Shown here: one piece after another, positions 1-64,000 of the stretch | Numbering within the stretch: position 1 is the first letter of the stretch | How the letters are laid out: every line of letters starts with the position of its first letter | NCBI GenBank assembly: GCA_049318005.1 | Contig: JBMOHE010000001.1 | Location: forward strand, 51,440 to 115,439 | Direction of reading: 5' to 3' | DNA: 64,000 nucleotides | DNA from: Patescibacteria group bacterium | Lineage (GTDB): Bacteria > Patescibacteriota > Patescibacteriia > Patescibacteriales > UBA12465 | Translations under genes and position numbers: made by a program | Notes under the pieces: generated by a model | Databases searched by the model: none | The model's input: the letters and a program-made list of their open reading frames with translations, nothing else | What the model was told of the DNA's origin: nothing

Positions 1-538
1 TTAAAAATCCGGAAATGGTAAAAACTACTCCTCCCATTTTATTTGTTTTATTCCAAACATATTCAGACGACAATGTCCAAGGAGTGCGAATCCCCATAAA
101 CCAATTCATTTTTACTTTTTTAAGGAGTATGCCAATAATCATAAACATAAATCCAACCATAACCGGAATATAAAAACCAATATTAAGTTCATATCCCAAA
201 CCGTTTAACCCAGTCAGAATATACAAAACAAACAAGAAGCCGAGAATCAGATCCCTAAACTTAGGATAAACAGAATCAATTTCCATATATGCTTCCTTCT
301 TAGGGTCCAGATATGGAATAACTAAAAACAAAATATACATCGCCGTCATCATTATTGGCAGCAAGAAAGCGGCTATAAACGGGCCGCTATAGGCATCTAC
401 TTCTCCGTTTATGTTCCAGTGCGAAGGGACTTGGGCGGGAAAATTTTTATAAAAAATTACTCCCAAAAAAAGACTAATTACAATTAAACTAATTGAAAAT
501 ATTTCCTTCTTATAGTCAAACTTGCGCAGATTAAACAT
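1..538 (-). CDS. SdpI/DUF1648-like polytopic membrane protein (C-terminus runs off the window)
   Basis: Absent from the ORF track because it is open to the window edge. My translation from the ATG at 538 is MFNLRKFDYKKEIFSISLIVISLFLGVIFYKNFPAQVPSHWNINGEVDAYSGPFIAAFLLPIMM..., followed by further hydrophobic helices. The P-x-x-V-P-x-H-W-N-x-x-G-E start resembles DUF1648/SdpI-family proteins. Confidence 0.5.
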   Translation of the reverse strand, partial: MFNLRKFDYKKEIFSISLIVISLFLGVIFYKNFPAQVPSHWNINGEVDAYSGPFIAAFLLPIMMTAMYILFLVIPYLDPKKEAYMEIDSVYPKFRDLILGFLFVLYILTGLNGLGYELNIGFYIPVMVGFMFMIIGILLKKVKMNWFMGIRTPWTLSSEYVWNKTNKMGGVVFTISGFL

Positions 539-542
539 ATTC

Positions 543-1025
543 TTAATTTAAGTACCAAATTAAATAATTCAAAACTGAGGCAAAAGTTATCCAGGCAAGA
601 TAAGGAATTAATAAATAAGCCGAGGCTTTTTTAACTTGATAAAAATAATATATATTAACCACCACCATAGACATTAAAGAAATAATTGCCCAAAAAGCTA
701 AAGGCGGTTCTTTTACAAAAAAGAAAAGAAACGACCAGTAAATATTAAGAAAGAGTTGCGCCCCAAAACTCCAGCAAGCTGCCTTAAATTGCTTGCTTTC
801 TCGACCGTCTCTAAGAACTAAAAATAAGGCGACTCCCATTAAAATAAAAAGGATTGTCCAAACAGGTCCAAATAACCAATTGGGCGGATTAAAGCTAGGT
901 TTATTTAGGGCCATATACCAAGTATCAATACTTGGGGTTGTTAAGAGCGATCCCAAAAAGCCAACTATAAGCGGAATGGCTACGGAAAAAATCAACAAAC
1001 CAAAGTTTTTTAATTTTGTGTTCAT
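543..1025 (-). CDS. tspO: TspO/MBR family tryptophan-rich sensory protein
   Basis: 160 aa with five hydrophobic helices and the family signature WYMALNKPSFNPPNWLFGPVWTILFILMG. Confidence 0.85.
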   Translation of the reverse strand: MNTKLKNFGLLIFSVAIPLIVGFLGSLLTTPSIDTWYMALNKPSFNPPNWLFGPVWTILFILMGVALFLVLRDGRESKQFKAACWSFGAQLFLNIYWSFLFFFVKEPPLAFWAIISLMSMVVVNIYYFYQVKKASAYLLIPYLAWITFASVLNYLIWYLN

Positions 1026-1173
1026 ACTAATAATGATTATTTTTTATATATACTTTAATATTAACACAAATTAAAGAATATGTTAAAAAACACCCCTAGT
1101 TCAATTTGAACCAAGAGTGTTTTTGCTTTAGGGCTTAATATGTAGAATGGCTTTCGTCCTTTATTTTAACCAA

Positions 1174-1605
1174 TTATTTTATAGAGCCATTTTTTCCAAA
1201 ACCCATTCCCTGACCAGCGCCTTTTTCGATTCCTAGCTCTGTCATTATTGAATCAGCCTGCTTTCTTAAATTATGAGCCTCAACTAACTTCGGAAAATTA
1301 TCTTTAGTTATTTTAGTTAACATTGGATTATTAACACCAACGGCCACAACCCAAGCGTTGTAATCTCCATTAGTTATAGCAGCCTCAACCGCTTGCTGCC
1401 TCTTTAATCTATCCGCCTGATTAACTAATTTACTATCACCTGGTTTATGGTTAAGACCATTTAAATTTTGCGTGGGATTACCAGTATTTAAACCTCTATT
1501 TACTTTAGAAAGATTGGCTGCGCTTGAAACATTAGTTAATCCAATTACAGCAGCCGCTGCAATCATAATCGCGAGGCCAGATATAAATAATTTTTTGTTT
1601 TTCAT
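1174..1605 (-). CDS. small secreted protein, paralog of 53233..53640
   Basis: Signal/TM N-terminus. The core GDYNAWVVAVG..KDNFPKLVEAHNLRKQADSIMTELGI aligns with ..KDYNAWKNLMTG..KDNFAKFAEAHNLAEQGKTVEAQKIRQELGL of the island copy. Gly-rich tail. Last gene of an ECF sigma module. Confidence 0.6.
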   Translation of the reverse strand: MKNKKLFISGLAIMIAAAAVIGLTNVSSAANLSKVNRGLNTGNPTQNLNGLNHKPGDSKLVNQADRLKRQQAVEAAITNGDYNAWVVAVGVNNPMLTKITKDNFPKLVEAHNLRKQADSIMTELGIEKGAGQGMGFGKNGSIK

Positions 1606-1696
1606 AAAATTTAAGTTAATTTATTAATCGGACGCGATATCTTTCGTCCTTCACTTTAATAATACGCAAACAAAAATAATTTCTTTATTATATATT

Positions 1697-2500
1697 TTAG
1701 GGGTTCATAATCAATACCGGCGGTAAATTATTAACTTTCATTTTCTGTTTCATGGGAGACATCATTCCATTAAGACGATTAAAAAAATTGCGGCCGGCAT
1801 TCATAGGCAAAATTTTAACAGCGCTAAATTCATGATCATCAGTCTCCTCGCCCAATAAGCGAATTGGTTGGCTGATAATAATTATTTCTTTAGTGAAAGG
1901 CTGAGATTTTTCTGTATTAACAAGCCACTCTTCTCCGCCCCTATCAATTAAAATGAATTTACCTCCGTCATCAATTCCTATAACCACTCCAGATAAACGC
2001 CCCTCACTCGGCTTAGACCAAAAATCAACATGACGATTTATTACTTGATCGTAGAAAGGAGCTTGGCTACCTAAAATATTATCTAATTTTTCGCCCAGAC
2101 CTGCAAAGAAAAAAATTGTGCCTAAAATTATACTTAATATTACAGAGGCTCCAATAACATAGAAGGTTGTATAACGATAACCGCTCTTAGTATGTTTTAA
2201 ATTATAAGAAATTATTAAAACAAAAATTCCTAAAAATACAAACCAAAAATAAGGCAAAGTTAAAATAAAAAATTCCAGAAAGCTCTTTTTAGTTTGCTCA
2301 TATATCTCCCAATCATTAAATTTAAATAAATAAATCATTACTGAAATAGCCGCCGAGCCAATTATTAGAGACAATATACCGGCCAACCAGACTGTATAAT
2401 CCTTAAGCAAAAACTGCCAACGCGGTTTTGGACATATTTTACATTCTTTAATTTTTGCTAGTAATTTACTTTCAAAACCAGCATTCTTCTCATCTAACAT
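1697..2500 (-). CDS. polytopic membrane protein, putative anti-sigma partner of the upstream ECF sigma
   Basis: The start lies 4 nt after the sigma gene stop. A short cytoplasmic N-terminus (KIKECKICPKPRWQFLL) is followed by TM helices, the same layout as 52158..52619. Functional call is by position only. Confidence 0.45.
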   Translation of the reverse strand: MLDEKNAGFESKLLAKIKECKICPKPRWQFLLKDYTVWLAGILSLIIGSAAISVMIYLFKFNDWEIYEQTKKSFLEFFILTLPYFWFVFLGIFVLIISYNLKHTKSGYRYTTFYVIGASVILSIILGTIFFFAGLGEKLDNILGSQAPFYDQVINRHVDFWSKPSEGRLSGVVIGIDDGGKFILIDRGGEEWLVNTEKSQPFTKEIIIISQPIRLLGEETDDHEFSAVKILPMNAGRNFFNRLNGMMSPMKQKMKVNNLPPVLIMNP

Positions 2501-2503
2501 ATA

Positions 2504-3100
2504 TTAAAATTTAAAATTTTGATTCTCAAGCTCTAACTTAAATTCTTGCTTTGCCTTATTCATTAAAGAAGCAACTGTCCCCAATGGTTTTTTTAAAATA
2601 TCAGATATCTCCTGATAACTTTTCTCTTCTAAAAATTTCAAAACTAAAACATCTCGATATTTTGAATCAATCTTATTTAGAATTAAACTAATTGTTTTTT
2701 GTAAAATTTTAGCATCAACATTTCCTTTAATATCAATTTCAGCTGCCAAACTATTAGCTAGCTGGTCATCAATAGTTACTGAATACCCCTCCGGCCTAGC
2801 TTTTAACTTTCGATGACTACTAATTACTTGATTATGAGTAATACGATAAATCCAGGAGGAAAACTTTAAATCTTTATTAAAATCATTAAGATTCAAATAA
2901 ACCTTAATGAATATTTCCTGCAAAAGGTCTTCAACGTCCTCGTTATTAACATTAGTTAGTCTTTTAATATAACTAGACAATTTCCCTTTATACCTATCGA
3001 CTATATATACAAAGTTATTTTGATTAGCCAAAGTTAACCCCACGAGCTCGAGGTCGCTAAGATTAGAAATATCATTATTTGCTTGCTCTAAAATATTCAT
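2504..3100 (-). CDS. RNA polymerase sigma-70 factor, ECF subfamily
   Basis: Region 2 motif FSSWIYRITHNQVISSHRK and region 4 HTH SYQEISDILKKPLGTVASLMNKAKQEF. Confidence 0.85.
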   Translation of the reverse strand: MNILEQANNDISNLSDLELVGLTLANQNNFVYIVDRYKGKLSSYIKRLTNVNNEDVEDLLQEIFIKVYLNLNDFNKDLKFSSWIYRITHNQVISSHRKLKARPEGYSVTIDDQLANSLAAEIDIKGNVDAKILQKTISLILNKIDSKYRDVLVLKFLEEKSYQEISDILKKPLGTVASLMNKAKQEFKLELENQNFKF

Positions 3101-3241
3101 GCTTTTAAGTATAACACTTTAGTCAGCTTACTTAATAGTACGCTAAATTTAATATTTTCTTTTAAAAACCCTTGTCTAATTAATATATTATTGTTATTAT
3201 ATTACTTTGTTTCTAATAATCTAAAAATTATCTCAAGTAAT

Positions 3242-3805
3242 ATGAAAAAAATTATCTCATTATATGGTTTAGCAGCAGCTGGCAAAACCACTCAAGCGGA
3301 TTTATTATGCGAAAAATACGGTTTCCGCCAATTTGGTATGGGTGAAACTTTAAGAGCTGAGATTGAATCCGGCTCCGAACTTGGGCAAGAAATTAAAAAA
3401 AGTGTTGATGCTGGCGTTCTAATTCCAGATGATTTAATGAAACAGGTTTTAAAGAAAATAGACGCTGGGATCAAAGAAACTGGCTTAGTATTTGATGGCT
3501 TCCCTCGCATGATTCCTCAAGCAAAAATGCTTGATCAAATCATGAGCGAAACTGCTGTAGAATTTGATTTGTTTATTCTTTTGAATATTAGTTACGAAGA
3601 GGCTCAAAAAAGAATCAGTGACAGAGCAGAGGTTGGCGGACGAGCTGACGATAAAGATCCCAAAGTTGTGAATAGCCGCCTAGATGTTTTCCGCAAAGAA
3701 TCAAGTGAATTAATTGCATACTACAAAGAAAAAGGAAAATTTGTTGAAATTGACGGTACTTTAAGTATACCCGAAGTATTTGCCGAAATTGAAAAACATT
3801 TATAA
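3242..3805 (+). CDS. adk: adenylate kinase
   Basis: Track ORF 3191..3805; I prefer the internal ATG at 3242 (MKKIISLYGLAAAGKTTQ). P-loop, LIPDDL, FDGFPRMIPQAKMLD and GRADD motifs are present. Short form without a Zn lid. Confidence 0.85.
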   Translation: MKKIISLYGLAAAGKTTQADLLCEKYGFRQFGMGETLRAEIESGSELGQEIKKSVDAGVLIPDDLMKQVLKKIDAGIKETGLVFDGFPRMIPQAKMLDQIMSETAVEFDLFILLNISYEEAQKRISDRAEVGGRADDKDPKVVNSRLDVFRKESSELIAYYKEKGKFVEIDGTLSIPEVFAEIEKHL

Positions 3806-3829
3806 ATTTTAAAAACAAAGCCAAATAAA

Positions 3830-3856
3830 AAATACGGGGTGACCCGTATTTTTTAA
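3830..3856. terminator. bidirectional rho-independent terminator between convergent adk and 3874..4890
   Basis: AAAAAATACGGG-GTGA-CCCGTATTTTTTAAA: a perfect 7-bp stem flanked by A and T runs. Confidence 0.7.
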
Positions 3857-3873
3857 ATATTTTTTACTAACTA

Positions 3874-4890
3874 TTATTGAATTGGATTAAGATTTTCACC
3901 ATCATTAATCATAATTTCTCCAGCACCCTCTCCTGATTTTTCTACTGAATCACTTGAACTAGAGATTGTAGTTGTTGATGTGCTTGCTAACTGTAGTGAT
4001 GAGCAAACCTTTAAAGCATCTCTATACACTTTCCAGGATTCATCTCTTGATACCTCAAAAATTTTATTATTGTCCTGGTTTGCCTTCTGGTAAGTATCAA
4101 CACATACCTTATTAGCATCAAACTGTTCTTTGCCAGTTAATTTATCAAGTGATAATTTTTGGCAAGAATTTCTTGAATCAAGTGAACTTAAAACAGTCTG
4201 AGAACGAAGCGTCATAGCTGCTTTAACGGCGGCATCCTTCTTATCTATAGAATCTTTAACACACTGAACAGCAACTGGTTGAACAAGAATTGGTCTAGGA
4301 TTATTTTCCGGTTTTTTCATTTCGCCCTGTTTATTTTCTTGTCTTTTAATTCCCCAAAGAGCGGTACCAATTTTCTGAATTTTTTCAAAAAACTTTATTT
4401 CACTAGGACTAGAAATTTTTTCTAATTCTTGCTTAGCGGCTTCAATTTTTACTTCCGCCGCCTTTTTGCCAGTTTCTATCTGTTTTTCAGCAGCCTTCTT
4501 TACGCCCCAAAGAGCAGCGCCAATTTTTTGGATTTTATCAAAATTCTTTATTTCTCCTGGATTAGAAATTTTTTCTAATTTCTGTTTAGCGGCTTCAATT
4601 TTTAATTCCAAGGCTTTTTTCTCAGCCTCTAATTGCTTTTTAGCATCCTCTTTTTTCATCTCATTAGCCTTTTTATTTGCTTCTGGACTTGTACTGGCAA
4701 TCCCTCTTTGCCATTCTTTTGGAATTGGCTTAACTGCTGGGTTTGATGCGTCAGGAACTGAATATAAAGTTGGCACCGGTTTATCAGAAATTGGCTCTAT
4801 AGCTTGAATCGTTGTTTCTTCTGCCAAAATTACGCCTCCTGATGCGAAAATTAGAGAAAAAACTAGAACTGATAATAATTTTTTGTTCAT
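3874..4890 (-). CDS. secreted coiled-coil protein with internal tandem repeat
   Basis: Signal peptide. The unit KIEAAKQxLEKISxPxEIKxFxKIQKIGxALWGxK occurs twice. Cys-containing C-terminal domain. No family recognised. Confidence 0.5.
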   Translation of the reverse strand: MNKKLLSVLVFSLIFASGGVILAEETTIQAIEPISDKPVPTLYSVPDASNPAVKPIPKEWQRGIASTSPEANKKANEMKKEDAKKQLEAEKKALELKIEAAKQKLEKISNPGEIKNFDKIQKIGAALWGVKKAAEKQIETGKKAAEVKIEAAKQELEKISSPSEIKFFEKIQKIGTALWGIKRQENKQGEMKKPENNPRPILVQPVAVQCVKDSIDKKDAAVKAAMTLRSQTVLSSLDSRNSCQKLSLDKLTGKEQFDANKVCVDTYQKANQDNNKIFEVSRDESWKVYRDALKVCSSLQLASTSTTTISSSSDSVEKSGEGAGEIMINDGENLNPIQ

Positions 4891-5007
4891 AATTTTAATT
4901 ATTTAATTTATTAGTTATTTAATTATAGCACTTATTGTCCTATGGGTAAAATAAAAAACTCGCTCAAATTAATGAAACGAGTTTTACAAATTAACAATTT
5001 TTAAATT

Positions 5008-6108
5008 TTATTTTGCCTGATAACCGTAGAAAGTTGCAATCTTTTTAGTGATAGCTAATATTATTTCAGTCCTATCTAAAACTACATATTCCTGACAACG
5101 ATCTTCCGGCCTAGGTCCTTTGTCAGAAAAAAATATGTACAGTTCTTTGGCCTCCCGAATACTTCCAACCAATAATAACCATTTCATAAAAATTTTCATT
5201 TTCAATTCATAATTATTTGGAGCATACACATACACTTCTTTAACTAAGTCAACTGTACTAGCAAAACCAAGACATTTTTCCGAGGCCTTAATCCTAATTA
5301 AGGAATCTTCGGGTGTCGCTGCTTGCGCCGCCATTGCTTGATCAAAATTTTGAGCGGTATCTATTTCGTCGAATGAAAAACCTATCCACCGAGAATACAT
5401 ATTCTCCATAAATGCTTCATGAAAAAGTCTATACGGAGCTCTTTTATCAAATATCATTCGATATAGTTTTTGAACTTCTCTGGCGTTAATACAAAGCTCT
5501 TGCCATTTAACTAATGCCTTCACAAGAACTTTTGGAGAAAGGTCATAAAAAATCTTTTCCATTTCCTCGTAACTTCTAACGGTGCTTATTGCATGATAGG
5601 AACTAGAATACCACTTATCGTTAACTTCCTGGATAATTTCTGATTTCTCCGGGCACTCTTCAATAAGCTTTCGGAAGTCGCCTGGAACCAGTGATAACTC
5701 TGATTTACGTTTTAAATAGGCTTTACGTGCTTTAGAGTTAGCATTTATTAATACCGAATTTTCAAGTTCATTAATTTCTTTAAGCTTTACACATAAAGAA
5801 ATTTCCTTAAGCATTGCCTCTTCTTTAGACAGTGAGCCAGAGGGGCAAAGTATCCTAACTATCTGGACCTCTTCAAGCGTCTCCGCTTCATCGAGATTTG
5901 ATAGATAAAGTTCATTTATTTTTTTCCAAGCCGCTACTTTTGCTTCGCTGTTTTTTGGAGCCATCGTGTGATCATGGTAGGCCGAAGCAATTGTTGTAGC
6001 GTTACAAGCAAGACTCAAAGGGATGCCAAGGATTAATTTGATATCATAATCATGAATACCCAACATTTGCGCCATCTCTTTAATGCCAAAATCTTTTGTT
6101 TTTTCCAT
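5008..6108 (-). CDS. hypothetical protein (helical, no recognised domain)
   Basis: 366-aa uninterrupted ORF with typical local codon composition. No motif recognised. Confidence 0.5.
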   Translation of the reverse strand: MEKTKDFGIKEMAQMLGIHDYDIKLILGIPLSLACNATTIASAYHDHTMAPKNSEAKVAAWKKINELYLSNLDEAETLEEVQIVRILCPSGSLSKEEAMLKEISLCVKLKEINELENSVLINANSKARKAYLKRKSELSLVPGDFRKLIEECPEKSEIIQEVNDKWYSSSYHAISTVRSYEEMEKIFYDLSPKVLVKALVKWQELCINAREVQKLYRMIFDKRAPYRLFHEAFMENMYSRWIGFSFDEIDTAQNFDQAMAAQAATPEDSLIRIKASEKCLGFASTVDLVKEVYVYAPNNYELKMKIFMKWLLLVGSIREAKELYIFFSDKGPRPEDRCQEYVVLDRTEIILAITKKIATFYGYQAK

Positions 6109-6194
6109 CTTCTATTTGTTTTTCTAATTAATACTAATTGTTAAAGTAATATGAAAATATAACACTCATAACCCGCTTGTGTCAACAAACAATA

Positions 6195-6223
6195 TTGACA
6201 AATATGTAATAATATTATATAAT
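6195..6223 (+). promoter_or_regulatory. consensus sigma-70 promoter for 6270..6806
   Basis: TTGACA (6195-6200), 17-nt spacer, TATAAT (6218-6223), 46 nt upstream of the ATG. Confidence 0.6.
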
Positions 6224-6269
6224 AATATATCTCTTAGAACCTTAATAATAACCACAAAAACATAAAGTC

Positions 6270-6806
6270 ATGAAAAAACTTCGTGCTTTCAGGCACAGCC
6301 TAAAAGAAGGCAATTTCATTAGCGAAAATGGTTATATACTTATAAACGCTAATAAAGAAAAATTTCCAAAAACAAATCTCATTTTTACAAGTAGCTATAC
6401 CAGAACTGTCCAAACCGCTTGCGCCATTCTTGAAATTATCAAAATGCCCAAACACAAGTTAATGATTATTGAAAGTCTGGGCTGCGAGAATGTAGAAGAC
6501 AGGATTTGTAGAAATAAAATATTTCTTGAACTCTACCGTGAGAATCCAGATGAAGAAATCTATCAATTACTCAAAAAATCATTTTCTGAAAATGAAATTT
6601 CCGAAATGGAGAAAGATTGCTTTTTAAGTATTTGGTCTTGCTTCGCCAGAATGAAAGACGACGAAACGGCAATAGCGATTGGCCACAGTTTTTTCATTTC
6701 TATGGCCGCTAACCATGTTATTGGCCAAAGAAAATATGGCAATATGGAGGAACTGGATTACATAGATTTTGAAAAAGAAGACGAAGAAATAACTGTGAAA
6801 TTTTAA
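6270..6806 (+). CDS. histidine phosphatase (phosphoglycerate mutase-like) superfamily protein
   Basis: N-terminal FRHS (RHG-like), IFTSSYTRTVQTA and AIGHSFFIS motifs in the order expected for branch-1 histidine phosphatases. Confidence 0.5.
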   Translation: MKKLRAFRHSLKEGNFISENGYILINANKEKFPKTNLIFTSSYTRTVQTACAILEIIKMPKHKLMIIESLGCENVEDRICRNKIFLELYRENPDEEIYQLLKKSFSENEISEMEKDCFLSIWSCFARMKDDETAIAIGHSFFISMAANHVIGQRKYGNMEELDYIDFEKEDEEITVKF

Positions 6807-6824
6807 AATAAATTTCAACAAAAA

Positions 6825-6851
6825 AGGAATAATTACTTATTCCTTTTTTTA
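6825..6851 (+). terminator. rho-independent terminator
   Basis: AGGAATAA-TTAC-TTATTCCT followed by TTTTTTT. Confidence 0.7.
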
Positions 6852-6859
6852 TTTTTTTG

Positions 6860-6930
6860 CACGGGATGAGGGAATCGAACCCCCGCCAGCGGTTTTGGAG
6901 ACCGTTATACTACCACTATACGAATCCCGC
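6860..6930 (-). tRNA. trnW: tRNA-Trp (anticodon CCA)
   Basis: Minus-strand read: GCGGGATTCGTATAGTGGTAGTATAACGGTCTCCAAAACCGCTGGCGGGGGTTCGATTCCCTCATCCCGTG. Anticodon loop CT-CCA-AA, T-loop GGTTCGATTCC. CCA is not encoded. Confidence 0.85.
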
Positions 6931-6981
6931 AATCATTAGTATTCTAATATTAATCAACAAAAATTGCAAGAATAAGGTAAT

Positions 6982-7009
6982 AAAAAACCGCATTTTAAAA
7001 ATGCGGTTT
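6982..7009. terminator. palindromic terminator downstream of 7019..7615
   Basis: AAAAAACCGCATTTT/AAAATGCGGTTT is a perfect palindrome. Confidence 0.65.
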
Positions 7010-7018
7010 AGCGGCTTA

Positions 7019-7615
7019 TTAAGCCACGATTCCTTTTAAGCGATCAACTTCTGCTTTAAGACGCTTCTTCAGTTCCATATTACTATCTCGTACTAACGTA
7101 TCATTAAAACGATCTAACTCAAACAGAACTTCATGCAAAATTTTCATATGATAAACATAATAGAAATTAGAAAACAATATTTTTAAATCTTTAGAGTTTT
7201 TTGCATCATTATTAACAAAATCTATAAAATATAGATTTGACCAATAAATATATTGTTTATTTTCTAATGCTTTTTCAAAAAACTTAACCAACTCTTTATT
7301 ATTAAGCTCTAAAAATTTATGTACCTCTAAGATATAAGGGAAATGCTCCTCTTTAAAATTTTCAGTTATAAAAGCAGAAATAACATTTAAGGACGCTGGG
7401 CTAAGTTTGGTGAACAAAAACGGAGGAATCTTTCTAAATGTTTCCAAAAAATTGAAAAATTTCTTTTCTAAAATCGCATCCATTAAATCGAGCCGAACGA
7501 TTAACATTTTGCTTTTATATCTTTGTAAAAAATATAGAGCAGTCATAACACATAACAGAAATACGGTACTAGCTATTACGATAAGCCACAACACATCCGG
7601 AGTAATTGTTTCCAT
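7019..7615 (-). CDS. hypothetical N-terminally membrane-anchored protein
   Basis: 198 aa with one N-terminal TM helix (VLWLIVIASTVFLLCVMTALYFL). The rest is helical. No family recognised. Confidence 0.5.
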   Translation of the reverse strand: METITPDVLWLIVIASTVFLLCVMTALYFLQRYKSKMLIVRLDLMDAILEKKFFNFLETFRKIPPFLFTKLSPASLNVISAFITENFKEEHFPYILEVHKFLELNNKELVKFFEKALENKQYIYWSNLYFIDFVNNDAKNSKDLKILFSNFYYVYHMKILHEVLFELDRFNDTLVRDSNMELKKRLKAEVDRLKGIVA

Positions 7616-7726
7616 GATTCAAAGTTTATTATTTTTAAATTATTAAATTACACATATATTATTCTTGAAAAAATATTCATCAAGAATAAAAAATATTATC
7701 ACCTAGTTTAATTAATGTCAAACCAA

Positions 7727-7749
7727 ACAAAAAACTACCCTAAGGCAGT
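7727..7749 (-). terminator. rho-independent terminator of the rubrerythrin-desulforedoxin operon
   Basis: Minus strand: ACTGCC-TTAG-GGTAGT followed by TTTTTTG. One G.U pair forms only on the minus strand. Confidence 0.55.
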
Positions 7750-7776
7750 TTTTTTTATTTTAAGCTCGGTATAAAT

Positions 7777-7911
7777 TTATTCCTCGCTTCCTTCTTGTTT
7801 TTTTGTCATGTTTTCACCGCAACATACAATTTGAGCGCCGCTATCTTTCTTAAACTCTACTTCGTTTCCGCAAACTGCACAAACATAAACTTGACCAACT
7901 CTGCTAGACAT
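7777..7911 (-). CDS. desulforedoxin-type small Fe(Cys)4 protein (44 aa, below the ORF-track cutoff)
   Basis: My translation is MSSRVGQVYVCAVCGNEVEFKKDSGAQIVCCGENMTKKQEGSEE. The pattern G-x-V-Y-x-C-x-x-C-G-N ... CCGE-x-M matches desulforedoxin. It lies immediately downstream of rubrerythrin. Confidence 0.7.
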   Translation of the reverse strand: MSSRVGQVYVCAVCGNEVEFKKDSGAQIVCCGENMTKKQEGSEE

Positions 7912-7939
7912 ATATTTTTAGATTAATTTTTATTAATAA

Positions 7940-8467
7940 TTAGTAATTTTCAGCTAAGATTTCGAAATATGCTTGAGGGTGATTACAAGCTGGGCATAGA
8001 CCAGGCGCCTCAATGCCCTCGTGAATATGACCACAATTAGCACATTTCCAGCGTTTAATCTCTGTTTTCTTAAACACTTCTCCCTTCTCAATATTGGCAA
8101 GCAATTTTCTATAACGAGTCTCATGAGCTTTTTCAACTTCAGCCACCTCTTTGAATAGACGGGCAATCTCCTCATGACCTTCCTCTAGTGCTTCTTTTTC
8201 CATAGTCGGATACATAGTAGTATTCTCATAGTTTTCGCCACTAGCAGCGGAAACTAAATTTTCTTTTGTTTCAGCAATTAAGCCTAACTGTTTTGTCCAA
8301 AGTTTAGCATGCTCTTTTTCATTGTTAGCAGTTTCTTCAAACAAGCTAGCTATCTGTTCATATCCAGCCTTGCGAGCAACAGAAGCAAAATACGTATATT
8401 TATTTCTAGCCATTGATTCGCCGGCAAAAGCCGCCTCTAAATTTTTTTGTGTTTTTGGTCCTATCAT
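7940..8467 (-). CDS. rbr: rubrerythrin
   Basis: Ferritin-like di-iron domain (EKEHAKLW, EVEKAHETRY) plus a C-terminal rubredoxin-like CANCGH...CPACNHP. Confidence 0.9.
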   Translation of the reverse strand: MIGPKTQKNLEAAFAGESMARNKYTYFASVARKAGYEQIASLFEETANNEKEHAKLWTKQLGLIAETKENLVSAASGENYENTTMYPTMEKEALEEGHEEIARLFKEVAEVEKAHETRYRKLLANIEKGEVFKKTEIKRWKCANCGHIHEGIEAPGLCPACNHPQAYFEILAENY

Positions 8468-8477
8468 ATATTTTTAA

Positions 8478-9605
8478 TTATTTTTTATTTTGAAAAAGTT
8501 TTTTAGGAGTATTTTCTTTTATATCTTGTTTTATTTCTTCACAATCACAACCATCTAAACTGCTGCAAAACTCTAGCTCATAAATATGATAAACGGTAAC
8601 AGCAAGAGCCACGATTAACGGACCAATAATTACTCCCCAAAATCCCATGAAAGCAATTCCTCCCAAAATAGAAAAGAAAACAAAAATTGGATTAATTTCG
8701 GCCTCATCCTTAATCATATAGGCGCGAATGAAATTATCAATCAAGCCGATAACCACAAAGCCCCAAACTAGAACAAACACCCCTCGCCAGATTTCGCCAG
8801 TCATTAAATAATATATACCGACAGGAACGTAAAATAACATTGAACCTAGGTAAGGCAAAAGAGAAAGGACGGAAACTAAAACGAAGGCTAGAAAAACTGG
8901 AAAACCAACAACCGCAAACCCGATTGCACCAGCAATACCCTGGGCCAAGGCGGCTACAAAGGTTGAAACTAAGGTCGTATAACTTACCACTTTAAATTTA
9001 CGAAAAATTTCTTCATCATACTTATTTGGCAGTGGCGAAAGATACATTAATCGTTGCAACATTTTCTTACCATCTATGAAGAAAAAGAACATCGTCAAAA
9101 TTATTAAGAACAACGAAAAGAAAAAATTAGTTGTTTCGGTTATTGCTGAGCTTGCTACGGATATAATCCAACCACTTGAAGCTTTAAAGGCGGATAAGAT
9201 TGTATTTTGGAATTCAGTATTTTGAAAATTATATGTATTTAAATTTAAATAACTAAGTGGTGCTTTTTTAAAAATATCATTTTTAAAAACATCGTTTAAA
9301 TCATGGTTACTAAAAAAGACGACAGTTTCGTCATAAGTTTCTACTGACCTCTCTGCTCCGTAAATCATTAATTTAACCGAAGGTAAAATCACAACCAAAA
9401 CAAGTAATAAACATAACAAAAGAGCGGCCAAATGTTTTTGGCCTCTCAAAAATTTACTTAAGTCAGTGAATGGACGATAAAAAATGGTGGCCAGTATCGC
9501 AGCCATTAATATTTCCGTCAAAAAGGGCCTAAACACCAAGTAACAACCGATAGTAACCAGAAAGATAAGTATCAGTAGAAAGGGCTTGGTTAAATTTTTA
9601 GGCAT
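8478..9605 (-). CDS. AI-2E family transporter (PerM/UPF0118)
   Basis: 375 aa with about 8 TM helices and the typical N-terminal LVFRPFLTEILMAAILATIFYRPF. Confidence 0.8.
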   Translation of the reverse strand: MPKNLTKPFLLILIFLVTIGCYLVFRPFLTEILMAAILATIFYRPFTDLSKFLRGQKHLAALLLCLLLVLVVILPSVKLMIYGAERSVETYDETVVFFSNHDLNDVFKNDIFKKAPLSYLNLNTYNFQNTEFQNTILSAFKASSGWIISVASSAITETTNFFFSLFLIILTMFFFFIDGKKMLQRLMYLSPLPNKYDEEIFRKFKVVSYTTLVSTFVAALAQGIAGAIGFAVVGFPVFLAFVLVSVLSLLPYLGSMLFYVPVGIYYLMTGEIWRGVFVLVWGFVVIGLIDNFIRAYMIKDEAEINPIFVFFSILGGIAFMGFWGVIIGPLIVALAVTVYHIYELEFCSSLDGCDCEEIKQDIKENTPKKLFQNKK

Positions 9606-9611
9606 AAAAGC

Positions 9612-9767
9612 TTATTTAGTTTCTTTATGTAAAGTATGCGCTTTGCACTTATTACAATATTTTTTCATTTCTAAACGTTCTTTTAAAATTTTCTTGTTTT
9701 TATGAGAATGGTAATTTGTGGTTTTACAAACCGTACATTCTAGCTTCATCATGTTGTCTTGAGACAT
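9612..9767 (-). CDS. rpmG: 50S ribosomal protein L33 (51 aa, below the ORF-track cutoff)
   Basis: My translation is [51 protein letters not shown], with a CxxC...CxxC zinc ribbon and a KYC..C..HT.HKE tail. Confidence 0.8.
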
Positions 9768-9880
9768 ATTTTTCTTTAAAAATTAATTATACTAGTAGAC
9801 ATATAAACAATATAAAAAAATGGGGTAAATGTCAACCACCAGGAGTGCCAATCATTTATTATTTTATGGCCAAACTTAGC

Positions 9881-10756
9881 TTATTTTTGACAATTTGAGC
9901 AATAATGTGTCCCTCTGCCAGCCAACTTAGTTTTTATAATCGCTTGCCCGCAGACAAGACAGGGTTTAGAACCTCGACCATAAACTTTAAGATACTGGGA
10001 AAAATTCCCCTTTTTACCTTCAGAATCAACATAATTACTAAAAGTTGTCCCTCTATATTCAATCGCTCTTTTTATAATTCTATTAGCCTCTTTAATGACT
10101 AATTTAATTTCTTCTATTTTTAGAGACTTCGCCTCCCTAGACGGAAGGACTCCGGCCGCAAATAAAACCTCGTCAACATAAATATTTCCTAAACCAGAAA
10201 CTAACTTTTGATTGAGCAAGGCGGCTTTAATATTTATTCGACGATTTCTCAAAACATTCTTCAGATTTTCAAAAGTAAATTCATCTGTTAACGGCTCTGG
10301 GCCATAATTATTTTTTAGTATTTCATCTAGCTCGTCCTGTTTAACTAATTTTAAATAGCCAAATTTTCTTAAATCATTAAAAAATAAAATACCACCGCCA
10401 GAAAAATATAAAATTGCCCGCGTATGTTTATTTGGCAACTCACCACCGACTGACTTTTCGTATGATCCAGAACTTAAACTATGTCCACCAACAAGTTTTA
10501 TTTTTTTTGATTGGTAAATTAACTGACCAGTCATCTTTAAATGGATAAGTAAAAAATATCCATTTTCAAAAGATAGAATTAATAATTTTCCTCTTCTATT
10601 AATATTAATCAATTTTTGATTAAGCAAGACCTTTTTAAAAAAAGCCGCAGAGTGAGAGGCGGTTTTTTGATAAACTAATTCGAATTTAATAATCTTTTTG
10701 CCCAAAAGAGCGCCAAGATCACGCCGAATTGTTTCAACTTCTGGCAGTTCTGGCAT
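9881..10756 (-). CDS. mutM: formamidopyrimidine-DNA glycosylase
   Basis: N-terminal MPELPEVETIRRDL, an H2TH region and a C-terminal zinc finger CLVCGQ...YCSNCQK. Confidence 0.9.
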   Translation of the reverse strand: MPELPEVETIRRDLGALLGKKIIKFELVYQKTASHSAAFFKKVLLNQKLININRRGKLLILSFENGYFLLIHLKMTGQLIYQSKKIKLVGGHSLSSGSYEKSVGGELPNKHTRAILYFSGGGILFFNDLRKFGYLKLVKQDELDEILKNNYGPEPLTDEFTFENLKNVLRNRRINIKAALLNQKLVSGLGNIYVDEVLFAAGVLPSREAKSLKIEEIKLVIKEANRIIKRAIEYRGTTFSNYVDSEGKKGNFSQYLKVYGRGSKPCLVCGQAIIKTKLAGRGTHYCSNCQK

Positions 10757-10759
10757 ATC

Positions 10760-10864
10760 TTAAAATGATAATAAGATAACAATAACAATCGCAAGCGCGA
10801 GAAACAAAATGGCAAAAACCTTAACAAGACTTTTGCCCAATTTATCAGGATTAAGTAAAGACAT
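10760..10864 (-). CDS. possible 34-aa single-pass membrane peptide
   Basis: My translation is MSLLNPDKLGKSLVKVFAILFLALAIVIVILLSF. It sits between tRNA-Tyr and mutM. Supported only by the open frame and hydrophobicity. Confidence 0.25.
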   Translation of the reverse strand: MSLLNPDKLGKSLVKVFAILFLALAIVIVILLSF

Positions 10865-10874
10865 ATTTTTAATG

Positions 10875-10957
10875 TGGGCCGAGAAGGATTCGAACCTTCG
10901 AAGGCGTAAGCCAGCAGATTTACAGTCTGCCCCAGTTGACCGCTTTGGTATCGACCC
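10875..10957 (-). tRNA. trnY: tRNA-Tyr (anticodon GTA), long variable arm
   Basis: Minus-strand read: GGGTCGATACCAAAGCGGTCAACTGGGGCAGACTGTAAATCTGCTGGCTTACGCCTTCGAAGGTTCGAATCCTTCTCGGCCCA. Perfect anticodon stem GCAGA/TCTGC. Confidence 0.85.
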
Positions 10958-11025
10958 CCTTATTTGAGTAATCCTTGTCTTATAATAAAAAAAATATTAG
11001 CACTTGTCAAACAAGAGGGTAAATT

Positions 11026-11649
11026 TTAAGTAATTGTTTTAATCAATACACTAGCTAGGGCGTATGATAAGAAAATAAAAGCTAATCCAATTGTTGCCCA
11101 AATAACAGTATCTCTTCCTTTTTTAATGTTTTCAGCGTTTCCTCCTGACGTCATCCAAGTCAGACCACCATAAATAATCATAAGTAAGGCCAGTGATCCA
11201 ATCATGCCGAAAATCGCATTAATTATATTACTGGCTAGACCCTGAACGCTACTCACTCCCTTGGCAGGATTATCTATTTTAGGAACATCAATATTTGGGA
11301 ACTTAGCATCTGTGTTATCGCAAGTTCCTGTCTTATCGGTATTATCACAAGTTGAAGTTGCTTTTACTGGAATAGCGCCAGACCACTCACAAGGACCAAC
11401 ATAAAGCTTAGAAATACAAGTTCCGTATGTTTGCCCGTTACAATCAACGCCGCTTTTAGAGACACACTTTACTCCGCTAACATTACAGTCACTCACGTGC
11501 TTAAGGCACTCTGACTGATTCATCGCAGCACAATCAACTTTAAAAATGCATTTTGCAACTTCTGGAGCTTTTTGCGCACTAGAAATATTTGGCAAAACTA
11601 GCGCTAAACTAATAATTAAAATAAAAAATGTTTTTCTAATTATATTCAT
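11026..11649 (-). CDS. TrbC/VirB2-like (conjugative T4SS-type) pilin with Cys-rich N-terminal extension
   Basis: Signal peptide and an extension of about 100 aa with 11 Cys. The C-terminal IFGMIGSLALLMIIYGGLTWMTSGGNAENIKKGRDTVIWATIGLAFIFLSYALASVLIKTI forms two hydrophobic helices around a charged loop. Confidence 0.55.
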   Translation of the reverse strand: MNIIRKTFFILIISLALVLPNISSAQKAPEVAKCIFKVDCAAMNQSECLKHVSDCNVSGVKCVSKSGVDCNGQTYGTCISKLYVGPCEWSGAIPVKATSTCDNTDKTGTCDNTDAKFPNIDVPKIDNPAKGVSSVQGLASNIINAIFGMIGSLALLMIIYGGLTWMTSGGNAENIKKGRDTVIWATIGLAFIFLSYALASVLIKTIT

Positions 11650-11672
11650 AAATTTAATAAATAAAAAAAACT

Positions 11673-11999
11673 CTATTTAACGCTCTTAATAATTAAGGCC
11701 ACCAAGGCGTATGAAGTAAAGATAATTGCTAAACCAATCGCCGACCAAAGAATTATATCTCTTCCCTTTTTTATTTTTTCCGAACTCCCAGAAGAAGTCA
11801 TCCAGGTCAAACCACCATAAACAAACATTAAAAGCGTAATTGAGCCAACAATTCCAAGCGCTGAATTTATTATTTTTCCTATTAAATCTTGGGGGGTTTT
11901 TATAGATCCCAGGGCGTTCGGTAATGGCGTCGCTGCGCTAACCGTAAATACAAAGAAAAAAGTAAAAATTATAATAAAAAAAGATAAGTATTTTTTCAT
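11673..11999 (-). CDS. TrbC/VirB2-like (T4SS-type) pilin
   Basis: 108 aa. Signal peptide, then ALGIVGSITLLMFVYGGLTWMTSSGSSEKIKKGRDIILWSAIGLAIIFTSYALVALIIKSV. Paralog of the C-terminus of 11026..11649. Confidence 0.6.
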   Translation of the reverse strand: MKKYLSFFIIIFTFFFVFTVSAATPLPNALGSIKTPQDLIGKIINSALGIVGSITLLMFVYGGLTWMTSSGSSEKIKKGRDIILWSAIGLAIIFTSYALVALIIKSVK

Positions 12000-12054
12000 T
12001 TTATTTAAAAATAATTAGAATTTATCTATTAATATCATATCATTTCTTAGGAAA

Positions 12055-12082
12055 ATAAAAAAGGGGCAAAAATTTGCCCCTT
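12055..12082 (-). terminator. rho-independent terminator
   Basis: Minus strand: GGGGCAAA-TTT-TTGCCCC followed by TTTTTT. Confidence 0.75.
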
Positions 12083-12107
12083 TTGTAAACTAAGTTTTTG
12101 ACTTGGT

Positions 12108-12803
12108 TTACCTATAATCTACTTTCAATGTGACTGACATGTCGCTACCAGCTACGATGCGATAGAAACAATGTCTTTTAAGAGGGAGACTTCCATCTAA
12201 AGTGCCAGAATACTCAGTCCCATCGCTAACGATTATTTTATAATTAGTCGATGATGGTGAAAATGAATAATCTGCTACCACCCCGTTCTTAAAACCGAAC
12301 CAGGGAGTAGACTCGCCACTTTTCAATTTAAATTCTTTATTGCCTTCGCCCAGAATTAAATTTCCGGATGAATCATAGGTCTCTGATGAAACCCCATTTT
12401 CAGTGGATTCAACTGGCGGCTTAGGAGCGGTTACTCCCGTTCCTAAATATTCTCTAGCAATGCTAAAGAAAAATATCAAGAACAAACCAACCACAATTGA
12501 ATCACCAAGAGTTCCACCCTTTTTCATCGCTGAGCCAAAAAATAATAAGGCTATAAGCGATAAGAACAAAGCAACTGAATGTTTAATCCAACACGCTGCG
12601 TCAGGTAGCAAGAAGATTGTTCCAAAATATATACCAAATGCAACTGATCCCGCAACGAAAATTCGGAAAAAGTCGTTACTTGTAATTTTGGTCCATTTAC
12701 TTGCCGCTGGTTGAGTAGCCTGAGCACCTGGTGTTGCGGCCGCTTGGTTGCTAGGAGCAACGGGATTCGGAGCTCCTAATTTAAGAATTATCGGATTTTT
12801 CAT
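12108..12803 (-). CDS. membrane protein with C-terminal beta-rich domain (possible NfeD-like partner of the SPFH protein)
   Basis: Pro/Ala/Gln-rich N-terminus, about 4 TM helices and a beta-strand-like C-terminus (NYKIIVSDGTEYSGTLDG...VTLKVDY). It lies 15 nt downstream of the SPFH gene. The NfeD idea comes from the known operon pairing only. Confidence 0.4.
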   Translation of the reverse strand: MKNPIILKLGAPNPVAPSNQAAATPGAQATQPAASKWTKITSNDFFRIFVAGSVAFGIYFGTIFLLPDAACWIKHSVALFLSLIALLFFGSAMKKGGTLGDSIVVGLFLIFFFSIAREYLGTGVTAPKPPVESTENGVSSETYDSSGNLILGEGNKEFKLKSGESTPWFGFKNGVVADYSFSPSSTNYKIIVSDGTEYSGTLDGSLPLKRHCFYRIVAGSDMSVTLKVDYR

Positions 12804-12817
12804 TTCTCTTTCTTTTT

Positions 12818-13918
12818 TTACGGATTATTGTTAGTAGCATTTAAACCAACGCCAAAGCGCGCACCTTGAGCCGCATCGCTGTTGCCATCAAGTAAAATGA
12901 CTTTATCATTTGAACCTGATGCAGTAATTGCGTCCCATTTTTTTGTTTCCGCTAAAAAAGCAGCGGATTGACCAGGAGTCAAATTTGAAGCAGCTAAAAT
13001 TGATTTAATCTTTTTTGCCTCACCCTGGCCACTCAAAACTTTCGCTTTTTTATCAGCCTCTGCTTGAATAACCGTAATTTCACTCTTAGCCTTAGCTTGA
13101 ACGACAGCAATGTTTTTTTCAACATCCGCCTTCTTCAGATTAATTTCGGTTACTTTTTTTTCCGTTTCAGCCATTAATGTTTTTTGTCTTTCTTTAACAA
13201 CATTCTCCGGTAAACGAAAATCGGAAATAACAAAGCTAAGCGGTTTTACTCCAAAAGCCATAAGAGAGGTGTAAAATTCAGAAGCCTCTAAATCTAATTG
13301 GGTCGGCATAACAATTGCTGGTGGTGTTGGAGCAGTAAGATTTGTAAAGCAAGAAATTGTACTCATATTTAACTTGCCCTTCAAATTCATTGCCTCATCA
13401 AGACTGTACATCATAAAATTTATTCTTAAAATTCCATCCGCCTTTTCTTCAATTGCTGAAAAAACATTAGCAACTTCATAAGTTGCCTTGTTGGCATCTT
13501 CAATTTTAAAATATAAATAAGCCGAAACTCCAATATTAGAACAGTCTTTAAATTCAACATCGCCGCCTCCATGACCATCTTCAATTTTTTCGTCAAGATA
13601 AAGTTTCATCATTTGTTGCCCCATATAAACGCAGCTTTTCACTTGTTCGATACCAAACGGGATTAAAAAATGCAAACCCGGCTTAAGCTGGTTAGTATCC
13701 TCATCAAAATATTTACCCCAAATTTCCGTTACCCAAATTTCATTTTGCGAAACCTGAATGATTGAAGTTTTTAACATAAATACAATCGAGGCTACAAAAA
13801 CTACTCCAAATACTAAGAGCCAATAATCTGGCAATACAATTGAGCTCAAAAGAGCTACAAAAAACGAAATGATCGCCAAGCCTGCTGGGATCAAAATCCA
13901 ATACTTAATTTTGTTCAT
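12818..13918 (-). CDS. SPFH/band-7 (stomatin/prohibitin-like) domain protein
   Basis: N-terminal TM helices, an SPFH-like core (VSQNEIWVTEIWGKYF...KPGLHFLIPFGIEQV) and a Lys/Ala/Glu coiled coil (VVKERQKTLMAETEKK...AKAKSEITVIQAEADKKAK). Confidence 0.7.
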   Translation of the reverse strand: MNKIKYWILIPAGLAIISFFVALLSSIVLPDYWLLVFGVVFVASIVFMLKTSIIQVSQNEIWVTEIWGKYFDEDTNQLKPGLHFLIPFGIEQVKSCVYMGQQMMKLYLDEKIEDGHGGGDVEFKDCSNIGVSAYLYFKIEDANKATYEVANVFSAIEEKADGILRINFMMYSLDEAMNLKGKLNMSTISCFTNLTAPTPPAIVMPTQLDLEASEFYTSLMAFGVKPLSFVISDFRLPENVVKERQKTLMAETEKKVTEINLKKADVEKNIAVVQAKAKSEITVIQAEADKKAKVLSGQGEAKKIKSILAASNLTPGQSAAFLAETKKWDAITASGSNDKVILLDGNSDAAQGARFGVGLNATNNNP

Positions 13919-14041
13919 GATTTATTGATTTTTTTGTTGATTATTTACTTGTCAAAGAGCTTTTTTGCCATAAATAGCGCATCTCATTGTTCAAATTATT
14001 ATATCACTTTTTATAATATTTGTCAATATTAGGCTAAATAC

Positions 14042-14072
14042 AAAAAAATCACCGAATATTAGGTGATTTTTT
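14042..14072. terminator. hairpin terminator downstream of tRNA-Thr
   Basis: AAAAATCACC-GAATATTA-GGTGATTTTT. Confidence 0.6.
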
Positions 14073-14079
14073 GTATCTG

Positions 14080-14152
14080 AGCCGTTGACCGGGATTGAAC
14101 CGGTGACCTTCTCCTTACCATGGAGATGCTCTACCAGCTGAGCTACAACGGC
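14080..14152 (-). tRNA. trnT: tRNA-Thr (anticodon GGT)
   Basis: Minus-strand read: GCCGTTGTAGCTCAGCTGGTAGAGCATCTCCATGGTAAGGAGAAGGTCACCGGTTCAATCCCGGTCAACGGCT. Anticodon stem TCTCC/GGAGA, loop AT-GGT-AA. Confidence 0.85.
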
Positions 14153-14172
14153 GTTAACAACATAGCTACGTT

Positions 14173-14979
14173 CTATAACTTATCAATAATATTCTTCCAT
14201 TCATCAATCTTTTGATTTTCAGGATTAACTGTCGCGAGTTTCTCTAAAGAAGTTGCAGCCAGCTCTTTATCTTTTTTCATTATACTTAAATCAAGAATTA
14301 AATCAAGATAACGCGGACTATTGGCCTCTAAATCAAGGGCATCTTTTATATTTTCTAAAGCGGCCTCAATATCTCCCGACTCTCGCTCAACCCAAGCGAG
14401 CGAAAAATATATCTCCTGAATAGTCAACTCCTCCATTATGGTCTCATCGTCTTTATATTGACGAGCAAGCTTTAAAGCATACTCATAAGTTTGGCGAGCT
14501 TCTGACCATTTTTTTTGCTCATCATAAAGAGAGGCTAATTTAAAAAAGGCTGACAAATTTTTCTGATCAAGACTAATAATTTCAACTAACTTCTCTTCCG
14601 CCTCAGCCAGATTTTCTTTTTTTAATAAATCAAAATAAGAAACAAATAAATCTTTAATAATTTTCTGCTTTTCAATATGAGGAATTTTAGCCGAGTTTTT
14701 ATAACTAAGTTTTATTTTTTTTAGTTGCGTTTGTGAAGACTTTAAAAAATCAGAAGAATAACGACTTATAAATAACCAAACACGAGCGAATATAGACCCA
14801 ACGCGAGCCAAATCTCTTTCAACTTTTTGCTTAATTATTTTCTCTTTAAACTTGGCCTCCTTTTCACCGGGCATATTATTAATATCTAAAATCGCCAAAG
14901 CCGGAAATTTTTTTAAAATAATTGCCAAGATAACAATTATAGATATTATAATTAAAATAATTGAAAAAATATTTACCAT
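14173..14979 (-). CDS. membrane-anchored TPR-repeat protein
   Basis: N-terminal TM helix. C-terminal half has TPR-like repeats (AFFKLASLYDEQKKWSEARQTYEYALKL, AWVERESGDIEAALENIKDALDL). Confidence 0.6.
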   Translation of the reverse strand: MVNIFSIILIIISIIVILAIILKKFPALAILDINNMPGEKEAKFKEKIIKQKVERDLARVGSIFARVWLFISRYSSDFLKSSQTQLKKIKLSYKNSAKIPHIEKQKIIKDLFVSYFDLLKKENLAEAEEKLVEIISLDQKNLSAFFKLASLYDEQKKWSEARQTYEYALKLARQYKDDETIMEELTIQEIYFSLAWVERESGDIEAALENIKDALDLEANSPRYLDLILDLSIMKKDKELAATSLEKLATVNPENQKIDEWKNIIDKL

Positions 14980-15005
14980 ATCAATATAATTTTTTATTAG
15001 AAAAT

Positions 15006-15743
15006 TTAACTCACTATTATAGAAAATTCATTTAACTTTAAACTTGCGCCTCCAACTAACAAACCGTCGATATTATTTTGCTTTAAAAATTCAGACGCAT
15101 TAGCACTATTGACACTGCCACCATATAATACTCTAACTTCAAGGTGGAGTATTTTTTTGGCCTGCGCTTTAATATAGGCTTGGATTTCGCTGGCTTCCTC
15201 GGGAATAATCGGCTTCGCATTTTTATTAGAACTGATTGCCCAAACCGGTTCGTAGGCGATTACTAAATCATTACCGGTTTTTATCTTAACGCCTTTTAAA
15301 GCATGACGCAATTCTTGTAGTAAAAATAATTTTGTTTCTCCAGCTTCTTTTTGGATTAATTTCTCGCCAATACAAAGAACGGGGGTTAACTTGTTCTCTA
15401 AAGCAACTTTTATTTTATTATTAATAATTGATGAATTCTCATGAAGATGCTCACGTCTTTCACTGTGACCTAAAATAACATATTTAACTCCTAAAACTTT
15501 TAAATTTTTTGGCGAAACTTCTCCCGTATAAGCACCAATATTATAAGCCGCGCTATCTTGGGCGCCCAATAGTATTTTAGTTCCTTTCAAAACTGGCCCA
15601 ATAAAAGCGATCGAAGCAAAATCTGGACAAAGAACAACTTCATTTTTAGATGAAGAGATTTTTTTAGAATACTGCTTAGCCAATTCTAAACTTTCTTTAA
15701 TAGACAAATTCATTTTCCAATTAGCCATGATTAATTTTTTCAT
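15006..15743 (-). CDS. tpiA: triosephosphate isomerase
   Basis: MANWKMN, ILGHSERR, AYEPVWAI and GGASL motifs are all present. Confidence 0.9.
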   Translation of the reverse strand: MKKLIMANWKMNLSIKESLELAKQYSKKISSSKNEVVLCPDFASIAFIGPVLKGTKILLGAQDSAAYNIGAYTGEVSPKNLKVLGVKYVILGHSERREHLHENSSIINNKIKVALENKLTPVLCIGEKLIQKEAGETKLFLLQELRHALKGVKIKTGNDLVIAYEPVWAISSNKNAKPIIPEEASEIQAYIKAQAKKILHLEVRVLYGGSVNSANASEFLKQNNIDGLLVGGASLKLNEFSIIVS

Positions 15744-15754
15744 ATATGTTTTGC

Positions 15755-15867
15755 TATTATTTTAGGGATGTTTTCGGAGCGCATATGATTTCGTACCGCG
15801 AAAACGAACGCCAGTGAGTTTTTGCCCCAGAAATCATCTAAGCGCAGAAAATATTCCTAAAATAATA
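15755..15867. ncRNA. candidate structured RNA / long-stem element filling the epimerase-tpiA intergenic region
   Basis: The 21-nt arms 15755-15775 and 15847-15867 pair completely (19 Watson-Crick pairs plus 2 G.T on the plus strand). Inner helices GCGC/GCGC and ATGATTTC (15785-15792)/GAAATCAT (15830-15837) enclose a G+C-richer core. Family and strand undetermined. Confidence 0.3.
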
Positions 15868-15878
15868 ATATTCCTTAT

Positions 15879-16805
15879 TTATTTAATATTTAATTTAGCC
15901 CAATTAATAGTGCGTCTAATTCCCTCTTCTAATTTAATTTGCGGCTCCCAATTTAAAACATCTTTAGCGCGAGAATAACTTAGACAACTACGTCTTTGCT
16001 CCCCTTCTTTGGCTGGCATTTCTTTTACTCTCATAGTCTCGCCAGTCGCTTTTTCAATATCACGTCTTATATCTAGCAGAGTCGTTTCAATTTCCGAACC
16101 AATATTTATTTCCGTCTGACAATCAATCTTCATTGCTCCAAATAGGCCATTAACAACATCATCAACATAAACAAAATCTCTAGTCTGAAGTCCGTCACCA
16201 AATTGTAAACTTTCTTGACCTTTAACGGCGTTATCAATAAAAATAGCAATCACGCCCGCCTCTCCGCCTTTAAACTGACGCGGGCCATAGACGTTAGCAA
16301 AACGTAAAACAGTATAATTTAAACCATAAACCTGATAGTAGTAATTTAAATATTTCTCTAAAGTTAATTTATGAATTCCATATGGAGAAACTGGATAAGT
16401 CGGGCTACTTTCAGTCGTCGGGATTTCTTCCGCTTCGCCATAAATAGCTCCGCCGGTTGAAGCCATGATTATTTTTTTAACTTTATACAAATGGGAATTT
16501 TTAATAATATTTATTCCCCCTAAAACGTTTATCTTATTATCAAACTCCGGATCCGCGACTGATTTACGAACATCAATCTGAGCGGCCAAATGATAAACGA
16601 AGTCAATATTTTCTTCTTTAAAAATATTAGAAATCTTATCGGAGCAAATATCTATTTTATGAAGTTTGGCTTTTTGGTTTACATAATCTTTCTTACCCGA
16701 TGATAAGTCATCTATAACAACAACTTCATGCCCCTCGCTAATTAATTTATCTACCAAAGTAGAGCCAATAAACCCAGCTCCGCCTGTTACTAAAACTTTA
16801 GACAT
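15879..16805 (-). CDS. NAD-dependent epimerase/dehydratase (GalE-like extended SDR)
   Basis: Rossmann motif VLVTGGAGFIGS and catalytic Y-x-x-x-K (SPYGIHK). Length 308 aa. Confidence 0.85.
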   Translation of the reverse strand: MSKVLVTGGAGFIGSTLVDKLISEGHEVVVIDDLSSGKKDYVNQKAKLHKIDICSDKISNIFKEENIDFVYHLAAQIDVRKSVADPEFDNKINVLGGINIIKNSHLYKVKKIIMASTGGAIYGEAEEIPTTESSPTYPVSPYGIHKLTLEKYLNYYYQVYGLNYTVLRFANVYGPRQFKGGEAGVIAIFIDNAVKGQESLQFGDGLQTRDFVYVDDVVNGLFGAMKIDCQTEINIGSEIETTLLDIRRDIEKATGETMRVKEMPAKEGEQRRSCLSYSRAKDVLNWEPQIKLEEGIRRTINWAKLNIK

Positions 16806-16895
16806 ATACTTAATTATTTTAAATATGTTTATATTTTTCTAATATTTATAATAACATTAAAACCCGGGAAAATGAAGAGAATAAATTTTAGTAAT

Positions 16896-16947
16896 AAAAA
16901 ACCCTCCAGTTTTTTTAAGAAATTTGTTTTCTTAAAAAACTGAAGGG
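16896..16947 (-). terminator. long-stem rho-independent terminator
   Basis: Minus strand: CCCTTCAGTTTTTTAAGAAA-ACAA-TTTCTTAAAAAAACTGGAGGG followed by TTTTT. Confidence 0.6.
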
Positions 16948-16968
16948 TGTGTGATTTTTTTCTAAAAA

Positions 16969-17550
16969 TTAGATCTGAGCAATGTTGCCGCGAGCCAACC
17001 ATGGTCCGCGAAAAACACGTACATTAGAAGTTTTTAAACAGTGAGCTTTTGAACGAAATAAATTTTCATGCATTTTTTGAAAAGCCTTTTGATAATTTCG
17101 ATAATGGCCCCTCAAAGATTCATTCTCATCTCTTAAAATTGACCGAAAATCTTCTTGACTGAAATCTTCACCCAAACTTTGAATAACAAATGGAAATGGC
17201 ATCGGCGCTCGCTCCAACATTTCAAAAGGAAAATCAAAGCCGCGGCCGAATTCTGCTCTTGTGCTTTTTATAAGCTCCGCTAATTCATCAGAAAAAATTA
17301 GTTCTCCGGCATGATGATTTTCACGAAACTCAATCGCATGTACCCCCATTCCAGAACCACCAATGATGCAGATTCGTTCAGCACCAAAAAAGGGATGTAA
17401 CAATTCTTCTTCTGCCCAACAAGGTTCCTCATTGAGAAACTTTTTTGCTTCTTCTAGAAATTTTGCACCATTTTTACTGTAAAACTTTTTGACAAGCTCA
17501 TGAATCACATCAGCAATTTCAAGAGCTTCTTCTTCGGTTACTGTCCTCAT
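16969..17550 (-). CDS. hypothetical protein
   Basis: Track ORF 16969..17613. I prefer the ATG at 17550 (MRTVTEEEALEIAD), which removes the overlap with the upstream gene. No family recognised. Confidence 0.45.
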   Translation of the reverse strand: MRTVTEEEALEIADVIHELVKKFYSKNGAKFLEEAKKFLNEEPCWAEEELLHPFFGAERICIIGGSGMGVHAIEFRENHHAGELIFSDELAELIKSTRAEFGRGFDFPFEMLERAPMPFPFVIQSLGEDFSQEDFRSILRDENESLRGHYRNYQKAFQKMHENLFRSKAHCLKTSNVRVFRGPWLARGNIAQI

Positions 17551-17551
17551 A

Positions 17552-18070
17552 TTAACGTTTAATTTTTTTAATTGAAAATACGAAACCAGTTGAACGTCTC
17601 CAACGCAAAACATCTTTTACGCTATATGATTTCAAAGAATTAGGGCTTTCGTCGACATCAAAACCTAATATGCGAGTAAAATCTTTACCAGCATGAGTTG
17701 AAACGATAGACAAGGAATGAATACACATTTCTTTAGCTTTATCATCCGAAACAAAATTTCTTAGCAAACAAGCTACCTCCAGTCTCGCTTTAAAAAAGCC
17801 GCTACTATAAGCAAACTCTCTGACAGTTGAAATTGTTCTCTCTCCATACTCAAAATGTTTACCGAGAATAATTATCAATTCATAAATAACGCCTGCTGTC
17901 GGTATGAATTCCTTCGAGTTCAAAACCGTCTTAACCTCAGATGACAGCTTTCGCCCTTCGCTCTCAAACTTTTCTATCCATTGTTGACCAGTCAACCCAA
18001 AAGAAACCAGGTTAACATAAACCATGTCATCTTTCTGAGTAAAAACATTAATTTCTCTTTTCTGTTTCAT
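17552..18070 (-). CDS. hypothetical protein
   Basis: 172-aa ORF, tightly coupled to 16969..17550. No family recognised. Confidence 0.45.
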   Translation of the reverse strand: MKQKREINVFTQKDDMVYVNLVSFGLTGQQWIEKFESEGRKLSSEVKTVLNSKEFIPTAGVIYELIIILGKHFEYGERTISTVREFAYSSGFFKARLEVACLLRNFVSDDKAKEMCIHSLSIVSTHAGKDFTRILGFDVDESPNSLKSYSVKDVLRWRRSTGFVFSIKKIKR

Positions 18071-18335
18071 CTCTGTCTTTATTTTTTTAATTGTTAAATT
18101 TCTATTTTTTTGTCCTTTCTTTAATAAAAAATGGACTTTATATATTAAAGCATAATTTCATATATTAGTCAAGATTAGACTAATTTATAGACTGTTTTAT
18201 CATTTGCCAAGCTAGTCTTTTTTTGCTAAGATAATAATAGAAAATTAATTAATCTAAATAGCCTAAAAGGCTCTTACAATAAGCTAAAAAGCCCCAAAAA
18301 ATCGGGAATTTTTTGTTTTTAATACTGTTTATAAT

Positions 18336-20381
18336 ATGTCAAAAGACCCAAAAAAAGAGAATGAATATGGCGCCGACCAAATCACCGTTTTAGAAGGTTT
18401 AGACCCGGTTAGAAAAAGACCTGGAATGTATATCGGCTCTACTTCTAGCGCCGGCTTACATCATTTAATCTGGGAAGTCGTTGATAACTCAATTGACGAA
18501 GCTATGGCTGGTCATGCTAATGAAATTTCTGTTTCCCTTCTCCCTAATGGTATGGTTTCGGTTACTGATAACGGCCGCGGTATCCCGGTTGAAAAACATA
18601 AAGTCACTGGTGTTTCGGCTCTTGAAACTGTTTTAACTAAACTTCATGCTGGCGGTAAATTTGGCGGTGGTGGCTATAAAGTTTCTGGCGGTCTTCATGG
18701 CGTTGGTGTTTCGGTTGTTAATGCGCTTAGCTCATACTTAAAAGCCGAAATTCATCGTGATGGAAAAATATGGGAACAAGAATATAAGATTGGTATTCCG
18801 CAAAAACCAGCCAAGCCAACTGGAACCTGCAAAGACCGAGGGACTACAATTACTTTCAAACCAGACGATACTATTTTTACCGAATTAGAATTTAATTGGG
18901 GCAAAATTTTAGACCGTCTTAGACAACAATCATATTTAACAAAAGGAATAACTCTAAGTGTTTTTGATAAACGTGAAGGTCATCGTGAAAAAAAATATAA
19001 ATTTCATTTTGAAGGTGGAATTAAATCATATATAAAATCTCTTCATCGTAACAAAACAGTAAAAAACGATACTATCTTTTATATAGATAAAGACACCAAC
19101 GACTGTAAGGTTGAAATTGCTCTTCAATATAATGATGAATATAACGAAAGTTTATTAGCTTTTGCAAATAATATCCATAATCCTGAGGGAGGAACTCATG
19201 TGGCTGGTTTTCGCTCTGCCCTAACTAGAACCTTAAATAATTATGCCAGATCAAAAAATTTACTTAAAGAAAAGCAAGAAAATTTAACCGGTGATGATGT
19301 GCGCGAAGGCTTAACAGTTATTATTAGTGTTAAATTACCTGACCCACAATTCGAAGGTCAAACTAAAGGAAAACTTGGAAACGCTGAAATGAAGGGTTAT
19401 GTTGAAACTATCTTTGGCGAATCTTTTAATACATTCTTAGAAGAACATCCAAAAGAAGCCGAAGCAATTATTGGTAAATGCGTTTTGTCCGCTCAGGCCC
19501 GTATGGCTGCTAGAACTGCCCGGGCTACTATTTTACGTAAAGGCGCCCTAGAAGGAATGACTCTACCTGGCAAGCTAGCTGACTGTTCTAGCCGTCATCC
19601 TGAAGAATGTGAATTATATATCGTTGAGGGAGATTCCGCCGGTGGTAGTGCAAAACAAGGCCGTAACCGAAGATTCCAAGCCATCCTTCCCTTGCGTGGT
19701 AAAATTTTAAATGTTGAACGAGCTCGTCTAGATAAAATGCTTGCTAATAATGAAATTAAAAATCTAGTTATTGCGCTTGGAACAAATATTGACGATCAAT
19801 TTGATATTGATAAACTAAGATATCATCGCGTTATAATCATGACTGATGCCGACGTTGACGGTGCCCATATTAGAACCCTTTTACTTACCCTCTTCTTCCG
19901 TCACTTTACTCCACTGGTTACTGGCGGATATATGTATATTGCCCAACCACCTTTATATCAATTAAAAAAAGGCACAACCGTTCGCTATGCTTATAGCGAT
20001 GAAGAAAAAGAAAAAATTATTATTGAACTTGGTGGCGGCGTCGAAGAAGCGGTTGAAGTTGGTGAAGAAAATGATGAGGGAGAGAATAACGAAATCCTCG
20101 AAGAAGATAATGAAGACAAGAAAAATAAAAAAGGAGCCGAGGAAGAAAAGAAAAAAATTAGTAAAATTACTATTCAACGCTATAAAGGTTTAGGTGAAAT
20201 GAATCCTGAACAACTTTGGGAAACAACTATGAACCCAGCAAGCCGTATAGTTAAACAAGTCACTATTGAAGACGCTTCAAAAGCTGATCAAATTTTTGAC
20301 ATGTTAATGGGCGATAACGTTGCACCTCGTAAAAACTTTATTCAAACTCATGCTAAAAAAGTTGAAAATTTAGATATCTAA
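18336..20381 (+). CDS. gyrB: DNA gyrase subunit B
   Basis: YGADQITVLEGLDPVRKRPGMYIG, GHKL ATPase motifs, Toprim EGDSAGG, PLRGKILNVE and QRYKGLGEM. Confidence 0.95.
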   Translation: MSKDPKKENEYGADQITVLEGLDPVRKRPGMYIGSTSSAGLHHLIWEVVDNSIDEAMAGHANEISVSLLPNGMVSVTDNGRGIPVEKHKVTGVSALETVLTKLHAGGKFGGGGYKVSGGLHGVGVSVVNALSSYLKAEIHRDGKIWEQEYKIGIPQKPAKPTGTCKDRGTTITFKPDDTIFTELEFNWGKILDRLRQQSYLTKGITLSVFDKREGHREKKYKFHFEGGIKSYIKSLHRNKTVKNDTIFYIDKDTNDCKVEIALQYNDEYNESLLAFANNIHNPEGGTHVAGFRSALTRTLNNYARSKNLLKEKQENLTGDDVREGLTVIISVKLPDPQFEGQTKGKLGNAEMKGYVETIFGESFNTFLEEHPKEAEAIIGKCVLSAQARMAARTARATILRKGALEGMTLPGKLADCSSRHPEECELYIVEGDSAGGSAKQGRNRRFQAILPLRGKILNVERARLDKMLANNEIKNLVIALGTNIDDQFDIDKLRYHRVIIMTDADVDGAHIRTLLLTLFFRHFTPLVTGGYMYIAQPPLYQLKKGTTVRYAYSDEEKEKIIIELGGGVEEAVEVGEENDEGENNEILEEDNEDKKNKKGAEEEKKKISKITIQRYKGLGEMNPEQLWETTMNPASRIVKQVTIEDASKADQIFDMLMGDNVAPRKNFIQTHAKKVENLDI

Positions 20382-20382
20382 T

Positions 20383-20814
20383 ATGTATATATATTTAATT
20401 ACGCCAATCATTGCCTTCTCTATCGCTCAAGGATCAAAAGTAATTCTACGTTCATTTAAACGTAAGATTACCTGGCGAGATATTTTTTCTTATTCCGACA
20501 TGCCAAGCGGACACACGTCGGTTGTAATTTCTTTAATAACTATTTTAGCCCTAGAGCTAGGAATAGATTCACCTATTTTTGCCTGTGCTTTTGTTTATGC
20601 GATGATTGTTATTACTGATGCGATTGGTTTACGTAATTACTTAGGCCTACACGGAAAGACTCTCAATATTTTAGTTAAAGACTTAAAAGAAGACGAGTTT
20701 CTTGATCAAACCTACCCAAAACAACTTGAAAAAATTGGCCACACTCCTCTCCAAGTTTTTATCGGCGCTTTAATTGGTTTCATTACTAGCGTCATTTCTT
20801 ATCTAATCTTCTAA
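20383..20814 (+). CDS. divergent PAP2 family (YuiD/DUF212-like) membrane protein
   Basis: MPSGHTSVV, VITDAIGLRN and IGHTPLQVFIGALIG occur in the order I remember for YuiD-like proteins. Confidence 0.75.
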   Translation: MYIYLITPIIAFSIAQGSKVILRSFKRKITWRDIFSYSDMPSGHTSVVISLITILALELGIDSPIFACAFVYAMIVITDAIGLRNYLGLHGKTLNILVKDLKEDEFLDQTYPKQLEKIGHTPLQVFIGALIGFITSVISYLIF

Positions 20815-20852
20815 ATTTAATTATTGAATTCTAGAGATACATATAATAAAAA

Positions 20853-20879
20853 GGCCCCACTTATTGTGAGGCTTTTTTG
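20853..20879 (+). terminator. rho-independent terminator after the gyrB operon
   Basis: GCCCCAC-TTATT-GTGAGGC (6 of 7 bp paired) followed by TTTTTTG. Confidence 0.55.
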
Positions 20880-20895
20880 TTTAGCTTTTGACTTA

Positions 20896-21252
20896 CTATT
20901 CACAAAAATAAAAGTCAAAATCATCACCACGACTTTGCGGCCAAACCAAGGCAAGACTGGAGGGAAAAAATTTTAAGATACCTCTATCGATTTTCCGACA
21001 AGCCCTTATAAAGCTTATAACGGCGATATTGATATTGTGAAAATCGTATTTACTCCAATGTTTTTTTTCCAAAGAATTAAGAATAACATGTATCCTATCC
21101 TTAGAAATAGTCGAATCAGGATTAGATTCAGTTTTTAAACCCAAAGATTTAGAAACAAGCGAAATTATTTCCTTGTCTCGCGAAGTAAGATCTGAAGCAT
21201 TCATTTTTCTATGTTTTTTAGGTACTATTAAAAAAATATTTTTATATTTCAA
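20896..21252 (-). CDS. hypothetical protein
   Basis: 118-aa ORF directly downstream of the iPGM-like gene. An internal start at MNASDL is possible. No family recognised. Confidence 0.4.
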   Translation of the reverse strand: MKYKNIFLIVPKKHRKMNASDLTSRDKEIISLVSKSLGLKTESNPDSTISKDRIHVILNSLEKKHWSKYDFHNINIAVISFIRACRKIDRGILKFFPSSLALVWPQSRGDDFDFYFCE

Positions 21253-21265
21253 CTTATTCTAATTT

Positions 21266-22165
21266 CTAATTTTTGTCTATCAATGACTCTCCTTTCATTT
21301 CTTCTGGTTTCGATAAGTTCATAATTTCTAAAATAGTTGGCGTCAAATCCTGTAAGCTGCCGGCCGGCGCTAGCAAACTCAAATCATTATTTAAAGGCTC
21401 ACTTAAACCAATAGTTCTACCTTTAAAATTTTCTCCCACAATAATAACTGGAACAGGATTATTAGTTATTTCTTTATCAATTAACTCGGTAACCATGCTT
21501 TTGGTGTTTTCAGCGTTACCACTAGCTGAGCTAATTATCAAAACTCCTTTTTTACTCTGCACCGCTTCAACAATCTTTTTTAAATTTTTATCAGTAATCT
21601 CAATCGCTTTTTTTATTTCCCTTGGATTTCCCTGACTAGCAACTAAATCAATAATTGGCATCGAAATGAGGATGAAATTATATTTATCAGACTTAATAGC
21701 TTTTATTGATTCACGGATAATTTTGTTAGAAACCAAAGATAACTTATGACTATCATCACTGGCTTCCGAGGAAACAATATTCCAATCCTCGCCCTTTAGC
21801 TTATTTTCATGATGTCCATTAAAAAAATGCGTTAAGGCGGCCAAGCGCTCTGTTTCAGTAATTTTTATTTGGGTCAAATTATTTTCTGATAGAATTTTTG
21901 TTAGCGTTTCTCTTGGCTCTATATTTTCATCAGATAAATCATATCCCGAACCGATACTAAGATAACGGGCATTTATATTTTTTTCACCAGCCTCTAAAAG
22001 AGCGACCGGATATTCTTTTATTAAGCTTAAAAAGGTTGGCGTCTTGGCAAGACTAATTATGTTCGCCTCGCTAGCCTGAGCTATTCCCCAGCCATCGAGT
22101 AATAAAAAAACAACCAAGGATGGCGAGAGAGGTTCAATCGAATTGCTACTATTAATTAAATCCAT
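21266..22165 (-). CDS. domain-deleted, metal-ligand-depleted homolog of cofactor-independent phosphoglycerate mutase (iPGM-like)
   Basis: N-terminal FLLLDGWGIA..ANIISLAKTPTF and a later ETERLAALTHFFNGHHENKLKGED resemble iPGM LDG(F/W).., ETEKYAHVTFFFNGG. It is only 299 aa versus about 510. The GNSEVGH Ser motif is absent, DxVGH reads DLVAS and TADHGN reads SSASGN. Confidence 0.5.
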   Translation of the reverse strand: MDLINSSNSIEPLSPSLVVFLLLDGWGIAQASEANIISLAKTPTFLSLIKEYPVALLEAGEKNINARYLSIGSGYDLSDENIEPRETLTKILSENNLTQIKITETERLAALTHFFNGHHENKLKGEDWNIVSSEASDDSHKLSLVSNKIIRESIKAIKSDKYNFILISMPIIDLVASQGNPREIKKAIEITDKNLKKIVEAVQSKKGVLIISSASGNAENTKSMVTELIDKEITNNPVPVIIVGENFKGRTIGLSEPLNNDLSLLAPAGSLQDLTPTILEIMNLSKPEEMKGESLIDKN

Positions 22166-22166
22166 T

Positions 22167-23426
22167 TTATTTTTTTAATTCAATTATTTCAGCTATTTCT
22201 AATAAACGATTATATTTAGCCAATCTCTCTCCGCGTGAAAGTGATCCAGCTTTTAAATAATCAGCTCCAACTGCGACTGCTAAATCACTTATGAAATCAT
22301 CATTAGTTTCACTGCTTGCGTGAGATATAACTACTTTATAATTATGCTTCTGGGCTAATCTTATACAATCTACAGTTTCCGTCAAGGTGCCAATTTGGTT
22401 TGGTCTAATAACAATAGAATTAGCGACTTTCTCTTTTAAGCCATGGCGAAGTCTGTCTTGGTCTCCAGAAAATAATTCATCGCCAACAATTAATAGCTTT
22501 TCTCCCAGTTCGGCGGTTAATTCTTGCCAATTCTTCCAATCATCTTCGGCCAATGCATCTTCTAAATATATCAGAGGATATTTTTCAAACCAATCATTAT
22601 ACAAACTAATCAAATTAGCCGAACTAAAATATATGTTATCTAATGGAAATAGATATTTTTGACTTTTTTCTTCATACAAAGAAGACGAGCCTACGTCTAT
22701 GCCAAGATAGACATCTTTTCCGGGATTATACCCTGCTCTAACTGAGGCCGCTAAAATAAGTTCAATGGCTTCAATACTAGAATCAAGATCGGGAGCATAC
22801 CCACCCTCAACCCCAGTATCAGTATCATAATTTGATTCTTTTAAAACACGGGCTAGTTCATGAAAAATTTCAGCTCCAGCTTGAATCATCTTTGAAGCAC
22901 TCTCAGTTTTAGGAATAATTAAAAATTCTTGCCAGTCTAGATTTGTATCTGCGTGTCTACCTCCATTAAAAAGATTAAATATCGGAGTTGGTGTTTTAAA
23001 ACTAGAATTGAATACAAAAGTTTTTTGGAGATAATCAAACAATTCCTGATCACGGCTTAAGGCAGCTACTCGGGCACAGGCAAGCGAAACAACCAAACTT
23101 GTATTAACTCCTAAATTTTTTTTATTTATTGTTCCATCAAGAGTAATTAAAATTTTATCAATTTCGCTCTGCTTTGTGATCTCGACTCCAATTAGCCCTG
23201 GGACAATAATATCTTTAATTTTAGCAATCGCCTGCAAAACGCCTAAACCTTTATATCGTTTAAGGTCGCCATCTCTAAGTTCAATTGCACCATAAGAGGC
23301 ATTCAGTGATCCTGGAACACTTGCCTTAGCGCTCAAACCGTTATCAAGTATTACTTTAGCCTCAATACTTGGATTCCCTTGCGAATCTAATATTTCACGA
23401 GCTGTAATATTTTTAATTTTTGGCAT
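22167..23426 (-). CDS. eno: enolase
   Basis: ITAREILDSQGNPSIEAKV N-terminus, SHASSETND and an enolase-length 419 aa. Confidence 0.95.
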   Translation of the reverse strand: MPKIKNITAREILDSQGNPSIEAKVILDNGLSAKASVPGSLNASYGAIELRDGDLKRYKGLGVLQAIAKIKDIIVPGLIGVEITKQSEIDKILITLDGTINKKNLGVNTSLVVSLACARVAALSRDQELFDYLQKTFVFNSSFKTPTPIFNLFNGGRHADTNLDWQEFLIIPKTESASKMIQAGAEIFHELARVLKESNYDTDTGVEGGYAPDLDSSIEAIELILAASVRAGYNPGKDVYLGIDVGSSSLYEEKSQKYLFPLDNIYFSSANLISLYNDWFEKYPLIYLEDALAEDDWKNWQELTAELGEKLLIVGDELFSGDQDRLRHGLKEKVANSIVIRPNQIGTLTETVDCIRLAQKHNYKVVISHASSETNDDFISDLAVAVGADYLKAGSLSRGERLAKYNRLLEIAEIIELKK

Positions 23427-23437
23427 ATATCTAAAAA

Positions 23438-24616
23438 TTACTTAATAACTATTTTATTAAGACCAGGCATTTTACCGCCACCAAGATAAGTTAACATTGC
23501 TCCGCCAGCGGTTGAAATCCAATCAACATGTTCAGACATTTTTGTTAAATCAAGCGCGGCAACTGTTTCCCCTCCGCCAACTAGACCATAAGCCTTGCCC
23601 TTAGAACGAGATGCAATTAAGCGAGCCACTGATAAAGTTCCCTGCTTATAACTAGCTTCTTCAAATTTTCCCATTGGTCCATTCCAAACAAGAGTATTTG
23701 CCTTCTTAATATATTTTGAAAATAGAGTTATTGTTTCTGGACCAATATCTAAAATCATATCATCTTTCTTTACTTCGCCAGGACTGCAAACTTTAGCTTG
23801 ACCGGATTTTGTTTTAATAACCACATCAATAGGTAAAATTATTTTTGGAACTAACTTTTTCCCTTTGAAAAATTTTTTTACATATACCAGACTATCAGCA
23901 TCAAATAGAGATTTCCCAATTTCTAATTTTTGATATTTAAAAAAATTATTAGCCAAAGCGCCACCTAATAGAATTTGACTGGCCGAATTATATAATTTAG
24001 AAACAAGGGGCGCCTTAGTACTTATTTTTGAACCACCCATAATAACTACTAAAGGTTTTTTTGGTTTAAGTATTTTATTTGTTGCTATAATCTCCTTTTC
24101 CAGCAACAACCCGGCGTAGGCCGGTAAATATTTTTTTATAGCCGAAACAGAGGCTTGATCACGATGGCAAACAGAGTATGCATCATTAATATATATATCC
24201 GCTAAATCAGCCAGCTCTTTGGCAAATTTTAAATTATTAGTTAATTCTCCAGGATTAAATCTCAAATTTTCCAGCATGATAGCTTCTCCAGATTTTAAAT
24301 CTGTGACTGCCTTAGAAGCTTTTACGCCTATTACCTCAGGTATAAATTTTACCGGTTTACCAAGCAATTTTTTTAAACGTAAAGCGACTGGCTTAAGAGA
24401 ATAATTACTATCGAGCCTTCCTTTTGGATCGCCTAAATGAGAGGCAATTATTAAACGTCCGCCCGAATTGAGCAAAAAATTTATTGTCTCTAAGCCGGCT
24501 ACAATACGATAATCATCTTTAATTTTTCCATTATCGAGCGCTACATTAAAATCGACTCTTAAAAAAATTACTTTATTTTTTAAATTTTTTAATTTCTTGA
24601 TTGATTTAATTTGCAT
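23438..24616 (-). CDS. pgk: phosphoglycerate kinase
   Basis: FLRVDFNV, IASHLGDPKG and WNGPMGKFE motifs. Confidence 0.95.
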   Translation of the reverse strand: MQIKSIKKLKNLKNKVIFLRVDFNVALDNGKIKDDYRIVAGLETINFLLNSGGRLIIASHLGDPKGRLDSNYSLKPVALRLKKLLGKPVKFIPEVIGVKASKAVTDLKSGEAIMLENLRFNPGELTNNLKFAKELADLADIYINDAYSVCHRDQASVSAIKKYLPAYAGLLLEKEIIATNKILKPKKPLVVIMGGSKISTKAPLVSKLYNSASQILLGGALANNFFKYQKLEIGKSLFDADSLVYVKKFFKGKKLVPKIILPIDVVIKTKSGQAKVCSPGEVKKDDMILDIGPETITLFSKYIKKANTLVWNGPMGKFEEASYKQGTLSVARLIASRSKGKAYGLVGGGETVAALDLTKMSEHVDWISTAGGAMLTYLGGGKMPGLNKIVIK

Positions 24617-24621
24617 ATTGC

Positions 24622-25773
24622 TTATTTTAGTTCCCCAAGTTTAATATCAACTTGTTTTTCTTGCCCAGCACGTATGTATGTTAAAGTTATTTTGTCACCC
24701 GGTTTATAACCAGCTACTAAATCAGCCAAATCATTAGCTCGACTCAACTCTTGATTATCAATCCAGGTAATAATATCACCGGCCGCTAAACCAGAAATAG
24801 AGGCGGGGCTATTTTTTAACAATGAAATTTTATCGAGGTCTGGATAAATCAAGGCACCTTTGCTTAAGCTTATGCCATCAACCTTAACCAAAGAAAGATC
24901 TAAGTAATTTATCCCTAGAAATGGTAACTTCGCTATTTCTTTTTGCCCAAAGCCTTGCCAGTAGCTAGTATAAGAAAAAGCAGGAATAATATCCTTATTA
25001 GAACCAACCACGGCTACTAAATCACCAGACAAATTAAAAATGAATGAATTTTTTTGAATAGAATCTGAGTTATTAGCTAGGGCTAAGCGAGCATTTACAG
25101 AATCACTATTTAAAATATCAGGCGTCTTTTTAAATGATGATAAATTACTTGGCCACACATTATTATAATTATCAACGACAATTAAAGACTGTCCTAAAGA
25201 GAGCTCTGACCGAGGTACAATTTTTCTAACTGGAAGGTTGCTTGCCTGTGACAAGTGGAAAAAAATAACTTCACCCGGAGAATTTTTTATTACATTAACT
25301 TTATCAATTATATAAATCTTTCTATCAGAAGCAATCGCTACATATCCTTTAACACTAAAAGAATCTTTAAATTCTGCTGGCAAGGATGACATAACCCAGC
25401 CATCGCTAGTAATAATCAGCCCCTGAAACAAAGGTTTGTCCAAAGAGTAGTAATCAGACTTAGACAAATCAGAACTTCTTTTAGGTGCTATTTCTTTAAA
25501 AACGCTTACCAAGGATGGGGTTAAGGAATTAATCGTTTCTTCAACTTTAACATCTTGATTAACAACTACTTTTTTTGGGTCACGGATAATTAAATTTGAT
25601 CGGTTATTATTATTTAAATCAGTTAAATTTAATTCCTGACTTGTATATGGCGAAGAAACGTCTTCAAGAATATAAACCCTCGTCAGTAAGGCCCCGCAAA
25701 ATCCAGCCACCAAACCGCAGAGAGTGGTAAGAGAAATTACCAACAAAAAACTATCTTTTATTTTTTTAAACAT
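24622..25773 (-). CDS. membrane-anchored HtrA-like protein with C-terminal PDZ domain (catalytic triad not evident)
   Basis: N-terminal TM helix. The PDZ region SGLAAGDIITWIDNQELSRANDLADLVAGYKPGDKITLTYIRAGQ is clear. In the trypsin-like region FNLSGDLVAVVG replaces GNSGGPL and no TN-x-HV His motif is seen. Confidence 0.55.
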   Translation of the reverse strand: MFKKIKDSFLLVISLTTLCGLVAGFCGALLTRVYILEDVSSPYTSQELNLTDLNNNNRSNLIIRDPKKVVVNQDVKVEETINSLTPSLVSVFKEIAPKRSSDLSKSDYYSLDKPLFQGLIITSDGWVMSSLPAEFKDSFSVKGYVAIASDRKIYIIDKVNVIKNSPGEVIFFHLSQASNLPVRKIVPRSELSLGQSLIVVDNYNNVWPSNLSSFKKTPDILNSDSVNARLALANNSDSIQKNSFIFNLSGDLVAVVGSNKDIIPAFSYTSYWQGFGQKEIAKLPFLGINYLDLSLVKVDGISLSKGALIYPDLDKISLLKNSPASISGLAAGDIITWIDNQELSRANDLADLVAGYKPGDKITLTYIRAGQEKQVDIKLGELK

Positions 25774-25785
25774 ATAATTTTTATA

Positions 25786-26544
25786 TTAAAGCCAACGAGC
25801 AGTTAAAAGAATTAAAGTAATAATCGAAGCAGCAATCCCAAGCGGCCATCTTAAATTTTTAAAATTCAGCCTATCTTCTGTTTGCCAAGAATTGAATAGA
25901 ACTAAAAGATAAAAAACAATCGCAACTAATAATCCAAGAATATTATAATTTAAAGGCAGGAGAAATAAGGCACCGGCAAATTGCGTTAAAATTAAAACAT
26001 TAATTCCTAAATATATTTTTTGATTATTATCAATCTGTTTAGAAAAAACTAAAAACTGGCTAAAAATAAAAAAGCTAAGCAAACAAAAAACTAACAATAA
26101 GGAAAGTGATGGCCAATTAAGGAAAATTGGTAGCCCGTATAAAGTCGCCGATAAAGCGAAGGTGGCAAGGAAAGAGCCGCTTAAAAGAAGCTTCTTTAAT
26201 TTTAACTCTCTTTCTGGGGCGCCAAATGAAAAATAGTAATAAATATTTTTCAAGTAATAATAAATAAACAAAGCGTTTAAAATAAATATTGCCTGAATCC
26301 AAAATTGACTAACAATAATTGCGCTATAGAAAGAAAAGCTTAAATAAAATAAGGCTGGGCTTAAAACAAAAACTAACCAGAACTTTGGACTCGTATCTTT
26401 TATAATCGCCTTAATAGATAAGCTGAGAATTAAAATTGCGATACCAAGAGACGCAAAGAAAAAAGCTGGCTCAACAAAAAAGAGCTCGTTTAAAAACCAA
26501 AGCAACAAAGGTACCAAAACTAAATACAAGGATTTTCTTTTCAT
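25786..26544 (-). CDS. polytopic membrane protein, unknown function
   Basis: 252 aa with about 8 predicted TM helices. No family recognised. Confidence 0.5.
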   Translation of the reverse strand: MKRKSLYLVLVPLLLWFLNELFFVEPAFFFASLGIAILILSLSIKAIIKDTSPKFWLVFVLSPALFYLSFSFYSAIIVSQFWIQAIFILNALFIYYYLKNIYYYFSFGAPERELKLKKLLLSGSFLATFALSATLYGLPIFLNWPSLSLLLVFCLLSFFIFSQFLVFSKQIDNNQKIYLGINVLILTQFAGALFLLPLNYNILGLLVAIVFYLLVLFNSWQTEDRLNFKNLRWPLGIAASIITLILLTARWL

Positions 26545-26558
26545 ATTTATCTAATTTA

Positions 26559-28958
26559 CTACGGCTGAATATTTAAAGGTTCTTGACCAAGCGCTGGCGC
26601 ACTAGAACCTTGGACAGCATCCGGGGTTGGCGTTGGAGTTGGAGTTGGGACTGAATTTGAGTCTGGAGCTGGAGCTGGATCTGAAGGAGCTGGGGTTGGC
26701 GTTGGGGTTGGCGTTGGGGTCACAATATAATCTGCCTCAGTGCCTGTTAATATTAGTTTTTTAATAGCGCTCAAATCACTCAATGAATTTATCTTTAAAA
26801 ATTTATTAGAAAAAGTAAAAAAATTATTATCAATATATAAGCTTCTTTTAACCGTATTATCATAATAATTATATCCGCCCCAATAATCAGAATTGGAAAA
26901 AATACCACCATCTGAATGGTCTATCTTCCCCTTTAAAACAAATTTATTACTAACAATATTAAACACTAAAGACCCGGCAAAAGAAATTTTTCCGTTATCT
27001 CTAAAAATAGCCGGAATAGACAAGAGATTCTTTCCCTGCGAATATAAAAATGCTTTATGGTCTTGAAGTGCAATCGAGTCACTTTCTGAGTTACCAATAA
27101 CATATGAATCTAGCTCCTGAGGATTCTGTAAATCAGTAAAATCAAATAAAGACATTTTCAAACCTTTTATTTTAACCGCTCCGCTTGAATCTTCTTCGGT
27201 GTCACGTCCAAAACCAATTAACTGATTACCGTTTGTATCAGCTGGATGAAGGTAGGTTGAGAAACCAGGGACTTTTATGGCACCAAGAACACTAGGAGAC
27301 ATAGGATCCGTTAAAGAGATTACATAAAGAGGATCTGTTTGTTTAAAAGTTACAAGATAGACTCTATCGCCCATGAATCTAGCGGAGTAAATTTTTTCAT
27401 TAGTCGCTAAGTTCTCTGCCAAATTACCAACTACTTTTAATTCATTATTTAGGACGTAAACATTACTATAAGATTTTTCTGGCTCAGAGCTAAGACGTGA
27501 CCAAATAGGACTACGGGTTGTTGCGATTCTAAAATAATCACCATTTTCGTCCATTGAAAACTGATTTAAAACTTGGCCACTGACTTCGCCCATTCCTCTA
27601 TACGCGACACTGAGGCCATTAATCGCAATTTTATGAATAATAGTTTTTTCCATATCAGCCGACTGCTCAGTTAATTTTTGCTTAAGAGCATCGTCTAGAT
27701 TTATCTGTAAAGTTTTCTGGTCTTCCTCACTTAAAGAACTAAAATAACGGTCAATTATTGAGGCGACCTTAAATTTCTTCTCGCTCTTACTCAAAATAAA
27801 ACTATCAACTGCGTCAATTTTACTTATTTTATTTTTCTCTTCATCGCTTAACTTAGTAATTATTATATCTTTTTTTACGGTTTGTTCTAAATCGTATTCA
27901 TTTAGAGTTTCTGTATAAGTTATATAAATATTATCTTTCGAAACATAAAAGTTCTGACCGTAGTTCATTAGATAAGCTTGACCGGCGATATCCTCGTTAT
28001 TATCCTTGAGATTAATCGCTGTTACGTTAGCAAAGTTATAGGAATCATACGGAATATCAAAATAATAGACATCGGGCGCAAAACACTTACTACCAGAATC
28101 ACAACTACTAGGCAAAACTTCACCGTTATTTAGTACTCTTGGTGTAAGCGGTTCACTTTCAATATAATTTGCGGAACTATTTGTAAATAAATAAGCGTAA
28201 TCGCCAACCATTCGAGCGTCAGAATAAGAACCTTCAAAGTTCAAGTCGCGAACAAGCTTCGGATCATCTGGATTACTTAAATCAAAAACCTTAAAAAAAG
28301 TATAGGGATTTTGACGACGAAAATTTCTATACATTTCCATAGCAAAGATCTGCTGATCAGAGCCAAAAACAGCTAAGCTCGTTCCATTTATAAATATATC
28401 TTCAGGTCGTGATTTAAACGTTATCGTACTAATTACTTTTGCTTCACTAACCGGATTTACTTTTATAATTTTAAGTTCATTACGAACTAAGGCATATACA
28501 TAAGTACCATCGGTTTTTATGATATCCGCTTCATCAACTCCGTTGACCTGATTATTAGTTGAGGAGTAGTCCGAAGACTGACCAGTCGAAGCATCGCTAG
28601 ATACAGCGCTCGACTCAGAGGCTGCCGATAAGCCATTGGCCATAGGCGCTAGTGACTTAACCATCATGCCCTCTCCCATGCCGTTGCGCGATAATGCGGA
28701 GCTAAAATTCTGATTGTTATTATTTTCCTCCAAAAAAATCTTTAAATCATTATAGCTAGCAAATTTTTTAATTTGTTTTGTGCCCGCAACTTCGCTTGTG
28801 CTTGTTGCGTCTTCTGATGTTTGGTTAATATCTTGATTGATCTGAGTATTATCAACAACGGGTACTTTTTTCTTCCAAGGCAAAGAGCAGCCACTAACTA
28901 AAATAGTAACAACTACCAAAATTAGAGAAAATTTAAATATTTTTTTTGACATAAACAA
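26559..28958 (-). CDS. secreted beta-propeller-domain lipoprotein with Pro/Thr-rich C-terminal tail
   Basis: Lipobox LVSGCS. TNNQVNGVDEADIIKTDGTYVYAL matches the start of the bacterial/archaeal 'beta propeller domain' family as I recall it. The tail is TPTPTPTPTPAPSDPAPAPD...PTPTPTPTPD. The start may be the ATG at 28952. Confidence 0.6.
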   Translation of the reverse strand: MFMSKKIFKFSLILVVVTILVSGCSLPWKKKVPVVDNTQINQDINQTSEDATSTSEVAGTKQIKKFASYNDLKIFLEENNNNQNFSSALSRNGMGEGMMVKSLAPMANGLSAASESSAVSSDASTGQSSDYSSTNNQVNGVDEADIIKTDGTYVYALVRNELKIIKVNPVSEAKVISTITFKSRPEDIFINGTSLAVFGSDQQIFAMEMYRNFRRQNPYTFFKVFDLSNPDDPKLVRDLNFEGSYSDARMVGDYAYLFTNSSANYIESEPLTPRVLNNGEVLPSSCDSGSKCFAPDVYYFDIPYDSYNFANVTAINLKDNNEDIAGQAYLMNYGQNFYVSKDNIYITYTETLNEYDLEQTVKKDIIITKLSDEEKNKISKIDAVDSFILSKSEKKFKVASIIDRYFSSLSEEDQKTLQINLDDALKQKLTEQSADMEKTIIHKIAINGLSVAYRGMGEVSGQVLNQFSMDENGDYFRIATTRSPIWSRLSSEPEKSYSNVYVLNNELKVVGNLAENLATNEKIYSARFMGDRVYLVTFKQTDPLYVISLTDPMSPSVLGAIKVPGFSTYLHPADTNGNQLIGFGRDTEEDSSGAVKIKGLKMSLFDFTDLQNPQELDSYVIGNSESDSIALQDHKAFLYSQGKNLLSIPAIFRDNGKISFAGSLVFNIVSNKFVLKGKIDHSDGGIFSNSDYWGGYNYYDNTVKRSLYIDNNFFTFSNKFLKINSLSDLSAIKKLILTGTEADYIVTPTPTPTPTPAPSDPAPAPDSNSVPTPTPTPTPDAVQGSSAPALGQEPLNIQP

Positions 28959-29053
28959 AAAATAATAGCGCTAAAATGGCTTATATAAATTATATCATTT
29001 TAATTAATCAAAAACAAACTCAATATAATTAGCGTAAGGGCTAAATTTAACCA

Positions 29054-30640
29054 TTACCGCTTCTTTATATATAAAAGCATATCAAGCTTTTTTATATCAA
29101 TAATTTCCTTAGATTCAACCCATGCAGGGTTGCCGTCAATATCAAGGGTTGTGGCGCCCAGCAAGTTATAATTATCCCTTAATTCTTGATCCAAATAATC
29201 TAAAAAAATGTTTTTATCGCTCAAGTTAAGTAGTCCACTGTTTTCACTTAAGGGCAAAATAATAGCCGCCGGCTGCCTATTCTTTAAATCTGAGATAGCT
29301 AAATTTTGATATTCAAGCCTTTGAGGGGTATCAATAGTTAAGGGATAAACGATATTAAATTTAGAAGAAGACTTTCTTTGACTAAAATAATATATTTGAG
29401 ACTCAGACCCAGCAACAAAGATGTTGTCACCCTCCGCGGTCAACTGCCCTATTTTTTCCGCCATAAGTCTTGAGCTAACAAACGGTTCAGCATCTCCATA
29501 TATCCAAATAGATAAAGTATTGGGATTTAAAAAGAATTGTTCGGCAGTTCGACAGAACGAAACACTAACAATAAAAATAATAAAGAAAAACAAGAATAGA
29601 TTCTTTATAACCTCTTCCTTTATTTTTATTTTTTCTAAAATAACTGAGAATGAACCCGCTGCCAGTAAAATTAAAAGCGGCGCCAACAACAAATAATAAT
29701 GACCGATAGTAGTAGTAATTATAGAGAGCAAAGAGGCGATTAATAAAATCAAAAAAATAAGATAATATTTCTGCTTAACAAAAAATGATGTCAAGGCTAG
29801 TAATATTATCGGCCACCAATTATTCCAAAAAATTTGAGAATAATGAAAAAATCGCTCCGGAAAATATTTTTTAGTATCAGCGACATAACTAAAATTATAC
29901 ACAACAACTTGTCGCCAAACTTCAACTATTGCCCCATGAGTTACAAAATAAAGCAAACTTAAAGCGGTCGTTACAAAAGCTCCGAGAAAAATATACAAAG
30001 CCGACAAAAAGAACTTACTTATTTTTTTATCAATTACATAATTATTTACTAGCCAATATAAAATTATTATGCATGATGGTATAAACGCAATCGGTTTATA
30101 TAAAATTGCCAAGGAGGCAAGAACACCAGCTAAAAAATAAGTAATTACTTTTTCCTTTTTATTATAAAAAATAAATAAGGCAATCAAACCAACTAGTGGC
30201 AGCAGCATGAATTTTTCGGTATTAGCTGAGAGAGCGGTTAAATAAGGTGAGAGCAAAATAAGCGGTGACGACCAAAGAGCTAGCCAGGCAGCCCTAAAAC
30301 CATAAAGTTTTTTAACGACTAAACTTAATAAAATACAGGTAGCTAGAGTAAACAAAAAACCTAAAAGTCTTGGTGGCCAAACAGCGGAAGGAGAAATTAA
30401 ATTTGTCAAATAATAAGTATAAATTATTAAAGGCGGCTTCTGGATAAAGGAACCAATATAGGGAGTCTCTCCCCTTTCCATTAACCAGGCCGAATAAGCA
30501 TATTCACCCTCATCTCTTTCCCAGGGAGAACTGAAAGAATTTATATGAAGAGAAAAAAAGAAAATTAAAAAAAACGCAAAAAATATAATACTAAAAAATC
30601 TTTTTTTAAAAAAAATTTTTACTTCTTTTTTTCGCGTCAT
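29054..30640 (-). CDS. ArnT/PMT-like (GT39/GT83-type) membrane glycosyltransferase
   Basis: 528 aa with more than 10 TM helices. The first periplasmic loop ERDEGEYAYSAWLMERGETPYIGSFIQKPPL is typical of dolichyl/undecaprenyl-phosphate-sugar-dependent glycosyltransferases. Confidence 0.55.
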   Translation of the reverse strand: MTRKKEVKIFFKKRFFSIIFFAFFLIFFFSLHINSFSSPWERDEGEYAYSAWLMERGETPYIGSFIQKPPLIIYTYYLTNLISPSAVWPPRLLGFLFTLATCILLSLVVKKLYGFRAAWLALWSSPLILLSPYLTALSANTEKFMLLPLVGLIALFIFYNKKEKVITYFLAGVLASLAILYKPIAFIPSCIIILYWLVNNYVIDKKISKFFLSALYIFLGAFVTTALSLLYFVTHGAIVEVWRQVVVYNFSYVADTKKYFPERFFHYSQIFWNNWWPIILLALTSFFVKQKYYLIFLILLIASLLSIITTTIGHYYLLLAPLLILLAAGSFSVILEKIKIKEEVIKNLFLFFFIIFIVSVSFCRTAEQFFLNPNTLSIWIYGDAEPFVSSRLMAEKIGQLTAEGDNIFVAGSESQIYYFSQRKSSSKFNIVYPLTIDTPQRLEYQNLAISDLKNRQPAAIILPLSENSGLLNLSDKNIFLDYLDQELRDNYNLLGATTLDIDGNPAWVESKEIIDIKKLDMLLYIKKR

Positions 30641-30659
30641 AGTTAAACTTTTATAACTT

Positions 30660-31403
30660 CTATTTAATTAATACTTCTGTTCCTACTGATAGTCGGTCAT
30701 ATATATATTTTGCTGAGCCAACTCCCAGGCGAACACAGCCATGAGACACCGGAGTGCCAAGATGGCTCGCTCCTTCTCTATAGCCATTAGGCCAAACCGG
30801 GAGTTCGTGAATTCCTATCCCGGGACTATTTATACCCATCCAATATGGCATCCAAAGTTTATAAGTTTTTGACCAAGCGCGCGGTATTTTATTTAAGATT
30901 TTAAACTTTCCTTTTGGCGTGGCCATCCCAGACTTGCCACTAGAAATTACAAATTCTTTCCAGGGCTGATTAGCTACATAATAAACCAACTTCTGTGTTT
31001 TTAAAGTTATTTCTACGCGTTGATCTAATTTTTTTGTAGAGCTAGACAAGGGATTGAAACCAAGATCAACCTCTAAACCATCCTTTTTCCCGTCTTCATC
31101 TGTGTCAGGGTTAGACGGGTCAGTTTTAAATTTAATTTCAAAGTGATCGCTTAAACCATCTTTATCAACATCGCTTTTTTCTATTTTTATTTCTTTAGCA
31201 TTAAAAGGCGAATAGCCACTGGCAATTTCCTGGAAATCATTATAACCATCATTGTCAGTATCAATTGTTTTATCTAAAGTTATTCTTTCTAAATAGGTAG
31301 CCCTTGGGTTTAAATCTTCCGCTTTTACATTATCAATTTTAAAAACAAAAATTATGAAAATAATTAAGAAAAAAATAAAGAAAATATTTTTTTTATATAT
31401 CAT
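30660..31403 (-). CDS. L,D-transpeptidase (YkuD domain) with N-terminal Ca-binding-type Asp repeats
   Basis: Catalytic GTPVSHGCVRL. N-terminal DTDNDGYNDFQE, DVDKDGLSDHFE and DTDEDGKKDGLE (thrombospondin type-3-like). Confidence 0.85.
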   Translation of the reverse strand: MIYKKNIFFIFFLIIFIIFVFKIDNVKAEDLNPRATYLERITLDKTIDTDNDGYNDFQEIASGYSPFNAKEIKIEKSDVDKDGLSDHFEIKFKTDPSNPDTDEDGKKDGLEVDLGFNPLSSSTKKLDQRVEITLKTQKLVYYVANQPWKEFVISSGKSGMATPKGKFKILNKIPRAWSKTYKLWMPYWMGINSPGIGIHELPVWPNGYREGASHLGTPVSHGCVRLGVGSAKYIYDRLSVGTEVLIK

Positions 31404-31405
31404 AA

Positions 31406-33016
31406 TTATTTTCTTAAAGAAAACTCACAACCACAAAATTTCTGTCTATAAATTCCTAACTTCTTAGCCAGTTCTTGAGATTTTCGATAAGCATCATTAG
31501 CCTGAAAATCTAAATTTAAAAATTTAATTTTATTCTTTTTAGCTAACTTAGTACAAATTTTATTGATAATTTTTTTATCTTTATAAGGGCTAACCAGCAA
31601 GCTCGTACTAAAATAAGTAAATTCTTTTTGTTTAGCTAGCTCGGCTGTTTGAATTAAGCGATTATAATAACATATCTGACAACGCTGACCGCGCTCTTTA
31701 TCATTTTCATGACCATTAACTAAGCTCAACCAGCCCGAATGGTCATAAGGCTCAACAATCAAAGGAATATTATATTTTTCAGCCATTAATTTTACGGCCT
31801 CCAATCTTTTGTCATACTCCTCTTGAGAGTTTAAATTTGGATTTAAAAAATACCAGGTTAAATCATAGCTTGGAAGTAAAATATCGCGACTAATAAAAGT
31901 GCTACAAGGGGCGCAGCAAATATGAAGTAATAAACTTGGTTTTTTATCACTCTCTTTATTATTTTCTTTATTTTTTCTCTCCTGACTAAGATCAAATAAA
32001 TAAAAACCGCCGACCATTAGAAACATTAAAACTAAAAGAAAAATAAGGACTAAAAATTTTCCTCGACTTTGAAGAAACAAACCGCTTAAACCAAAGACTA
32101 GCGAAAAAAAATAAAAAATTAAAACGGTCTTTTTTTGACTGAGGCCAAGGCCTAGAAGTCGATGGTGAAGATGTTTTTTGTCAGCGAAACGAAAAGGATT
32201 CTTCCCTTTTAATAAACGTCTAATAATTGTCCAGGCGACATCCAAAATCGGAATTCCCATTACTAAGAGCGCGATCGCAATTTTTCCGCCGGAAATTATT
32301 GCTAAGACGCCAAGAATATAACCAAGCAAGAGTGAACCGCCTTCCCCAAGAAATATTTTAGCGGGGTTCCAGTTAAAAATTAAAAAACCAGATACTGAAC
32401 CAACTAGCAAAATAGAAGCAAACGCGATATCCGGTTGAAAGTAACGAGTAGTAAGCGTAAACAAAAAAATTACTAAGCCGCCAATAGCGCTAACCCCCGA
32501 GACTAATCCATCAACCCCATCTAATAACTTAGTCGTATACATCATTCCTAAGAGCCAAATAGAAACTAAAAGCGGTCCAATAAAAAAGAATGATTTCAAA
32601 TATAAATAGCCACCAAAAGGATTAGTTATTTTATCTATCCCAACTCCACCTAAAATTAAAATAATAATCGCTATTAATGGAAAAATTATTTGTAGCTTTG
32701 GTGATAAATTATATTTATCATCAAGCGTTCCGCCAATAACAATGATTAAAGCTCCCAAAAAAAATGAAATTAGATGGGTTATGCGCAAATTACCAGCTAA
32801 AAAATAAGAAGAAAAGCTAAATAACAAAATAAAGTAAGCCAAAAAAATAGCGACCCCTCCTAACAGAGGGATCGGCTCTTTGTGAATTTTTCGACTCACT
32901 TCATTATCCTTATCAGGCAAATCAACAATCTTAAAAACTAAAGCAATTTTTTTGATTGCTAAAGTTAAGATTGCTGATAATATTAAACTGGCTAAAAAAA
33001 TAAAAAAATAAAACAT
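31406..33016 (-). CDS. fusion protein: WecA/MraY-like polyprenyl-phosphate sugar-1-P transferase (GT4) + QueH (DUF208) epoxyqueuosine reductase domain
   Basis: N-terminal ~340 aa: KIHKEPIPLLGGVAIF, LDDKYNLSPKLQ, LLDGVDGLVSG, FLGEGGSLLLGY. C-terminal ~180 aa: LLLHICCAPCS, ERGQRCQICYYNRL, GIYRQKFCGCEFS. One uninterrupted frame. Confidence 0.75.
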   Translation of the reverse strand: MFYFFIFLASLILSAILTLAIKKIALVFKIVDLPDKDNEVSRKIHKEPIPLLGGVAIFLAYFILLFSFSSYFLAGNLRITHLISFFLGALIIVIGGTLDDKYNLSPKLQIIFPLIAIIILILGGVGIDKITNPFGGYLYLKSFFFIGPLLVSIWLLGMMYTTKLLDGVDGLVSGVSAIGGLVIFLFTLTTRYFQPDIAFASILLVGSVSGFLIFNWNPAKIFLGEGGSLLLGYILGVLAIISGGKIAIALLVMGIPILDVAWTIIRRLLKGKNPFRFADKKHLHHRLLGLGLSQKKTVLIFYFFSLVFGLSGLFLQSRGKFLVLIFLLVLMFLMVGGFYLFDLSQERKNKENNKESDKKPSLLLHICCAPCSTFISRDILLPSYDLTWYFLNPNLNSQEEYDKRLEAVKLMAEKYNIPLIVEPYDHSGWLSLVNGHENDKERGQRCQICYYNRLIQTAELAKQKEFTYFSTSLLVSPYKDKKIINKICTKLAKKNKIKFLNLDFQANDAYRKSQELAKKLGIYRQKFCGCEFSLRK

Positions 33017-33019
33017 AAC

Positions 33020-35713
33020 TTATAAAATAGAGGCCTTTTCAACTTCAATCTTCGCCCGAGAATTAATCACAACCGTATCACGACGTTTTAGCTCCCCACT
33101 TAAGATTAAATTAGCTATACTATCCTCAACTTTATCTTGAAGTAATCTTCTTAGCGGTCTAGCGCCAAACTTAGGGTCGTAACCTTCATGAGCCAAAATT
33201 AAAACACCATCTTTATCTGCCTTTAAATTTATACCCTTATCGCCTAAATTCTTTTTAATTTTTTTAAGCATTAAAGTCGCAACTGATAAAACATCATTTT
33301 CCGTTAATGGTCTAAACACAATGATACCATCAAACCTATTAATTAATTCCGGACGCATGTATTTATTTAACTGGTTGTCGATTAACTCTTGCTTAATCAA
33401 ATTAATATTAGTATTTGCTTTAATTTGATCTTGAATATAAACAGCCCCAATGTTAGAGGTTGCAATTATAATTGATTCAGTAAAACTGATTGTCTTTCCC
33501 TGCCCATCGGTTAAACGACCATCATCGAGTAGTTGTAAAAAAAGATTTAAAATATCAGGATGAGCTTTTTCGATTTCATCTAATAAAATCAAAGCAAACG
33601 GTTTTTTTCTAACCGCCTCAGTTAAATAACCCATAGTCCCGTCACTATCGCCAATCATTTTTTTAATACTATCTGGATGCTGATATTCACTCATATCAAT
33701 TCTAACTAAATAGTCCTCATCGCCAAAATAAACCTCGGACACCGCTTTGGCTAATTCAGTTTTACCGACACCGGTTGGACCAAGAAATAAGAAACTGGCA
33801 ATTGGCCTGGTTCCTTCTTTAAGCTGAGCTCTCGCTCGACGCAAACTAGAGGAAACAGCTTTAACTGCTTCTTCTTGCCCAATTAAACGTTTATGAATTT
33901 CTGTTTCTAAACCTAATAGTTTTTTACTTTCATTAACCGTTACCTTGCTCGCTGGAATTCCTGTGATTTCTCCAACTGCGGCTGCAACTTCATCCTGACT
34001 ACAAAAGCATTTAGCTGGATCGTTTTTAGAATTTTTTGCCGTAATTAAAACCGCCTTCTCGAGCAAATCAATCGCTTTTAGCGGCAAGCATCTATCATGA
34101 AGATAGCGTTCTGACATTTTAACTGATTGCTCTAAAGCGCTGTAAACAATAAAAACATCATATCTTGACTCAAGCATCGCAACTTTACTTTCTAAAATTT
34201 GAACCGCTTCATTATATTCTGGTTCCTTAATGCCTATTGTTGTAAACACTGTTCCTAAAGATTTATTTTCAATATATTTATCATAGTTTTCCGTGGTTAC
34301 CGAAGCTAAACAAATTAAATGATTGCGACTTAAAGCTTCAGCTAAAACGTCAGATAGGTCCATACTCTCTTTACTACCGGCAGTAATTCCAATTAGATTT
34401 TCAACATTATCAATATATAAAATAATATTTCGTGATCGATTAATTTCGCTAATCGCAATTAATAATTTTTCTTCAGCCCCTGATGCGTCAGAACCACTAA
34501 TTAAACGGGAAACATCTAGTTCAACTAAGCGTTTATCTTTTAAAAATTTAGGTACATTTTCTTCAACCATTAGCTGGGCCAAGCCATTGATAATAGTGCT
34601 CTTACCTATTCCGCTCGGACCGACTAAAAGAATTCCATTGTGTCCTCCCTCAAGATTTTCAAAAATAGAAATAATTTCATTTTGACGTCCAACGCAAATA
34701 TCATTTGCTCCATACTTAGACTGGATTGTTAAATCGTTAGAAAAACGATCAAGGCTAGGAGTTGCAATCGCCGTATAAGCTCTATTCATCCCCGTACTTG
34801 GCTTAAATAAAGCTAACTGACGATTAGCCTTATAACTATCAAGCATTTTTTTATTTACCCTCAACCATTCGACCGTATTTATAATTTTGTTTTCATCAAG
34901 CTCTAGTTCATAGAGTATTTCCGCTAATTTTGCATCTTTCAGGTAGCAAAAGGAAACTAAATTTAAAACATCAACGCTCTCAGAATTTAAATTATAAGCT
35001 TCAACAAAAGCTAAAACAAAAACCTCTCCTAAAGCAGGGCTCAAAGCACTACCTTTAGTTTTTTTAACATCTTGTGGTGCCGCCAAACGACGATCAAGTA
35101 ACTCAATTAATTTCTTAGCATCGATATTTAAACGAATGAAAAGAGTTTTAATTTCTTTGCACTTTAAAATAGAACGGAACAAATGAATTATGGTTACCTC
35201 TTCCTGGTTTAAGCGATTAGCTAAAAGATAAGCATCTTCAATCGCTTTTAAAGACACATCATTAAAAGATTTAGCGATATTATATTTCTTTGGTTTTAAA
35301 CTTTTTTTGCCATTGCTTGAAAAGGTTTTATAATTAATTCTCTTGCAGCCCGCCCTAGCTTCACTCTTTTTATAAAATAAGAATAAGTCAAACCAAAGAG
35401 AAAAAACAAAAATTAAAATAAGGGGGTCACTTTTACTCCAAAAAAATAGAATATGAAACGGATTAGCAATTAAATCAACCTGATTATAAAAAATCCAAAA
35501 ACCGAAAGCTGCCCAACCAGCAAAAATAATTATCCAAGTAATAAATTCTAATAATCTTTCGGCATTTTTTTTACTTCTCTCGAGAACAATAATTGATTTT
35601 TTTAAATTTCCATCCCAATGCAAAAAGCGCCCTAAAAACCAGGCGCCAAAAATTTTTCCACTGTCATCAGGGCTAAAAATAATTTCACTAGGAGTTGTTT
35701 TTATGTTAAGCAT
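33020..35713 (-). CDS. membrane-anchored two-AAA Clp/Hsp100-family ATPase, no M-domain, degenerate first AAA module
   Basis: N-terminal ~110 aa carry hydrophobic helices, followed by two Clp_N-like repeats. D1 has Walker A GPSGIGKST, but ILYIDNVENL replaces [10 protein letters not shown] and SLGTVFT replaces LERRFQ. D2 is canonical ([31 protein letters not shown]). Confidence 0.8.
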   Translation of the reverse strand: MLNIKTTPSEIIFSPDDSGKIFGAWFLGRFLHWDGNLKKSIIVLERSKKNAERLLEFITWIIIFAGWAAFGFWIFYNQVDLIANPFHILFFWSKSDPLILIFVFSLWFDLFLFYKKSEARAGCKRINYKTFSSNGKKSLKPKKYNIAKSFNDVSLKAIEDAYLLANRLNQEEVTIIHLFRSILKCKEIKTLFIRLNIDAKKLIELLDRRLAAPQDVKKTKGSALSPALGEVFVLAFVEAYNLNSESVDVLNLVSFCYLKDAKLAEILYELELDENKIINTVEWLRVNKKMLDSYKANRQLALFKPSTGMNRAYTAIATPSLDRFSNDLTIQSKYGANDICVGRQNEIISIFENLEGGHNGILLVGPSGIGKSTIINGLAQLMVEENVPKFLKDKRLVELDVSRLISGSDASGAEEKLLIAISEINRSRNIILYIDNVENLIGITAGSKESMDLSDVLAEALSRNHLICLASVTTENYDKYIENKSLGTVFTTIGIKEPEYNEAVQILESKVAMLESRYDVFIVYSALEQSVKMSERYLHDRCLPLKAIDLLEKAVLITAKNSKNDPAKCFCSQDEVAAAVGEITGIPASKVTVNESKKLLGLETEIHKRLIGQEEAVKAVSSSLRRARAQLKEGTRPIASFLFLGPTGVGKTELAKAVSEVYFGDEDYLVRIDMSEYQHPDSIKKMIGDSDGTMGYLTEAVRKKPFALILLDEIEKAHPDILNLFLQLLDDGRLTDGQGKTISFTESIIIATSNIGAVYIQDQIKANTNINLIKQELIDNQLNKYMRPELINRFDGIIVFRPLTENDVLSVATLMLKKIKKNLGDKGINLKADKDGVLILAHEGYDPKFGARPLRRLLQDKVEDSIANLILSGELKRRDTVVINSRAKIEVEKASIL

Positions 35714-35722
35714 ATTATTTAA

Positions 35723-36091
35723 CTATTTCAAAATCTGAAAAAATAAAGCGAAAGTTAATAACAATGGAACTATTAGCCACAAAACTAAAATTATAAAACA
35801 AATAAATACCCAAATTAACAACGTAAAACCGCGGAATATAACCTGAATTAAACGAACAAAAAAACTAATAAATCTTCCCGCCCAATCTGATTGACCATAC
35901 ATTGGAACAAAAATATTTTTTGCCCACACAGAGAATCCCAGGGATTTTTCTTGATTACTTAAAAAAATAAATATATTTTTGAAAAAACGGAAAAAGCCGA
36001 CGCTATACCACCAGATAGGAAAATATACTAACTCTAAAATAAGAGAAATAATAATTTTCCCACCGTAACTTAAAAAATTATGTTGAAACAT
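35723..36091 (-). CDS. small polytopic membrane protein, first gene of the Clp-paralog operon
   Basis: 122 aa with 3-4 TM helices. The stop lies 10 nt before the Clp-paralog start. Confidence 0.45.
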   Translation of the reverse strand: MFQHNFLSYGGKIIISLILELVYFPIWWYSVGFFRFFKNIFIFLSNQEKSLGFSVWAKNIFVPMYGQSDWAGRFISFFVRLIQVIFRGFTLLIWVFICFIILVLWLIVPLLLTFALFFQILK

Positions 36092-36281
36092 ACATTATTT
36101 TTAACTTTAAATGCTAATTATATATTAGCATAAAATAGCTAATAAACAAATTTTATATAAATTTTTTGTGCAGACTTACATTGACATTTACAGGGTTATC
36201 GTGGTAATTTGCAAATACACACACGACTTAAATAATTCTCAGTAAATTAACAACTAAATTCACCAATAAAAAAACCTAATC

Positions 36282-36752
36282 ATGAAAAAATCAACATTTT
36301 TTATTGCAGCCATTATTCTAATCATGGTCCTGCCCATACCAGTTTTAGCTCAAAACAAAACAGCCAACCAAATTGACTCCAGCAAAGTATGGACTCGGGC
36401 GGATTACATTAGAATGTACAACGGGAAACCTGCTTATGATATTTATTACAACCAGGAGTCGCTAGCCGACAATGTTGCAAATATAAATATTATGCGCATC
36501 TACAATGCTTATGGGTTAAATAATTATTCTGAATTAGGTTTAAATTCAAGATCAATAATTGCCGAATCATTCTTAATTGGAGTAGATAATTCACGTGGCT
36601 GGTATTGGATAGCCGCCGAAACTAGATTTTACAAAAACGGAGAAAACTTTTACCATAAAATAGAAAGTTTCGGTTATATTTATCCTGACCCAGGGTCTGA
36701 AGGAGAATATTATCTTTCGCTGGCCAAAAAAATAGCCAAAGAAAAGAAATAA
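36282..36752 (+). CDS. secreted hypothetical protein
   Basis: Signal peptide MKKSTFFIAAIILIMVLPIPVLA. No family recognised. Confidence 0.5.
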   Translation: MKKSTFFIAAIILIMVLPIPVLAQNKTANQIDSSKVWTRADYIRMYNGKPAYDIYYNQESLADNVANINIMRIYNAYGLNNYSELGLNSRSIIAESFLIGVDNSRGWYWIAAETRFYKNGENFYHKIESFGYIYPDPGSEGEYYLSLAKKIAKEKK

Positions 36753-36773
36753 AAAAAATCAATAATTTTTATG

Positions 36774-36802
36774 AAACCGCTTCAAAAAAGGCGGTTTTTT
36801 AT
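36774..36802 (+). terminator. rho-independent terminator
   Basis: AAACCGC-TTCAAAAAAG-GCGGTTT followed by TTTAT. Confidence 0.65.
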
Positions 36803-36810
36803 TTACCCAA

Positions 36811-36839
36811 TTGACACTGGAAGAAACTTATATTATCAT
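36811..36839 (+). promoter_or_regulatory. sigma-70-type promoter of clpB
   Basis: TTGACA (36811-36816), 17-nt spacer, TATCAT (36834-36839). Confidence 0.55.
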
Positions 36840-36843
36840 ATCA

Positions 36844-36870
36844 TTAGCACTCGCAAGACACGACTGCTAA
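36844..36870 (+). promoter_or_regulatory. CIRCE-type (HrcA operator) inverted repeat
   Basis: TTAGCACTC-GCAAGACAC-GACTGCTAA versus consensus TTAGCACTC-N9-GAGTGCTAA: one mismatch and exact 9-nt spacing. It starts 5 nt after the -10 element and ends 24 nt before the clpB ATG. Confidence 0.7.
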
Positions 36871-36894
36871 ATATAAATTAAGCTAAAATTAAAT

Positions 36895-39537
36895 ATGTTT
36901 AATAAATTTACGGACAAATCGCAAGAAGCCATTATTAACTCCCAATTAATTGCTAGTTCATATGGCCAAGCTAATATTGAAGCTCTTCATATTCTTCTTT
37001 CCCTTCTTGAGCAGAACGAAAGTTTAATCAAGCCAATTTTGGAAAAAATGAAAATTGACCCCGAAATGATTGAGGACGTCGTCGCTAAAGAATTAGAAAA
37101 ATTACCAAGTACAAAAATAAAACCAAATGAGGGCCCAGTCCAGGCAGTCTCCGGAACAGCTGAAACGGCCATGATTCTAGAACGTGCCCAGAAAGAAGCC
37201 GATGGCATGAACGATGAATTTATTTCAACCGAACACATACTCCTGGCTCTAATTGGTGTTAAATCTCCAGCTCAAAACGTCCTTCTTAATTTTCAAGTTG
37301 ACTATAAGACTGTTAAAGAAATTCTTAAAGAGCTTCGCGGTAGCCAGCCAATAACTGACCAATTTCCTGAAAATAAATATAAAGTTTTAGAAAAATACAC
37401 AACCAACTTAACCGAACTAGCTCGTCAGGAGAAGCTTGACCCGGTTATTGGTCGTGATTTAGAAATTCGTCGCATCATGCAGGTTCTTCTTCGTCGCACA
37501 AAAAATAATCCAGTTTTAATTGGCGAGGCCGGAACTGGAAAAACTGCGATTGTTGAAGGACTGGCACAAAGAATTATTGCCGGAGATGTGCCAGACAATT
37601 TAAAAAATAAAGAAGTCGTAACCCTCGATCTTGGTGCATTAGTTGCGGGCGCAAAATTCCGCGGTGAATTTGAGGATAGATTAAAAGCAGTTTTAAAAGA
37701 AGTTAAGTCTCAAAACGGAAGAATTATTTTGTTCATTGATGAACTTCACACTTTAATCGGTGCTGGTGCCTCCGAAGGTTCTATGGATGCTTCAAATATG
37801 TTAAAACCAGCGCTTGCTCGAGGCGAGCTCAGAACTATAGGCGCAACAACTACTAAAGAATATCAAAAATATATTGAAAAAGATGCGGCCCTTGAAAGAC
37901 GTTTTCAACCAATTATGGTTAACGAACCAAGTATTGAAGATACAATCTCAATGCTTAGAGGTTTAAAAGAAAAATACGAGGTTCATCATGGAGTTAGAAT
38001 TACTGATAACGCCGTTATTGCGGCTGCTAAATTATCAAGTCGCTATATTAGTGATAGATTTTTACCAGACAAAGCAGTTGACCTAATTGACGAAGCAACT
38101 TCTTCCCTGCGCATGGAAATTGATTCTATGCCTGACGAGCTAGACCAACTAAAAAGAAAAATCAATCAACTTGAATTAAATAAGGCCGGAATAATGACGA
38201 CTGATAAAAAATCTAATAAATTAAGATCAGTTAACCAAGAGCTAGCTAAGCTAAAAGAAACAGCCAACCAACTTGAACTCCACTGGAATAATGAAAAAAA
38301 TATTATTTCTCAAATCAGAGATTCAAAAAAGACAATTGAAGATTTGAAAATTAAAGCCGAGATTACCCAGCGTCAAGGAGCTGACTTAACTGAAGTTGCT
38401 AAAATAAAATACGGCCTAATACCTGAACTTGAAAATAAAATAAAAAAACTTCAAGATGAACTTGTTAAAATTCAAAAGAAGGGTCAAAGAATATTGAAAG
38501 AAGAAGTTGATGAAGAAGATATTGCTAAGGTAATCGCGCGCTGGACAGGTATTCCAGTTAATCGCATGCTTCAAGATGAGATAAGAAAACTAAGCGAGGC
38601 TGAAAATGAACTAAACAAAGAAGTCGTCGGTCAAGACGAGGCAATTAAAGCTGTGGCTAATGCAATTCGTCGCTCTCGGGCTGGAATTAATGAAGAAAAA
38701 AAACCAATCGGTTCATTTTTGTTTGTTGGTCCAACTGGGGTCGGCAAAACAGAGCTTGCTAAAAATTTAGCTAATTTCATGTTTGATGATGAAAAATCTT
38801 TAATTCGTTTAGACATGAGCGAATTCATGGAAAAACACTCAGTCGCCAAACTAATCGGCTCCCCTCCGGGATATGTCGGTCATGATGACGGCGGCCAATT
38901 AACTGATAAGGTTAGACGCCATCCTTATAGCGTTGTTTTATTTGACGAAATTGAAAAAGCCCACCCCGACATGTTTAATATGTTACTTCAAATTCTTGAC
39001 GATGGACGTTTAACTGATTCCAAGGGCCGAACTGTTAATTTTAAAAACACAATTATTATCATGACCTCTAATTTAGGCAATGAAATAATTAAACAATACT
39101 CAATCGGCTTTTCAGACGGTAGCGATAAAAAAGAAGTGGCTCAAATGCGCAGCGATGAAATGAAAGAAAAAATTGATAAAATTTTAAAAACTCATTTTAA
39201 ATTAGAGTTTTTAAATAGAATAGACGAGATCGTGCTATTTAGAAGTCTGACTCCGGCCGCACTTGAAAAAATTGTTGATTTAGAATTAATTAAAGTTGAA
39301 AAACGTCTCAACAATAAAAACATTACCCTAAGAATCAGTCCAAAGATTAAAAAGATGTTAGCTGAGAAAGGATATGATATTACTTACGGCGCCAGACCAC
39401 TAAAAAGAATTATCCAAACCATGATTCTTGATGAACTAGCCTTAGAAATTATTGAAGGTAAGGTTAAAGAGGGGGATAAAGTTAAAATTGAACTTGAAAC
39501 TAAAGATAAAGTTATAATTAGCGTAACCAAAAAATAA
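36895..39537 (+). CDS. clpB: chaperone ClpB
   Basis: Two canonical AAA modules (GEAGTGKTA / [10 protein letters not shown] / LERRFQ; [13 protein letters not shown] / [11 protein letters not shown]) separated by a long coiled-coil M-domain. 880 aa. Confidence 0.95.
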
Positions 39538-39561
39538 ATTTCAAAAAAATAAGCCAAATAA

Positions 39562-39596
39562 AAACCCGCTCTAATTAGAACGGGTTTTGGCTTTTA
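39562..39596 (+). terminator. rho-independent terminator of clpB
   Basis: AACCCG-CTCTAATTAGAA-CGGGTT followed by TTGGCTTTT. Confidence 0.6.
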
Positions 39597-39615
39597 AGCC
39601 AACAATTTTTTTCAT

Positions 39616-40185
39616 TTAGCATAATGAATATAATAGCCAGTAAATCAATCCGGAAATAATAACCTGAGCAATGCTCAAGAAATATACATTTCCAACAGAT
39701 TTAAAATGCTTATCCAGGACGATGCTCATAAATGGTACGACTGCGGCGGCTAAAATAGTTATCACCCAGCAAGTAACCGATTCACGTAGACTAGCATACA
39801 AACCTTCATAGATTATCCAAAAAGATAAAGCAACTCCAGTTAAAGTCATGATACCCGGCAAAAGAGCAATAAGTAATTTTGATTCCTGATGATAGCTGAA
39901 TTTTGCAACCACTGTCAGCGTACTAATAAATGAGTACAGCATAAGAAATACCAAAAGTATCTCCATAATCACATTTAATTCATCAGTTTCAAGCCTTAGA
40001 ATTGGCACCAAGATGATAGAAACTAAACTCAAGGCAATGATAGAAAAAGTATAGTACAAGCGTTTCGCTTCTGGAATTTTTGCGATTTTTTCGCGAAAAA
40101 ATTCTTTTCTGACTTTTCTCATGATTCTCAATTTTTTGTTTAAAAATAAAAAGTACTTTTGAAAAATTATTCTAATATTAAACAT
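39616..40185 (-). CDS. polytopic membrane protein, unknown function
   Basis: About 5 TM helices. The real start may be the ATG at 40122 (MRKVRKEFF). Confidence 0.45.
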   Translation of the reverse strand: MFNIRIIFQKYFLFLNKKLRIMRKVRKEFFREKIAKIPEAKRLYYTFSIIALSLVSIILVPILRLETDELNVIMEILLVFLMLYSFISTLTVVAKFSYHQESKLLIALLPGIMTLTGVALSFWIIYEGLYASLRESVTCWVITILAAAVVPFMSIVLDKHFKSVGNVYFLSIAQVIISGLIYWLLYSLC

Positions 40186-40226
40186 CTTTTATTGCTTTTT
40201 GTCAATGATAATATTTAAAACTATAT

Positions 40227-40255
40227 TTGTCCCAATTCAAAAACTATATTATAAT
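40227..40255 (+). promoter_or_regulatory. promoter placed for a (near-)leaderless transcript of 40262..41782
   Basis: TTGTCC, 17-nt spacer, TATAAT (40250-40255), with the ATG at 40262 only 6 nt after the -10 element. Confidence 0.4.
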
Positions 40256-40261
40256 AAGAAC

Positions 40262-41782
40262 ATGACTACAAAAAAATTAATCACTCTTTTTTTATTTATT
40301 CTGCTGCTACCCCTACCTAGTTTGGCTCAAGTAGCGGTTGACCCTAATTTTAACCCCAATAAAATTGTCGATGACAATGAATTTTTAGATTATGACTCAA
40401 TGAGTCTATGGGAAATTCAGTCTTTTTTGGAAAGTAAAAATAGCTATTTGGCTACTTATAGGACTACTAATGCTCACGGAACAATAAAATCGGCGGCTGA
40501 AATTATTTATGATGCCAGTAATAATAACTATGACTGTTACGACACAATTTTAAGCGATACCCCAACTGAAGCTGAAAAACAACAAAAATGTAAGCAAATA
40601 ACTACTATTAACCCTAAATTTTTACTTATATTACTACAAAAAGAATCAAGCCTAATTGAAGACTCAAATCCCTCCCAAACACGTTTAGACTGGGCGACTG
40701 GATACGGCATTTTTGATGGCATGCTTTCTTGCAGCCCTTATGACAAGTGTTATCGATATAAAGGCTTTGGCAAGCAAGTAAACAGCGCTGCGCTCCAGTT
40801 CCTAGCTTATATTAACGAACAAAATCGTTATACTTATAAGGCCGGTCAAACCTATTCAATCTCCAATACCCTCGACCCTTACTGCACAATTTTCAACCAA
40901 ATCATGACCGTGACCCCTGAAAATCGCTCAACGGCCGCTCTTTATAACTACACCCCTCATGTTTTTAATGGAAACTATAATGTCTTTAAACTTTGGAATA
41001 GATACTTTAAAGACGCTCCTCAGCGAAAAATAGTAAAACTTTATCCTGATGGTTCTATTTTGCAAGTTAAAGGTGTGGCCGATATCTGGCTAATAGAAAA
41101 TGGGAAGAAAAGACCTTTTCTAAATTACTCAGCCTTTATTTCTCGCTTTAAGCCAGAGCAAATCGTCGCTATTAATAACTCCGACCTAAATGACTATCCC
41201 CTCGGCGATGGCGTTAAATTTGCTAACTATTCCTTAGTTCAAACTCCAGATAAAACTGTTTATTTATTAGTTAATAAAGAGAAAAGACCTTTTGCTAATT
41301 TAGCGGTAATTAAAAAGATTGGCTTTAATCCCGAAGAAATTGAATCAGCAAATTCAAATGAATTAAATATCTATATAACCGGAAAAACAATTAACGCTAC
41401 ATCAACCTACGTCACTGGCGTCTTAATGCAAGATACAAAAACTGGAGGAATATTTTATGTTGTTGATGGAACGAAAGCTCCTTTAACTGATAAAATACTT
41501 TTAGAAACAAAATTCAAAGGTAAAAAAATAATTAAAGCGACTACTAAAACTTTAGACACCTATTCTAAAGTAAGTCCCGTGTTACTTGATGACGGCACCT
41601 TAGTAAAAACTGATAACTACCCAACGGTGTACTTAATTTCTAATGGTCAAAAAAGACCCTTCGCAAACGGTGAAATATTTGCAAAACTCGGTTACAACTC
41701 TAGAACTATAATTTCTGTTTCATCAAAATTCTTATATAACTATTCACAAGGAGAAATAATTAAAGACGAAGTGACCCAATAA
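40262..41782 (+). CDS. secreted protein with four C-terminal ~45-aa repeats
   Basis: Track ORF starts at 40199; I prefer the ATG at 40262 (MTTKKLITLFLFILLLPLPSLA signal peptide). Repeats: IWLIENGKKRPF.., VYLLVNKEKRPF.., IFYVVDGTKAPL.., VYLISNGQKRPF... Confidence 0.5.
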   Translation: MTTKKLITLFLFILLLPLPSLAQVAVDPNFNPNKIVDDNEFLDYDSMSLWEIQSFLESKNSYLATYRTTNAHGTIKSAAEIIYDASNNNYDCYDTILSDTPTEAEKQQKCKQITTINPKFLLILLQKESSLIEDSNPSQTRLDWATGYGIFDGMLSCSPYDKCYRYKGFGKQVNSAALQFLAYINEQNRYTYKAGQTYSISNTLDPYCTIFNQIMTVTPENRSTAALYNYTPHVFNGNYNVFKLWNRYFKDAPQRKIVKLYPDGSILQVKGVADIWLIENGKKRPFLNYSAFISRFKPEQIVAINNSDLNDYPLGDGVKFANYSLVQTPDKTVYLLVNKEKRPFANLAVIKKIGFNPEEIESANSNELNIYITGKTINATSTYVTGVLMQDTKTGGIFYVVDGTKAPLTDKILLETKFKGKKIIKATTKTLDTYSKVSPVLLDDGTLVKTDNYPTVYLISNGQKRPFANGEIFAKLGYNSRTIISVSSKFLYNYSQGEIIKDEVTQ

Positions 41783-41788
41783 ATATAT

Positions 41789-42586
41789 ATGCCCCTAATT
41801 AAAACAGTTATTCTCCCTCACTCACCCTTACTAATCCCTGAAATAGGTCGGGCTAATTACGATTTTCTTGAAAAAACCGTAAACGCTTATAAACAAACTG
41901 CTGAAAGTTTAAAGGAGCTTGGAGTTGAAACTCTTATTATTATTAGCCCACACGGACAAACTCAGGATAATAGTTTCACCTTAAATATCGCCCCGGACAT
42001 GGAAGTAAATCTCAAGGACTTCGGTTTTATCCCGAATAAAACAATTATAAATGGCGACTCCCTTCTGGCTGACCAAATAAGCAACGCTTTAAAAAATGAT
42101 TTTCCGATTCAATTAATCTCAGAAAATATTTTAGATTACGGCAGTGCAATCCCAGCTTATTTATTAAAAAATATAATTGGCGACTTTAAAATTATCGTTA
42201 TAATCCCCGCGGCTGAAATTAGTCTTGAGGATCATTTAAATTTTGGAAAACAACTCAAGGTCGTTATTGATTCCAGCGATAAAAAAATTGCCGTGCTAGC
42301 TTCAAGCGACTTGTCGCATCGTCTAAAGAAAAAATCTCCTGGTGGTTATTCTCCAAAAGGTGCTAAATTTGATAATAAATTAATTGAGTATTTAAGTGAG
42401 CCAGAAACTGCGGCAACAAACATTTTAAAGATGGACGCTAAACTAATAAAAGATGCTGGCGAATGTGGCTTAAAGCCAATCGTTATTTTGCTTGGTATTT
42501 TAGATAACCTTGAAAAAAAATCTAAAATATTTTCCTATCAAACTGATTTTGGAGTCGGATATTTAAGTCTTGAATTTGAAATTTAA
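41789..42586 (+). CDS. class III extradiol dioxygenase (LigB) superfamily / Memo-like protein
   Basis: N-terminal VILPHSPLLIP, IISPHGQ and a later SSDLSHRL, matching the metal-ligand pattern of LigB-fold proteins. Exact subfamily uncertain. Confidence 0.5.
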   Translation: MPLIKTVILPHSPLLIPEIGRANYDFLEKTVNAYKQTAESLKELGVETLIIISPHGQTQDNSFTLNIAPDMEVNLKDFGFIPNKTIINGDSLLADQISNALKNDFPIQLISENILDYGSAIPAYLLKNIIGDFKIIVIIPAAEISLEDHLNFGKQLKVVIDSSDKKIAVLASSDLSHRLKKKSPGGYSPKGAKFDNKLIEYLSEPETAATNILKMDAKLIKDAGECGLKPIVILLGILDNLEKKSKIFSYQTDFGVGYLSLEFEI

Positions 42587-42590
42587 GTTT

Positions 42591-42869
42591 ATGCCAGAAG
42601 ATAAATTTCAATCACTAGCCGATATCCTCAAAGCTAAGCAAAAAGTTAAAGCCCCGGCTTATCCCTGGCAAGACCTCGCCTTAAGAATTATTAAAGAATT
42701 AAATATTCCTGGATTTAAACGGGGAGCGGTTTTTAAAGTCTGTCGTGATATTCCCTCTCATAAAGTTACTTTAGCTTTTAATGATACTAAAGAACTTTGC
42801 AAAACTGGCGCCTCCTGGAAATATTTTTTTAAAGTTGTTGATCAAACCGGAGATGAAAAAAAGAAATAA
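42591..42869 (+). CDS. small hypothetical protein
   Basis: Track ORF 42570..42869; the ATG at 42591 (MPEDKFQS) avoids the overlap. No family recognised. Confidence 0.4.
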   Translation: MPEDKFQSLADILKAKQKVKAPAYPWQDLALRIIKELNIPGFKRGAVFKVCRDIPSHKVTLAFNDTKELCKTGASWKYFFKVVDQTGDEKKK

Positions 42870-42878
42870 AATAAACAT

Positions 42879-43361
42879 ATGTCAAAAGAATTAACTATAC
42901 TAACCAATCCTAATCCTATTTTACGAAAAAAATCGGAGCTTATTGAAGAAGCTAAAATTATCGAAAAAGATTTTCAAGAACTATTAAAAGACATGGCCGA
43001 AACAATGAAAAAGAAAGATGGGGCCGGCTTAGCTGCTCCACAAATCGGTAAAAATATTAGAGCGGTAGTTATAAATTATGAAGATAAAACTCTATTTTTA
43101 ATCAATCCTAAAATTACCAAGAAATCCTGGGCCAAAGAAGTTGAAGAAGAGGGTTGTTTATCGGTTCTTAATAAAAAAGGGGAAATTATCTATGCTCCCG
43201 TTGAACGTCATAAAAAAATAAACTGCATTTACTTAAACGAAAAAGGAATTAAACAAAAATTAGTTGCGGATAAGCTATTTGCCCGTGTTATCCAGCACGA
43301 ACTCGATCATTTAGACGGTATTTTATTTATTGATAAAATATCCAAAAAATATAAACTATGA
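42879..43361 (+). CDS. def: peptide deformylase
   Basis: GAGLAAPQIG, EGCLS and QHELDHLDG motifs. Confidence 0.9.
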   Translation: MSKELTILTNPNPILRKKSELIEEAKIIEKDFQELLKDMAETMKKKDGAGLAAPQIGKNIRAVVINYEDKTLFLINPKITKKSWAKEVEEEGCLSVLNKKGEIIYAPVERHKKINCIYLNEKGIKQKLVADKLFARVIQHELDHLDGILFIDKISKKYKL

Positions 43362-44305
43362 TATCTGATTCTAAAAACAAAAAATTACGACTTATTTTTA
43401 TGGGCACGCCGGAATTTTCCTTGCCCTCTTTATCAAGTCTAATTCGAAACGACGCCTATGAAATCGTCGGTGTTTTTACGCAACCAGATAAGCCAGTCGG
43501 TCGAGATCAAATAATTACCCCGCCACCAGTCAAACGCCTTGCCTTAGAAAATAATTTAAATGTTTTTCAGCCAGAAAAAATAAAAACCGAAGTAGAAACT
43601 ATAAAAAATCTAAAGCCCGATCTTATTGTTGTTGTCGCCTATGGAAAAATAATACCTCAAACAATTTTAGATATTCCAACTTTCGCCTGTATTAACGTCC
43701 ACGCTTCTCTTTTGCCTAAATATAGAGGTGCTGCCTGCTTAAATGCGCCTATTTTAAATGGTGACAAAAAAACCGGCGTAACTATAATGGTGATGGAGGC
43801 CGGTCTCGATACTGGTCCTATCCTTAGGCAAATTGAATTAGAGCTAAAAGGTCAAGAGAGCCTAGAAATTGTTCATGATAAATTATCTACGCTTGGAGCG
43901 GAGCTATTAATCTCAACCTTGAAAGATTTTGTTAAAGGAAAGATTTTTCCTCAAATTCAAGATGAGTCTAAGGCCAGCTATATCAAAACTTTAAGCAAGG
44001 AGGACGGAAGAATTGACTGGACTAAATCAGCTCAAGAAATAGAAAGAATGGTTAGAGCATATAATCCCTGGCCAGGAACATTTAGCTTAAACGATAATAA
44101 AATTATAAAAATTATTAGGGTTGAAAACGAAATATTAAAAGGCGATAATCATAAAATTGGCGAGTCTTTTGATAATAATGGACGTCTGGCTATACAGTGT
44201 GGACAAGATTCATTAGTTATACTAGAATTACAAGCAGCCGGGAAAAAGCCTATGGATAGTAAAAGCTTTTTAAGAGGCACTAAAATTGATGCTTTATTTG
44301 TCTAA
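43358..44305 (+). CDS. fmt: methionyl-tRNA formyltransferase
   Basis: FMGTPEFS, the INVHASLLPKYRGAA SLLP motif and a C-terminal formyltransferase domain. 4-nt overlap with def. Confidence 0.9.
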   Translation: MISDSKNKKLRLIFMGTPEFSLPSLSSLIRNDAYEIVGVFTQPDKPVGRDQIITPPPVKRLALENNLNVFQPEKIKTEVETIKNLKPDLIVVVAYGKIIPQTILDIPTFACINVHASLLPKYRGAACLNAPILNGDKKTGVTIMVMEAGLDTGPILRQIELELKGQESLEIVHDKLSTLGAELLISTLKDFVKGKIFPQIQDESKASYIKTLSKEDGRIDWTKSAQEIERMVRAYNPWPGTFSLNDNKIIKIIRVENEILKGDNHKIGESFDNNGRLAIQCGQDSLVILELQAAGKKPMDSKSFLRGTKIDALFV

Positions 44306-44309
44306 TAAT

Positions 44310-44381
44310 GGTCCCTTCGTCTAACGGTTAGGACATCAGATTCTCATTCTGATAACAGGGGTTCGATTCCCCTAGGGACTA
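44310..44381 (+). tRNA. trnE: tRNA-Glu (anticodon CTC), integration target
   Basis: GGTCCCTTCGTCTAACGGTTAGGACATCAGATTCTCATTCTGATAACAGGGGTTCGATTCCCCTAGGGACTA. Anticodon stem TCAGA/TCTGA, loop TT-CTC-AT, G1.U72 wobble. CCA is not encoded. Confidence 0.85.
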
Positions 44382-44601
44382 CTAATTAAAAAGTGCTCAG
44401 CGTTAGCTGGGCATTTTTTAATTAGACGGCGTTAGCCGAGGGGAATCGAACGGGTGGCAACGAGCTTAGCCGAAGGTCAGCAGACCGAGGCGTAGCGAGT
44501 GCCGACAAAAGCGAGCTGGCGCAGCTTTTGGCGCCACCCCTGGACAACGAAAGAACGAGCGACGGCGAGTGATTGAGGCGGAATTCCCCTAGGGACTACT
44601 A
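44376..44601 (+). repeat. left 226-bp direct repeat (attL-like), starts in the last 6 nt of tRNA-Glu
   Basis: GGACTACTAATTAAAAAGTGCTCAGCG...GAGGCGGAATTCCCCTAGGGACTACTA. I compared it base by base with 53815-54040 and found no difference. Confidence 0.85.
44388..44419 (+). terminator. tRNA-Glu terminator hairpin (inside the direct repeat; second copy at 53827-53858)
   Basis: AGTGCTCAGC-GTTA-GCTGGGCATT followed by TTTT. Its two G.U pairs form only on the plus strand. Confidence 0.6.
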
Positions 44602-46084
44602 TCGGAGAATTAGCACTTGCTAGTTCTCTTTTGTTTTGTAAAATTAGTGAAATTTTAGGTGTTTGATTTATTGAAAAATTGAAAGTTGGTTTTTCGGTAA
44701 AAATCAAACTCTGTAATTTAAGCTTATCTTGATAATCGGCTTTTTTATATAAAGCCGGAAGATTACTTAACACTTTAAAGACCTTATCTACTTCTTTAGT
44801 AATATTAAAATTCAAGTTAGGCTGATCGTAAACGATAGCCTGTTGATTTGAAATAGTGTTTTTGATTTTTTCCATCTCGTCTTTAAAATCTTCATCATCT
44901 AATAATTCTTTTTTCTTCATTTCAATTAGCTTGGCTTTTTCGTTTTGTAGTTCTGTTAATTTTTCTTTGGCTAATTTAATTTTATCAACTGATAAACTAC
45001 TAATATCTTTTATTACACTTTGCAAAACTTTTTTATAAACCATTAAAGTCTTTTCGCTTGGTGTTATTTTCATAAGGTAATCAAAAAACTCTCCCTCTAA
45101 CTTATCTTTAGAGATTGATTTTAAGCCTTTGCAGTCCTTGTTATAGCATTTATAGAACGGATAGAGCTTTCCGCTTTTACTTTTTGACATGCAGGCAGTT
45201 ATTGGACGATTACAATGAGGGCACAGTATAAAATGACGGAGCGGAAAAGTTTCATTAGGCGTACTAGCTGAAATATTATCGCCCTTGTTTCCGGTTTTAA
45301 TAAGTCTTTGGCATTTATAGAAAGTTGATTCGTCTATTAATGGTTTATGGGTGCCTTGATATTCTTCGCCTTTGACGGTCATAACTCCTAAATAGAATTT
45401 CTCGGTTAATATTTTAAATAGAGTTTGGCTAGTTAACTCTTTGCTCTTCCATGATTTGAATCCGGCTTTAATCATTAGCTGTCTAATCTCTTCCATTCTA
45501 TAAGCACCACTAGAGAATTTATTAAAAGCCATTTGAATAATCTCAGCTCTTGGTTTATCTATCGTTATAACGGCTCCATTTTGACCGTCTCGGCTATTTA
45601 TATAACCTAGTGGTGCTTTATAACACCAGATGCCTTGTTTAATTTTCTCAAGCATGCAAGAAGATACTCTTTCGCTCCTTACATCATTATCAAATTGAGC
45701 AAATGACGCCATAATAGTGCCGATTAGTTTTCCACTTGGTGTTTTATCAACTGTTTCAGTGGCAGAGATAAACTTAATTTGTAATTCTTCAAGAGCCATC
45801 AAAATAGTAGCGTAGTCTTTAACGTTTCTTGAGAGTCTATCTATTTTATAAACAATGACTGAATCAATATTTCTATAGTTCTTCTGACAATAACTTAATA
45901 ATTCCTGCAGTCCTTTGCGGTTAGTGGTTTTAGCTGATACACCATCGTCATGAAATAGTTTTGTGATTTCAATATCATGGTTTAAGGCATATTCTAAACA
46001 AGCCTTTTTCTGTTGCTCAAGACTGACTCCATTTTGAGCTTGGTCTTCGGTTGAAACTCGGTAATATATAATTCCTTTTGACAT
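44477..46084 (-). CDS. large serine recombinase
   Basis: I prefer the ATG at 46084 (MSKGIIYYRVSTEDQ, catalytic Ser). Resolvase domain (DRLSRN), recombinase domain, Zn ribbon CPHCNRP...YKCYNKDCKG and a coiled-coil tail. The last ~42 codons are encoded inside the direct repeat. Confidence 0.9.
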   Translation of the reverse strand: MSKGIIYYRVSTEDQAQNGVSLEQQKKACLEYALNHDIEITKLFHDDGVSAKTTNRKGLQELLSYCQKNYRNIDSVIVYKIDRLSRNVKDYATILMALEELQIKFISATETVDKTPSGKLIGTIMASFAQFDNDVRSERVSSCMLEKIKQGIWCYKAPLGYINSRDGQNGAVITIDKPRAEIIQMAFNKFSSGAYRMEEIRQLMIKAGFKSWKSKELTSQTLFKILTEKFYLGVMTVKGEEYQGTHKPLIDESTFYKCQRLIKTGNKGDNISASTPNETFPLRHFILCPHCNRPITACMSKSKSGKLYPFYKCYNKDCKGLKSISKDKLEGEFFDYLMKITPSEKTLMVYKKVLQSVIKDISSLSVDKIKLAKEKLTELQNEKAKLIEMKKKELLDDEDFKDEMEKIKNTISNQQAIVYDQPNLNFNITKEVDKVFKVLSNLPALYKKADYQDKLKLQSLIFTEKPTFNFSINQTPKISLILQNKRELASANSPIVVPRGIPPQSLAVARSFVVQGWRQKLRQLAFVGTRYASVC

Positions 46085-46260
46085 AGAATTAAGGTTAATA
46101 AATAAAAAGAAAGCGGTGAAACTGTCGGACACAACTTAGCAAAAAGCCTTGTTGAAACAGCCACCGCTTTCTTTATATCAAAACGACCTTAGTCGCTTGG
46201 ATGTAAAATATAGTGACTTCTTGCTTTATAAGTTGTGTCCATTAGAGATATTAGCATATA

Positions 46261-46428
46261 TTATGATTTATTCAATATTAGATTATTTTTTCTTTTATCT
46301 TGGTAATGGTACTTACAAGCCAAACTAACCAACTGATAGATATCTCGCCGAATAGCGATAATCTCGTCTTCAGAATAATCATTAGCGTAAACGCCAAGAT
46401 TCTTTCTGATAACTTCTAAACTTAACAT
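46261..46428 (-). CDS. possible 55-aa protein between rep and the recombinase (below the ORF-track cutoff)
   Basis: My translation is MLSLEVIRKNLGVYANDYSEDEIIAIRRDIYQLVSLACKYHYQDKRKNNLILNKS. Supported by the open frame only. Its position would suit an accessory or directionality factor, which is speculative. Confidence 0.3.
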   Translation of the reverse strand: MLSLEVIRKNLGVYANDYSEDEIIAIRRDIYQLVSLACKYHYQDKRKNNLILNKS

Positions 46429-46478
46429 ATCTTTGGGGGATATGTTTACATCAAAGGAACTTTCAAAGAGGATATTTG

Positions 46479-47282
46479 TTATCCGTTTTTATAGAGCTGA
46501 TAACTAACTCTTCCGACCCATTCGGATCGGTACCACTTATCGACTAACAATTCAGATGGCAATTCTAGAGCATCTATAAACTGTCTTACTTTTAGAGCAC
46601 TAATAACAGTTTCCGGTCTTTTGAGTTTGCGAGAGTAAAAGATTTTCTTCTTGCCAGAGAGTCTTCCGTCAAACAATTCTTTAGCAATGTATTTAGATAC
46701 GTATAAACCCACTCGGGACACATGGCGAATATTGTTGATTTTAATAAAACCATAGCTCCATATTTCTTCCAGCCTACTGCTAGCTGTATATGGTAAATTA
46801 GAGAGTAAATGATAGTGAACGTTTCCGCCGCTTTCTTTCTTTATCTTTGTCTTAAAGTAATAATCTCCTTGAAACTCTGGGACGGCTAAATAAAGTAAAT
46901 CAGGATAAAACCTTTTTAGCCTTTTAATAAAGTTAGAAAATATTAAATTGCATTCTCTCATGTCGGTAAATGAGCCAGTCTTTGATTTGCTATTATCAAA
47001 GGTTAAAGTAATAAATACTTTTAGCTCCGGATTGGAATTCACTAGACGAACAATATTGGCTTTTGTCCGTCTTAGAGAAAAATCGCTTTTTACCGCTTGG
47101 TTAAAATCTTCTTGGTCTTTTTCTTCTTCGCTTTTAACGTCTTCAACACTGAGCATTGGTCTTTTTTGTTTTCTCTTTTTTCTCTTATGCCCGACTCTAA
47201 TCGCTTGCTCATAATAGTAGATTTCTATTATATCGCCTGATCTGATTAGCTTGTGCCGATAAGCTCGGATTGGTAAATCCAT
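46479..47282 (-). CDS. rep: HUH-superfamily rolling-circle replication initiator (Rep)
   Basis: Motif I FITLTF, motif II (HUH) NVHYHLL and motif III YVSKYIAKE (catalytic Tyr), in the canonical order and spacing. Confidence 0.7.
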   Translation of the reverse strand: MDLPIRAYRHKLIRSGDIIEIYYYEQAIRVGHKRKKRKQKRPMLSVEDVKSEEEKDQEDFNQAVKSDFSLRRTKANIVRLVNSNPELKVFITLTFDNSKSKTGSFTDMRECNLIFSNFIKRLKRFYPDLLYLAVPEFQGDYYFKTKIKKESGGNVHYHLLSNLPYTASSRLEEIWSYGFIKINNIRHVSRVGLYVSKYIAKELFDGRLSGKKKIFYSRKLKRPETVISALKVRQFIDALELPSELLVDKWYRSEWVGRVSYQLYKNG

Positions 47283-47296
47283 ATGCTTACGGCGTT

Positions 47297-47551
47297 AAGT
47301 GTGCCTATAGTCAAGTTAATAGGGCTACAGGGCACACTTCTTCGTCTTAAATCTCATTTACCGACCGCCCCCATTTTCTTTTTTCGGCTCCCCCAAGGGG
47401 ATGCCGCCAAAAAAAGAAAAAAACGGGGGGCGACCGGTCAAAATATGTTTTACCCCTCAAAGGAACAAAAGGGGTATTTTTGGTCTTATGAGAATAGACC
47501 ACTCGGCCAAACAAAAAACACAAGCGATATATCCGGATATATTGCTCGTGT
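47297..47551. promoter_or_regulatory. palindrome-rich region upstream of rep: candidate replication origin (dso/sso)
   Basis: Four elements: AAGTGTGCC (47297-305)/GGCACACTT (47331-339); a ~80-bp imperfect palindrome 47360-47438 centred on CCCCAAGGGG with poly-T/poly-A arms and G/C-rich outer ends; TACCCCT/AGGGGTA (47451-476); and the 34-bp palindrome ACACAAGCGATATATCC/GGATATATTGCTCGTGT (47518-551). Confidence 0.4.
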
Positions 47552-47755
47552 TTATAGTTGAGTTGGCAAAGATTCAGACTTTGCTTATTATTATATTGAA
47601 GACTGCATTTTTAAATTCATGGACGTAATCTGACTAGCCGTAGCTAGGGTCTATCTTCCTGCCTTATTATTGTTGATTAATAAGTCTATGAGAGTACTAT
47701 AGCAGAAAATTAGGGGAAAATCAATGGGCGAATTTATTGGCAATTTTTAAAGCTT

Positions 47756-47956
47756 TTAATTACGAGGGTCTTCATAGCATGTTTCGTTGCCATATTTATC
47801 TTCATAACAACCATGATTCCCTACCTTAACCCCTTTATTTCCACTTAATCCGGAGATTAAGGTCCAAATCCAAAAACATATAAGAACAACCCCTACAATA
47901 TACCAAAAAATTTTTCCCCAATCTATTTCTTTACTCATATACTTCACGTTAATCAT
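47756..47956 (-). CDS. small single-pass membrane protein
   Basis: 66 aa with TM helix IFWYIVGVVLICFWIWTLISGL and a Cys/Tyr/Glu-rich tail. Confidence 0.4.
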   Translation of the reverse strand: MINVKYMSKEIDWGKIFWYIVGVVLICFWIWTLISGLSGNKGVKVGNHGCYEDKYGNETCYEDPRN

Positions 47957-47997
47957 CTATAAATTTAATAGAATAATATTATCTTAATTTACTATGA

Positions 47998-49308
47998 TTA
48001 ATAGCATTTTACTGAAATTGTACTCACTGCACCAGTGAACAATGTTGAATAGCAACGAATTGGCTTGTATGACCGCAAATTATTATTACTCTGATTTATT
48101 TGATTAATATAATCACTTTGTATTTTATCTTGAGCTACTTTTTGCCTTTCATAAGAAGAAACTGTCTGTAAAAGTTCCCAGTATTTTACCAAAGTAGAAT
48201 CTTCAAGTTTTATATAGCTATTAAAACTGTCCACGAGACTAGCAAAAAATGCAGGATCTGAGGTAGGAGCTTCATCAAATTTAGCATAAGCCTCTACAAC
48301 AGAATTATAAGTTTTAGCATCAATAAAATCGGTAATTTGAACTTCATCGGCTATACCTTTTAATTTTATAGCAGAAGATTTTTTTTCGCTTGATAAATTT
48401 GATAAACTATTTGCCTTTTCTTTTAGCGTGCTAATAGAAGAATTATAATAATTCCCAACATTATATACTATTTTAATAACCTCTAAATCACTAGATGTTA
48501 AAAAATTTGAATTACTATCCGACAAGCCCTGTAAATAACTAGCTCTTGAATTATATAAATCTTTTACTTTATCAATGTAATCTAATAAATACTCATTTTT
48601 CTCAGAATATTTACTTTGAATATTCGCAATGTCTTTTTTATAATTATTACTTTGTGATATTTCAGAATCGCTAGGTTTACAAACAGGGTCTCCCGATGAA
48701 GGGCAATAAAATTTCTTGTCATTTTGGCAAGGTTGCCACTTTTTCCCATTACAATCTAAAAGATTAGAAGTATTTTTATCCGCTGTAGTGGTTTTTATTT
48801 CACTAACTGCAACTGAGCCACCGGCGTTATTGCTTATAGCAGAACTAGAAGTTGCACTTTGCTTATTTGATGATATCTTTTCAATATCTTTATTGGAAAT
48901 ACCTAAGCCTAAATTCCTCATTGCCGTATAAGCCTCTGAGCCATTTTTCAAATAATGAAGATTACCAGAAAAATCAACATAATAAGCCTCGCCTTTTGAT
49001 TCTACTTGTAAAAATATTTTTCCTTTGTGTTTTGAAGCTGCCGTCTTGCTGTTTTTCAATTTTTCCAAATCGCTATTTGTAATTCCAACTCCTAAATTAC
49101 GCATTATATTGTAAGCCTCATCTCCATTTGCCATGTAGTACTTTTCGGCAGTAGACGGATGAACATAATAAGCCTCACCCCTCGATTCTACTTGTAATAT
49201 TATCCTCCCTTTGAGCTTTTGTGCGATAGATGGAGTAGCTGCATTCGCCGGCAATGACGAGAACAGTGTTAACAATAACACCAACATAATTAAAATTTTT
49301 TGTTTCAT
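47998..49308 (-). CDS. secreted protein with duplicated N-terminal ~50-aa domain
   Basis: Signal peptide. KGRIILQVESRGEAYYVHP..YYMANGDEAYNIMRNLGVGITNSDLEKL is repeated as KGKIFLQVESKGEAYYVDF..HYLKNGSEAYTAMRNLGLGISNKDIEKI. The C-terminal 270 aa are unassigned. Confidence 0.55.
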   Translation of the reverse strand: MKQKILIMLVLLLTLFSSLPANAATPSIAQKLKGRIILQVESRGEAYYVHPSTAEKYYMANGDEAYNIMRNLGVGITNSDLEKLKNSKTAASKHKGKIFLQVESKGEAYYVDFSGNLHYLKNGSEAYTAMRNLGLGISNKDIEKISSNKQSATSSSAISNNAGGSVAVSEIKTTTADKNTSNLLDCNGKKWQPCQNDKKFYCPSSGDPVCKPSDSEISQSNNYKKDIANIQSKYSEKNEYLLDYIDKVKDLYNSRASYLQGLSDSNSNFLTSSDLEVIKIVYNVGNYYNSSISTLKEKANSLSNLSSEKKSSAIKLKGIADEVQITDFIDAKTYNSVVEAYAKFDEAPTSDPAFFASLVDSFNSYIKLEDSTLVKYWELLQTVSSYERQKVAQDKIQSDYINQINQSNNNLRSYKPIRCYSTLFTGAVSTISVKCY

Positions 49309-49569
49309 ATTTTTAAATATATTTTTTACACAAAAGGTCTTCCGAAACGGTTAACACACCCTTTCGGATATGCGCCTAGATAGCGAAAACCGGTCAGAAG
49401 ACCATCTCTGCTATCTAGGACTTAAGCCATGCCTTAATAAATTAAGGTTTAGGCCTATTAATTGTACTTAAAATTTATCAAAAAAAGGCCAAAAAGTCAA
49501 TTTATAACTTTTTGACTATTTATATATAGGGTAGTATTATTTAATCAATATTAATTCAAATAACCTTTT

Positions 49570-50019
49570 ATGCAAGATATATTACTAACCTCTAGTTTTA
49601 CAATAATCGGCGGTGTGATTATATTCGTTTTAGGTCAAATAATTGATAGATTTTTAATAAAACCAATTTTTGATCAAAAACAGATAATTGGAGAAATTCT
49701 TGATGCTTTAATTTTTTACGCAAATATTTATTCAAATCCATACACAACAGGTGACCAGAGCAAACACGACGATGCATCTCACAGAATTAGAGGGTTAGCA
49801 TCTAGTTTATTAGTAAAAACTAATTTAGTGCCTGGATATAAACTATTAAGCAAACTTAGAGTAACGATAAAAAGAGATAATATATCAAAGGCTCATACAG
49901 AATTAATAAGACTATCGAATTCGTTATATAGTCACCATTCTCAAGTAATAAATATTGGAATGCAAAATTCCGACACCGCAAACACGATAAAGAAATATCT
50001 CAATAACAATTTTAATTAA
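49570..50019 (+). CDS. hypothetical protein with N-terminal TM helix
   Basis: 149 aa with SSFTIIGGVIIFVLGQII as the TM helix. First of three co-oriented island genes that end with the Abi_2 neighbour. Confidence 0.45.
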   Translation: MQDILLTSSFTIIGGVIIFVLGQIIDRFLIKPIFDQKQIIGEILDALIFYANIYSNPYTTGDQSKHDDASHRIRGLASSLLVKTNLVPGYKLLSKLRVTIKRDNISKAHTELIRLSNSLYSHHSQVINIGMQNSDTANTIKKYLNNNFN

Positions 50020-50143
50020 TTTTTTGGCAATAAAAAAACCTATCGGGTTCGCATGGGCTTCGCAGCCCAGAGGCGTGATAGGTATTGATAATTAAAGTAT
50101 ACATTAATTTGCATAATGTCGCAATAAGATATTGTGGATAAAT

Positions 50144-51046
50144 ATGAAAGAGACTAATATTAAGCTAAAATATGACAAAAAACCATTAACCCTTGATGAG
50201 CAGGTAGGTCTTTTGAAAACCAGAGGGCTAATAATAGAAAGCGAGGAAGAGATAATATATTATTTAACAAATCTAAGCTATTATCATCTTTCTATTTATT
50301 TTAAATATTTTCAAAAAGACGATAAATTTTACGAAGGAATTACGTTCGGAGATATTTTGCGAATTTACATATTTGATAACAAGCTTCGATTTCTTTTATC
50401 TGAGGTGCTAGAGAGAATAGAAAAATCATTCAAGTGCAGGATGGTTTATTCATTATGTGTAGAAGAAGATGATTCTCACTGGCATTTAAATCAAAAATTT
50501 TTTGATTCTGAAGATAATTACTTAGGAATTATAAATATAATAACAGAAAACATTGATAAAAGTCGTGAATTGAGCATATTGCATTATAAGGAAACGTATT
50601 GTGACCCAGTTTTACCACCAATCTGGACAACGCTAGAAATCCTTTCTTTTGGACAATGCTGCCATATATATAATTCATTAAAAAAAGAATACAGAAATAA
50701 AATTTCCAGATCTTTTGGAGAAGATGAAAAGTTCATAAATAATTGGATGCTATGTTCATCTTTATTAAGAAACCATTGTGCTCACTATTCTAGACTGTGG
50801 AACAGAACTTTAACATATACACCAAAAATGAATCATGATTCATATAAAAAATACTTTAATAATGGAAATAAACGGATATATAATTATTTAGTTGTTTTAC
50901 AAATACTATTAAATGAAATAAACCCAACATCATCCTGGTTAGACAAATTAAAGGAACTCATAAATGAATATAAAATTAATGTTAAACAAATGGGTTTTCC
51001 GGAGGATTGGGAAAATAAATTAAAAGAAATAATTACAAATAAGTAA
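50144..51046 (+). CDS. Abi_2 family (AbiD/AbiF-like) abortive-infection protein
   Basis: PLTLDEQVGLLKTRGLII, LSYYHLSIYFKYF, ITFGDILRIYIFDNKLRFLL and LRNHCAHYSRLWNR (HEPN-type R-N-x-x-A-H). The track start at 50132 is a TTG; I prefer the ATG at 50144. Confidence 0.85.
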   Translation: MKETNIKLKYDKKPLTLDEQVGLLKTRGLIIESEEEIIYYLTNLSYYHLSIYFKYFQKDDKFYEGITFGDILRIYIFDNKLRFLLSEVLERIEKSFKCRMVYSLCVEEDDSHWHLNQKFFDSEDNYLGIINIITENIDKSRELSILHYKETYCDPVLPPIWTTLEILSFGQCCHIYNSLKKEYRNKISRSFGEDEKFINNWMLCSSLLRNHCAHYSRLWNRTLTYTPKMNHDSYKKYFNNGNKRIYNYLVVLQILLNEINPTSSWLDKLKELINEYKINVKQMGFPEDWENKLKEIITNK

Positions 51047-51140
51047 AAATCACTCTAAGCACTCTACCCATATTTAACTTCTCCCAATAATCTTACTTTT
51101 TACAAACATTTGTTTTGAGATAGTAAGACTATTAATTATT

Positions 51141-51986
51141 ATGAACAATGAAATCACAAAATTAAATTTAGAAAAGTTTGCTCATGATTCTCATTCATTT
51201 TATAAAGCGACTTATCATATCATGGAAGAAGCGGAAGAAAAGAGGGTTTTGCAATACATATTAACTGATGAAATTAATTCCCAGTATATTTATAGCGATA
51301 AATGTAGAGGTGGCTATTCAACTATGAATTTTTTAAATGAAACTTACCTAACTGGAGACCAGGAAACTTTTTTATCTTTTTTTAACGAAATATTACCGAA
51401 TATAATTAAATATACGAATTGCGCGGAATGGCAAGTTAAAGAAATACATGCTAATTTATTCCCCATAATTTACAAATTTGCTGCTATTATATATAAATCA
51501 AATAACGAGAGTGTATTTAATCTTGATTTTTATTATGATAAAGAAACACATAATTTTAAAAGAAAGTTAGACGAAGTCTCAATGGAATCTATTAATTTTA
51601 ACGATGCAAACTTAGACGGTGATAATAAAACGCGATATCAAGAATGTGTATCTGACTTCCTCTCGTATAAGAAGGATAGTGCAAAAAGCAATAAATTATT
51701 CTACAACGAATCATTAGACAGATTAAAGAGAGTTGTTGAAAATACCTTGCAAAATAAATACAAGAAACCAGACGGAAGTTCCCCAAGGATACATGACAAA
51801 AAGGAACTATCTAACATACTATTCGATAATAACAACCCTGATTTTGAAAATCTTATTGGTTATATAGTAAAGAATGTTCACCACGAAGAAGGTGGAACCC
51901 CTAAAAACTTTAGCGAAAAAGAATATCTATATTTGTGGCTTGAACTGAATAAAATATTATATCTATTAAATAGATATAAAAAGTAA
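51141..51986 (+). CDS. hypothetical protein adjacent to Abi_2
   Basis: 281 aa, no family recognised. The C-terminal IGYIVKNVHHEEGG is weakly reminiscent of the RN..HG motif of Abi_C/HEPN-like domains (Lys instead of Arg). Confidence 0.45.
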   Translation: MNNEITKLNLEKFAHDSHSFYKATYHIMEEAEEKRVLQYILTDEINSQYIYSDKCRGGYSTMNFLNETYLTGDQETFLSFFNEILPNIIKYTNCAEWQVKEIHANLFPIIYKFAAIIYKSNNESVFNLDFYYDKETHNFKRKLDEVSMESINFNDANLDGDNKTRYQECVSDFLSYKKDSAKSNKLFYNESLDRLKRVVENTLQNKYKKPDGSSPRIHDKKELSNILFDNNNPDFENLIGYIVKNVHHEEGGTPKNFSEKEYLYLWLELNKILYLLNRYKK

Positions 51987-52080
51987 GAGGAATTAATCAT
52001 AAAACTTCCGCCCACTTCTCAATTTCCCCAATAATTTCAACTATTTTTTCGGAAACTTGCGACTTTAAGACTACAAATCA

Positions 52081-52112
52081 AAAAATACCCAACTTTCATT
52101 GGGTATTTTTTA
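52081..52112. terminator. bidirectional terminator between convergent 51141..51986 and 52158..52619
   Basis: AAAAATACCCAA-CTTTCA-TTGGGTATTTTTT. Confidence 0.7.
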
Positions 52113-52157
52113 TTAAAATTTAATTTCTGTAAATATTTAAAAATATTTTCTTTAGAA

Positions 52158-52619
52158 TTATTTTATAAGGCGAGAACAATTATTTTTTCCATAGATTCTA
52201 TTCATGCATCCTTGACGAGAAAAAAGATCATTTAAACCAATCACATCAACTAAATATCCAGCAATAATTATGGCGGCCACAAAGCCAACTATAACTATTT
52301 TAAAATTTATTTTATAGGAGAAATCATATTTACGGATTAACCTTAATCCGATTACTAATCCTAGAAATGCTAATATTACCGCCCACCAAGGAAAACTCGC
52401 TAACAGTTGTTCAAAGCGATATTGCCCCATCGGACCGTGTGAACGCAAAGAAAATCTAATCAGACCAAAAAGAAAGACGGAGCTTAGAGCTGATAATATT
52501 AAACTAACAAAAACTAAAACCGAACCAATAATAAAATATAGCTTGGGACGCATTTTTAACTTTCCGTGACGAATTTCGCCCATTATACTATCGGAAATAT
52601 TTTTTAATTCTTTTGACAT
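52158..52619 (-). CDS. membrane protein, putative anti-sigma partner (island copy)
   Basis: Overlaps the sigma gene by 16 nt. The N-terminal GEIRHGKLKMRPKLYFIIG, then TM helices, parallel 1697..2500 (KIKECKICPKPRWQFLL). Confidence 0.45.
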   Translation of the reverse strand: MSKELKNISDSIMGEIRHGKLKMRPKLYFIIGSVLVFVSLILSALSSVFLFGLIRFSLRSHGPMGQYRFEQLLASFPWWAVILAFLGLVIGLRLIRKYDFSYKINFKIVIVGFVAAIIIAGYLVDVIGLNDLFSRQGCMNRIYGKNNCSRLIK

Positions 52620-53146
52620 ATACGTTTAATTAATGTTTTTGCTCTACTTATGCGGGTAGCGACCGTTCCCATCGGCAGTCTCAAAATATCGCTTATTTCT
52701 TCATAAGATTTTTCGTCAATATAATATAAGCGCAACGGTTCGGCATACAACAAAGGCATCTTGGCAAAGCATTTTTCAACTTTAGACGCAATTTCTTGTT
52801 TTTCAAAATTTAACTCAAGATCTTCCTCACTCTTAAAATCTATATTTTCTAAAATTGGCACCTCTCTTCTGTATTTTTTAGCGATATTTATGGCTTCATT
52901 ATGAACAATACGATAAATCCAGCTAGAAAATTTTTTTTTAGTATTAAAGCCCCGTAAATTTATAAAGGCCTTTATAAAAGATTCCTGAACAATATCAGCG
53001 GCATTATGCTCATCTTGAATTAAATTAGTTGCATAACGCAAAAGCTTTTCTTGATATCTTTCTATAATAACAGCATAAAACTCCTGATCTTCAGATCGGA
53101 CGCGCTCAATAATTTCTTCATCAGAAAGTAAGCTATTTTCACTCAT
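52604..53146 (-). CDS. RNA polymerase sigma-70 factor, ECF subfamily (island copy)
   Basis: FSSWIYRIVHNEAINIAKK (region 2) and SYEEISDILRLPMGTVATRISRAK (region 4). Paralog of 2504..3100. Confidence 0.85.
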   Translation of the reverse strand: MSENSLLSDEEIIERVRSEDQEFYAVIIERYQEKLLRYATNLIQDEHNAADIVQESFIKAFINLRGFNTKKKFSSWIYRIVHNEAINIAKKYRREVPILENIDFKSEEDLELNFEKQEIASKVEKCFAKMPLLYAEPLRLYYIDEKSYEEISDILRLPMGTVATRISRAKTLIKRICQKN

Positions 53147-53232
53147 AATATCAATTATAACAAAATCAAACTAACTATACACTAAGCCCCGAATTAATCA
53201 GGGCATAGTGCATAATAATAAACTTTATTGCT

Positions 53233-53640
53233 CTAACGATTCATTCCTCTGCCCGTGCTCATTCTGCCAGCACCTTTGCCACTGCCATTCTGTAATCCAC
53301 AACCAGAACCTGAGCCATTGTTCAAACCCAAACCGAGTTCTTGGCGAATTTTTTGTGCTTCTACTGTTTTGCCTTGTTCTGCTAAATTATGGGCCTCAGC
53401 GAACTTGGCAAAATTGTCTTTATTAATGACCTGCGTAACTCGGCCATTCCCTGTCATAAGATTTTTCCAAGCATTATAGTCTTTATTCTCAAATGCCTGT
53501 TCCATGGCCGCATGACGATCTGCTGAGTAGTTTGGTCCCTTAACACTTGGGTCGCCTTGATAAGCAAAAACAGCGTTAGCGGATAAACCCACGATACCAA
53601 TTATAGCTAAAGCGCCTAAACCTAATGTAATTTTTTTCAT
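53233..53640 (-). CDS. small secreted protein, paralog of 1174..1605 (island copy)
   Basis: Signal peptide, ENKDYNAWKNLMTG..KDNFAKFAEAHNLAEQGK..IRQELGLGL and a Gly/Ser-rich tail. Confidence 0.6.
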   Translation of the reverse strand: MKKITLGLGALAIIGIVGLSANAVFAYQGDPSVKGPNYSADRHAAMEQAFENKDYNAWKNLMTGNGRVTQVINKDNFAKFAEAHNLAEQGKTVEAQKIRQELGLGLNNGSGSGCGLQNGSGKGAGRMSTGRGMNR

Positions 53641-53814
53641 ATATTTTTATAATTTAATAATTTATGGTTATATTCGACCTTTCGCCTCTAATACAAAGCT
53701 GAAAGCTATTTTCTTTCAAACCTACTAATTTACATAACTATCTTTCTAAAATTTCCGCCCACTTCTCAATTTCCCCAATAATTTCATTAAAATTTTGAGA
53801 AATTTCAGAGCGTA

Positions 53815-54040
53815 GGACTACTAATTAAAAAGTGCTCAGCGTTAGCTGGGCATTTTTTAATTAGACGGCGTTAGCCGAGGGGAATCGAACGGGTGGCAAC
53901 GAGCTTAGCCGAAGGTCAGCAGACCGAGGCGTAGCGAGTGCCGACAAAAGCGAGCTGGCGCAGCTTTTGGCGCCACCCCTGGACAACGAAAGAACGAGCG
54001 ACGGCGAGTGATTGAGGCGGAATTCCCCTAGGGACTACTA
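53815..54040 (+). repeat. right 226-bp direct repeat (attR-like)
   Basis: Identical to 44376-44601 by manual comparison (offset 9439 bp). Confidence 0.85.
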
Positions 54041-54077
54041 GTTAAGAAAAGACGTGTTTCAGGACACGTCTTTTCTA

Positions 54078-54106
54078 TTGACATAAACATGAATGCATGA
54101 TATATT
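54078..54106 (+). promoter_or_regulatory. sigma-70-type promoter upstream of 54243..54803
   Basis: TTGACA (54078-83), 17-nt spacer, TATATT (54101-06), leaving a leader of about 135 nt that contains a long hairpin. Confidence 0.45.
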
Positions 54107-54242
54107 AAAAAATCAGTTCTTTAATAGATGTTTATATATTATTCCCCTATTAGCCAAGCAAGGCATGGATTTATGGATTGCTTAGCTAATAAGGGAAAGC
54201 CGAAACCCTAAAACGAAGGCAAAATATAAACTATTAATAAAC

Positions 54243-54803
54243 ATGAACTGGTATTCAATTTTCTACTGGCTAACTGTCGCTGACAGCGTAAAAAATTTTT
54301 TTGATTCGGTGAGTAACATTTTCACTTTTTTCGCGGTTGTTTTCTTCATAATATTAATTATTGCATCGATTGGCAAAGCAGTAACACCTGCGGTAAACAA
54401 CGACAAAGACGATGAAGAGGAAAAAACAGATTCGGAAGTTCGCAGCTGGGAAAAAGTCAGGATCTATTCACAAAAATTTTTTTATCCCTTTCTAGCCGTC
54501 GCGCTCATCACTTGGTTTGGTTACGTTTTAACGCCCACAAAAAAAGATTGCCTTCTTATCGTCGCTGGTGGTTCAGTAGGAAATTTTATTTCTTCCGACA
54601 GCACTGCCAAACAGTTACCCGGTGATGTTACGAAATTTTTACACCTTAGCTTGAAGAAAGAAATATCTGAATTAAGCGCTGATGGTCGCAAAGAAATCGG
54701 TATTCAAACTCCGAAAGAAAAATTACTCGACAAAGCGGTAAACATGTCAAAAGAAGAATTGATTAATTATTTAAAATCCGATTCAACTAGAATTGGCAAT
54801 TAG
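54243..54803 (+). CDS. membrane protein, unknown function
   Basis: 186 aa with two or three TM helices and an acidic loop (NNDKDDEEEKTDSE). No family recognised. Confidence 0.5.
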   Translation: MNWYSIFYWLTVADSVKNFFDSVSNIFTFFAVVFFIILIIASIGKAVTPAVNNDKDDEEEKTDSEVRSWEKVRIYSQKFFYPFLAVALITWFGYVLTPTKKDCLLIVAGGSVGNFISSDSTAKQLPGDVTKFLHLSLKKEISELSADGRKEIGIQTPKEKLLDKAVNMSKEELINYLKSDSTRIGN

Positions 54804-54901
54804 ATAATTAGCAAAGAATAAATACAAAGGTAGCTACCGCAGCTGCCTTTTTTTAAATTTTGAGAATATGCTATAATGTAAACATAAATTAAGTTCACCT
54901 T

Positions 54902-56323
54902 ATGAATTTATTAAAACTCATATCAAGCGAAGAGATAATTGGTGGTCTAGAAATAGCTGACGACAGCCTACGTTTTATTTTACTTAAAAACAATAAAACA
55001 GAAATTGAAACAAAGCTTATTTGCGAAGAAAAGTTATCACCTAAAGAGAGTTTAGCTAATTTAGATTTGTTTTTAAAAAAACTATCTATCTTTGTAAAAC
55101 AAAACCATATCAAATACACAATTATCTCCCTTCCCGCCGACAATATTTTTTTAAAGCTCTATAAATTCCCTGTGGCAATTCCAGATGAAAAAATAAGCGA
55201 ATCAATGAAATTAAATATAGATCTGCAATTACCAAAGAAAAAAGAAGATATTTATTGCGACTGGATGAAATTAGAGAAAACAGAAACTAGTCAAAAAGTT
55301 CTCCTCTCCTACATTAAAAAAGATTACGCTCAAAAACTATTTGCAATTTTTAAGAAAGCTGGAGTAAAAATAATCGCCGTAGAAACACATGCTCTGAGTC
55401 TTTCAAGGACAATAAAACAAATTCCCGGCGAAGCTCTCTTAATAGTTGAAAGATCCTATGATAATACTTCTTTTTCTGTTTTAGAAAATAATAACTTAGT
55501 TTTTTTACAAAATTCTCCAAACGAAAAAATAAGCAAAAATCTAAACGAAGAAATTGAAAAAATTGTTAATTTTCACGATTGGGGGGATATAGTAATTAAA
55601 AAATTATTTTTAATAGGTGATTTTTCTGAAAAAGAAACAAAGAATTTACCAATAAAAATAAGCTCTTTAAAAGAAGAAGTCGAGGATAAAAAACAAGCTC
55701 TAGACAAAAAATGGCTAATTTCTTTAGGAGCGGCAAAGCGCGGCTTAATACCAAGAAAAGATGACAACATAATCAGCTTAATGGAAATTGGAACAGAAAA
55801 AGCCTACAAACAAGAAAAAGCGAACATTAGCGCAGATTTTTTTATGGGAATTAGCATTGCTCTTTCGATATTTTTTATAGCTATATTTTTTACTACCTGG
55901 TCATTTATCTCGATGATGCAAGGAAATTATAATAAACGAATTAGCTCCTTAAGCCTATTGCCTGGGTCAGAAAACGGCGTATTACTAAAAGAAAAAGCAG
56001 ATATTTTTAACAACTTAATATCGGAAACTAAACAATTAACACAGACTGAAGCTCGCTGGAGTAAGGTAATTGAAGAAATAAAAAATAAGTTAAGCCAGGA
56101 TATAAAAGTTAGCACCCTATCTTTACCAAGTGCAGATGGAATCTTTACAATAACAGGCACGGCTCTAAATCGGGAATCAATTAATAGCCTAAAAAAATCG
56201 TTTGAATCATCAAATTTATTTTCTGATATAGATATTCCTTTAAATAATCTTGGCAAAAAGAACGATATCCCCTTTTCAATGACTTTCAAAATTAAAGATA
56301 GCCAATTAATCTACACAAAATGA
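54902..56323 (+). CDS. PilM-like actin-fold pilus assembly protein fused to a PilN-like TM segment
   Basis: N-terminal IGGLEIADDSLRFILL, SLPADNIFLKLYKFPVAIPDEKISESMKLNIDLQLP and AVETHALSL are PilM-like. A TM helix FFMGISIALSIFFIAIFFTTW at about aa 310 is followed by a PilN-like periplasmic region. Confidence 0.55.
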   Translation: MNLLKLISSEEIIGGLEIADDSLRFILLKNNKTEIETKLICEEKLSPKESLANLDLFLKKLSIFVKQNHIKYTIISLPADNIFLKLYKFPVAIPDEKISESMKLNIDLQLPKKKEDIYCDWMKLEKTETSQKVLLSYIKKDYAQKLFAIFKKAGVKIIAVETHALSLSRTIKQIPGEALLIVERSYDNTSFSVLENNNLVFLQNSPNEKISKNLNEEIEKIVNFHDWGDIVIKKLFLIGDFSEKETKNLPIKISSLKEEVEDKKQALDKKWLISLGAAKRGLIPRKDDNIISLMEIGTEKAYKQEKANISADFFMGISIALSIFFIAIFFTTWSFISMMQGNYNKRISSLSLLPGSENGVLLKEKADIFNNLISETKQLTQTEARWSKVIEEIKNKLSQDIKVSTLSLPSADGIFTITGTALNRESINSLKKSFESSNLFSDIDIPLNNLGKKNDIPFSMTFKIKDSQLIYTK

Positions 56324-56886
56324 AACTCATCAACACTAATTTCAAAATTAAAATAATTTCGAAAATAATAATTATTATTGGTGTTCTTTTGCCCGCCCTT
56401 ATCTCAATATATTTTTTTAGCCAACAAATTAAAAAAATAAATATTAGCTTAATGGAAAGAAAGGAAATGGATTATATTGTTTCTAATCAGGAAGCTATAA
56501 ACACTAAAATAAGAAGTGAATTTTCACAAGTAGACCCGGAATACAAAGAAAAAATTATTAGCTCACTACCATCGGTTTATAACATTCTTGATTTTGTTGA
56601 TGCAATGGAAAGCCTTGCAATAAAACATTCTTATAAACAAAGCTTGAGCTTCTCTCCCCCAGTAGACGCGCCGGAAATTAACGGGCTAATATCAGTTAAG
56701 GCGATTAATTTCAATTTAATAATCAATGAAACTAATCTCGAGAATTTCATCTCTTATTTAAAAGAATTTGAAGGCCTACCTTACTTTGTTTCAATTACTA
56801 GCATAAACCAAGCAAGCGTTAGTCTTGATGGTTTGCAAAAAAACTCTTCAATTAATATCAGTGGTCGTCTATATGCAAAACAATAA
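56320..56886 (+). CDS. PilO-like bitopic membrane protein
   Basis: 4-nt overlap with the PilMN gene. N-terminal TM helix, a coiled segment and an alpha/beta C-terminus. Assigned by architecture and position. Confidence 0.4.
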   Translation: MKLINTNFKIKIISKIIIIIGVLLPALISIYFFSQQIKKINISLMERKEMDYIVSNQEAINTKIRSEFSQVDPEYKEKIISSLPSVYNILDFVDAMESLAIKHSYKQSLSFSPPVDAPEINGLISVKAINFNLIINETNLENFISYLKEFEGLPYFVSITSINQASVSLDGLQKNSSINISGRLYAKQ

Positions 56887-57550
56887 TCAAATTAATAAAA
56901 CAAAACGAACGGAGCGCGAAGAAATTGTCTACGCGACTATTTTTGTTTTATACTTCGGTTTTATTATTTTAATTTTTGCTTATTCTGTTAAATTCTTAGG
57001 AGAAACGATAAACGCTGTTTTAAGTGATCCTCAGGGAAAAGCTAACGAAGAAAGTTACGGCCAGCTTAATCTTGAATCCTATTTATTAATTAGCGATAAA
57101 CTAAAATTAAACAATGCAATAAACAATAATAATTCAGATAAAGAATTATTAAATAGAGCCATTGCCACTTCAAGCGAAGAGATAATGAATAAGGAGGTGA
57201 TCGCAACTAGTTCAGATTTAAGCATAAAAGATGAAATTTCAAATAATACTTTAGATTCTATTGTTGAGGAAATTAGACCGACTATTATTGTGATGAATTC
57301 AACTGTAAAGTCTGGTCTAGCCTCAAAGTTAAAAACAAAACTTGAGAAGGCTGGTTTCACTGTTTTAAAATCAGGCAACCTAAAACCGACTAAAGACATT
57401 AGTATAATTTATTTAAGTAAATCATTTGATCAAAACTCTAAATATCTTTTTGAAATAAAAAAAATCGTTTCTGAAGATTACAACTTCGTGATTCTTCCTC
57501 TTGAAAACGATTCTCAATCAGACATCCAAATAATAATCGGAAATCAATAA
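56873..57550 (+). CDS. membrane-anchored LytR_C-domain protein
   Basis: I prefer the ATG at 56873 (MQNNNQ). TM helix, then C-terminal IIVMNSTVKSGLASKLKTKLEKAGFTVLKSGNLKPTKDISIIYL, which matches the LytR C-terminal domain pattern. Confidence 0.5.
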   Translation: MQNNNQINKTKRTEREEIVYATIFVLYFGFIILIFAYSVKFLGETINAVLSDPQGKANEESYGQLNLESYLLISDKLKLNNAINNNNSDKELLNRAIATSSEEIMNKEVIATSSDLSIKDEISNNTLDSIVEEIRPTIIVMNSTVKSGLASKLKTKLEKAGFTVLKSGNLKPTKDISIIYLSKSFDQNSKYLFEIKKIVSEDYNFVILPLENDSQSDIQIIIGNQ

Positions 57551-57982
57551 TTATTGCCAGTTATAACTAACTATTTTTCCGTAGGAGTCGAGGTTTGCAT
57601 TAACCTGGACTCTTTTAACAATTGTAGATATCTCCGCCTCTGAGTTGATAACTATTTCACTACTAGTTGGAAAAGTTGCTGGTGTATAGGACACGTTAAC
57701 ACAACCATTAATATTACCCGAGCAACCTCCGGAAACCATTTCAAGCTGGAAGTTGTTACCACACTGATCACAAGGCATTCTACTTATTCCAACTAATGCC
57801 TCCTGAGCACCTATTTTAGCGTATTCTAAGGCTAAATTTCCCTTCTCCTGATTACTTGAAGACAGGCTATCAGATAAACTAATAGAACTAATAAACAAAC
57901 CAACTGAGATAATTAAAATTAGTAATCCCATTACTAAAGGGATAGAGGCGACGCCGCTTTTATCTATTTTTTTTAATATCAT
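57551..57982 (-). CDS. PilX_N-like minor pilin-like protein
   Basis: KSGVASIPLVMGLLILIISVGLFISSISL...GNLALEYAKIGAQEAL resembles the PilX N-terminal domain pattern. Four Cys in the C-terminal half. Confidence 0.45.
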   Translation of the reverse strand: MILKKIDKSGVASIPLVMGLLILIISVGLFISSISLSDSLSSSNQEKGNLALEYAKIGAQEALVGISRMPCDQCGNNFQLEMVSGGCSGNINGCVNVSYTPATFPTSSEIVINSEAEISTIVKRVQVNANLDSYGKIVSYNWQ

Positions 57983-57983
57983 A

Positions 57984-58514
57984 CTAAAAATCTTTATTCA
58001 AATTAAAACTTGTTTTTTGGCTCTGGGAATAATTTAAATCTGTGCTAGAGCTATTATAAGCACCAGAGATATTAACTTCTACTCCAACTATTTTTTTTCC
58101 TAAAATAGAATTAGAGTTTTCTAAACGTGTAAACTGTAAATTACTAATCTTTATTAAATCTGAGCTAATATACTCGGCTGCCTGACTATTAATTTGACGA
58201 GTAACTCGATTAGCATTTATTGTATATTTAATAGATTCACCATTAACCATTAAGTCTAAGGTAGTCGAACTTGTGCTTGCTACTAAAGGTATATTTAAAT
58301 TACTAGCCATTAAAATATCTCTCTTTATTTTTGAACTAACAAAATTAAAATTTGAGTTTAATTCACTTTTAGCTTGAACATTAGAACCGCCTTTATTCAA
58401 AAGCAAAAAAGTATTTGATAAAACAACCGACATAACTAACAAAACAGCTAGATACAAAATCAGCTCCATTAAAGTGAATGCGGCTAAAGATTTTTTTTTG
58501 AAATTATTATTCAT
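57984..58514 (-). CDS. prepilin-type N-terminal cleavage/methylation domain protein (pseudopilin)
   Basis: KKKSLAAFTLMELILYLAVLLVMSVVL is the class III signal (A/G)-F-T-L-x-E with a hydrophobic helix. Confidence 0.7.
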   Translation of the reverse strand: MNNNFKKKSLAAFTLMELILYLAVLLVMSVVLSNTFLLLNKGGSNVQAKSELNSNFNFVSSKIKRDILMASNLNIPLVASTSSTTLDLMVNGESIKYTINANRVTRQINSQAAEYISSDLIKISNLQFTRLENSNSILGKKIVGVEVNISGAYNSSSTDLNYSQSQKTSFNLNKDF

Positions 58515-58517
58515 AAA

Positions 58518-61500
58518 TTAAGGGCTCCAGCTAATCATAACTTCATTAACTTGAGGCGTATACTCTCCGCCATTAGAGCAATCCGAGGAACAAATTCTTA
58601 TTTTATATCTAAAATATCTCTTATTATTATGGTTATTATAGCAACCAATTGATGTTGGAAAATCAGGATCGTTGGAATACCAATCATCTGCATCTCCGGT
58701 GCAGACTGTTCCGAAATAATTCCAAGGACCGCTAGGATTATCTGAGCTGGCTATTTGAAATAATATTATGCCCTGGTTAAGTGCTGGGCCTCCATAATTT
58801 CCTCGCCACATAATTGAGTTATAAGCGGGACCATCGGCGACTCCAGTTGTGTCAAAAATAATTGAAGTTAATTCTCCGTAAGCTGGGTATCCAACTACGA
58901 CACCACTAGGTATTTTCCACGCCACATAATAATAAACACCAGAGCTTGAATTAACCGCAGTGTCAATTCCAAGTTGAAAGCCATTAGTTATAAAAGCTTT
59001 TATCATGCCAGCTGTCAGCGGGTAGGCTTCAAAAGATTGAGTTAAGTTACCAACTAACGTTATTGGTCTTTGGACGGCAGCGATAGCTGTATTTCTTTTA
59101 ATCCAAACTAGATCCGGATCAAAGCCAGGATCAGTGATACTTAAATTATCAACGCCAGTTCCTGTGTATTTTCCAACTTTAAAATTAGCACTATTTTTAA
59201 AGCCGAAAAAATAATAATAAAATCCGAAGCTATTAGTATTTGAACTGAGTCCCACCTGAAAACCATTAGCACTAAAACTTTGCAAACTATTAAGAAAATC
59301 AGCCCTACTTGAAAAAAAACTACTATTATTAATACCGTGACTTGACGTTCTAAAGCTGCTACGAGTTGCAGTGGGTCCGCCCACAACCACCATATCAGCT
59401 TGAAATGGAAAACGAGAAATTAATTTAGTGTTGTAGGAACCATAATAAGCGCCAATATAAAAATCACTAGCTCCGGAATTTTTTTCTGGGTTCCATGCAT
59501 TACCGAATGCCTGCCAGTGATAAACAGTTCCGGCTGTATTTGTAGTTACATGATTATAAACAGTAAAACCATCTGAATTAATAGACGTTACAGCGCCAGC
59601 ATAAGAAGAATTAACGGAAAAATCAAGAGTAACATCACCACCAATTAACGAGGTTCTAAAAACACTAGACTGAGCTTGATCCGATCTTACGATCACTAAA
59701 TCGGGCTTGAAATCTAAACCGGTAATATTTAAGTATTGCCCAGTACCAGTATAAGTGCCTTCAGCCATTTTATAAGTGCCGCTTGAATTGCGCGTATCTA
59801 TTGCTCCTCCAAAAGCAACATAATAAATAATATTTCCAGAACCATTAGAAGTTGAATTAATTCCAACCTGAAAACCATCGGTTTGAAGAGCTTGGATAGA
59901 GTCAACTAAATTAGCGGTAGCCGCAAAATAACTAGAACTATCTCCATACGATTCATCGGTACTAAAAACCCCAGAAACTGCAGTGGCCGCATTAGCATTT
60001 TTCAAAAATACAAAATCAGGCACAAAACCAACTCCAGTTATATTTCTGTTATCAGTGGCGTTCCCTGTATAAGTGCCAACATTAACTGAACCGGCGACTG
60101 ATTTAAAAGCGGCAAAATAATATACTCCACCTGAAGCACTGTTAGTGGTCCCAACTGAAAAGCCAGTTGCATCAAGCGTTGTAAAGAGAGCTCCGGCCGT
60201 ATTCTGAGTTGTGGCCATAAAATATTGGCCGGCATTCGCAGGCATAGCCGACGAACGCCAATTGGCCGCTACGGCCGTACTCTGTTTAACCATTACCAGA
60301 TTTGGTTGAAAGCCTACTGGAACGGCTTTGGCCGCGCCAGTGCCAGTATATGAACCAACACAAAATGTTCCAGTGGCTGAGCAGTCTGAACCGGCAAAAG
60401 CTGTCCAGGTATAACCAACATTAAGTGTGTTAGTGATTGTACCAACAACAGAAAATCCGTCGCTATTAATTACTATAGACGCTCCAGAATTATCAGCAGT
60501 TGCGGAACCTAAGTAAGCAGTATTTAAAGTTGGCATAGCACTAGTTTTAAAAACTCCAGCACTAGCCGTCGTGTTTGATTTAATAATAATCATTTCTGGT
60601 TTAAAGCCAAGGCCGGAAATAGATTTAGCGCCACCGTTACCAACATAATAACCTGTTTGAATTTTATAAGAAGGCGGAGTTGTGTTTTGAGTAGAATTTT
60701 TTTTCCAAGCTACATAAATATAAACACCAGTTGCCAGGTTAACTTCAGTTCCTGTTCCGAGTTGAAAACCGTTAGTTACAAAAGCTTTAATTTTTCCCGC
60801 TGCTTGAGCGCTTGCCGTAAAATATTGTGTCAAATCTCCTGTCAGAGTTCTAGGTCTTTGGACACCAGCGACATTCGTATTTCTTTTAATCCAAACTAAG
60901 TCAGGATCAAAGCCGGGATCAGTAATACTTAAATTATTAACTCCATTTCCTGTGTATTTCCCGACTTTAAAATTAGTTCCATTTTTAAAGCCAAAGTAGA
61001 AAAACATCCCGGCTGCACTATTAACACTGGTGCTGTTCCCTGTCTGAAAACCATCAGCACTTAAAGATTGAATATGGTTGGCGACGTCAGCCGTCGCTCC
61101 ATAAGTACTAGTTAAGTCGCCCACATGACTTGAGGTTCTAAAAACACCAACTACGGATGCGCTAGAAACTTTTACGGCCAACATGTCCGCTTGAAATGGT
61201 AAGCGAGTAATGTTTCTATTATCTAGCCCGTTTCCATAATAAGCTCCAATATAAAAATCACCGGCTCCAGAATTTGTTTCCGGACTCCAAGCATTTCCAA
61301 ATGCCTGCCAATGATAAACAGTTCCAACCGTATTTGTGGTTACATGATTATAAACAGTAAAGCCATCGGGATTAATAGAGCTAATCGCACCAATAATATT
61401 ACCAGTAGCCGAATCTAAATAAGCGGTTGAATCTCCGCCCATTAGTGATGTTCTAAATACACCAACTACCGCCGTACTTGCTTTTACAATCACTAAGTCT

Positions 61501-62702
61501 GGCTTAAAATCTAAGCCAGTAATATTTAAATACTGCCCCGTACCAGTATAAGAACCTTCGGCCATTTGATAAGCACCACTAGCGTTTCTAGTATTATTTG
61601 TTCCGCCAAAAGCAGCGTAATATATAATATTTCCAGAACCATTAGAAGTTGAATTAATTCCAACCTGAAAACCATCGGTTTGAAGAGCTTGGATAGAGTC
61701 AACTAAATTAGCGGTAGCCGCAAAATAACTAGAACTATCTCCATACGATTCATCGGTACTAAAAACCCCAGAAACTGCAGTGGCCGCATTAGCATTTTTC
61801 AAAAATACAAAATCAGGCACAAAACCAACTCCAGTTATATTTCTGTTATCAGTGGCGTTCCCTGTATAAGTGCCAACATTAACTGAACCGGCGACTGATT
61901 TAAAAGCGGCAAAATAATATACTCCACCTGAAGCACTGTTAGTGGTCCCAACTGAAAAGCCAGTTGCATCAAGCGTTGTAAAGAGAGCTCCGGCCGTATT
62001 CTGAGTTGTGGCCATAAAATATTGGCCGGCATTCGCAGGCATAGCCGACGAACGCCAATTGGCCGCTACGGCCGTACTCTGTTTAACCATTACCAGATTT
62101 GGTTGAAAGCCTACTGGAACGGCTTTGGCCGCGCCAGTGCCAGTATATGAACCAACACAAAATGTTCCAGTGGCTGAGCAGTCTGAACCGGCAAAAGCTG
62201 TCCAGGTATATCTTACGTTATTTGTGTTACCGACAGCTGTCGTAACACTAAATCCATCACTATTAATAATGATTAGGCCAGTTGTGTTGTCGGCTGTTGC
62301 TACGCCTAAATAAGCAGTATTTAAAGATGGCATAGCGCTAGTTTTGATAACTGCGCTTCCGGCCGATGTATTTGATTTCAAAATAACCATTTCTGGCTTA
62401 AATCCCAAACCACTAATTGATTTAACGCCACCGTTACCGATATAATAACCTGTTTGGATTTTATACGTAGCGGCTTCAGCCTTATTAACACTAGGAGTTA
62501 AAAGATTGGCCATTTTTTTATCAATTACATTTGAGTCATTGAGAGACAAATATAATGAATCAACTATATTTCCATCACTTATAGTCTTCGCAATTTTTTT
62601 CAAAAGCATCTCAGAAGGAAATCCGGAAATAAAAAAGACTAGCATTAAAAAAATTCCTAATGTTTTACGAAAGAAAATTCTATTTTTGTGAAATATAATC
62701 AT
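58518..62702 (-). CDS. giant (1394 aa) membrane-anchored repeat protein: 12 x ~100-aa modules + Cys-rich C-terminal domain
   Basis: Single long ORF with N-terminal TM helix GIFLMLVFFISGF. Modules have the recurring signature Y-x-G-x-G...I-[TS]-G-[LV]-G-F-x-P-[DE]-x-V-x-[IV]-K...T-S...D-G-F-x-V...Y-[YHI]-[WYF]-x-A-F. The last ~125 aa carry 6 Cys. Confidence 0.8.
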   Translation of the reverse strand: MIIFHKNRIFFRKTLGIFLMLVFFISGFPSEMLLKKIAKTISDGNIVDSLYLSLNDSNVIDKKMANLLTPSVNKAEAATYKIQTGYYIGNGGVKSISGLGFKPEMVILKSNTSAGSAVIKTSAMPSLNTAYLGVATADNTTGLIIINSDGFSVTTAVGNTNNVRYTWTAFAGSDCSATGTFCVGSYTGTGAAKAVPVGFQPNLVMVKQSTAVAANWRSSAMPANAGQYFMATTQNTAGALFTTLDATGFSVGTTNSASGGVYYFAAFKSVAGSVNVGTYTGNATDNRNITGVGFVPDFVFLKNANAATAVSGVFSTDESYGDSSSYFAATANLVDSIQALQTDGFQVGINSTSNGSGNIIYYAAFGGTNNTRNASGAYQMAEGSYTGTGQYLNITGLDFKPDLVIVKASTAVVGVFRTSLMGGDSTAYLDSATGNIIGAISSINPDGFTVYNHVTTNTVGTVYHWQAFGNAWSPETNSGAGDFYIGAYYGNGLDNRNITRLPFQADMLAVKVSSASVVGVFRTSSHVGDLTSTYGATADVANHIQSLSADGFQTGNSTSVNSAAGMFFYFGFKNGTNFKVGKYTGNGVNNLSITDPGFDPDLVWIKRNTNVAGVQRPRTLTGDLTQYFTASAQAAGKIKAFVTNGFQLGTGTEVNLATGVYIYVAWKKNSTQNTTPPSYKIQTGYYVGNGGAKSISGLGFKPEMIIIKSNTTASAGVFKTSAMPTLNTAYLGSATADNSGASIVINSDGFSVVGTITNTLNVGYTWTAFAGSDCSATGTFCVGSYTGTGAAKAVPVGFQPNLVMVKQSTAVAANWRSSAMPANAGQYFMATTQNTAGALFTTLDATGFSVGTTNSASGGVYYFAAFKSVAGSVNVGTYTGNATDNRNITGVGFVPDFVFLKNANAATAVSGVFSTDESYGDSSSYFAATANLVDSIQALQTDGFQVGINSTSNGSGNIIYYVAFGGAIDTRNSSGTYKMAEGTYTGTGQYLNITGLDFKPDLVIVRSDQAQSSVFRTSLIGGDVTLDFSVNSSYAGAVTSINSDGFTVYNHVTTNTAGTVYHWQAFGNAWNPEKNSGASDFYIGAYYGSYNTKLISRFPFQADMVVVGGPTATRSSFRTSSHGINNSSFFSSRADFLNSLQSFSANGFQVGLSSNTNSFGFYYYFFGFKNSANFKVGKYTGTGVDNLSITDPGFDPDLVWIKRNTAIAAVQRPITLVGNLTQSFEAYPLTAGMIKAFITNGFQLGIDTAVNSSSGVYYYVAWKIPSGVVVGYPAYGELTSIIFDTTGVADGPAYNSIMWRGNYGGPALNQGIILFQIASSDNPSGPWNYFGTVCTGDADDWYSNDPDFPTSIGCYNNHNNKRYFRYKIRICSSDCSNGGEYTPQVNEVMISWSP
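58898..62471 (-). repeat. two tandem 1797-bp (599-codon) super-repeats inside the giant gene
   Basis: aa ~78-676 align with aa ~677-1275 (ATYKIQTGYYIGNGG.. versus PSYKIQTGYYVGNGG..). The track's identical shadow ORFs 60038..60235 and 61835..62032 give the 1797-bp period. 61624-62210 is identical to 59827-60413. Confidence 0.85.
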
Positions 62703-63678
62703 AGGCTGATTTTGAAATCTCTCTCATTATCTCTTTAGCTCTATCCACGCCGCCACCATCTTCAATCTCAACCATAACGGTAACAAGATAGGGTCGATTA
62801 GGCACATAAACTATTCCTGAATCAAGAAAGACAACTTCTTTAAATTCTTCGCCAATCTTATGTGAAAATTTTACATCACTAGATATACCCGAACCCAAAA
62901 ATTCGTTAAAACTACTTTCTGATAACCATTTTAAAATCTGCTGAGAGTCATTACGATTTAAATAACTTGCATTATACAAAGATCTAAAAATACGAGAATA
63001 TTCTTTAGCAGTAATATTATAATCAGCATTGAATAATTCTTCCATTCCTAAAGCGGCAAACATTTTATCATATTCTTCACTACTCAAATTACGGACCAAA
63101 ATTTTATGAGCCGTATTATCAGAATTAATTAAAGTTTCCCTTACTAATTCCTCAATTGTAAACTTCGTGCCAACTGGCTTTTTATACAACTCGCCAAACC
63201 TATCATCCTTGTCTTCTTCAAATAAAATTAACTCATTAGATAATTTCCATTTTCCATCCTCAACTCTTTTCATCACAACAAATATAGTTGGCATTTTACT
63301 TAACGATGCTGGCCAAAAACGAGCATCCTGGTTTATAGAAACATTGGCGCCAGTATTTAAAAATTCAAAATATACCCCAATTCTGTGACCATTTTTTTCA
63401 TATTTCGCAACGATTTCTTTCATTTGTTTACGAACTGGCTCGATTGTACTAAAAAAATCATCCTGGCTAACGATACTACGGGCTGGATCTAAAAAATTAT
63501 AATGATTAATTTCTTTCTTAACTGCGTTAAAGTCACTTTTTTTAATTAAAAAATAAGTAATTAAAGCGGAGGCTAAAACTATAAAAATAAATAATAAAAT
63601 ATATGAAATTACATTTTTTTTAAAACCTATTTTTTTTACTTGAGTATCTATAATATTATTTTTAAATTTGTGGCTCAT
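62680..63678 (-). CDS. membrane-anchored class-A beta-lactamase-like serine hydrolase
   Basis: N-terminal TM helix, S-x-x-K (ASLSKMP), SDN (INSDNTA) and a KTG-like HKIGE, in class-A order. Its stop overlaps the giant gene's start by 23 nt. Confidence 0.6.
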   Translation of the reverse strand: MSHKFKNNIIDTQVKKIGFKKNVISYILLFIFIVLASALITYFLIKKSDFNAVKKEINHYNFLDPARSIVSQDDFFSTIEPVRKQMKEIVAKYEKNGHRIGVYFEFLNTGANVSINQDARFWPASLSKMPTIFVVMKRVEDGKWKLSNELILFEEDKDDRFGELYKKPVGTKFTIEELVRETLINSDNTAHKILVRNLSSEEYDKMFAALGMEELFNADYNITAKEYSRIFRSLYNASYLNRNDSQQILKWLSESSFNEFLGSGISSDVKFSHKIGEEFKEVVFLDSGIVYVPNRPYLVTVMVEIEDGGGVDRAKEIMREISKSAYDYISQK

Positions 63679-63700
63679 ATAACAAAACTATAATTATTAG

Positions 63701-64000
63701 TTAGCCTGTATCTTAAGGCTCCCTGGTGTTGTGTTAATATCAATACTAGTTGCACTATCATATAAAGTTGTTGGGCATGTTAATGGTCCAGCGCCAATTT
63801 CGGTCCAACTAGTCTGATAGCAAACTTGGTTTCTCCACCTAGTAACATAAGTGTTTTTACTAATTGATCTATTATTCCAACTAACATTTATTATTATTCT
63901 TTGAACAGATGGATCGTCTCCGTTACCACCGACACAAGGCGGAAAATTATTATCATTGATAATATTATTTGAAGCATCGCGGCAAACATTAGAAACGGTA
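63701..64000 (-). CDS. C-terminal fragment of a Cys-containing secreted protein (N-terminus beyond the window)
   Basis: My translation is ..TVSNVCRDASNNIINDNNFPPCVGGNGDDPSVQRIIINVSWNNRSISKNTYVTRWRNQVCYQTSWTEIGAGPLTCPTTLYDSATSIDINTTPGSLKIQAN, with the stop at 63701-63703. A pilin-like globular domain is possible but unproven. Confidence 0.35.

Follow-up and report, generated by a model that had tools for sequence, protein, structure and literature searches.

A WecA-like membrane transferase fused to QueH in Falkowbacteria, and the gene merger that may have produced it

The epoxyqueuosine reductase QueH (DUF208) completes queuosine in tRNA, and a canonical QueH deprived of tgt and queA is without a substrate. 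We know of no physiological electron donor identified for QueH so far, and a membrane location is, to our knowledge, unusual for a bacterial tRNA-modification enzyme. Nor do we know of any enzymatic activity of the VanZ-like domain, which serves as an anchor for QueH in a number of the proteins considered below. Among the membrane transferases, MraY has a topology of 10 transmembrane (TM) helices with a periplasmic C-terminus. Li et al. 2021 are said to have assigned which QueH residue binds which metal, the [4Fe-4S] cluster or the adjacent iron. The same final queuosine step is performed by QueG, a cobalamin- and Fe-S-dependent epoxyqueuosine reductase (PMC10723273), and a DPANN study describes QueA, QueH and Tgt as co-localised (PMC8204110).

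A literature search on QueH/DUF208 fusions and on queuosine in CPR lineages found nothing relevant. The Falkowbacteria, ultra-small CPR bacteria, carry a gene in which QueH is covalently joined to a polytopic membrane transferase. It is described here from one window, by which is meant the whole 64,000-nucleotide stretch of DNA that was analysed, and from related loci in public assemblies.

Architecture of the fusion protein

A sequence-only reading of the window had described a single ORF fusing a WecA/MraY-like transferase to QueH. The fusion held up: one frame of 536 aa runs from ATG to stop with neither stop codon nor frameshift between the domains, both Pfam domains lie within it, and its translation contains every motif that had been quoted (IPLLGGVAIF, LDDKYNLSPK, LLDGVDGLVSG, FLGEGGSLLLGY, HICCAPCS, CQICYYNRL and YRQKFCGCEFS). 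The junction had been put near 31955, correctly, since the Lys/Glu-rich linker (aa 346-360) occupies nt 31937-31981. The features of the gene and its neighbours are as follows.

33020..35713, minus strand: upstream gene, ClpB-like AAA+ protein (Pfam match), ending 3 nt before the fusion
31406..33016, minus strand: complete GT4-QueH fusion ORF, 536 aa (ORF reading), stop codon at 31406-31408
31982..33016, minus strand: N-terminal PNPT/GT4 domain, aa 1-345, WecA-like, 11 TM (PF00953, NCBIfam, hydropathy, AF2, Foldseek)
32717..32722, minus strand: D99-D100 of LDDKYN, DD motif (Mg2+/phosphate binding in PNPTs), cytoplasmic loop, unchanged across 90 to 120 homologues
32507..32521, minus strand: D166-G-V-D169-G, DGxDG catalytic loop of PNPTs, D166 and D169 invariant
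32333..32353, minus strand: FLGEGGS motif, aa 222-228, with E225 in place of the canonical Asp of FMGDxGS
32162..32173, minus strand: H282-L-H-H285, HxHH nucleotide-sugar loop of the WecA/MraY family, H282, L283 and H284 invariant
31937..31981, minus strand: inter-domain linker DLSQERKNKENNKES, aa 346-360, basic, poorly conserved, predicted disordered
31409..31936, minus strand: C-terminal QueH (DUF208) domain, aa 361-536 (PF02677, PDB 7lc5, Foldseek)
31904..31918, minus strand: C367-C368-A-P-C371, CCAPC motif, invariant, aligning to T. maritima C9, C10 and D13
31670..31681, minus strand: C446-x-x-C449, invariant, aligning to T. maritima C87 and C90
31427..31435, minus strand: C528-G-C530, invariant, aligning to T. 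maritima C169 and C171
30660..31403, minus strand: downstream gene, signal-anchor, TSP3 repeats and YkuD L,D-transpeptidase (Pfam), starting 2 nt past the fusion

The C-terminal half matches the Pfam QueH model (PF02677) over aa 362-535 and profile positions 1-174 of 175 (E 1.1e-58) at 198.6 bits against a curated cut-off of 23.5, and the N-terminal half matches Glycos_transf_4 (PF00953) over aa 83-242 (E 2.9e-28) at 99.3 bits against a cut-off of 27; given that both scores lie far above their cut-offs, chance is excluded. Against T. maritima QueH (PDB 7lc5) the C-terminal part scores E 7e-27, and the predicted domain, modelled by AF2 at a pLDDT of about 95, superposes on that structure in Foldseek with TM 0.90, an rmsd of 1.6 A and 34% identity. 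The C-terminal half is accordingly modelled, rather than observed, in the QueH three-dimensional fold. All seven of its cysteines are invariant in 90 to 120 homologues, and by alignment it retains the conserved Cys ligand set (CCxxC/D, CxxC, CxC); PDB entries 9d86 and 9dco carry mutations at two of the aligned T. maritima positions, C9 and D13. Like the T. maritima enzyme, QueH domains of this kind are basic, with a median net charge of +5.

The GT4 half can be placed, on the profile match and the cytoplasmic-loop motifs, in the PNPT superfamily. The top-scoring NCBIfam model is WecA (TIGR02380), yet its 118.4 bits fall below the equivalog cut-off of 326, and the domain is therefore filed as WecA-like only. 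MraY identity was rejected on the score for TIGR00445 (67.4 bits, below a cut-off of 192) and on the presence of 11 TM helices, so that of the earlier WecA/MraY-like label the first part stood and the second fell (118 versus 67 bits, both below the equivalog cut-offs). Hydropathy gives 11 hydrophobic segments, and the AF2 model of the fusion 11 TM helices at a mean pLDDT of 86.5; because the number of helices is odd, the C-terminus of the GT4 half is cytoplasmic. The N-terminal part retrieves MraY structures in the PDB at E about 1e-7, and in Foldseek the predicted fold scores TM 0.64-0.78 to MraY (target-normalised) and about 0.65 to human DPAGT1, consistent with a polytopic MraY/GPT-like membrane fold. 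Positions D99, D100, D166, D169, E225, H282 and H284 are invariant in the homologue alignment. The Asp to Glu change in FLGEGGS is conservative, and E225, invariant among fused forms, is also found in four unfused orthologues described below. PMT_2/GT-C was considered as a functional partner of this half and discarded, being absent at all 80 related loci.

Mean identity across the homologue alignment is 0.72 for GT4, 0.64 for QueH and 0.21 for the linker, and both halves appear, on these alignments, to be under purifying selection. The linker ranges from 6 to 35 aa while keeping frame throughout; in the AF2 model its pLDDT is below 50 at aa 350-357, and with a pTM of 0.65 the relative orientation of GT4 and QueH is not defined. 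No in-frame ATG, GTG or TTG occurs at the junction, which disposes of an internal start making a separate QueH here. The CCAPC motif starts only 10-44 residues past the last TM helix, and the QueH active site is therefore held near the membrane.

Recurrence, synteny and partners of QueH

The fusion recurs. Both domains are full length in all 120 protein clusters listed by the homologue search, and full-length proteins that are identical or nearly so are found in independent assemblies from NCBI, JGI, ENA and Logan, among them a protein identical to the fusion (P0001) found in NCBI and in Logan on a 198-kb contig. A pattern scan of GTDB species representatives recovered 587 relatives, and the GT4-QueH frame is uninterrupted in 75 of the best 80 of these 587 loci (Falkowbacteria/Patescibacteria species representatives). 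The earlier suggestion of a lineage-specific fusion is well founded on the 120 listed clusters and the 75 of 80 loci, which also show the fusion to be genuine, in frame and recurrent, and the same figures dispose of its two stated worries, an indel joining two genes and a fusion peculiar to a single assembly. Nine of the 75 frames run on into YkuD. In every triple fusion basic residues and then a TM helix separate QueH from YkuD, a module that is necessarily extracytoplasmic.

The fusion ORF is tightly packed, with gaps of 2-3 nt on either side, in what the 80 related loci present as a mixed housekeeping block. The ClpB-like neighbour is conserved at 76 of 80 of them, and is 47% identical to the gene upstream of an unfused GT4 in L095; the downstream YkuD gene is seen at 58 of the best 80. 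Neither VanZ nor DJ-1 occurs at the 80 Falkowbacteria loci examined, where GT4 and QueH are each present once. In three of 80 sampled Falkowbacteria genomes GT4 and QueH are separate genes with their own start codons: in two (L014, L022) a stop follows GT4 and an ATG opens a QueH of 181-186 aa, and in the third (L079) a stand-alone GT4 accompanies a QueH-YkuD fusion. These three may be secondary splits or retained unfused states. In related Patescibacteria the GT4 orthologue is a separate gene just upstream of either a VanZ-QueH fusion or separate VanZ and QueH genes, as in L088. The unfused GT4 orthologues of four such loci (L087, L088, L095, L096) are 56-66% identical, share FLGEGGS and end after TM11, and the four loci share with the fusion a syntenic backbone of ClpB-like, GT4, QueH, DUF5656, PDZ, PGK and enolase genes.

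Most VanZ anchors have 4 TM helices, and a basic linker comes next. In a neighbour-joining tree without support values all GT4-fused QueH domains fall into a single clade, which lies among the VanZ-QueH and stand-alone forms of Patescibacteria. The data point to QueH being membrane-held, in many Patescibacteria, through either of two unrelated anchors. Elsewhere QueH is fused with at least 15 unrelated partners, including VanZ, RNase HII, UDG, methyltransferases, the CCA-adding enzyme and PALP, and further Amidase_3, alanine racemase, HAD, 5-FTHF cyclo-ligase, radical SAM and M28.

As to a queuosine pathway, tblastn searches with PDB-validated Tgt and QueA probes from E. coli found neither tgt nor queA in the window, at the 80 Falkowbacteria loci or at L081-L089, a search covering the fusion neighbourhood, about 20 kb per genome and 1.5 Mb of flanks in all. 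No preQ1 riboswitch was found in the window (Rfam). A scan of viral contigs with a Tgt alignment, using lineage-specific peptides, matched only enterobacterial-type Tgt, and a motif scan of metagenome contigs, run with a 1-nt spacer error, gave one match, a frameshifted Tgt that is apparently Bacteroidota-like by its neighbouring ORFs.

Gene merger, tethering and other explanations

The protein is probably a bifunctional membrane protein with independent halves, its QueH tethered to the inner face, produced by a gene merger in which one anchor was swapped for another. The GT4 half would be a WecA/TagO-like transferase whose catalytic loops (DD, DGxDG, GEGGS, HLHH) face the cytoplasm and which should start a lipid-linked envelope glycan by transferring a sugar-1-phosphate from a UDP-sugar to polyprenyl phosphate, an activity we infer; the short, basic, disordered linker would hold a complete QueH domain against the inner membrane face, and that domain most likely remains an Fe-S epoxyqueuosine reductase finishing tRNA queuosine. 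The two halves most likely work independently, and tethering presumably leaves the QueH substrate unaltered. As to origin, the starting state would have been a GT4 gene just upstream of a QueH anchored by its own small VanZ domain; in a Falkowbacteria ancestor the intervening DNA (DJ-1 or GIY-YIG genes and VanZ) would have been lost and QueH joined to the end of GT4, exchanging one membrane anchor, VanZ, for another, GT4, and in some lineages the ORF would later have been extended by the same process into the YkuD gene downstream. That VanZ-QueH is ancestral, and that the change went from VanZ to GT4, we infer from distribution. The fusion is better explained by the merging of adjacent genes in a compact genome than by a functional link.

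The sequence-only reading had raised just such a link: either the DUF208 fold does additional redox work at the membrane, or the ORF is a Rosetta-stone fusion. The results lend this no support. The QueH hallmarks and fold are all kept, three Falkowbacteria genomes encode the two enzymes separately, sister Patescibacteria keep GT4 separate and anchor QueH by VanZ instead, and QueH has at least 15 unrelated fusion partners. Given that range of partners the Rosetta-stone link to envelope synthesis is weak; separate GT4 and QueH parts do exist elsewhere (L014, L022, L079, L087, L088, L095, L096), and the fusion takes in the neighbouring gene on either side (GT4 upstream, YkuD downstream) rather than a partner specific to a shared pathway. 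It is quite improbable that QueH in Patescibacteria has been neofunctionalised for a membrane-proximal redox role other than tRNA modification, mirrored by its GT4 and VanZ fusions, an example of which would be the reduction of a lipid-linked or imported small molecule (a salvaged queuosine precursor) or a step in envelope or polyprenyl metabolism. Such a role would fit two unrelated membrane anchors over hundreds of clusters, an active-site motif 10-44 residues from the last TM helix, GT4 adjacency even in unfused genes, the further envelope-related partners YkuD, Amidase_3 and alanine racemase, and the lack of tgt or queA near the locus in 80 genomes by neighbourhood search; moreover, free GMP and queuosine are seen bound to QueH in PDB entries, which shows that nucleoside-level ligands can bind. 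However, the Pfam match is strong over its full length, the predicted fold is near-identical to that of biochemically defined QueH, the Cys ligands are all invariant, the domain is still basic as in tRNA-binding QueH, and soluble stand-alone QueH occurs in the same clade (L014, L022). The YkuD and Amidase_3 modules are extracytoplasmic and consequently have no common substrate with a cytoplasmic Fe-S domain, the whole block is syntenic, ClpB, PGK and enolase included, so that adjacency is not specific to envelope genes, and the many partners number nucleic-acid enzymes such as the CCA-adding enzyme among them.

Whether attachment to the membrane was itself selected is a related question. That a canonical QueH acts on oQ-tRNA and that its attachment was favoured, say to reach an electron donor at the membrane or to stabilise the protein in a tiny cell, is unlikely; under this view the loss of VanZ would have been tolerated only because GT4 gave a replacement anchor. 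The anchor was retained through the swap from VanZ to GT4, triple fusions hold QueH by TM segments on both sides, and the fusion is kept at 75 of the best 80 Falkowbacteria loci. Against it, L014, L022 and L088 are natural cases of untethered QueH, stand-alone forms are interspersed in the same clade of the tree without support values, no electron donor is known or identifiable at the locus, and selection and neutral retention are not separable by the present data. A broader proposal is rather unlikely, namely that membrane-tethered QueH is the normal, selected state across much of Patescibacteria, by VanZ first and later by GT4 in Falkowbacteria, and that the Fe-S reductase works at the membrane with either a membrane-associated electron donor or a membrane-proximal, non-tRNA substrate (an imported queuosine precursor or a lipid-linked intermediate). 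Anchoring by two unrelated domains, together with the envelope neighbours GT4, VanZ and YkuD, could reflect a selected membrane role rather than a neutral merger, and an active site near the membrane is an unusual place for tRNA docking, which counts against the merger of independent halves preferred here. If true, a QueH working at the membrane, by way of either donor or substrate, would be unprecedented for a bacterial family of tRNA-modification enzymes.

Regulatory coupling, with the Fe-S domain as a redox or iron sensor modulating the attached glycosyl-phosphate transferase, is very improbable. All that favours it is the physical linkage and the fact that the GT4 catalytic loops and the QueH domain both lie in the cytoplasm. 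In sister lineages, as in three Falkowbacteria genomes, the GT4 orthologue works with no QueH attached; the linker varies and is disordered, with no fixed interface predicted; and the full catalytic apparatus is kept, including positions matching probed catalytic residues, which is more than a sensor needs. An assembly or annotation artefact, in which two genes are run together by an overlooked stop codon or a frameshift, was an a priori possibility, and the genes are truly separate in three related genomes. Its chance is now negligible: it is rejected on the agreement of the independent assemblies and the uninterrupted frames at species level, and the linker, variable as it is, is in frame every time.

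Both halves come from well-known enzyme families and no new chemistry is therefore implied. Three points nonetheless deserve notice. Public databases name the fusion either 'QueH' (NCBI) or 'WecA-type transferase' (JGI), never both, and with such single-function names Falkowbacteria pathway reconstructions miss one function or the other. If queuosine really is made there, a membrane-held QueH would offer an entry point to the QueH electron donor. More broadly, one syntenic block presents separate genes, VanZ-QueH, GT4-QueH, GT4-QueH-YkuD and split variants, a series documenting how multidomain proteins are made and dissolved through genome compaction in ultra-small bacteria, and the locus cautions against taking such fusions for functional links.

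Comparison with described systems

With the QueH of T. maritima the C-terminal half shares a full-length profile match, the predicted fold, the Cys pattern CC..C/CxxC/CxC, a length of about 175 aa and a basic character. It differs from the characterised enzyme, which is soluble, in its covalent link to a membrane protein of 11 TM helices, and in having a Cys at the D13 position, as do the other Patescibacteria homologues inspected. QueG is a functional analogue only, with an unrelated fold and cofactor set and no sequence similarity to QueH. The GT4 half resembles the WecA/TagO-type PNPTs in its PF00953 match, its 11 TM helices with a cytoplasmic C-terminus and its DD, DGxDG and HxHH motifs in cytoplasmic loops, and resembles MraY and DPAGT1 in its predicted fold; it lies far below the equivalog cut-offs for both WecA (118 against 326 bits) and MraY (67 against 192 bits), and is set apart from WecA/TagO-type enzymes by a Glu for the conserved Asp of FMGDxGS and by the added C-terminal Fe-S enzyme domain. 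The nearest parallel in architecture is VanZ-QueH, named simply QueH in NCBI where it occurs in Patescibacteria: both have a TM anchor, a short basic linker and a QueH beginning ..KKPxLLLHxCC, both stand in the same syntenic block, and their QueH domains are 47-50% identical, with VanZ-QueH forming the surrounding clade. In VanZ-QueH genomes, however, GT4 is a separate upstream gene, and the VanZ anchor is small, mostly of 4 predicted TM helices, whereas the anchor of the fusion is an 11-TM enzyme.

The fused gene and its conservation

Within a window of about 33% G+C whose genes are dense and co-directional, one open reading frame joins a WecA/MraY-like polyprenyl-phosphate sugar-1-phosphate transferase (GT4, of the PNPT superfamily) to the epoxyqueuosine reductase QueH:

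31406-33016, minus strand (33016 to 31406): single ORF, GT4-QueH fusion, 536 aa
32333-32353, minus strand: PNPT motif FLGEGGS, aa 222-228 of the fusion

Pfam assigns aa 83-242 to Glycos_transf_4 (E 2.9e-28) and aa 362-535 to QueH, whose whole profile is covered (E 1.1e-58). Of the NCBIfam models, WecA (TIGR02380) fits the N-terminal half best at 118 bits, ahead of those for MraY, and none reaches its equivalog cut-off. A PDB search pairs the C-terminal half with T. maritima QueH (E 7e-27) and gives a weak match to MraY for the N-terminal half. The junction DNA is a clean, in-frame, Lys/Glu-rich linker. Given this single frame, these matches and the clean junction, the in-frame fusion described by the sequence-only reading is accurate. 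A check for the same fusion in related genomes found it: a search of 5.8 billion proteins gave 3678 matches, the best 120 of which carry both Pfam domains at 61-100% identity and about 100% coverage, come from NCBI, JGI, ENA and Logan and, where named, belong to Candidatus Falkowbacteria or the 'Patescibacteria group'. Likewise, a GTDB scan with one genome per species found 587 relatives, and in 75 of the best 80 loci GT4 and QueH share one stop-free frame, which in nine of the 75 runs on into the downstream YkuD gene. An assembly artefact is a vanishingly improbable source of the fusion. Each public annotation labels the protein by just one of its two domains. Many TPA_asm MAG records titled 'uncultured Gammaproteobacteria bacterium' (L001, L004, L005, L009, L013, L014 and others) carry the Falkowbacteria-type fusion and synteny, and one record each bears the title Planctomycetota (L037) or Bacillota (L062); the records appear to be mislabelled.

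Across 120 homologues, mean identity to the query is 0.72 for the GT4 half, 0.64 for the QueH half and 0.21 for the linker, which varies from 6 to 35 residues. Invariant in their alignment are D99, D100, D166, D169, E225, D279, H282 and H284 of the transferase and all seven QueH cysteines (C367, C368, C371, C446, C449, C528 and C530), which align respectively with T. maritima C9, C10, D13, C87, C90, C169 and C171; the mutations in PDB entries 9d86 and 9dco are at C9 and D13. Judged by this alignment, both halves are under selection. The canonical WecA/MraY form of the PNPT motif is FMGDxGS, with Asp in place of the Glu that is invariant here; because FLGEGGS also occurs in unfused Patescibacteria orthologues, it is a trait of the GT4 subfamily and not of the fusion.

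GT4 and QueH are separate genes in 3 of the 80 sampled genomes, which represent either secondary splits or retained unfused states. At two Falkowbacteria loci (L014, L022) a stop codon follows GT4 and, a few bases on, an ATG starts a QueH of normal size (181-186 aa); at another (L079) GT4 stands alone and QueH is joined to YkuD. Falkowbacteria loci hold one GT4 and one QueH within 10 kb, and no VanZ, DJ-1 or T2SSE was found within that distance.

Genomic setting

A ClpB-like AAA+ gene lies 3 nt upstream of the fusion and a gene encoding a signal anchor, TSP3 repeats and YkuD lies 2 nt downstream, followed farther on by a PMT_2 GT-C gene, a beta-propeller protein, a PDZ protein, PGK, enolase and a phosphoglycerate-mutase-type metalloenzyme. 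Across the 80 related loci a single-strand order is conserved (small hypothetical, ClpB-like, fusion, YkuD, beta-propeller, PDZ, PGK, enolase, mutase), each gene being found in 55-76 of them; the block is a mixed housekeeping backbone, not an envelope operon.

29054-30640, minus strand: PMT_2/ArnT-like GT-C glycosyltransferase, 528 aa, between the YkuD and beta-propeller genes
33020-35713, minus strand: ClpB-type AAA+ gene adjoining the fusion
36895-39537, plus strand: ClpB-type AAA+ gene, back to back with the preceding one

No equivalent of the PMT_2 gene occurs at the 80 related loci, and it is therefore an insertion private to the window's genome; its enzyme would take sugar from a polyprenyl-phosphate-sugar donor, which is the type of product that the GT4 half could help to make. 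The ClpB-like gene adjoins the fusion in 76 of the 80 loci and is also present in L095, outside the fused clade. Its product (897 aa) has no Clp_N match, is hydrophobic and TM-like in parts of its first 120 aa and may be a membrane-associated ClpB paralogue.

Elsewhere in the window, the stretch at about 44310-52000, beside a tRNA-Glu gene, looks like an integrated mobile element, and G+C falls to 0.28 at 50-52 kb.

44310-44382: tRNA-Glu
44477-46132: large serine recombinase, in the candidate element
46479-47282: Rep_ORF2/G2P-type replication protein, in the candidate element
49333-49455: LOOT RNA match, 51 bits
50132-51046: Abi_2 abortive-infection protein, in the candidate element
58518-62702, minus strand: ORF of 1394 aa

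VanZ-QueH relatives and a possible origin

A phmmer search of the whole library with just the QueH domain as query, in which the GT4 fusions collapsed to a few 50%-identity representatives, returned many QueH proteins about 300 aa long; Pfam assigns their N-terminal extension of 120 aa to VanZ. Querying with one VanZ-QueH protein gave 5596 matches; VanZ+QueH is the architecture of nearly all the best 120, whose named sources are Patescibacteria, Parcubacteria or Falkowbacteria. The VanZ-like domain mostly has four predicted TM helices (L085-L089, L094-L096; P0124, P0126, P0276-P0393). NCBI annotates such proteins plainly as 'QueH'. By their number, membrane-tethered QueH looks common in Patescibacteria. 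Gene orders at four loci outside the fused clade are:

L088: GT4, DJ-1, VanZ, QueH, as four separate genes
L087: GT4, DJ-1, GIY-YIG, VanZ-QueH
L095: small hypothetical, ClpB-like, GT4, GIY-YIG, VanZ-QueH, then DUF5656, PDZ, PGK, enolase, iPGM
L096: GT4 directly abutting VanZ-QueH

The order in L095 is the same backbone as in the window, and the two ClpB-like genes are 47% identical over their full length. No GT4 was found within 8-10 kb upstream in L085 and L094, and in L089 the context differs, so that adjacency to GT4 is common, not universal. Unfused GT4 proteins, 56-66% identical to the fused half, have a short basic tail behind TM11 and end at the very point where the fusion linker starts. 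In a neighbour-joining tree of 156 QueH domains, built without support values, the GT4-fused domains form one clade, nested in a group where VanZ-QueH and stand-alone Patescibacteria forms abound. The simplest proposed history would begin in a compact Patescibacteria genome with GT4 followed by a membrane-anchored QueH; in a Falkowbacteria ancestor a deletion would have taken out the intervening genes and the VanZ anchor, so that QueH became attached to GT4 at its C-terminus, which naturally lies in the cytoplasm, and later loss of the next stop codon may have yielded GT4-QueH-YkuD in some lineages.

Topology and the roles of the two halves

Hydropathy gives 11 TM segments, and an AlphaFold2 model from 90 homologues (mean pLDDT 86.5, pTM 0.65) reproduces these 11 helices, leaves the linker disordered (pLDDT below 50 at aa 350-357) and gives the QueH domain a pLDDT of about 95. 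By Foldseek, the predicted QueH domain resembles 7lc5 (TM 0.90, rmsd 1.6 A, 34% identity) and the membrane half resembles MraY (TM 0.64-0.78) and human DPAGT1 (about 0.65). The catalytic loops of the PNPT superfamily are cytoplasmic; with an eleventh helix, the C-terminus of GT4, and hence QueH, would lie in the cytoplasm. Independent support comes from the triple fusions, all of which have one additional TM helix, with basic residues ahead of it, separating QueH from YkuD, an L,D-transpeptidase that is necessarily outside the cell.

Probes for Tgt (E. coli, identical to PDB 10fa/10fb) and QueA (matching B. subtilis QueA at 1e-93) found nothing in the window or across about 1.5 Mb of flanking DNA from related loci, some 5% or less of each genome; tgt and queA are thus not linked to the fusion locus. 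In a separate record (L093, 6325-7455) the Tgt gene is broken by a frameshift and Lon is fragmented too; this 273-kb, 39.5% G+C contig, unrelated to the fusion, probably comes from a long-read assembly that contains indel errors. Queuosine modifies four tRNA families, tRNA-Tyr among them, and the window holds a sole potential QueH substrate gene:

10874-10957, minus strand: tRNA-Tyr(GTA)

QueA, QueH and Tgt are co-localised in some DPANN archaea (PMC8204110), so that other ultra-small symbionts do have a minimal queuosine module of three steps, which is not evidence for Falkowbacteria.

Given that all catalytic signatures are kept in both halves, each most likely retains its own function, and a gene merger in which GT4 would start the synthesis of a lipid-linked glycan and QueH would act as the reductase of epoxyqueuosine in tRNA is, on these sequence grounds, the reading we consider reasonably probable. 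The CCAPC motif starts 10-44 residues (median 20) past the last TM helix, which would keep the QueH active-site region near the membrane; selection for the tether itself, QueH being otherwise canonical, is a less likely alternative. A new membrane-proximal substrate, akin to the second redox role raised by the sequence-only reading, would accord with the placement of the motif and is more doubtful still, set against a full complement of invariant cysteines, and regulation of GT4 by the Fe-S domain is very improbable. The Rosetta-stone link, also raised there, meets the range of other partners: among the best 150 representatives, at least 13 additional unrelated domains are joined to QueH (P0145, P0146, P0160, P0163, P0165, P0168, P0187, P0212, P0216, P0225, P0248, P0253, P0261), including RNase HII, UDG, two kinds of methyltransferase (MTS and another), a CCA-adding enzyme, a PLP (PALP) enzyme, Amidase_3, alanine racemase, a HAD hydrolase, 5-FTHF cyclo-ligase, a radical-SAM enzyme and an M28 peptidase. 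Some are nucleic-acid enzymes, some envelope enzymes and others neither, a diversity from which one fusion tells little on function.

None of the papers searched describes GT4-QueH or VanZ-QueH; the domains are known, and the architecture and the proposed anchor-swap history are new versions of familiar types. The chief interest of the finding is the membrane tethering of QueH, apparently widespread in Patescibacteria. The tethered domain is basic (median net charge +5, pI 8.7), as is T. maritima QueH (+6, pI 9.0).

Follow-up and report, generated by a model that had tools for sequence, protein, structure and literature searches.

A membrane-anchored Clp/Hsp100 paralog with a degenerate first AAA+ module and its small membrane partner form a conserved two-gene module in Patescibacteria

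The Clp/Hsp100 family is very well studied, and its textbook members ClpA, ClpB, ClpC, ClpE, ClpL, ClpV, ClpK/G, Hsp104 and Skd3 stand for tyrosine-paddle threading with two active rings. To our knowledge, all characterised threading Hsp100s depend on the pore-loop tyrosines, and we know of no loss of the aromatic pore loops in FtsH, Msp1/ATAD1, Skd3 or HSP101-PTEX, of which HSP101 and Skd3 are Hsp100 members. The torsins are Clp/Hsp100-related and membrane-associated, lack aromatic pore-loop residues and have a dedicated membrane-spanning partner (LAP1/LULL1); they consist of a single lumenal AAA+ module whose arginine finger is supplied by the partner. In NSF and p97, one ring (D2 and D1, respectively) binds nucleotide for assembly and the other ring is the motor. 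Here we describe a two-gene module, consisting of a small membrane protein and a membrane-anchored Clp/Hsp100 ATPase, that is conserved across Patescibacteria. The ATPase family is new in that no paper or curated family describing it was found; the full-text literature gave no account of a membrane-anchored Clp in Patescibacteria, and the paper that names clpC/clpP with the candidate phyla radiation meant host genes.

The two genes lie in the window, i.e. the whole 64-kb stretch of DNA that was analysed, and both open reading frames were present as given in the initial annotation, with 897 and 122 codons for amino acids and a 9-nt gap between them (Table 1). A canonical ClpB gene is located at 36895..39537 (+) of the window. 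The gap is likewise only a few nucleotides in several other loci, and the two genes overlap in locus L003. The ATPase gene is probably translationally coupled to the upstream partner gene. When we examined the co-conservation of the pair, which had been proposed to form an operon, every one of the 75 testable genomes had the ATPase gene next after the partner gene on the same strand, and the adjacency was also found at six deeply diverged loci; partner homologues and the ATPase occur on the same contigs, with direct adjacency in the fetched loci. The 122-aa protein is an obligate partner of the ATPase. Promoter and terminator scans of the upstream intergenic region gave scores no better than those of shuffled sequence. 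Clustered at 50% identity, the ATPase family falls into at least 150 clusters, and a scan of species genomes with an alignment of five sequences as query located the partner gene in at least 437 of them. What had been described as a single odd paralog is, together with its obligate small partner, a large, vertically inherited Patescibacteria family. The motif counts below refer to 120 close homologues and to 104 diverged or distant representatives.

Table 1. Features of the two-gene module, with residue numbers of the encoded protein and positions in the window.
Feature	Residues	Position	Strand	Basis
Partner gene, 122-aa membrane protein		35723..36091	(-)	ORF list
ATPase gene, 897-aa membrane-anchored class-I Clp/Hsp100 paralog		33020..35713	(-)	ORF list; Pfam, NCBIfam, alignment and model
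Cytoplasmic beta-meander, SPDDSGKIFGAWFLGRFLHW	10-35	35609..35686	(-)	Strands at aa 13-32 in model
TM helix 1, FITWIIIFAGWAAFGFWIFY	~55-76	35486..35551	(-)	Hydropathy maximum 1.98; modelled helix 39-76
TM helix 2, DPLILIFVFSLWFDLFLFY	~96-114	35372..35428	(-)	Hydropathy 1.85; modelled helix 97-122
Divergent Clp_N domain, 2 x 4 helices	146-303	34805..35278	(-)	BLASTP, ClpA profile, model
D1 AAA+ module with lid	325-565	34019..34741	(-)	AAA_lid_9 and AAA matches; ClpC/ClpB alignments
D1 Walker A GPSGIGKST, kept	365-373	34595..34621	(-)	Lys in 114/120 close homologues, 90/104 representatives
D1 pore loop SGSDASGAEE, replacing AGxKYRGEFE	406-415	34469..34498	(-)	Aromatic in 8/104 representatives
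D1 Walker B ILYIDN, catalytic Glu to Asn	431-436	34406..34423	(-)	Asn in 117/120; DE in 1/104 representatives
D1 Arg-finger position G-T-V, replacing E-R-R	487-489	34247..34255	(-)	No Arg in 120 close homologues; RR in 9/104
D2 AAA+ module (AAA_2)	600-800	33314..33916	(-)	AAA_2 at 8.7e-54
D2 pore loop G-D-S-D-G-T-M-G-Y, pore Tyr to Thr	688-696	33626..33652	(-)	Alignments
ClpB_D2-small domain, sensor 2 GARPLRR	803-883	33065..33307	(-)	PF10431 at 5.8e-22; R852 invariant

The partner was modelled by AlphaFold2 (pLDDT 88.6) as two long helices, aa 6-51 and aa 70-121, which are joined by the conserved loop KNIFVPMYGQSDWAGR, and its hydrophobic stretches are at aa 12-34 and aa 88-120. Neither Pfam, NCBIfam nor PADLOC matched it to a family, and Foldseek of the model against the PDB returned nothing significant (best E = 4). 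We found 196 partner homologues. The protein is homologous to the gene product encoded 5' of the ATPase gene in the 8 fetched loci, of which 6 are distant, and all nine small proteins (window plus 8 loci) are homologous to one another and share the invariant motifs PxWWY..G and FxP..G.

The ATPase carries the domains of class I Clp/Hsp100 proteins, with matches to AAA_2 (8.7e-54), ClpB_D2-small (5.8e-22), AAA_lid_9 (4.4e-13) and AAA (9e-19, in two stretches), and Foldseek of its model recovered only ClpC and ClpB as top matches. Its scores stay far short of the NCBIfam cut-offs. For ClpA, TIGR02639 scored 473 against a cut-off of 993 and NF008263 scored 329 against 1350; for ClpB, TIGR03346 reached 545 bits against 1232, in two stretches; and for ClpV (TssH), TIGR03345 reached 428 against 885, with housekeeping and envelope genes and no T6SS genes as neighbours. 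An FtsH-type membrane AAA+ protease was rejected because no Peptidase_M41 or other protease domain was among the Pfam matches, and in PADLOC the ATPase gave only generic AAA_2-type matches (PDC-M37B, DolB) and the partner none, in a housekeeping context, and a reading as an anti-phage defence system was dropped on these results.

According to the initial annotation, the protein begins with hydrophobic helices. Two TM segments were indeed supported by hydropathy and by the model, but about 50 cytoplasmic residues come first. Kyte-Doolittle values in 19-residue windows exceeded the threshold of 1.6 at about aa 55-76 and aa 96-114, whereas no window of the neighbouring ClpB did so, and the AlphaFold2 model shows helices at aa 39-76 and aa 97-122 with pLDDT 76-89. 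Since a hydrophobic N-terminal segment is present in 119 of 120 close homologues and in 103 of 104 distant representatives, it is not a chance feature. The Lys/Arg-rich stretch after TM helix 2, read from the sequence, implies an N-in/C-in hairpin, and with this predicted topology the N-domain and both AAA+ modules would face the cytoplasm. Pfam and NCBIfam assigned aa 1-140 to no family. Ahead of TM1, 78 of 106 sequences contain a CxxC motif, in two copies in 76 of these, and a set of 40 representatives shows 90% or higher conservation of the four Cys; family members gave sub-threshold Pfam matches to DnaJ_CXXCXGXG and Anti-TRAP (E = 1.5e-4 to 8.5e-6). In the window ATPase the first zinc knuckle is deleted and the second is replaced by SPDDSGKI, with loss of the Cys ligands. 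Judged from the alignment of the window N-terminus to the second knuckle, the beta-meander at aa 10-35 is what remains of a CxxCxGxG zinc finger of the DnaJ type, and the sequence patterns put this putative finger as ancestral in the ATPase family, present in most members and lost in the clade of the window. The Clp_N assignment that follows the hairpin is weaker than those of the other domains: Pfam Clp_N matched one repeat only, below threshold (E = 0.0044, 17.6 bits against a cut-off of 20.7). Residues 150-300 align with ClpB residues 5-150 by BLASTP and the ClpA profile alignment starts at aa 156; in addition, the AlphaFold2 model has eight helices in this region and homologues carry PF02861.

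The initial annotation had also described D1 as keeping Walker A while losing the Walker-B Glu and the arginine-finger pair, and it had noted the missing M-domain and ClpP loop; these points all held. GPSGIGKST is retained as Walker A. In both the phmmer alignment to ClpC and the BLASTP alignment to the window ClpB, ILYIDNVENL sits on Walker B and LGTVF on LERRF unshifted, so that neither alignment shows a displaced Walker-B Glu or Arg finger. The second acidic position of Walker B is never Glu among the 120 close homologues. Two other residues were considered as a rescue of D1, namely a Glu two residues downstream (DNxE), which is present in 119 of 120 homologues of the window's clade, and a Lys/Arg at position 484, which is conserved in this clade and not family-wide. 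The DNxE Glu could in principle restore D1 hydrolysis in the clade of the window, and as both residues are clade-restricted we treat them as a caveat only. Family-wide, E, P or K often stands in place of the Walker-B Asp and 14 of 104 representatives lack the Walker A Lys, and D1 nucleotide binding across the family is thus uncertain on these sequences. The kept nucleotide-binding motifs and the lost catalytic motifs support a D1 that is predicted to be hydrolysis-dead.

In D2, both Walker motifs (A, GPTGVGKT; B, LLDEIE) are intact, as are sensor 1 (TSN) and the Arg finger (R793); together with sensor 2 they are invariant in 120 of 120 close homologues, and Walker A and B, sensor 1 and the Arg finger are present in at least 101 of 104 representatives. 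These counts support a D2 that would be catalytically intact and under strong purifying selection; its pLDDT in the AlphaFold2 model is low (40-65). As for the M-domain, ClpB residues 403-537 and ClpC residues 407-460 have no counterpart in the ATPase, and without it there would be no ClpB-type coupling to DnaK. The stretch from the sensor-1 TSN to the Arg finger (NRxD) is 44 aa long and contains no [ILVMFA]G[FL] motif in 120 of 120 close homologues, whereas in the neighbouring ClpB it has 54 aa including IGF; the ClpC loop region falls in a gap of the ClpC-ATPase alignment. With no ClpP-docking loop, the ATPase could not feed ClpP in the canonical way. No ClpP was matched by tblastn with the E. 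coli ClpP query in the 64-kb window or the 89 fetched loci. The conserved IGF loop of the neighbouring soluble ClpB and its absence from the ATPase argue for a division of labour, in which the soluble paralog would dock ClpP and the membrane paralog would not.

The pore loop of D2 is 5 aa shorter than the canonical GAPPGYVGxxxGG, and GYVG is changed to G-T-M-G in the window ATPase and to G-T-L-G in most of its clade; among the 104 representatives, G[YFW]xG occurs in 7 and GYxG in 3. Because the pore aromatics on which characterised threading Hsp100s depend are missing from both D1 and D2, processive threading is doubtful. The initial annotation had not noticed this loss in D2, and of its D2-only membrane machine the tether, the dead D1, the intact D2, the missing M-domain and ClpP loop and the partner stood, while the unfoldase/extractase reading, as stated, did not. 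A modified form of that reading is the alternative that survives best, and we consider it possible, if rather unlikely: a membrane-protein extractase or unfoldase would thread processively by D2 only with an aliphatic Thr-Leu-Gly grip, and its clients would refold or pass to an FtsH-like membrane protease. The fully catalytic D2 and a membrane anchoring analogous to that of FtsH and Msp1 are consistent with it, as are the pore-loop Leu conserved in 115 of 120 members of the window's clade and the few family members that keep GYxG, and non-aromatic pore loops such as that of p97 D1 can touch substrate. However, the aromatic is missing in 97 of 104 representatives, and loop length and sequence vary between clades, unlike a conserved grip; the D1 pore loop is lost too, the protein has neither a protease domain nor a ClpP loop, and none of the neighbouring genes encodes a protease.

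Across loci the module sits beside rplU, secE-nusG-rplKA, yidC-rnpA, tgt and a WecA-like GT4, a vertically inherited housekeeping context that speaks for the remodeller proposed below. The GT4 gene lies directly 3' of the ATPase gene in the window, in L001 and L003 and in the deeply diverged L004 and L009. YkuD L,D-transpeptidase, PMT_2 and beta-propeller genes extend the same co-directional array. The GT4 gene and this array would fit a factor that uses ATP to assemble or regulate one specific polytopic enzyme or surface structure of the envelope, e.g. the downstream WecA/TagO-like transferase, rather than a general chaperone. We regard this as improbable, since the GT4 linkage is missing in L005-L008, since the small gene is the only one that is invariably linked, and since gene order in streamlined genomes may reflect ancestral synteny. 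That the ATPase is a decaying paralog, a pseudo-enzyme or scaffold without ATP-dependent function, is suggested by the degenerate D1 motifs and both degenerate pore loops, but is highly improbable given the invariant D2 catalytic residues, the 64-80% full-length conservation within the window's clade and the retention of the gene in ~1 Mb genomes across deep lineages.

We favour, with moderate confidence, a ClpP-independent hexameric remodeller on the cytoplasmic side of the membrane, in which D1 is the scaffold and D2 the motor and which works with the small hairpin protein. Six ATPase subunits would assemble at the inner membrane face; D1 would hold the hexamer together as a static ring stabilised by nucleotide, much as D2 does in NSF, and D2 would be the sole motor. 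The partner would add TM helices together with a stalk on the cytoplasmic side, and through the conserved tip of this stalk it may touch the ATPase and serve as its anchor or adaptor. In most family members the DnaJ-type zinc finger at the N-terminus might first catch the clients together with the Clp_N domain, and ATP hydrolysis in D2 would then remodel or release membrane-proximal protein clients, acting via non-aromatic pore loops or surface contacts and not via Tyr-paddle threading into a protease. A bolder version has, in our estimate, little chance of being right: six ATPase and six partner hairpins, with ~24 TM helices, would build a ring in the membrane that shares the axis of the hexamer. 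The result would be an ATP-driven machine, specific to Patescibacteria, that conducts or extracts proteins and engages clients without aromatic pore loops. If so, it would be a bacterial counterpart of HSP101-PTEX or of a retrotranslocon, and such client engagement would be mechanistically new for Hsp100.

This large conserved branch departs from several Hsp100 rules together, being membrane-integral with an obligate small membrane partner and a predicted dead first ring, lacking aromatic pore loops, M-domain and ClpP loop, and having an ancestral DnaJ-type zinc finger. Its retention in ~1 Mb genomes of a vast uncultivated radiation suggests that the proteostasis of the membrane or envelope is its core task in the epibiotic Patescibacteria. 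Databases label the family 'ClpC' or 'AAA family ATPase', names that hide the architecture and wrongly imply ClpP-dependent proteolysis. Characterisation of the ATPase would show if Hsp100 work is possible in the absence of pore tyrosines, and would establish a new type of AAA+ machine at the membrane.

When we compared the module with known systems, the closest were ClpC and ClpA, which share their domain order (Clp_N, D1 with AAA_lid_9, D2 of the AAA_2 type, D2-small) with the ATPase and match it best in sequence (436 bits for S. aureus ClpC) and in fold; ClpA also has no M-domain. Unlike them, the ATPase has a TM hairpin, an N-terminal zinc-finger remnant and a D1 predicted to be hydrolysis-dead, and it has neither the pore tyrosines nor the IGL/VGF ClpP loop. 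With ClpB/Hsp104 it shares a D2 that is 40% identical to that of the neighbouring ClpB, a predicted independence of ClpP and a short, ClpB-length segment past sensor 1, but it is membrane-bound and lacks the coiled-coil M-domain, an active D1 and the pore Tyr. Like the cysteine-rich domain of DnaJ, Anti-TRAP and BSD2, most family members have two CxxCxGxG knuckles, which open the protein; here they would build a single zinc centre ahead of a TM hairpin on an Hsp100, and in the window the ligands are lost. FtsH, Msp1/ATAD1, Skd3 and Plasmodium HSP101-PTEX also place an AAA+ ring at a membrane through N-terminal TM segments or a partner. FtsH differs by its protease domain, Skd3 is D2-only with ankyrin repeats, and PTEX has a separate pore protein unrelated to the 122-aa hairpin. 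The D1, which keeps Walker A and not the catalytic residues, resembles NSF D2 and p97 D1, although these belong to another AAA+ clade and the inactive ring here is an Hsp100 D1, variably degenerate across the family. Finally, the torsins with LAP1/LULL1 are a functional analogy only, as a membrane ATPase without pore aromatics that has a dedicated partner, whereas the present ATPase has two modules and its own D2 Arg finger and sensor 2.

The 897-aa ATPase was matched by Pfam to AAA_2 (8.7e-54), ClpB_D2-small, AAA_lid_9 and two AAA stretches, and its NCBIfam scores for ClpB (545 bits), ClpA (473) and ClpV (428) each fell far under the cut-off; the neighbouring ClpB scored 1202 bits with the ClpB model (TIGR03346). 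We aligned D1, the first AAA+ module, by phmmer against the PDB, where S. aureus ClpC was the best match, and by BLASTP against the neighbouring ClpB. Both alignments retain Walker A (GPSGIGKST), set ILYIDN against ILFIDE, which replaces the Walker-B Glu with Asn, and set LGTVF against LERRF, by which the Arg-finger pair is lost; the two agree, and neither motif is shifted. The D1 pore loop reads SGSDASGAEE compared with the canonical AGxKYRGEFE. The M-domain is missing, as residues 403-537 of ClpB and 407-460 of ClpC are unmatched, and a gap lies opposite the ClpP loop of ClpC after sensor 1 (TSN) of the second module, D2. The segment from TSN to the Arg finger is 44 aa long throughout the 120 close homologues, and [ILVMFA]G[FL] is missing from it in every one. 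Two N-terminal segments (about aa 55-76 and 96-114) exceed a Kyte-Doolittle value of 1.6, and ClpB has none. Two Clp_N-like repeats had been proposed, for which the support is weaker: Pfam found a single weak repeat (E = 0.0044), while BLASTP, the ClpA profile and an eight-helix model favour a putative, divergent Clp_N domain. Based on these checks of D1, the M-domain, the ClpP loop, the hydrophobic segments and Clp_N, we took the initial annotation of a membrane-anchored Clp/Hsp100 paralog with an apparently inactive D1 as confirmed.

The ATPase is not the single odd paralog it had been taken for, but a member of a family. A first database search returned the 120 close homologues (full-length, 64-100% identity), whose sources are Candidatus Falkowbacteria or unclassified Patescibacteria and whose usual label is 'ClpC', and an exhaustive phmmer search with aa 1-560 against 1.84 billion cluster representatives gave 980 matches at E <= 1e-30. 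In the best 150 of these (27-61% identity), the alignment usually begins at query residue 15-30, so that conservation extends to the N-terminal region. Members with a source name are all Patescibacteria (Falkowbacteria, Uhrbacteria, Kerfeldbacteria and the Parcubacteria group), and none of the sources names the family separately; NCBI labels the identical protein, on a 198-kb contig, 'MAG: AAA family ATPase [Patescibacteria group bacterium]'.

Among the close homologues, the second Walker-B residue of D1 is Asn in 117 of 120 and Glu in none, and Arg is absent from the D1 finger positions in all of them. When we examined 104 diverged full-length representatives, the D1 Walker A Lys was present in 90, the Walker-B DE in one, the RR finger in nine and the pore-loop aromatic residue in eight; 103 carried a hydrophobic segment ahead of the N-domain. 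Walker A, the Walker B DE, sensor 1, Arg finger R793 and sensor 2 of D2 are invariant in the close homologues (120/120), and each D2 catalytic residue occurs in at least 101 of the 104 representatives. AlphaFold2 confidence for D2 was low; judged by its residues, D2 clearly reads as a live ATPase. In the window's clade, a Glu stands at +2 of Walker B (DNxE) in 119 of 120 proteins and a Lys/Arg is conserved at position 484. These residues might conceivably take part in catalysis by D1; they are confined to this clade and are not family features.

The D2 pore loop of the ATPase, GDSDGTMGYLTE, is 5 aa shorter than the canonical GAPPGYVGxxxGG(Q/Y)LTE and has Thr at the pore-Tyr position, which in the window's clade is T91/A16/N6 and is followed by Leu in 115 of 120. 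The Tyr of its GYLTE corresponds, in the alignment to the window's ClpB, to the GG(Y/Q)LTE position of ordinary ClpBs and not to the pore Tyr, an assignment that also leans on the E. coli ClpB sequence. The loop differs in length and sequence across the representatives, with G[YFW]xG in 7 of 104 and GYxG in 3. From the changes in both pore loops, it follows that the aromatic paddles are missing from both rings. All characterised threading Hsp100s need such paddles. The loss of the D2 pore Tyr is absent from the earlier reading, and because neither ring has the paddles, the label 'unfoldase or extractase' given there is weakened, although D2 appears catalytically live.

AlphaFold2 placed helices at residues 39-76 and 97-122 of the ATPase (pLDDT 76-89). 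Since the flanks of the hydrophobic segments are rich in Lys/Arg and the connecting loop is not, the charge pattern indicates a predicted N-in/C-in hairpin with cytoplasmic AAA+ modules. Of 106 sequences (the 104 representatives together with P0001 and the ClpB of the window), 78 start with CxxCxGxG ahead of the first helix, two copies being present in 76, and in a sample of 40 sequences each of the four Cys was conserved in 90% or more. Five such N-termini gave consistent sub-threshold matches to DnaJ_CXXCXGXG (E = 1.5e-4 to 7e-4), Anti-TRAP (down to 8.5e-6) and BSD2_CRD. This zinc finger is ancestral to the family; the window's clade has lost its first knuckle and has SPDDSGKI in place of the second, which leaves the small beta-meander modelled at aa 13-32.

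The 122-aa partner matched no Pfam, NCBIfam or PADLOC family, and 196 homologues were detectable, on the same contigs as ATPase homologues. In eight loci, two from Falkowbacteria and six distant ones whose ATPases are 31-39% identical over aa 1-560, a gene of 120-156 aa lies immediately upstream of the ATPase, on the same strand, with gaps of -8 to +28 nt. All nine small proteins align and share P-x-W-W-Y-x-x-G, F-x-P-x-x-G, Ile75, Arg80 and Pro109. In a motif scan of GTDB representatives, one genome per species, at least 437 species genomes encoded a relative. The operon noted initially was upheld as co-conservation: an ATPase homologue lies downstream on the same strand in 75 of the 80 loci listed, and since the remaining five stop no more than 470 nt from the small gene, all 75 loci that could be judged have it (75 of 75). 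The partner gene is thus obligate and tightly spaced with the ATPase gene. Its AlphaFold2 model (pLDDT 88.6) has two long antiparallel helices, with the conserved loop NIFVPMYGQSD at one end and hydrophobic halves at the other, which we read as a putative two-TM hairpin with a cytoplasmic stalk; the model had no significant structural neighbour in the PDB. A complete genome with the module is CP066698.1 (977 kb). Many module-bearing MAG records (TPA assemblies, among L012-L085) are titled 'uncultured Gammaproteobacteria bacterium', probably a mislabel.

Coordinates of the module, its neighbours and other features in the window and in the compared loci (L001 and L003, Falkowbacteria; L009, distant family locus)
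Feature	Sequence	Position	Strand	Remark
ATPase ORF, 897 aa	window	33020..35713	-	ORF list
Partner ORF, 122 aa	window	35723..36091	-	9 nt upstream of ATPase ORF
Canonical ClpB	window	36895..39537	+	divergent from ATPase/partner
IGF of ClpB (aa 737-739)	window	~39103..39111	+	in 10-aa insertion after D2 sensor 1
GT4-QueH fusion	window	31406..33016	-	directly downstream of ATPase
GT4-QueH fusion	L001	11023..12603		directly downstream of ATPase
GT4-QueH fusion	L003	11062..12633		directly downstream of ATPase
60-aa ORF	L001	10739..10921	-	opposite strand, between ATPase and GT4-QueH
60-aa ORF	L003	10778..10960	-	opposite strand, between ATPase and GT4-QueH
Pup_ligase (PafA-like) gene, 487 aa	L009	3079..4542		directly upstream of partner/ATPase pair
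Large serine recombinase	window	44477..46132	-	Resolvase, Recombinase, Zn_ribbon_recom; ~5 kb past ClpB
1394-aa protein	window	58518..62702	-	four DUF7483 stretches

In the loci compared, the partner gene is the sole universal neighbour of the ATPase. Past the ATPase, the window has an almost gapless minus-strand array encoding a WecA-like GT4-QueH fusion, a YkuD L,D-transpeptidase, a PMT_2 glycosyltransferase, a beta-propeller protein, a PDZ protein, PGK and enolase. The GT4, which is WecA/TagO-like and not MraY, directly follows the ATPase in the window's clade and two distant loci and is absent there in four others. The fusion joins this polyprenyl-phosphate sugar-phosphate transferase to the epoxyqueuosine reductase QueH in a single conserved protein of 523-536 aa; with tgt also close upstream of the module in the distant loci L005, L007 and L009, queuosine genes recur around it. 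ATPase and fusion are 3 nt apart in the window, without the 60-aa ORF of the two Falkowbacteria genomes. The pupylation-type ligase match in L009 is unexpected on a patescibacterial contig. The remaining neighbours are housekeeping genes (rplU, secE-nusG-rplKA, yidC-rnpA, tgt, mraZ-rsmH), and therefore an origin of the module in a defence system, a T6SS (ClpV) or a mobile element is unlikely. No protease gene lies near the ATPase, and clpP had no match in the 64-kb window or the fetched loci. Elsewhere in the window, the serine recombinase may mark an integrated element, and the ORFs near it matched no Pfam family. G+C is about 33% throughout, reaching 0.41 locally at 60-62 kb, within the gene for the 1394-aa protein, against ~0.33 elsewhere.

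In the neighbouring ClpB, the M-domain is full-length. The Y[SAT]IGF of its insertion is invariant in 48 of 48 orthologues with variable flanks, and the insertion matches, position by position, the loops with which S. aureus ClpC (AGF) and the ClpC1 of M. tuberculosis and Streptomyces (LGF) dock ClpP. This protein may represent a naturally occurring 'BAP-like' ClpB that is capable of docking ClpP, which would sharpen the contrast with its loop-less membrane paralog.

As judged from the alignments, the ATPase has a D1 with a P-loop and without catalytic residues, an intact D2, and no M-domain, ClpP loop or pore tyrosines. We suggest that it would work as a hexamer on the membrane's inner face: D1, stabilised by nucleotide, would be a static ring for assembly, and D2 would be the only motor. 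The partner may serve as co-anchor or adaptor through its conserved stalk tip, and clients might be captured by Clp_N and, in members that have one, the zinc finger. Membrane-proximal proteins would then be remodelled or released, not delivered to ClpP, probably without canonical threading.

Our literature searches found no description of this family. Its fold and domain order are those of a class-I Hsp100, nearest to ClpC and ClpB. It differs from ClpB in having no M-domain and from ClpA/C/E in having no ClpP loop and in scoring below their equivalog models, and it falls outside ClpV on that family's defining test; the catalytic D1 found throughout the family and the pore tyrosines are both missing. 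Torsins are Clp-like, membrane-associated proteins without the aromatic pore residue that need a dedicated membrane partner, and the ATPase/partner module may resemble them functionally. D1 might likewise be compared with the one static ring of NSF (D2) or p97 (D1), and the whole ATPase with AAA+ machines that are tethered to a membrane, among them FtsH, Msp1 and HSP101-PTEX, all of these being functional analogies and not memberships.

What the first reader, a model, noticed from the sequence alone, without database searches (positions are those of the whole stretch)
44376..54040. 9.4-kb integrated element at tRNA-Glu: large serine recombinase + rolling-circle Rep, bounded by perfect 226-bp direct repeats
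Seen: 44376-44601 is repeated without a mismatch at 53815-54040, and the left copy starts within the last 6 nt of tRNA-Glu(CTC). The interior holds a large serine recombinase adjacent to the tRNA, a small ORF, an HUH Rep (FITLTF / HYHLL / YVSKYIAKE), a palindrome-rich non-coding block, secreted and membrane proteins, an Abi_2 gene and an ECF sigma triad. Established: large serine recombinases cross over at a 2-bp core and do not generate long flanking repeats. Elements that target tRNAs and carry long identities are usually tyrosine-integrase driven. Inference: either an RCR plasmid integrated Campbell-style through a 226-bp homology, or this recombinase uses an unusually long shared att region. 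Either case gives a rare, tractable mobile element and possible vector backbone for a CPR-like lineage. The recombinase ORF ends about 42 codons inside the repeat, so its C-terminus is att-encoded.
Basis: partly seen in the sequence, partly recalled or inferred. Interest (0 to 1): 0.75.

Follow-up and report, generated by a model that had tools for sequence, protein, structure and literature searches.

The report
Integrative plasmid flanked by tRNA-mimic modules
A small rolling-circle plasmid sits next to a tRNA-Glu gene of a Patescibacteria (CPR) bacterium, apparently inserted by a serine recombinase, and the 226-bp repeats around it are two copies of an apparently undescribed, structured 217-bp module that imitates the end of the tRNA and so appears to give the recombinase extra landing sites.

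Summary
44376-44601 equals 53815-54040 exactly, and tRNA-Glu(CTC), the large serine recombinase (LSR), the HUH Rep, Abi_2 and the ECF sigma gene are all present.

The repeat is not a long att site. It is the 9-bp core GGACTACTA plus a 217-bp module, M. M consists of a terminator hairpin, a GC-rich structured block, and a 19-nt copy of the tRNA 3' end.

Relatives of the LSR insert directly at tRNA 3' ends, and the closest relative (97% identical LSR) shares only a 6-bp core, GACTAC. The LSR ORF crosses the recombination site. A circular relative and a tandem array carry the native C-terminus (..EIIGEIEKWAEIL), which is encoded at the far end of the element (the "P arm"). After integration the ORF reads into antisense tRNA, or here into M.

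M recurs downstream of tRNA-Glu, Ala, Cys and Ser in other Patescibacteria, with its ends matched to each tRNA. Covariation is strong and Rfam has no match.

Best reading: an LSR-plus-Rep plasmid (about 7.5 kb) with an LSR-less 1.7-kb cassette lies between two M copies. The M duplication could also come from homologous (Campbell-type) integration, or from an assembly loop. Reads are needed to separate these.

The parts
44310..44382 (+). tRNA-Glu(CTC). Its last nucleotides plus 3 nt (GGACTACTA, 44376-44384) form the recombination core. With the following terminator this is an unoccupied attB-type site (S1).
   Evidence: ARAGORN; Rfam tRNA 63.8 bits; sequence
44385..44601 (+). Module M, copy 1 (217 bp). 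Terminator hairpin 44388-44419; GC-rich structured block about 44436-44582; 19-nt pseudo tRNA 3' end including the core, 44583-44601.
   Evidence: GC 0.585; R1 covariance-model hit 136 bits; structure
44583..44640 (.). attL-type junction: pseudo-tRNA half-site (B-type) - core GGACTACTA - P' (3' coding end of the LSR gene, itself a terminator-like hairpin 44604-44629 followed by TTTGTTTTGT).
   Evidence: same junction in L001 next to a real tRNA; Logan contigs L304/L305 end 30 nt into M
44477..46084 (-). Large serine recombinase gene (535 aa from ATG 46084; GTG alternative start at 46132). Family-conserved sequence ends at ..SPIVV (codons over 44594-44602). The last 38 codons (44480-44593) are read-through of M.
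   Evidence: Pfam; translations; homologue tails; identity to MFZ4631671.1
46261..46428 (-). 55-aa ORF between Rep and LSR. It is conserved in position in relatives (L001-L005, L008). No family match; a role as directionality factor or Rep accessory is a guess.
46479..47282 (-). HUH rolling-circle Rep (motifs VFITLTF, VHYHLL, YVSKYIAKE).
   Evidence: Pfam PF23343; translation; PHROGs; 33-37% identity to Reps of small Firmicute plasmids
47283..47755 (.). Non-coding block next to Rep with a palindrome at 47510-47559. Candidate double-strand origin (inferred, not tested). Conserved at 91% with L001.
47756..51986 (.). Cargo of element E1: 66-aa and 436-aa ORFs (-), LOOT RNA hit 49333-49455 (-), 149-aa ORF (+), Abi_2 50132-51046 (+), 281-aa ORF (+).
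52000..52112 (+). attR-type junction 1 (right end of E1). P arm 1 (52000-52067) encodes on the - strand ..VVLKSQVSEKIVEIIGEIEKWAEVL*. It is followed by a degenerate core TAAGACTACA and a terminator hairpin (52078-52112).
   Evidence: D2; 96% identical to the attR P arm of L001; nhmmer
52076..53823 (-). Unit X, an LSR-less cassette that starts with a terminator. It holds three - strand ORFs (153 aa 52158-52619; ECF sigma 52604-53146; 135 aa 53233-53640). It ends with P arm 2 (53747-53814), which is in frame with the LSR across the core and encodes ..VVLRSEISQNFNEIIGEIEKWAEILER*, then the core 53815-53823.
53824..54040 (+). Module M, copy 2, identical to copy 1.
54022..54076 (+). Second unoccupied attB-type site (S4): pseudo-tRNA end - core - GTTAAG plus a perfect terminator hairpin, probably the original tRNA-Glu trailer. 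Chromosome resumes here (186-aa ORF, PilM/PilN).
   Evidence: Logan contigs L302/L303 start 30 nt inside M

Best explanation
The interval holds an integrative rolling-circle plasmid, E1 (44602 to about 52075: LSR, 55-aa ORF, Rep, candidate origin, cargo including Abi_2). To its right is an LSR-less cassette, X (52076-53823: ECF-sigma gene set). Both belong to a widespread Patescibacteria system in which an LSR recombines a 'P arm' with the 3' end of a tRNA gene across a short core (GACTAC, here GGACTACTA).

The LSR gene itself spans attP. In the free circle the ORF continues through the core into the P arm and ends ..EIIGEIEKWAEIL. After integration the P arm lies at the far end of the element, and the ORF reads into whatever lies left of the core.

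The 226-bp repeat is the 9-bp core plus a 217-bp module, M. M is made of a terminator, a structured GC-rich block, and a 19-nt copy of the tRNA 3' end that pairs with the start of the block. Each M therefore creates an extra attB-type site.

The window reads tRNA - M - [E1 + X] - M - trailer. The plasmid is inserted at the attB-type site formed by the pseudo-tRNA end of one M and the terminator of the next M.

Shown: the anatomy, the short core in relatives, the ORF spanning attP, a circular relative, and the recurrence and covariation of M.

Inferred: the route to two identical M copies. Either E1+X inserted into an M-M tandem, or a 9439-bp M+E1+X circle inserted at the tRNA of a chromosome that already carried M, by LSR or by RecA. 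Also inferred: that pseudo-tRNA ends work as attB, and what the GC block does.
For: Repeat anatomy:
- The repeat starts with the tRNA end and ends with a second 19-nt copy of it. A perfect terminator follows the right copy.

Family behaviour:
- In 68 of 77 genome loci the LSR ORF overlaps a tRNA 3' end antisense (54 Glu, 11 Ala, plus Arg, Lys, Asn). The ORF tails read ..VVPRGIEPLLPG.
- L001 (LSR 97% identical) has attL CCCCTAGGGACTACTA|TCGG and attR TTTAAGACTACA|CTTT, so the shared core is 6 bp.

ORF spans attP:
- The window LSR frame runs through the core into P arm 2.
- 25 P arms in 19 loci plus the window encode xVV[LV][KR]SxISQNFxEIIGEIEKWAEIL, followed by a stop at once or within a few codons.
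- The natural full-length proteins P0025, P0040, P0049 and P0077 carry this tail.
- P0049 sits on a Logan contig with a 30-nt terminal overlap, i.e. a circle of about 10.8 kb.
- L008 has two Rep+LSR elements in tandem, and the internal LSR is completed by the neighbour's P arm.

Composite interior:
- Window 44583-47751 is 91% identical to L001. The relic at 52001-52075 is 96% identical to L001's attR.
- Eight distinct loci besides the window carry 2-3 P arms, and most P arm-core junctions are followed by a terminator-like hairpin.
- L206 has tRNA-Ala - M - 1.2 kb - P arm with no LSR.

Module M:
- 18 hits over 1.43 Mb, all co-oriented with, and carrying the 3' end of, the local tRNA (Glu, Ala, Cys, Ser-GCT, Ser-CGA).
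- It lies between tRNA and LSR (window, L007), after attR (window, L022, L026, L029 twice, L090), or alone or in tandem after a tRNA (L017, L170, L200, L029 tRNA-Cys; L043 also holds a tandem pair, but that stretch has no tRNA).
- Covariation: 93.5% of cells paired against 72.3% in shuffles (0 of 500 reach it) and at most 45% with partners slid. 16 of 22 pairs show compensatory changes.
- No Rfam match.

Assemblies:
- Independent Logan assemblies of SRR30676215/216/220 are 100% identical to the window. In SRR30676216 the end of M continues both into the LSR gene and into the chromosomal trailer.
Against: - No reads or coverage are available. The same assembly graph arises from an empty site (tRNA - M - trailer) plus a free 9439-bp circle, so physical integration between two M copies is not proven.
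- The tandem M copies seen elsewhere (L029 M3/M4, L043) are divergent, not identical. That favours recent integration of a circle carrying M over insertion into an old tandem.
- No excised form of this particular element was found. The reconstructed full-length LSR is not in the protein collection.
- That pseudo-tRNA ends are used by the LSR rests on two arrangements only (window left junction, and L007/L006).
- The crossover dinucleotide, any directionality factor, and the role of the swapped C-terminus are untested.
- M's strand and molecule are unresolved. G:U pairs (5) against A:C (3) are not decisive, and + strand folds are more stable in only 11 of 14 instances.
- The same terminators occur after P arms without a GC block in L015 and L025, so the exact unit boundaries of M are uncertain.
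Confidence: 0.65

Rival explanations
1. Campbell-type homologous integration. A 9439-bp rolling-circle plasmid carrying one copy of M recombined by RecA with a chromosomal M downstream of tRNA-Glu, which duplicated the 226 bp. The LSR played no part in this particular event.
For: The two copies are identical over 226 bp, as expected after a recent single crossover within homology. M exists on its own downstream of tRNAs in other genomes (L017, L170, L200), so a chromosomal target is plausible. The final structure is the same as in the LSR route.
Against: It does not explain why M ends with a tRNA half-site plus core exactly where the LSR junctions lie. It does not explain why the junctions pseudo-tRNA end|P' and P arm|terminator are precise LSR-type joints, identical in form to those of relatives. 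It also needs a plasmid that already holds attL- and attR-type joints, which itself calls for earlier LSR events.
Confidence: 0.3
2. Assembly loop or population mixture. The genome has tRNA - one M - trailer, and the 9.4 kb is a free circle, or sits at different attB-type sites in different cells. The assembler threaded the single M node twice.
For: A perfect 226-bp repeat is what one collapsed node traversed twice looks like. Logan k=31 contigs break exactly 30 nt inside M on both outgoing branches. The element has a Rep and circular relatives exist.
Against: The deposited 198-kb MAG contig runs through both copies. Comparable integrated layouts are assembled in other genomes, with M on one side of an LSR element only (L007; L022, L026, L029, L090). 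No contig with a direct tRNA|P' joint or a P arm 2|trailer joint turned up for this population, though the look-ups were few.
Confidence: 0.2
3. The recombinase uses an unusually long (226-bp) shared att region.
For: Only the coincidence that the repeats bound the element and touch the tRNA.
Against: The closest relative (97% identical) integrates with a 6-bp shared core and no M. 68 of 77 relatives abut the tRNA directly. M occurs without any LSR element.
Confidence: 0.02
4. M is functionless debris: leftovers of earlier integrations that merely carry displaced tRNA 3' ends.
For: Tandem integration at tRNA genes does leave displaced 3'-end copies. Degenerate fragments exist (L015 1736-1807).
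Against: The architecture is conserved across tRNA-Glu, Ala, Cys and Ser sites. Compensatory changes occur in 16 of 22 pairs, including the helix that pairs the pseudo-tRNA end with the start of the block. GC is 51-64% in genomes of about 30% GC.
Confidence: 0.1

Closest known systems
Phage and ICE large serine integrases (phiC31, Bxb1, A118, TP901-1, SPbeta SprA)
   Same: Same domain set (Resolvase, Recombinase, zinc ribbon) and 28-30% identity over the first 75%. Short core shared by the att sites. An element flanked by hybrid attL and attR.
   Different: The target is the 3' end of tRNA genes rather than protein-coding genes. attP lies inside the recombinase's own ORF, so the last ~25 residues are exchanged on integration. 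A family-specific C-terminal ~120 aa has no phage match. The right half-sites are all terminator-like hairpins. Arrays with several P-type sites occur. The characterised integrases are recalled from my own knowledge.
Integration-dependent gene truncation: mycobacteriophage 'integration-dependent immunity' (attP inside the repressor gene) and fusellovirus SSV1 (integrase gene split by integration). Recalled from memory, not checked in a paper here.
   Same: attP lies within a coding sequence near its 3' end, or inside int. Integration into a tRNA gene changes the encoded C-terminus, and circularisation restores it.
   Different: Those systems use tyrosine integrases. Here the gene that is cut is a serine recombinase. 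The detached 3' 'exon' (P arm) also occurs on LSR-less cassettes, which could complete the LSR when they are co-excised.
tRNA-targeting genomic islands and integrative plasmids with tyrosine integrases (e.g. pSAM2/SLP1-type AICEs; PMC2440964 appeared in the search)
   Same: An integrative plasmid at a tRNA 3' end. A copy of the tRNA end restores the gene. Displaced 3'-end copies and tandem accretion occur.
   Different: No tyrosine integrase here. The identity between true att sites is 6-9 bp. The 19-nt tRNA copy belongs to M, not to the plasmid.
Small rolling-circle plasmids of Firmicutes (Rep of Geobacillus, Bacillus and Brevibacillus plasmids of 1.5-8.5 kb)
   Same: The Rep is 33-37% identical over 85-99% of its length, with HUH and Tyr motifs.
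   Different: It is coupled to an LSR for chromosomal integration, and the host is Patescibacteria. The origins (dso, sso) were not identified.
Integron attC sites and cassette arrays; MITEs and REP elements; single-strand origins; IS110 bridge RNAs (possible analogues for M and for the unit arrays)
   Same: Short structured non-coding units that carry recombination sites and stack in arrays next to a fixed platform. M has a helix that joins its two ends and a segment that matches the target.
   Different: No IntI, transposase or IS110 recombinase is nearby. M has neither terminal inverted repeats with target duplication nor attC box structure. It has no Rfam match. It is found only at tRNA or pseudo-tRNA ends. 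As a single-strand origin its more stable strand would probably be the wrong one relative to Rep (weak, and it rests on the usual convention for rolling-circle plasmids, from my own knowledge).

Membership tests
Large serine recombinase (serine integrase) | N-terminal resolvase catalytic domain with the nucleophilic serine | tested here: met
   PF00239 E=2e-37. YYRVSTEDQ with S11 invariant in 46 sequences.
Large serine recombinase (serine integrase) | Recombinase domain plus zinc-ribbon domain C-terminal to the catalytic domain | tested here: met
   PF07508 E=1e-12 and PF13408 E=4.5e-6. Four invariant Cys: C288, C291, C313, C318.
Large serine recombinase (serine integrase) | Coiled-coil motif inserted in the zinc-ribbon domain | not tested
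   A heptad-like stretch KIKLAKEKLTELQNEKAKLIEMKKKELL is seen by eye. No prediction was run.
Large serine recombinase (serine integrase) | Short att sites that share only a few bp around a 2-bp crossover; no long flanking repeats | tested here: met
   L001 attL and attR share GACTAC. The window junctions share GGACTACTA. The exact dinucleotide was not determined.
Large serine recombinase (serine integrase) | Separate recombination directionality factor for excision | not testable with these tools
   Small conserved ORFs (55 aa, 66 aa) have no family match.
Rolling-circle (HUH Rep) plasmid | Rep with HUH metal-binding motif and catalytic Tyr motif | tested here: met
   VHYHLL and YVSKYIAKE; PF23343; plasmid Rep homologues.
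Rolling-circle (HUH Rep) plasmid | Double-strand and single-strand origins; free circular form | tested here: inconclusive
   A palindrome-rich block lies next to Rep, but no nick site was defined. A circular form was found only for a distant relative (L388), not for this element.
tRNA-targeting tyrosine-integrase island | Tyrosine recombinase (Phage_integrase) gene at one end | tested here: not met
   No such domain in any of the 20 ORFs scanned between 41789 and 56886.
Any Rfam RNA family (for module M) | Covariance-model match at E<=1 | tested here: not met
   No hit over M in the window or in L029, L007, L206, L200, L170.
Integron attC site (for module M) | Imperfect palindrome recombined by an adjacent IntI; cassettes each with an ORF | tested here: not met
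   No IntI or tyrosine recombinase. M carries no ORF of its own and sits only at tRNA-type ends.
MITE / non-autonomous transposon (for module M) | Terminal inverted repeats plus direct target-site duplication; dispersed copies | tested here: not met
   The only inverted pair is the 8-10 bp P1 helix formed with the tRNA copy. All 18 copies lie at tRNA or pseudo-tRNA ends, and the window has no others.

The most novel reading that the evidence does not exclude
tRNA 3' ends in Patescibacteria serve as integron-like platforms run by one LSR family. Three kinds of unit stack there, each starting with a terminator:
- autonomous Rep+LSR plasmids;
- LSR-less cassettes whose P arm is both a recombination half-site and a detachable C-terminal exon that completes the LSR on co-excision;
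- M, a new class of structured RNA or ssDNA element whose closing helix contains a tRNA-matched attB half-site.
On this reading M spreads by, and possibly steers or regulates, LSR recombination.
Probability: 0.3. Interest if true: 0.85.

Novelty: new variant of a known kind. Interest (0 to 1): 0.72.

Why it matters
- CPR/Patescibacteria have almost no genetic tools, to my knowledge. A compact self-replicating plasmid with a defined integrase, a short core and a universal target (tRNA-Glu 3' end) is a realistic vector backbone. The family supplies dozens of natural attP/attB pairs for tRNA-Glu, Ala, Arg, Lys, Asn and Ser.
- An LSR whose own C-terminus is exchanged by integration offers a simple, testable, built-in switch between the free and integrated states. 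Directionality control is a central question for serine integrases.
- M is a candidate new structured element with good covariation. Its target-matching end is part of its fold, and it creates extra landing sites. If it is functional, it shows how a 217-bp parasite or helper can exploit a protein-guided recombinase.
- The case also warns that perfect repeats bounding an island need not be its att sites.

Tried and rejected
- **Metagenome and IMG/VR pattern scans** with CTGGACAAC N{15,45} GAGGCGGAA. The pattern was far too loose. Only 5 of the 120 metagenome stretches and none of the viral ones were true M copies.
- **IMG/VR scan with the LSR alignment**. Only one family member (43% identity); the rest are ordinary resolvase-like hits, so the family is not catalogued as viral.
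- **Exact-protein look-ups** of the window's LSR, of P0121 and of the 135-aa ORF returned nothing. The ECF sigma contig was too short to reach the right junction. The fmt contigs break inside the tRNA.
- **Circularity test.** No terminal overlaps in 18 shorter LSR-bearing loci (12 of them complete genome contigs) or in L308.
- **Rfam** found nothing for M.
- **Literature searches** on CPR serine recombinases and tRNA, on attP inside integrase genes, and on CPR rolling-circle plasmids found nothing relevant. The supplements that describe LOOT are not held.
- **Readings of M that I considered and dropped:**
  - A second tRNA or tRNA with an intron: there is no 5' acceptor strand.
  - tmRNA or a Y-RNA-like RNA: no Rfam hit.
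  - TnpB/IscB guide RNA or IS110 bridge RNA: no such protein nearby.
  - The plasmid's single-strand origin: the closest canonical relative L001 has no M, M occurs without Rep, and the more stable strand would probably be the wrong one (by the usual rolling-circle convention).
  - A coding extension of the LSR: the open frame is expected in GC-rich DNA, and M is usually not fused to an LSR.
- **AlphaFold of the LSR tail** was not run, because the tool reports no contacts that could show what the C-terminal helix touches.

Full report
**1. Observation**

The 226-bp perfect direct repeat is real: 44376-44601 equals 53815-54040. tRNA-Glu(CTC) lies at 44310-44381/2.
- an LSR at 44477-46132(-);
- an HUH Rep at 46479-47282(-), with motifs VFITLTF, VHYHLL and YVSKYIAKE;
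- Abi_2 at 50132-51046(+);
- an ECF sigma factor at 52604-53146(-).

The flanks are chromosomal: peptide deformylase and formyltransferase upstream, PilM/PilN downstream. None of the 20 ORFs scanned between 41789 and 56886 matches a tyrosine-integrase family. The LSR is identical to NCBI protein MFZ4631671.1 from a 'Patescibacteria group bacterium' MAG, seen on a 198-kb contig.

**2. Anatomy of the repeat**

Read base by base, the repeat is not uniform.
- It starts with GGACTACTA, which is the last 6 nt of the tRNA plus CTA.
- A terminator hairpin follows (44388-44419).
- Then comes about 150 nt at 58% GC, in a region of about 30% GC.
- It ends with ATTCCCCTAGGGACTACTA, a second 19-nt copy of the tRNA 3' end running from the last three T-loop bases onward.

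After the right copy comes GTTAAG and a perfect terminator, which looks like the original tRNA trailer.

The layout is therefore tRNA/core - M - core - interior - core - M - core - trailer, where M is a 217-bp unit. A third, 77% similar copy of the right junction lies at 52000-52112 (D2).

**3. The recombinase family and its real att sites**

*Most relatives run into a tRNA.* A protein search with the LSR found a large Patescibacteria family. Most members are 507 aa and end ..SSPIVVPRGIEPLLPG, which is the antisense translation of a tRNA T-arm and acceptor. In 79 genome loci, 68 of the 77 analysed have the LSR ORF overlapping the 3' end of a tRNA on the other strand. Of these, 54 are tRNA-Glu, 11 are tRNA-Ala, and there is one each of Arg, Lys and Asn.

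*The core is short.* The closest relative is L001 (LSR 97% identical; window 44583-47751 is 91% identical in DNA). It sits directly at tRNA-Glu(TTC) without M. Its attL is CCCCTAGGGACTACTA|TCGGGG and its attR is ..GACTTTAAGACTACA|CTTTAG plus a terminator. The two junctions share only GACTAC. This is ordinary LSR behaviour and rules out a 226-bp att.

**4. The LSR gene spans attP**

- The window's LSR frame passes through the core (ATA GTA GTC = IVV). If joined to the sequence left of the right-hand core (53814 downward), it continues in frame as LRSEISQNFNEIIGEIEKWAEILER*.
- I call this 68-nt segment the P arm. nhmmer finds 37 P arms in the loci, and eight distinct loci besides the window have two or three. 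Translated, 25 of them give xVV[LV][KR]SxISQNF[ND]EI[IV]GEIEKWAEIL, followed by a stop at once or within a few codons.
- The natural full-length proteins P0025, P0040, P0049 and P0077 carry this kind of tail.
- P0049 is encoded on a Logan contig whose ends overlap by 30 nt (k-1) and which has an ORF running across the joint. It is therefore a free circle of about 10.8 kb.
- In L008 two complete Rep+LSR elements lie in tandem at tRNA-Arg. The LSR next to the tRNA runs into the tRNA. The internal LSR is completed by the P arm of its neighbour.

So circularisation, or a tandem junction, restores the native C-terminus, and integration replaces about 25 residues. In the window the replacement is 38 codons of read-through into the antisense strand of M. 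The same happens in L007/L006 (P0032).

**5. The interior is composite**

- E1 runs from 44602 to about 52075: LSR, 55-aa ORF, Rep, a palindrome-rich block, 66-aa and 436-aa ORFs, a LOOT RNA hit, a 149-aa ORF, Abi_2 and a 281-aa ORF. It ends with P arm 1, which is 96% identical to L001's attR, followed by its own terminator.
- X runs from 52076 to 53823. It starts with that terminator, holds the ECF-sigma gene set, and ends with P arm 2 and the core.
- LSR-less units that end in a P arm occur elsewhere. L206 has tRNA-Ala - M - 1.2 kb - P arm. The multi-P-arm loci L015, L022, L024, L025 and L029 show the same pattern.
- After most P arm-core junctions comes an A-rich stretch, a strong hairpin and a T run. 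The P' side inside the LSR gene is itself such a hairpin (44604-44629 plus TTTGTTTTGT).

My inference is that the right half-sites are interchangeable terminator-like sequences, and that identity as P-type or B-type resides in the left half-site. That would let new units insert next to the tRNA repeatedly and would account for the arrays.

The Rep is 33-37% identical to Reps of tiny Firmicute plasmids. A Rep homologue lies directly upstream of the LSR in 31 of 62 loci with enough sequence. No phage structural proteins were detected. The element is therefore an integrative rolling-circle plasmid.

**6. Module M is a recurrent structured unit**

*Where it occurs.* nhmmer and a covariance model built here (R1) find 18 copies in 1.43 Mb:
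- window (two copies);
- L007/L006, at tRNA-Ala, between the tRNA and the LSR;
- L022, L026, L029 (two copies) and L090, each just after a P arm-core. L090's LSR targets tRNA-Ser(CGA);
- L206 (tRNA-Ala);
- L200 and L170 (tRNA-Ser GCT);
- L017 (tRNA-Ser CGA);
- L029 (two copies in tandem after tRNA-Cys);
- L043 (two copies in tandem);
- L155.

*Matched ends.* Every copy has the orientation of the tRNA. Each ends with a copy of that tRNA's 3' end, and each starts its GC block with the complementary bases. Examples are GGGGAAT...ATTCCCC for Glu, GGGAT...ATCCC for Ala and Ser, and GGAGT...ACTCC for Cys.

*Fold and covariation.* The fold is a closing helix P1 (the pseudo-tRNA end paired with the block's start, leaving the core as a 3' tail), a helix P2, two or three variable hairpins, and conserved single-stranded CTGGACAAC and GAGGCGGAA. 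On alignment A3:
- 93.5% of cells pair, against 72.3% in shuffles (0 of 500 reach the observed value) and at most 45% when the partners are slid;
- 16 of 22 pairs show changes on both sides, in 71 cells.

*Known families and strand.* Rfam has no match. The strand is not settled, although + strand folds are more stable in 11 of 14 instances. The function of the GC block is unknown.

**7. How the window layout arises (inference)**

Each M adds an attB-type site, namely its pseudo-tRNA end followed by a terminator. Integration at the true tRNA end of a tRNA-M locus gives tRNA - E - M (as in L022, L026, L029, L090). Integration at the pseudo end gives tRNA - M - E (as in L007).

The window, tRNA - M - E1+X - M - trailer, follows from either of two routes:
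- (a) E1+X inserted into the middle site of an M-M tandem. Tandems exist in L029 and L043, but their copies are divergent.
- (b) A 9439-bp circle M+E1+X was excised from a tRNA-M-E layout using the outer tRNA site. It then inserted at the tRNA of a chromosome that still carried M, either by the LSR (P arm 2/M terminator against tRNA/M terminator) or by RecA through the 226-bp homology.

Route (b) explains the perfect identity. Followed by excision of E, it would also produce tandem M arrays.

**8. Assembly caveat**

Logan assemblies of three runs are 100% identical to the window. Their contigs stop exactly 30 nt inside the right end of M, on both the LSR side (L304, L305) and the trailer side (L302, L303). 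In run SRR30676216 both joints are present together.

So both joints exist in one sample, but a free circle plus an empty site gives the same graph. Only reads or long molecules can decide. I give this about 0.2.

**9. Comparison with what is known**

The enzyme is a bona fide LSR and the replicon is a bona fide HUH Rep plasmid. Four features are unusual:
- targeting of tRNA 3' ends;
- attP inside the recombinase ORF, with exchange of the C-terminus;
- LSR-less cassettes that carry the detachable C-terminal coding piece;
- module M.

The nearest precedents for the ORF-spanning attP are integration-dependent immunity in mycobacteriophages and the split int gene of SSV1. Both use tyrosine integrases, and I recall both from memory rather than from a paper checked here. 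Searches of the paper library found no description of this family or of M.

**10. Verdict**

The 'long att' reading is rejected and the Campbell reading remains possible. The repeat is reinterpreted as two copies of a new structured tRNA-mimic module that flank a composite LSR-driven integrative plasmid.

Noticed in passing
window 49333-49455 (-); L024 13954-14059 (+): LOOT RNA (Rfam RF03000) matches above the gathering score (51.1 and 56.6 bits against 46.4). One lies inside element E1, between the 436-aa and 149-aa ORFs. The other lies outside an LSR element in another Patescibacteria MAG. Its role is unknown.
   Followed up: partly
L026 73-90; L029 3641-3658 and 13784-13801; L155 208-225: The perfect palindrome CTGCCTGCCGGCAGGCAG occurs only inside or next to M modules among 388 fetched loci. 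It sits at different positions within M, so it is either a tiny insertion or a recurrently acquired hairpin.
   Followed up: partly
L008/L009 1-16800: Two complete Rep+LSR elements lie in tandem at tRNA-Arg(TCT). The distal one carries a diversity-generating retroelement (RVT_1, bAvd and two Fib_succ_major/N_methyl target genes).
   Followed up: partly
L388 (whole, 10,823 bp): Circular Logan contig (30-nt terminal overlap) with a full-length family LSR. It also carries a ResIII helicase, an N6_N4 DNA methylase and a DUF5655 protein. A different, apparently Rep-like ORF runs across the joint.
   Followed up: partly
window 48973-49033 and 49159-49219: A 61-nt direct repeat (80% identity) inside the 436-aa ORF 47998-49308, which has no family match. 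It suggests an internally repeated protein.
   Followed up: no
L015 1736-1807 and downstream: A P arm is followed by a degenerate 3' fragment of M (..GAGCGAGCGCGAGAAATCCCCTAGAAACTAC) and a remnant of an LSR 3' end. This shows decay of the stacked units. L015 has three P arms in 3.2 kb.
   Followed up: no
L016, L028, L030 (Falkowbacteria MAG ELA532): Three LSRs of this family (77-81% identical to the window's) lie on three contigs of one MAG. L028 has a non-tRNA tail.
   Followed up: no
window 54078-54106 (+): A near-consensus promoter (TTGACA, 17 nt, TATATT, with an upstream TG) lies right after the native tRNA terminator, ahead of the 186-aa ORF and the PilM/PilN genes.
   Followed up: no
L015 3181-3255 and L025 6338-6412: The terminators that begin M in the window and in L022 also occur after P arms in other genomes without the GC block. 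The true left boundary of M (terminator included or not) is therefore uncertain.
   Followed up: partly
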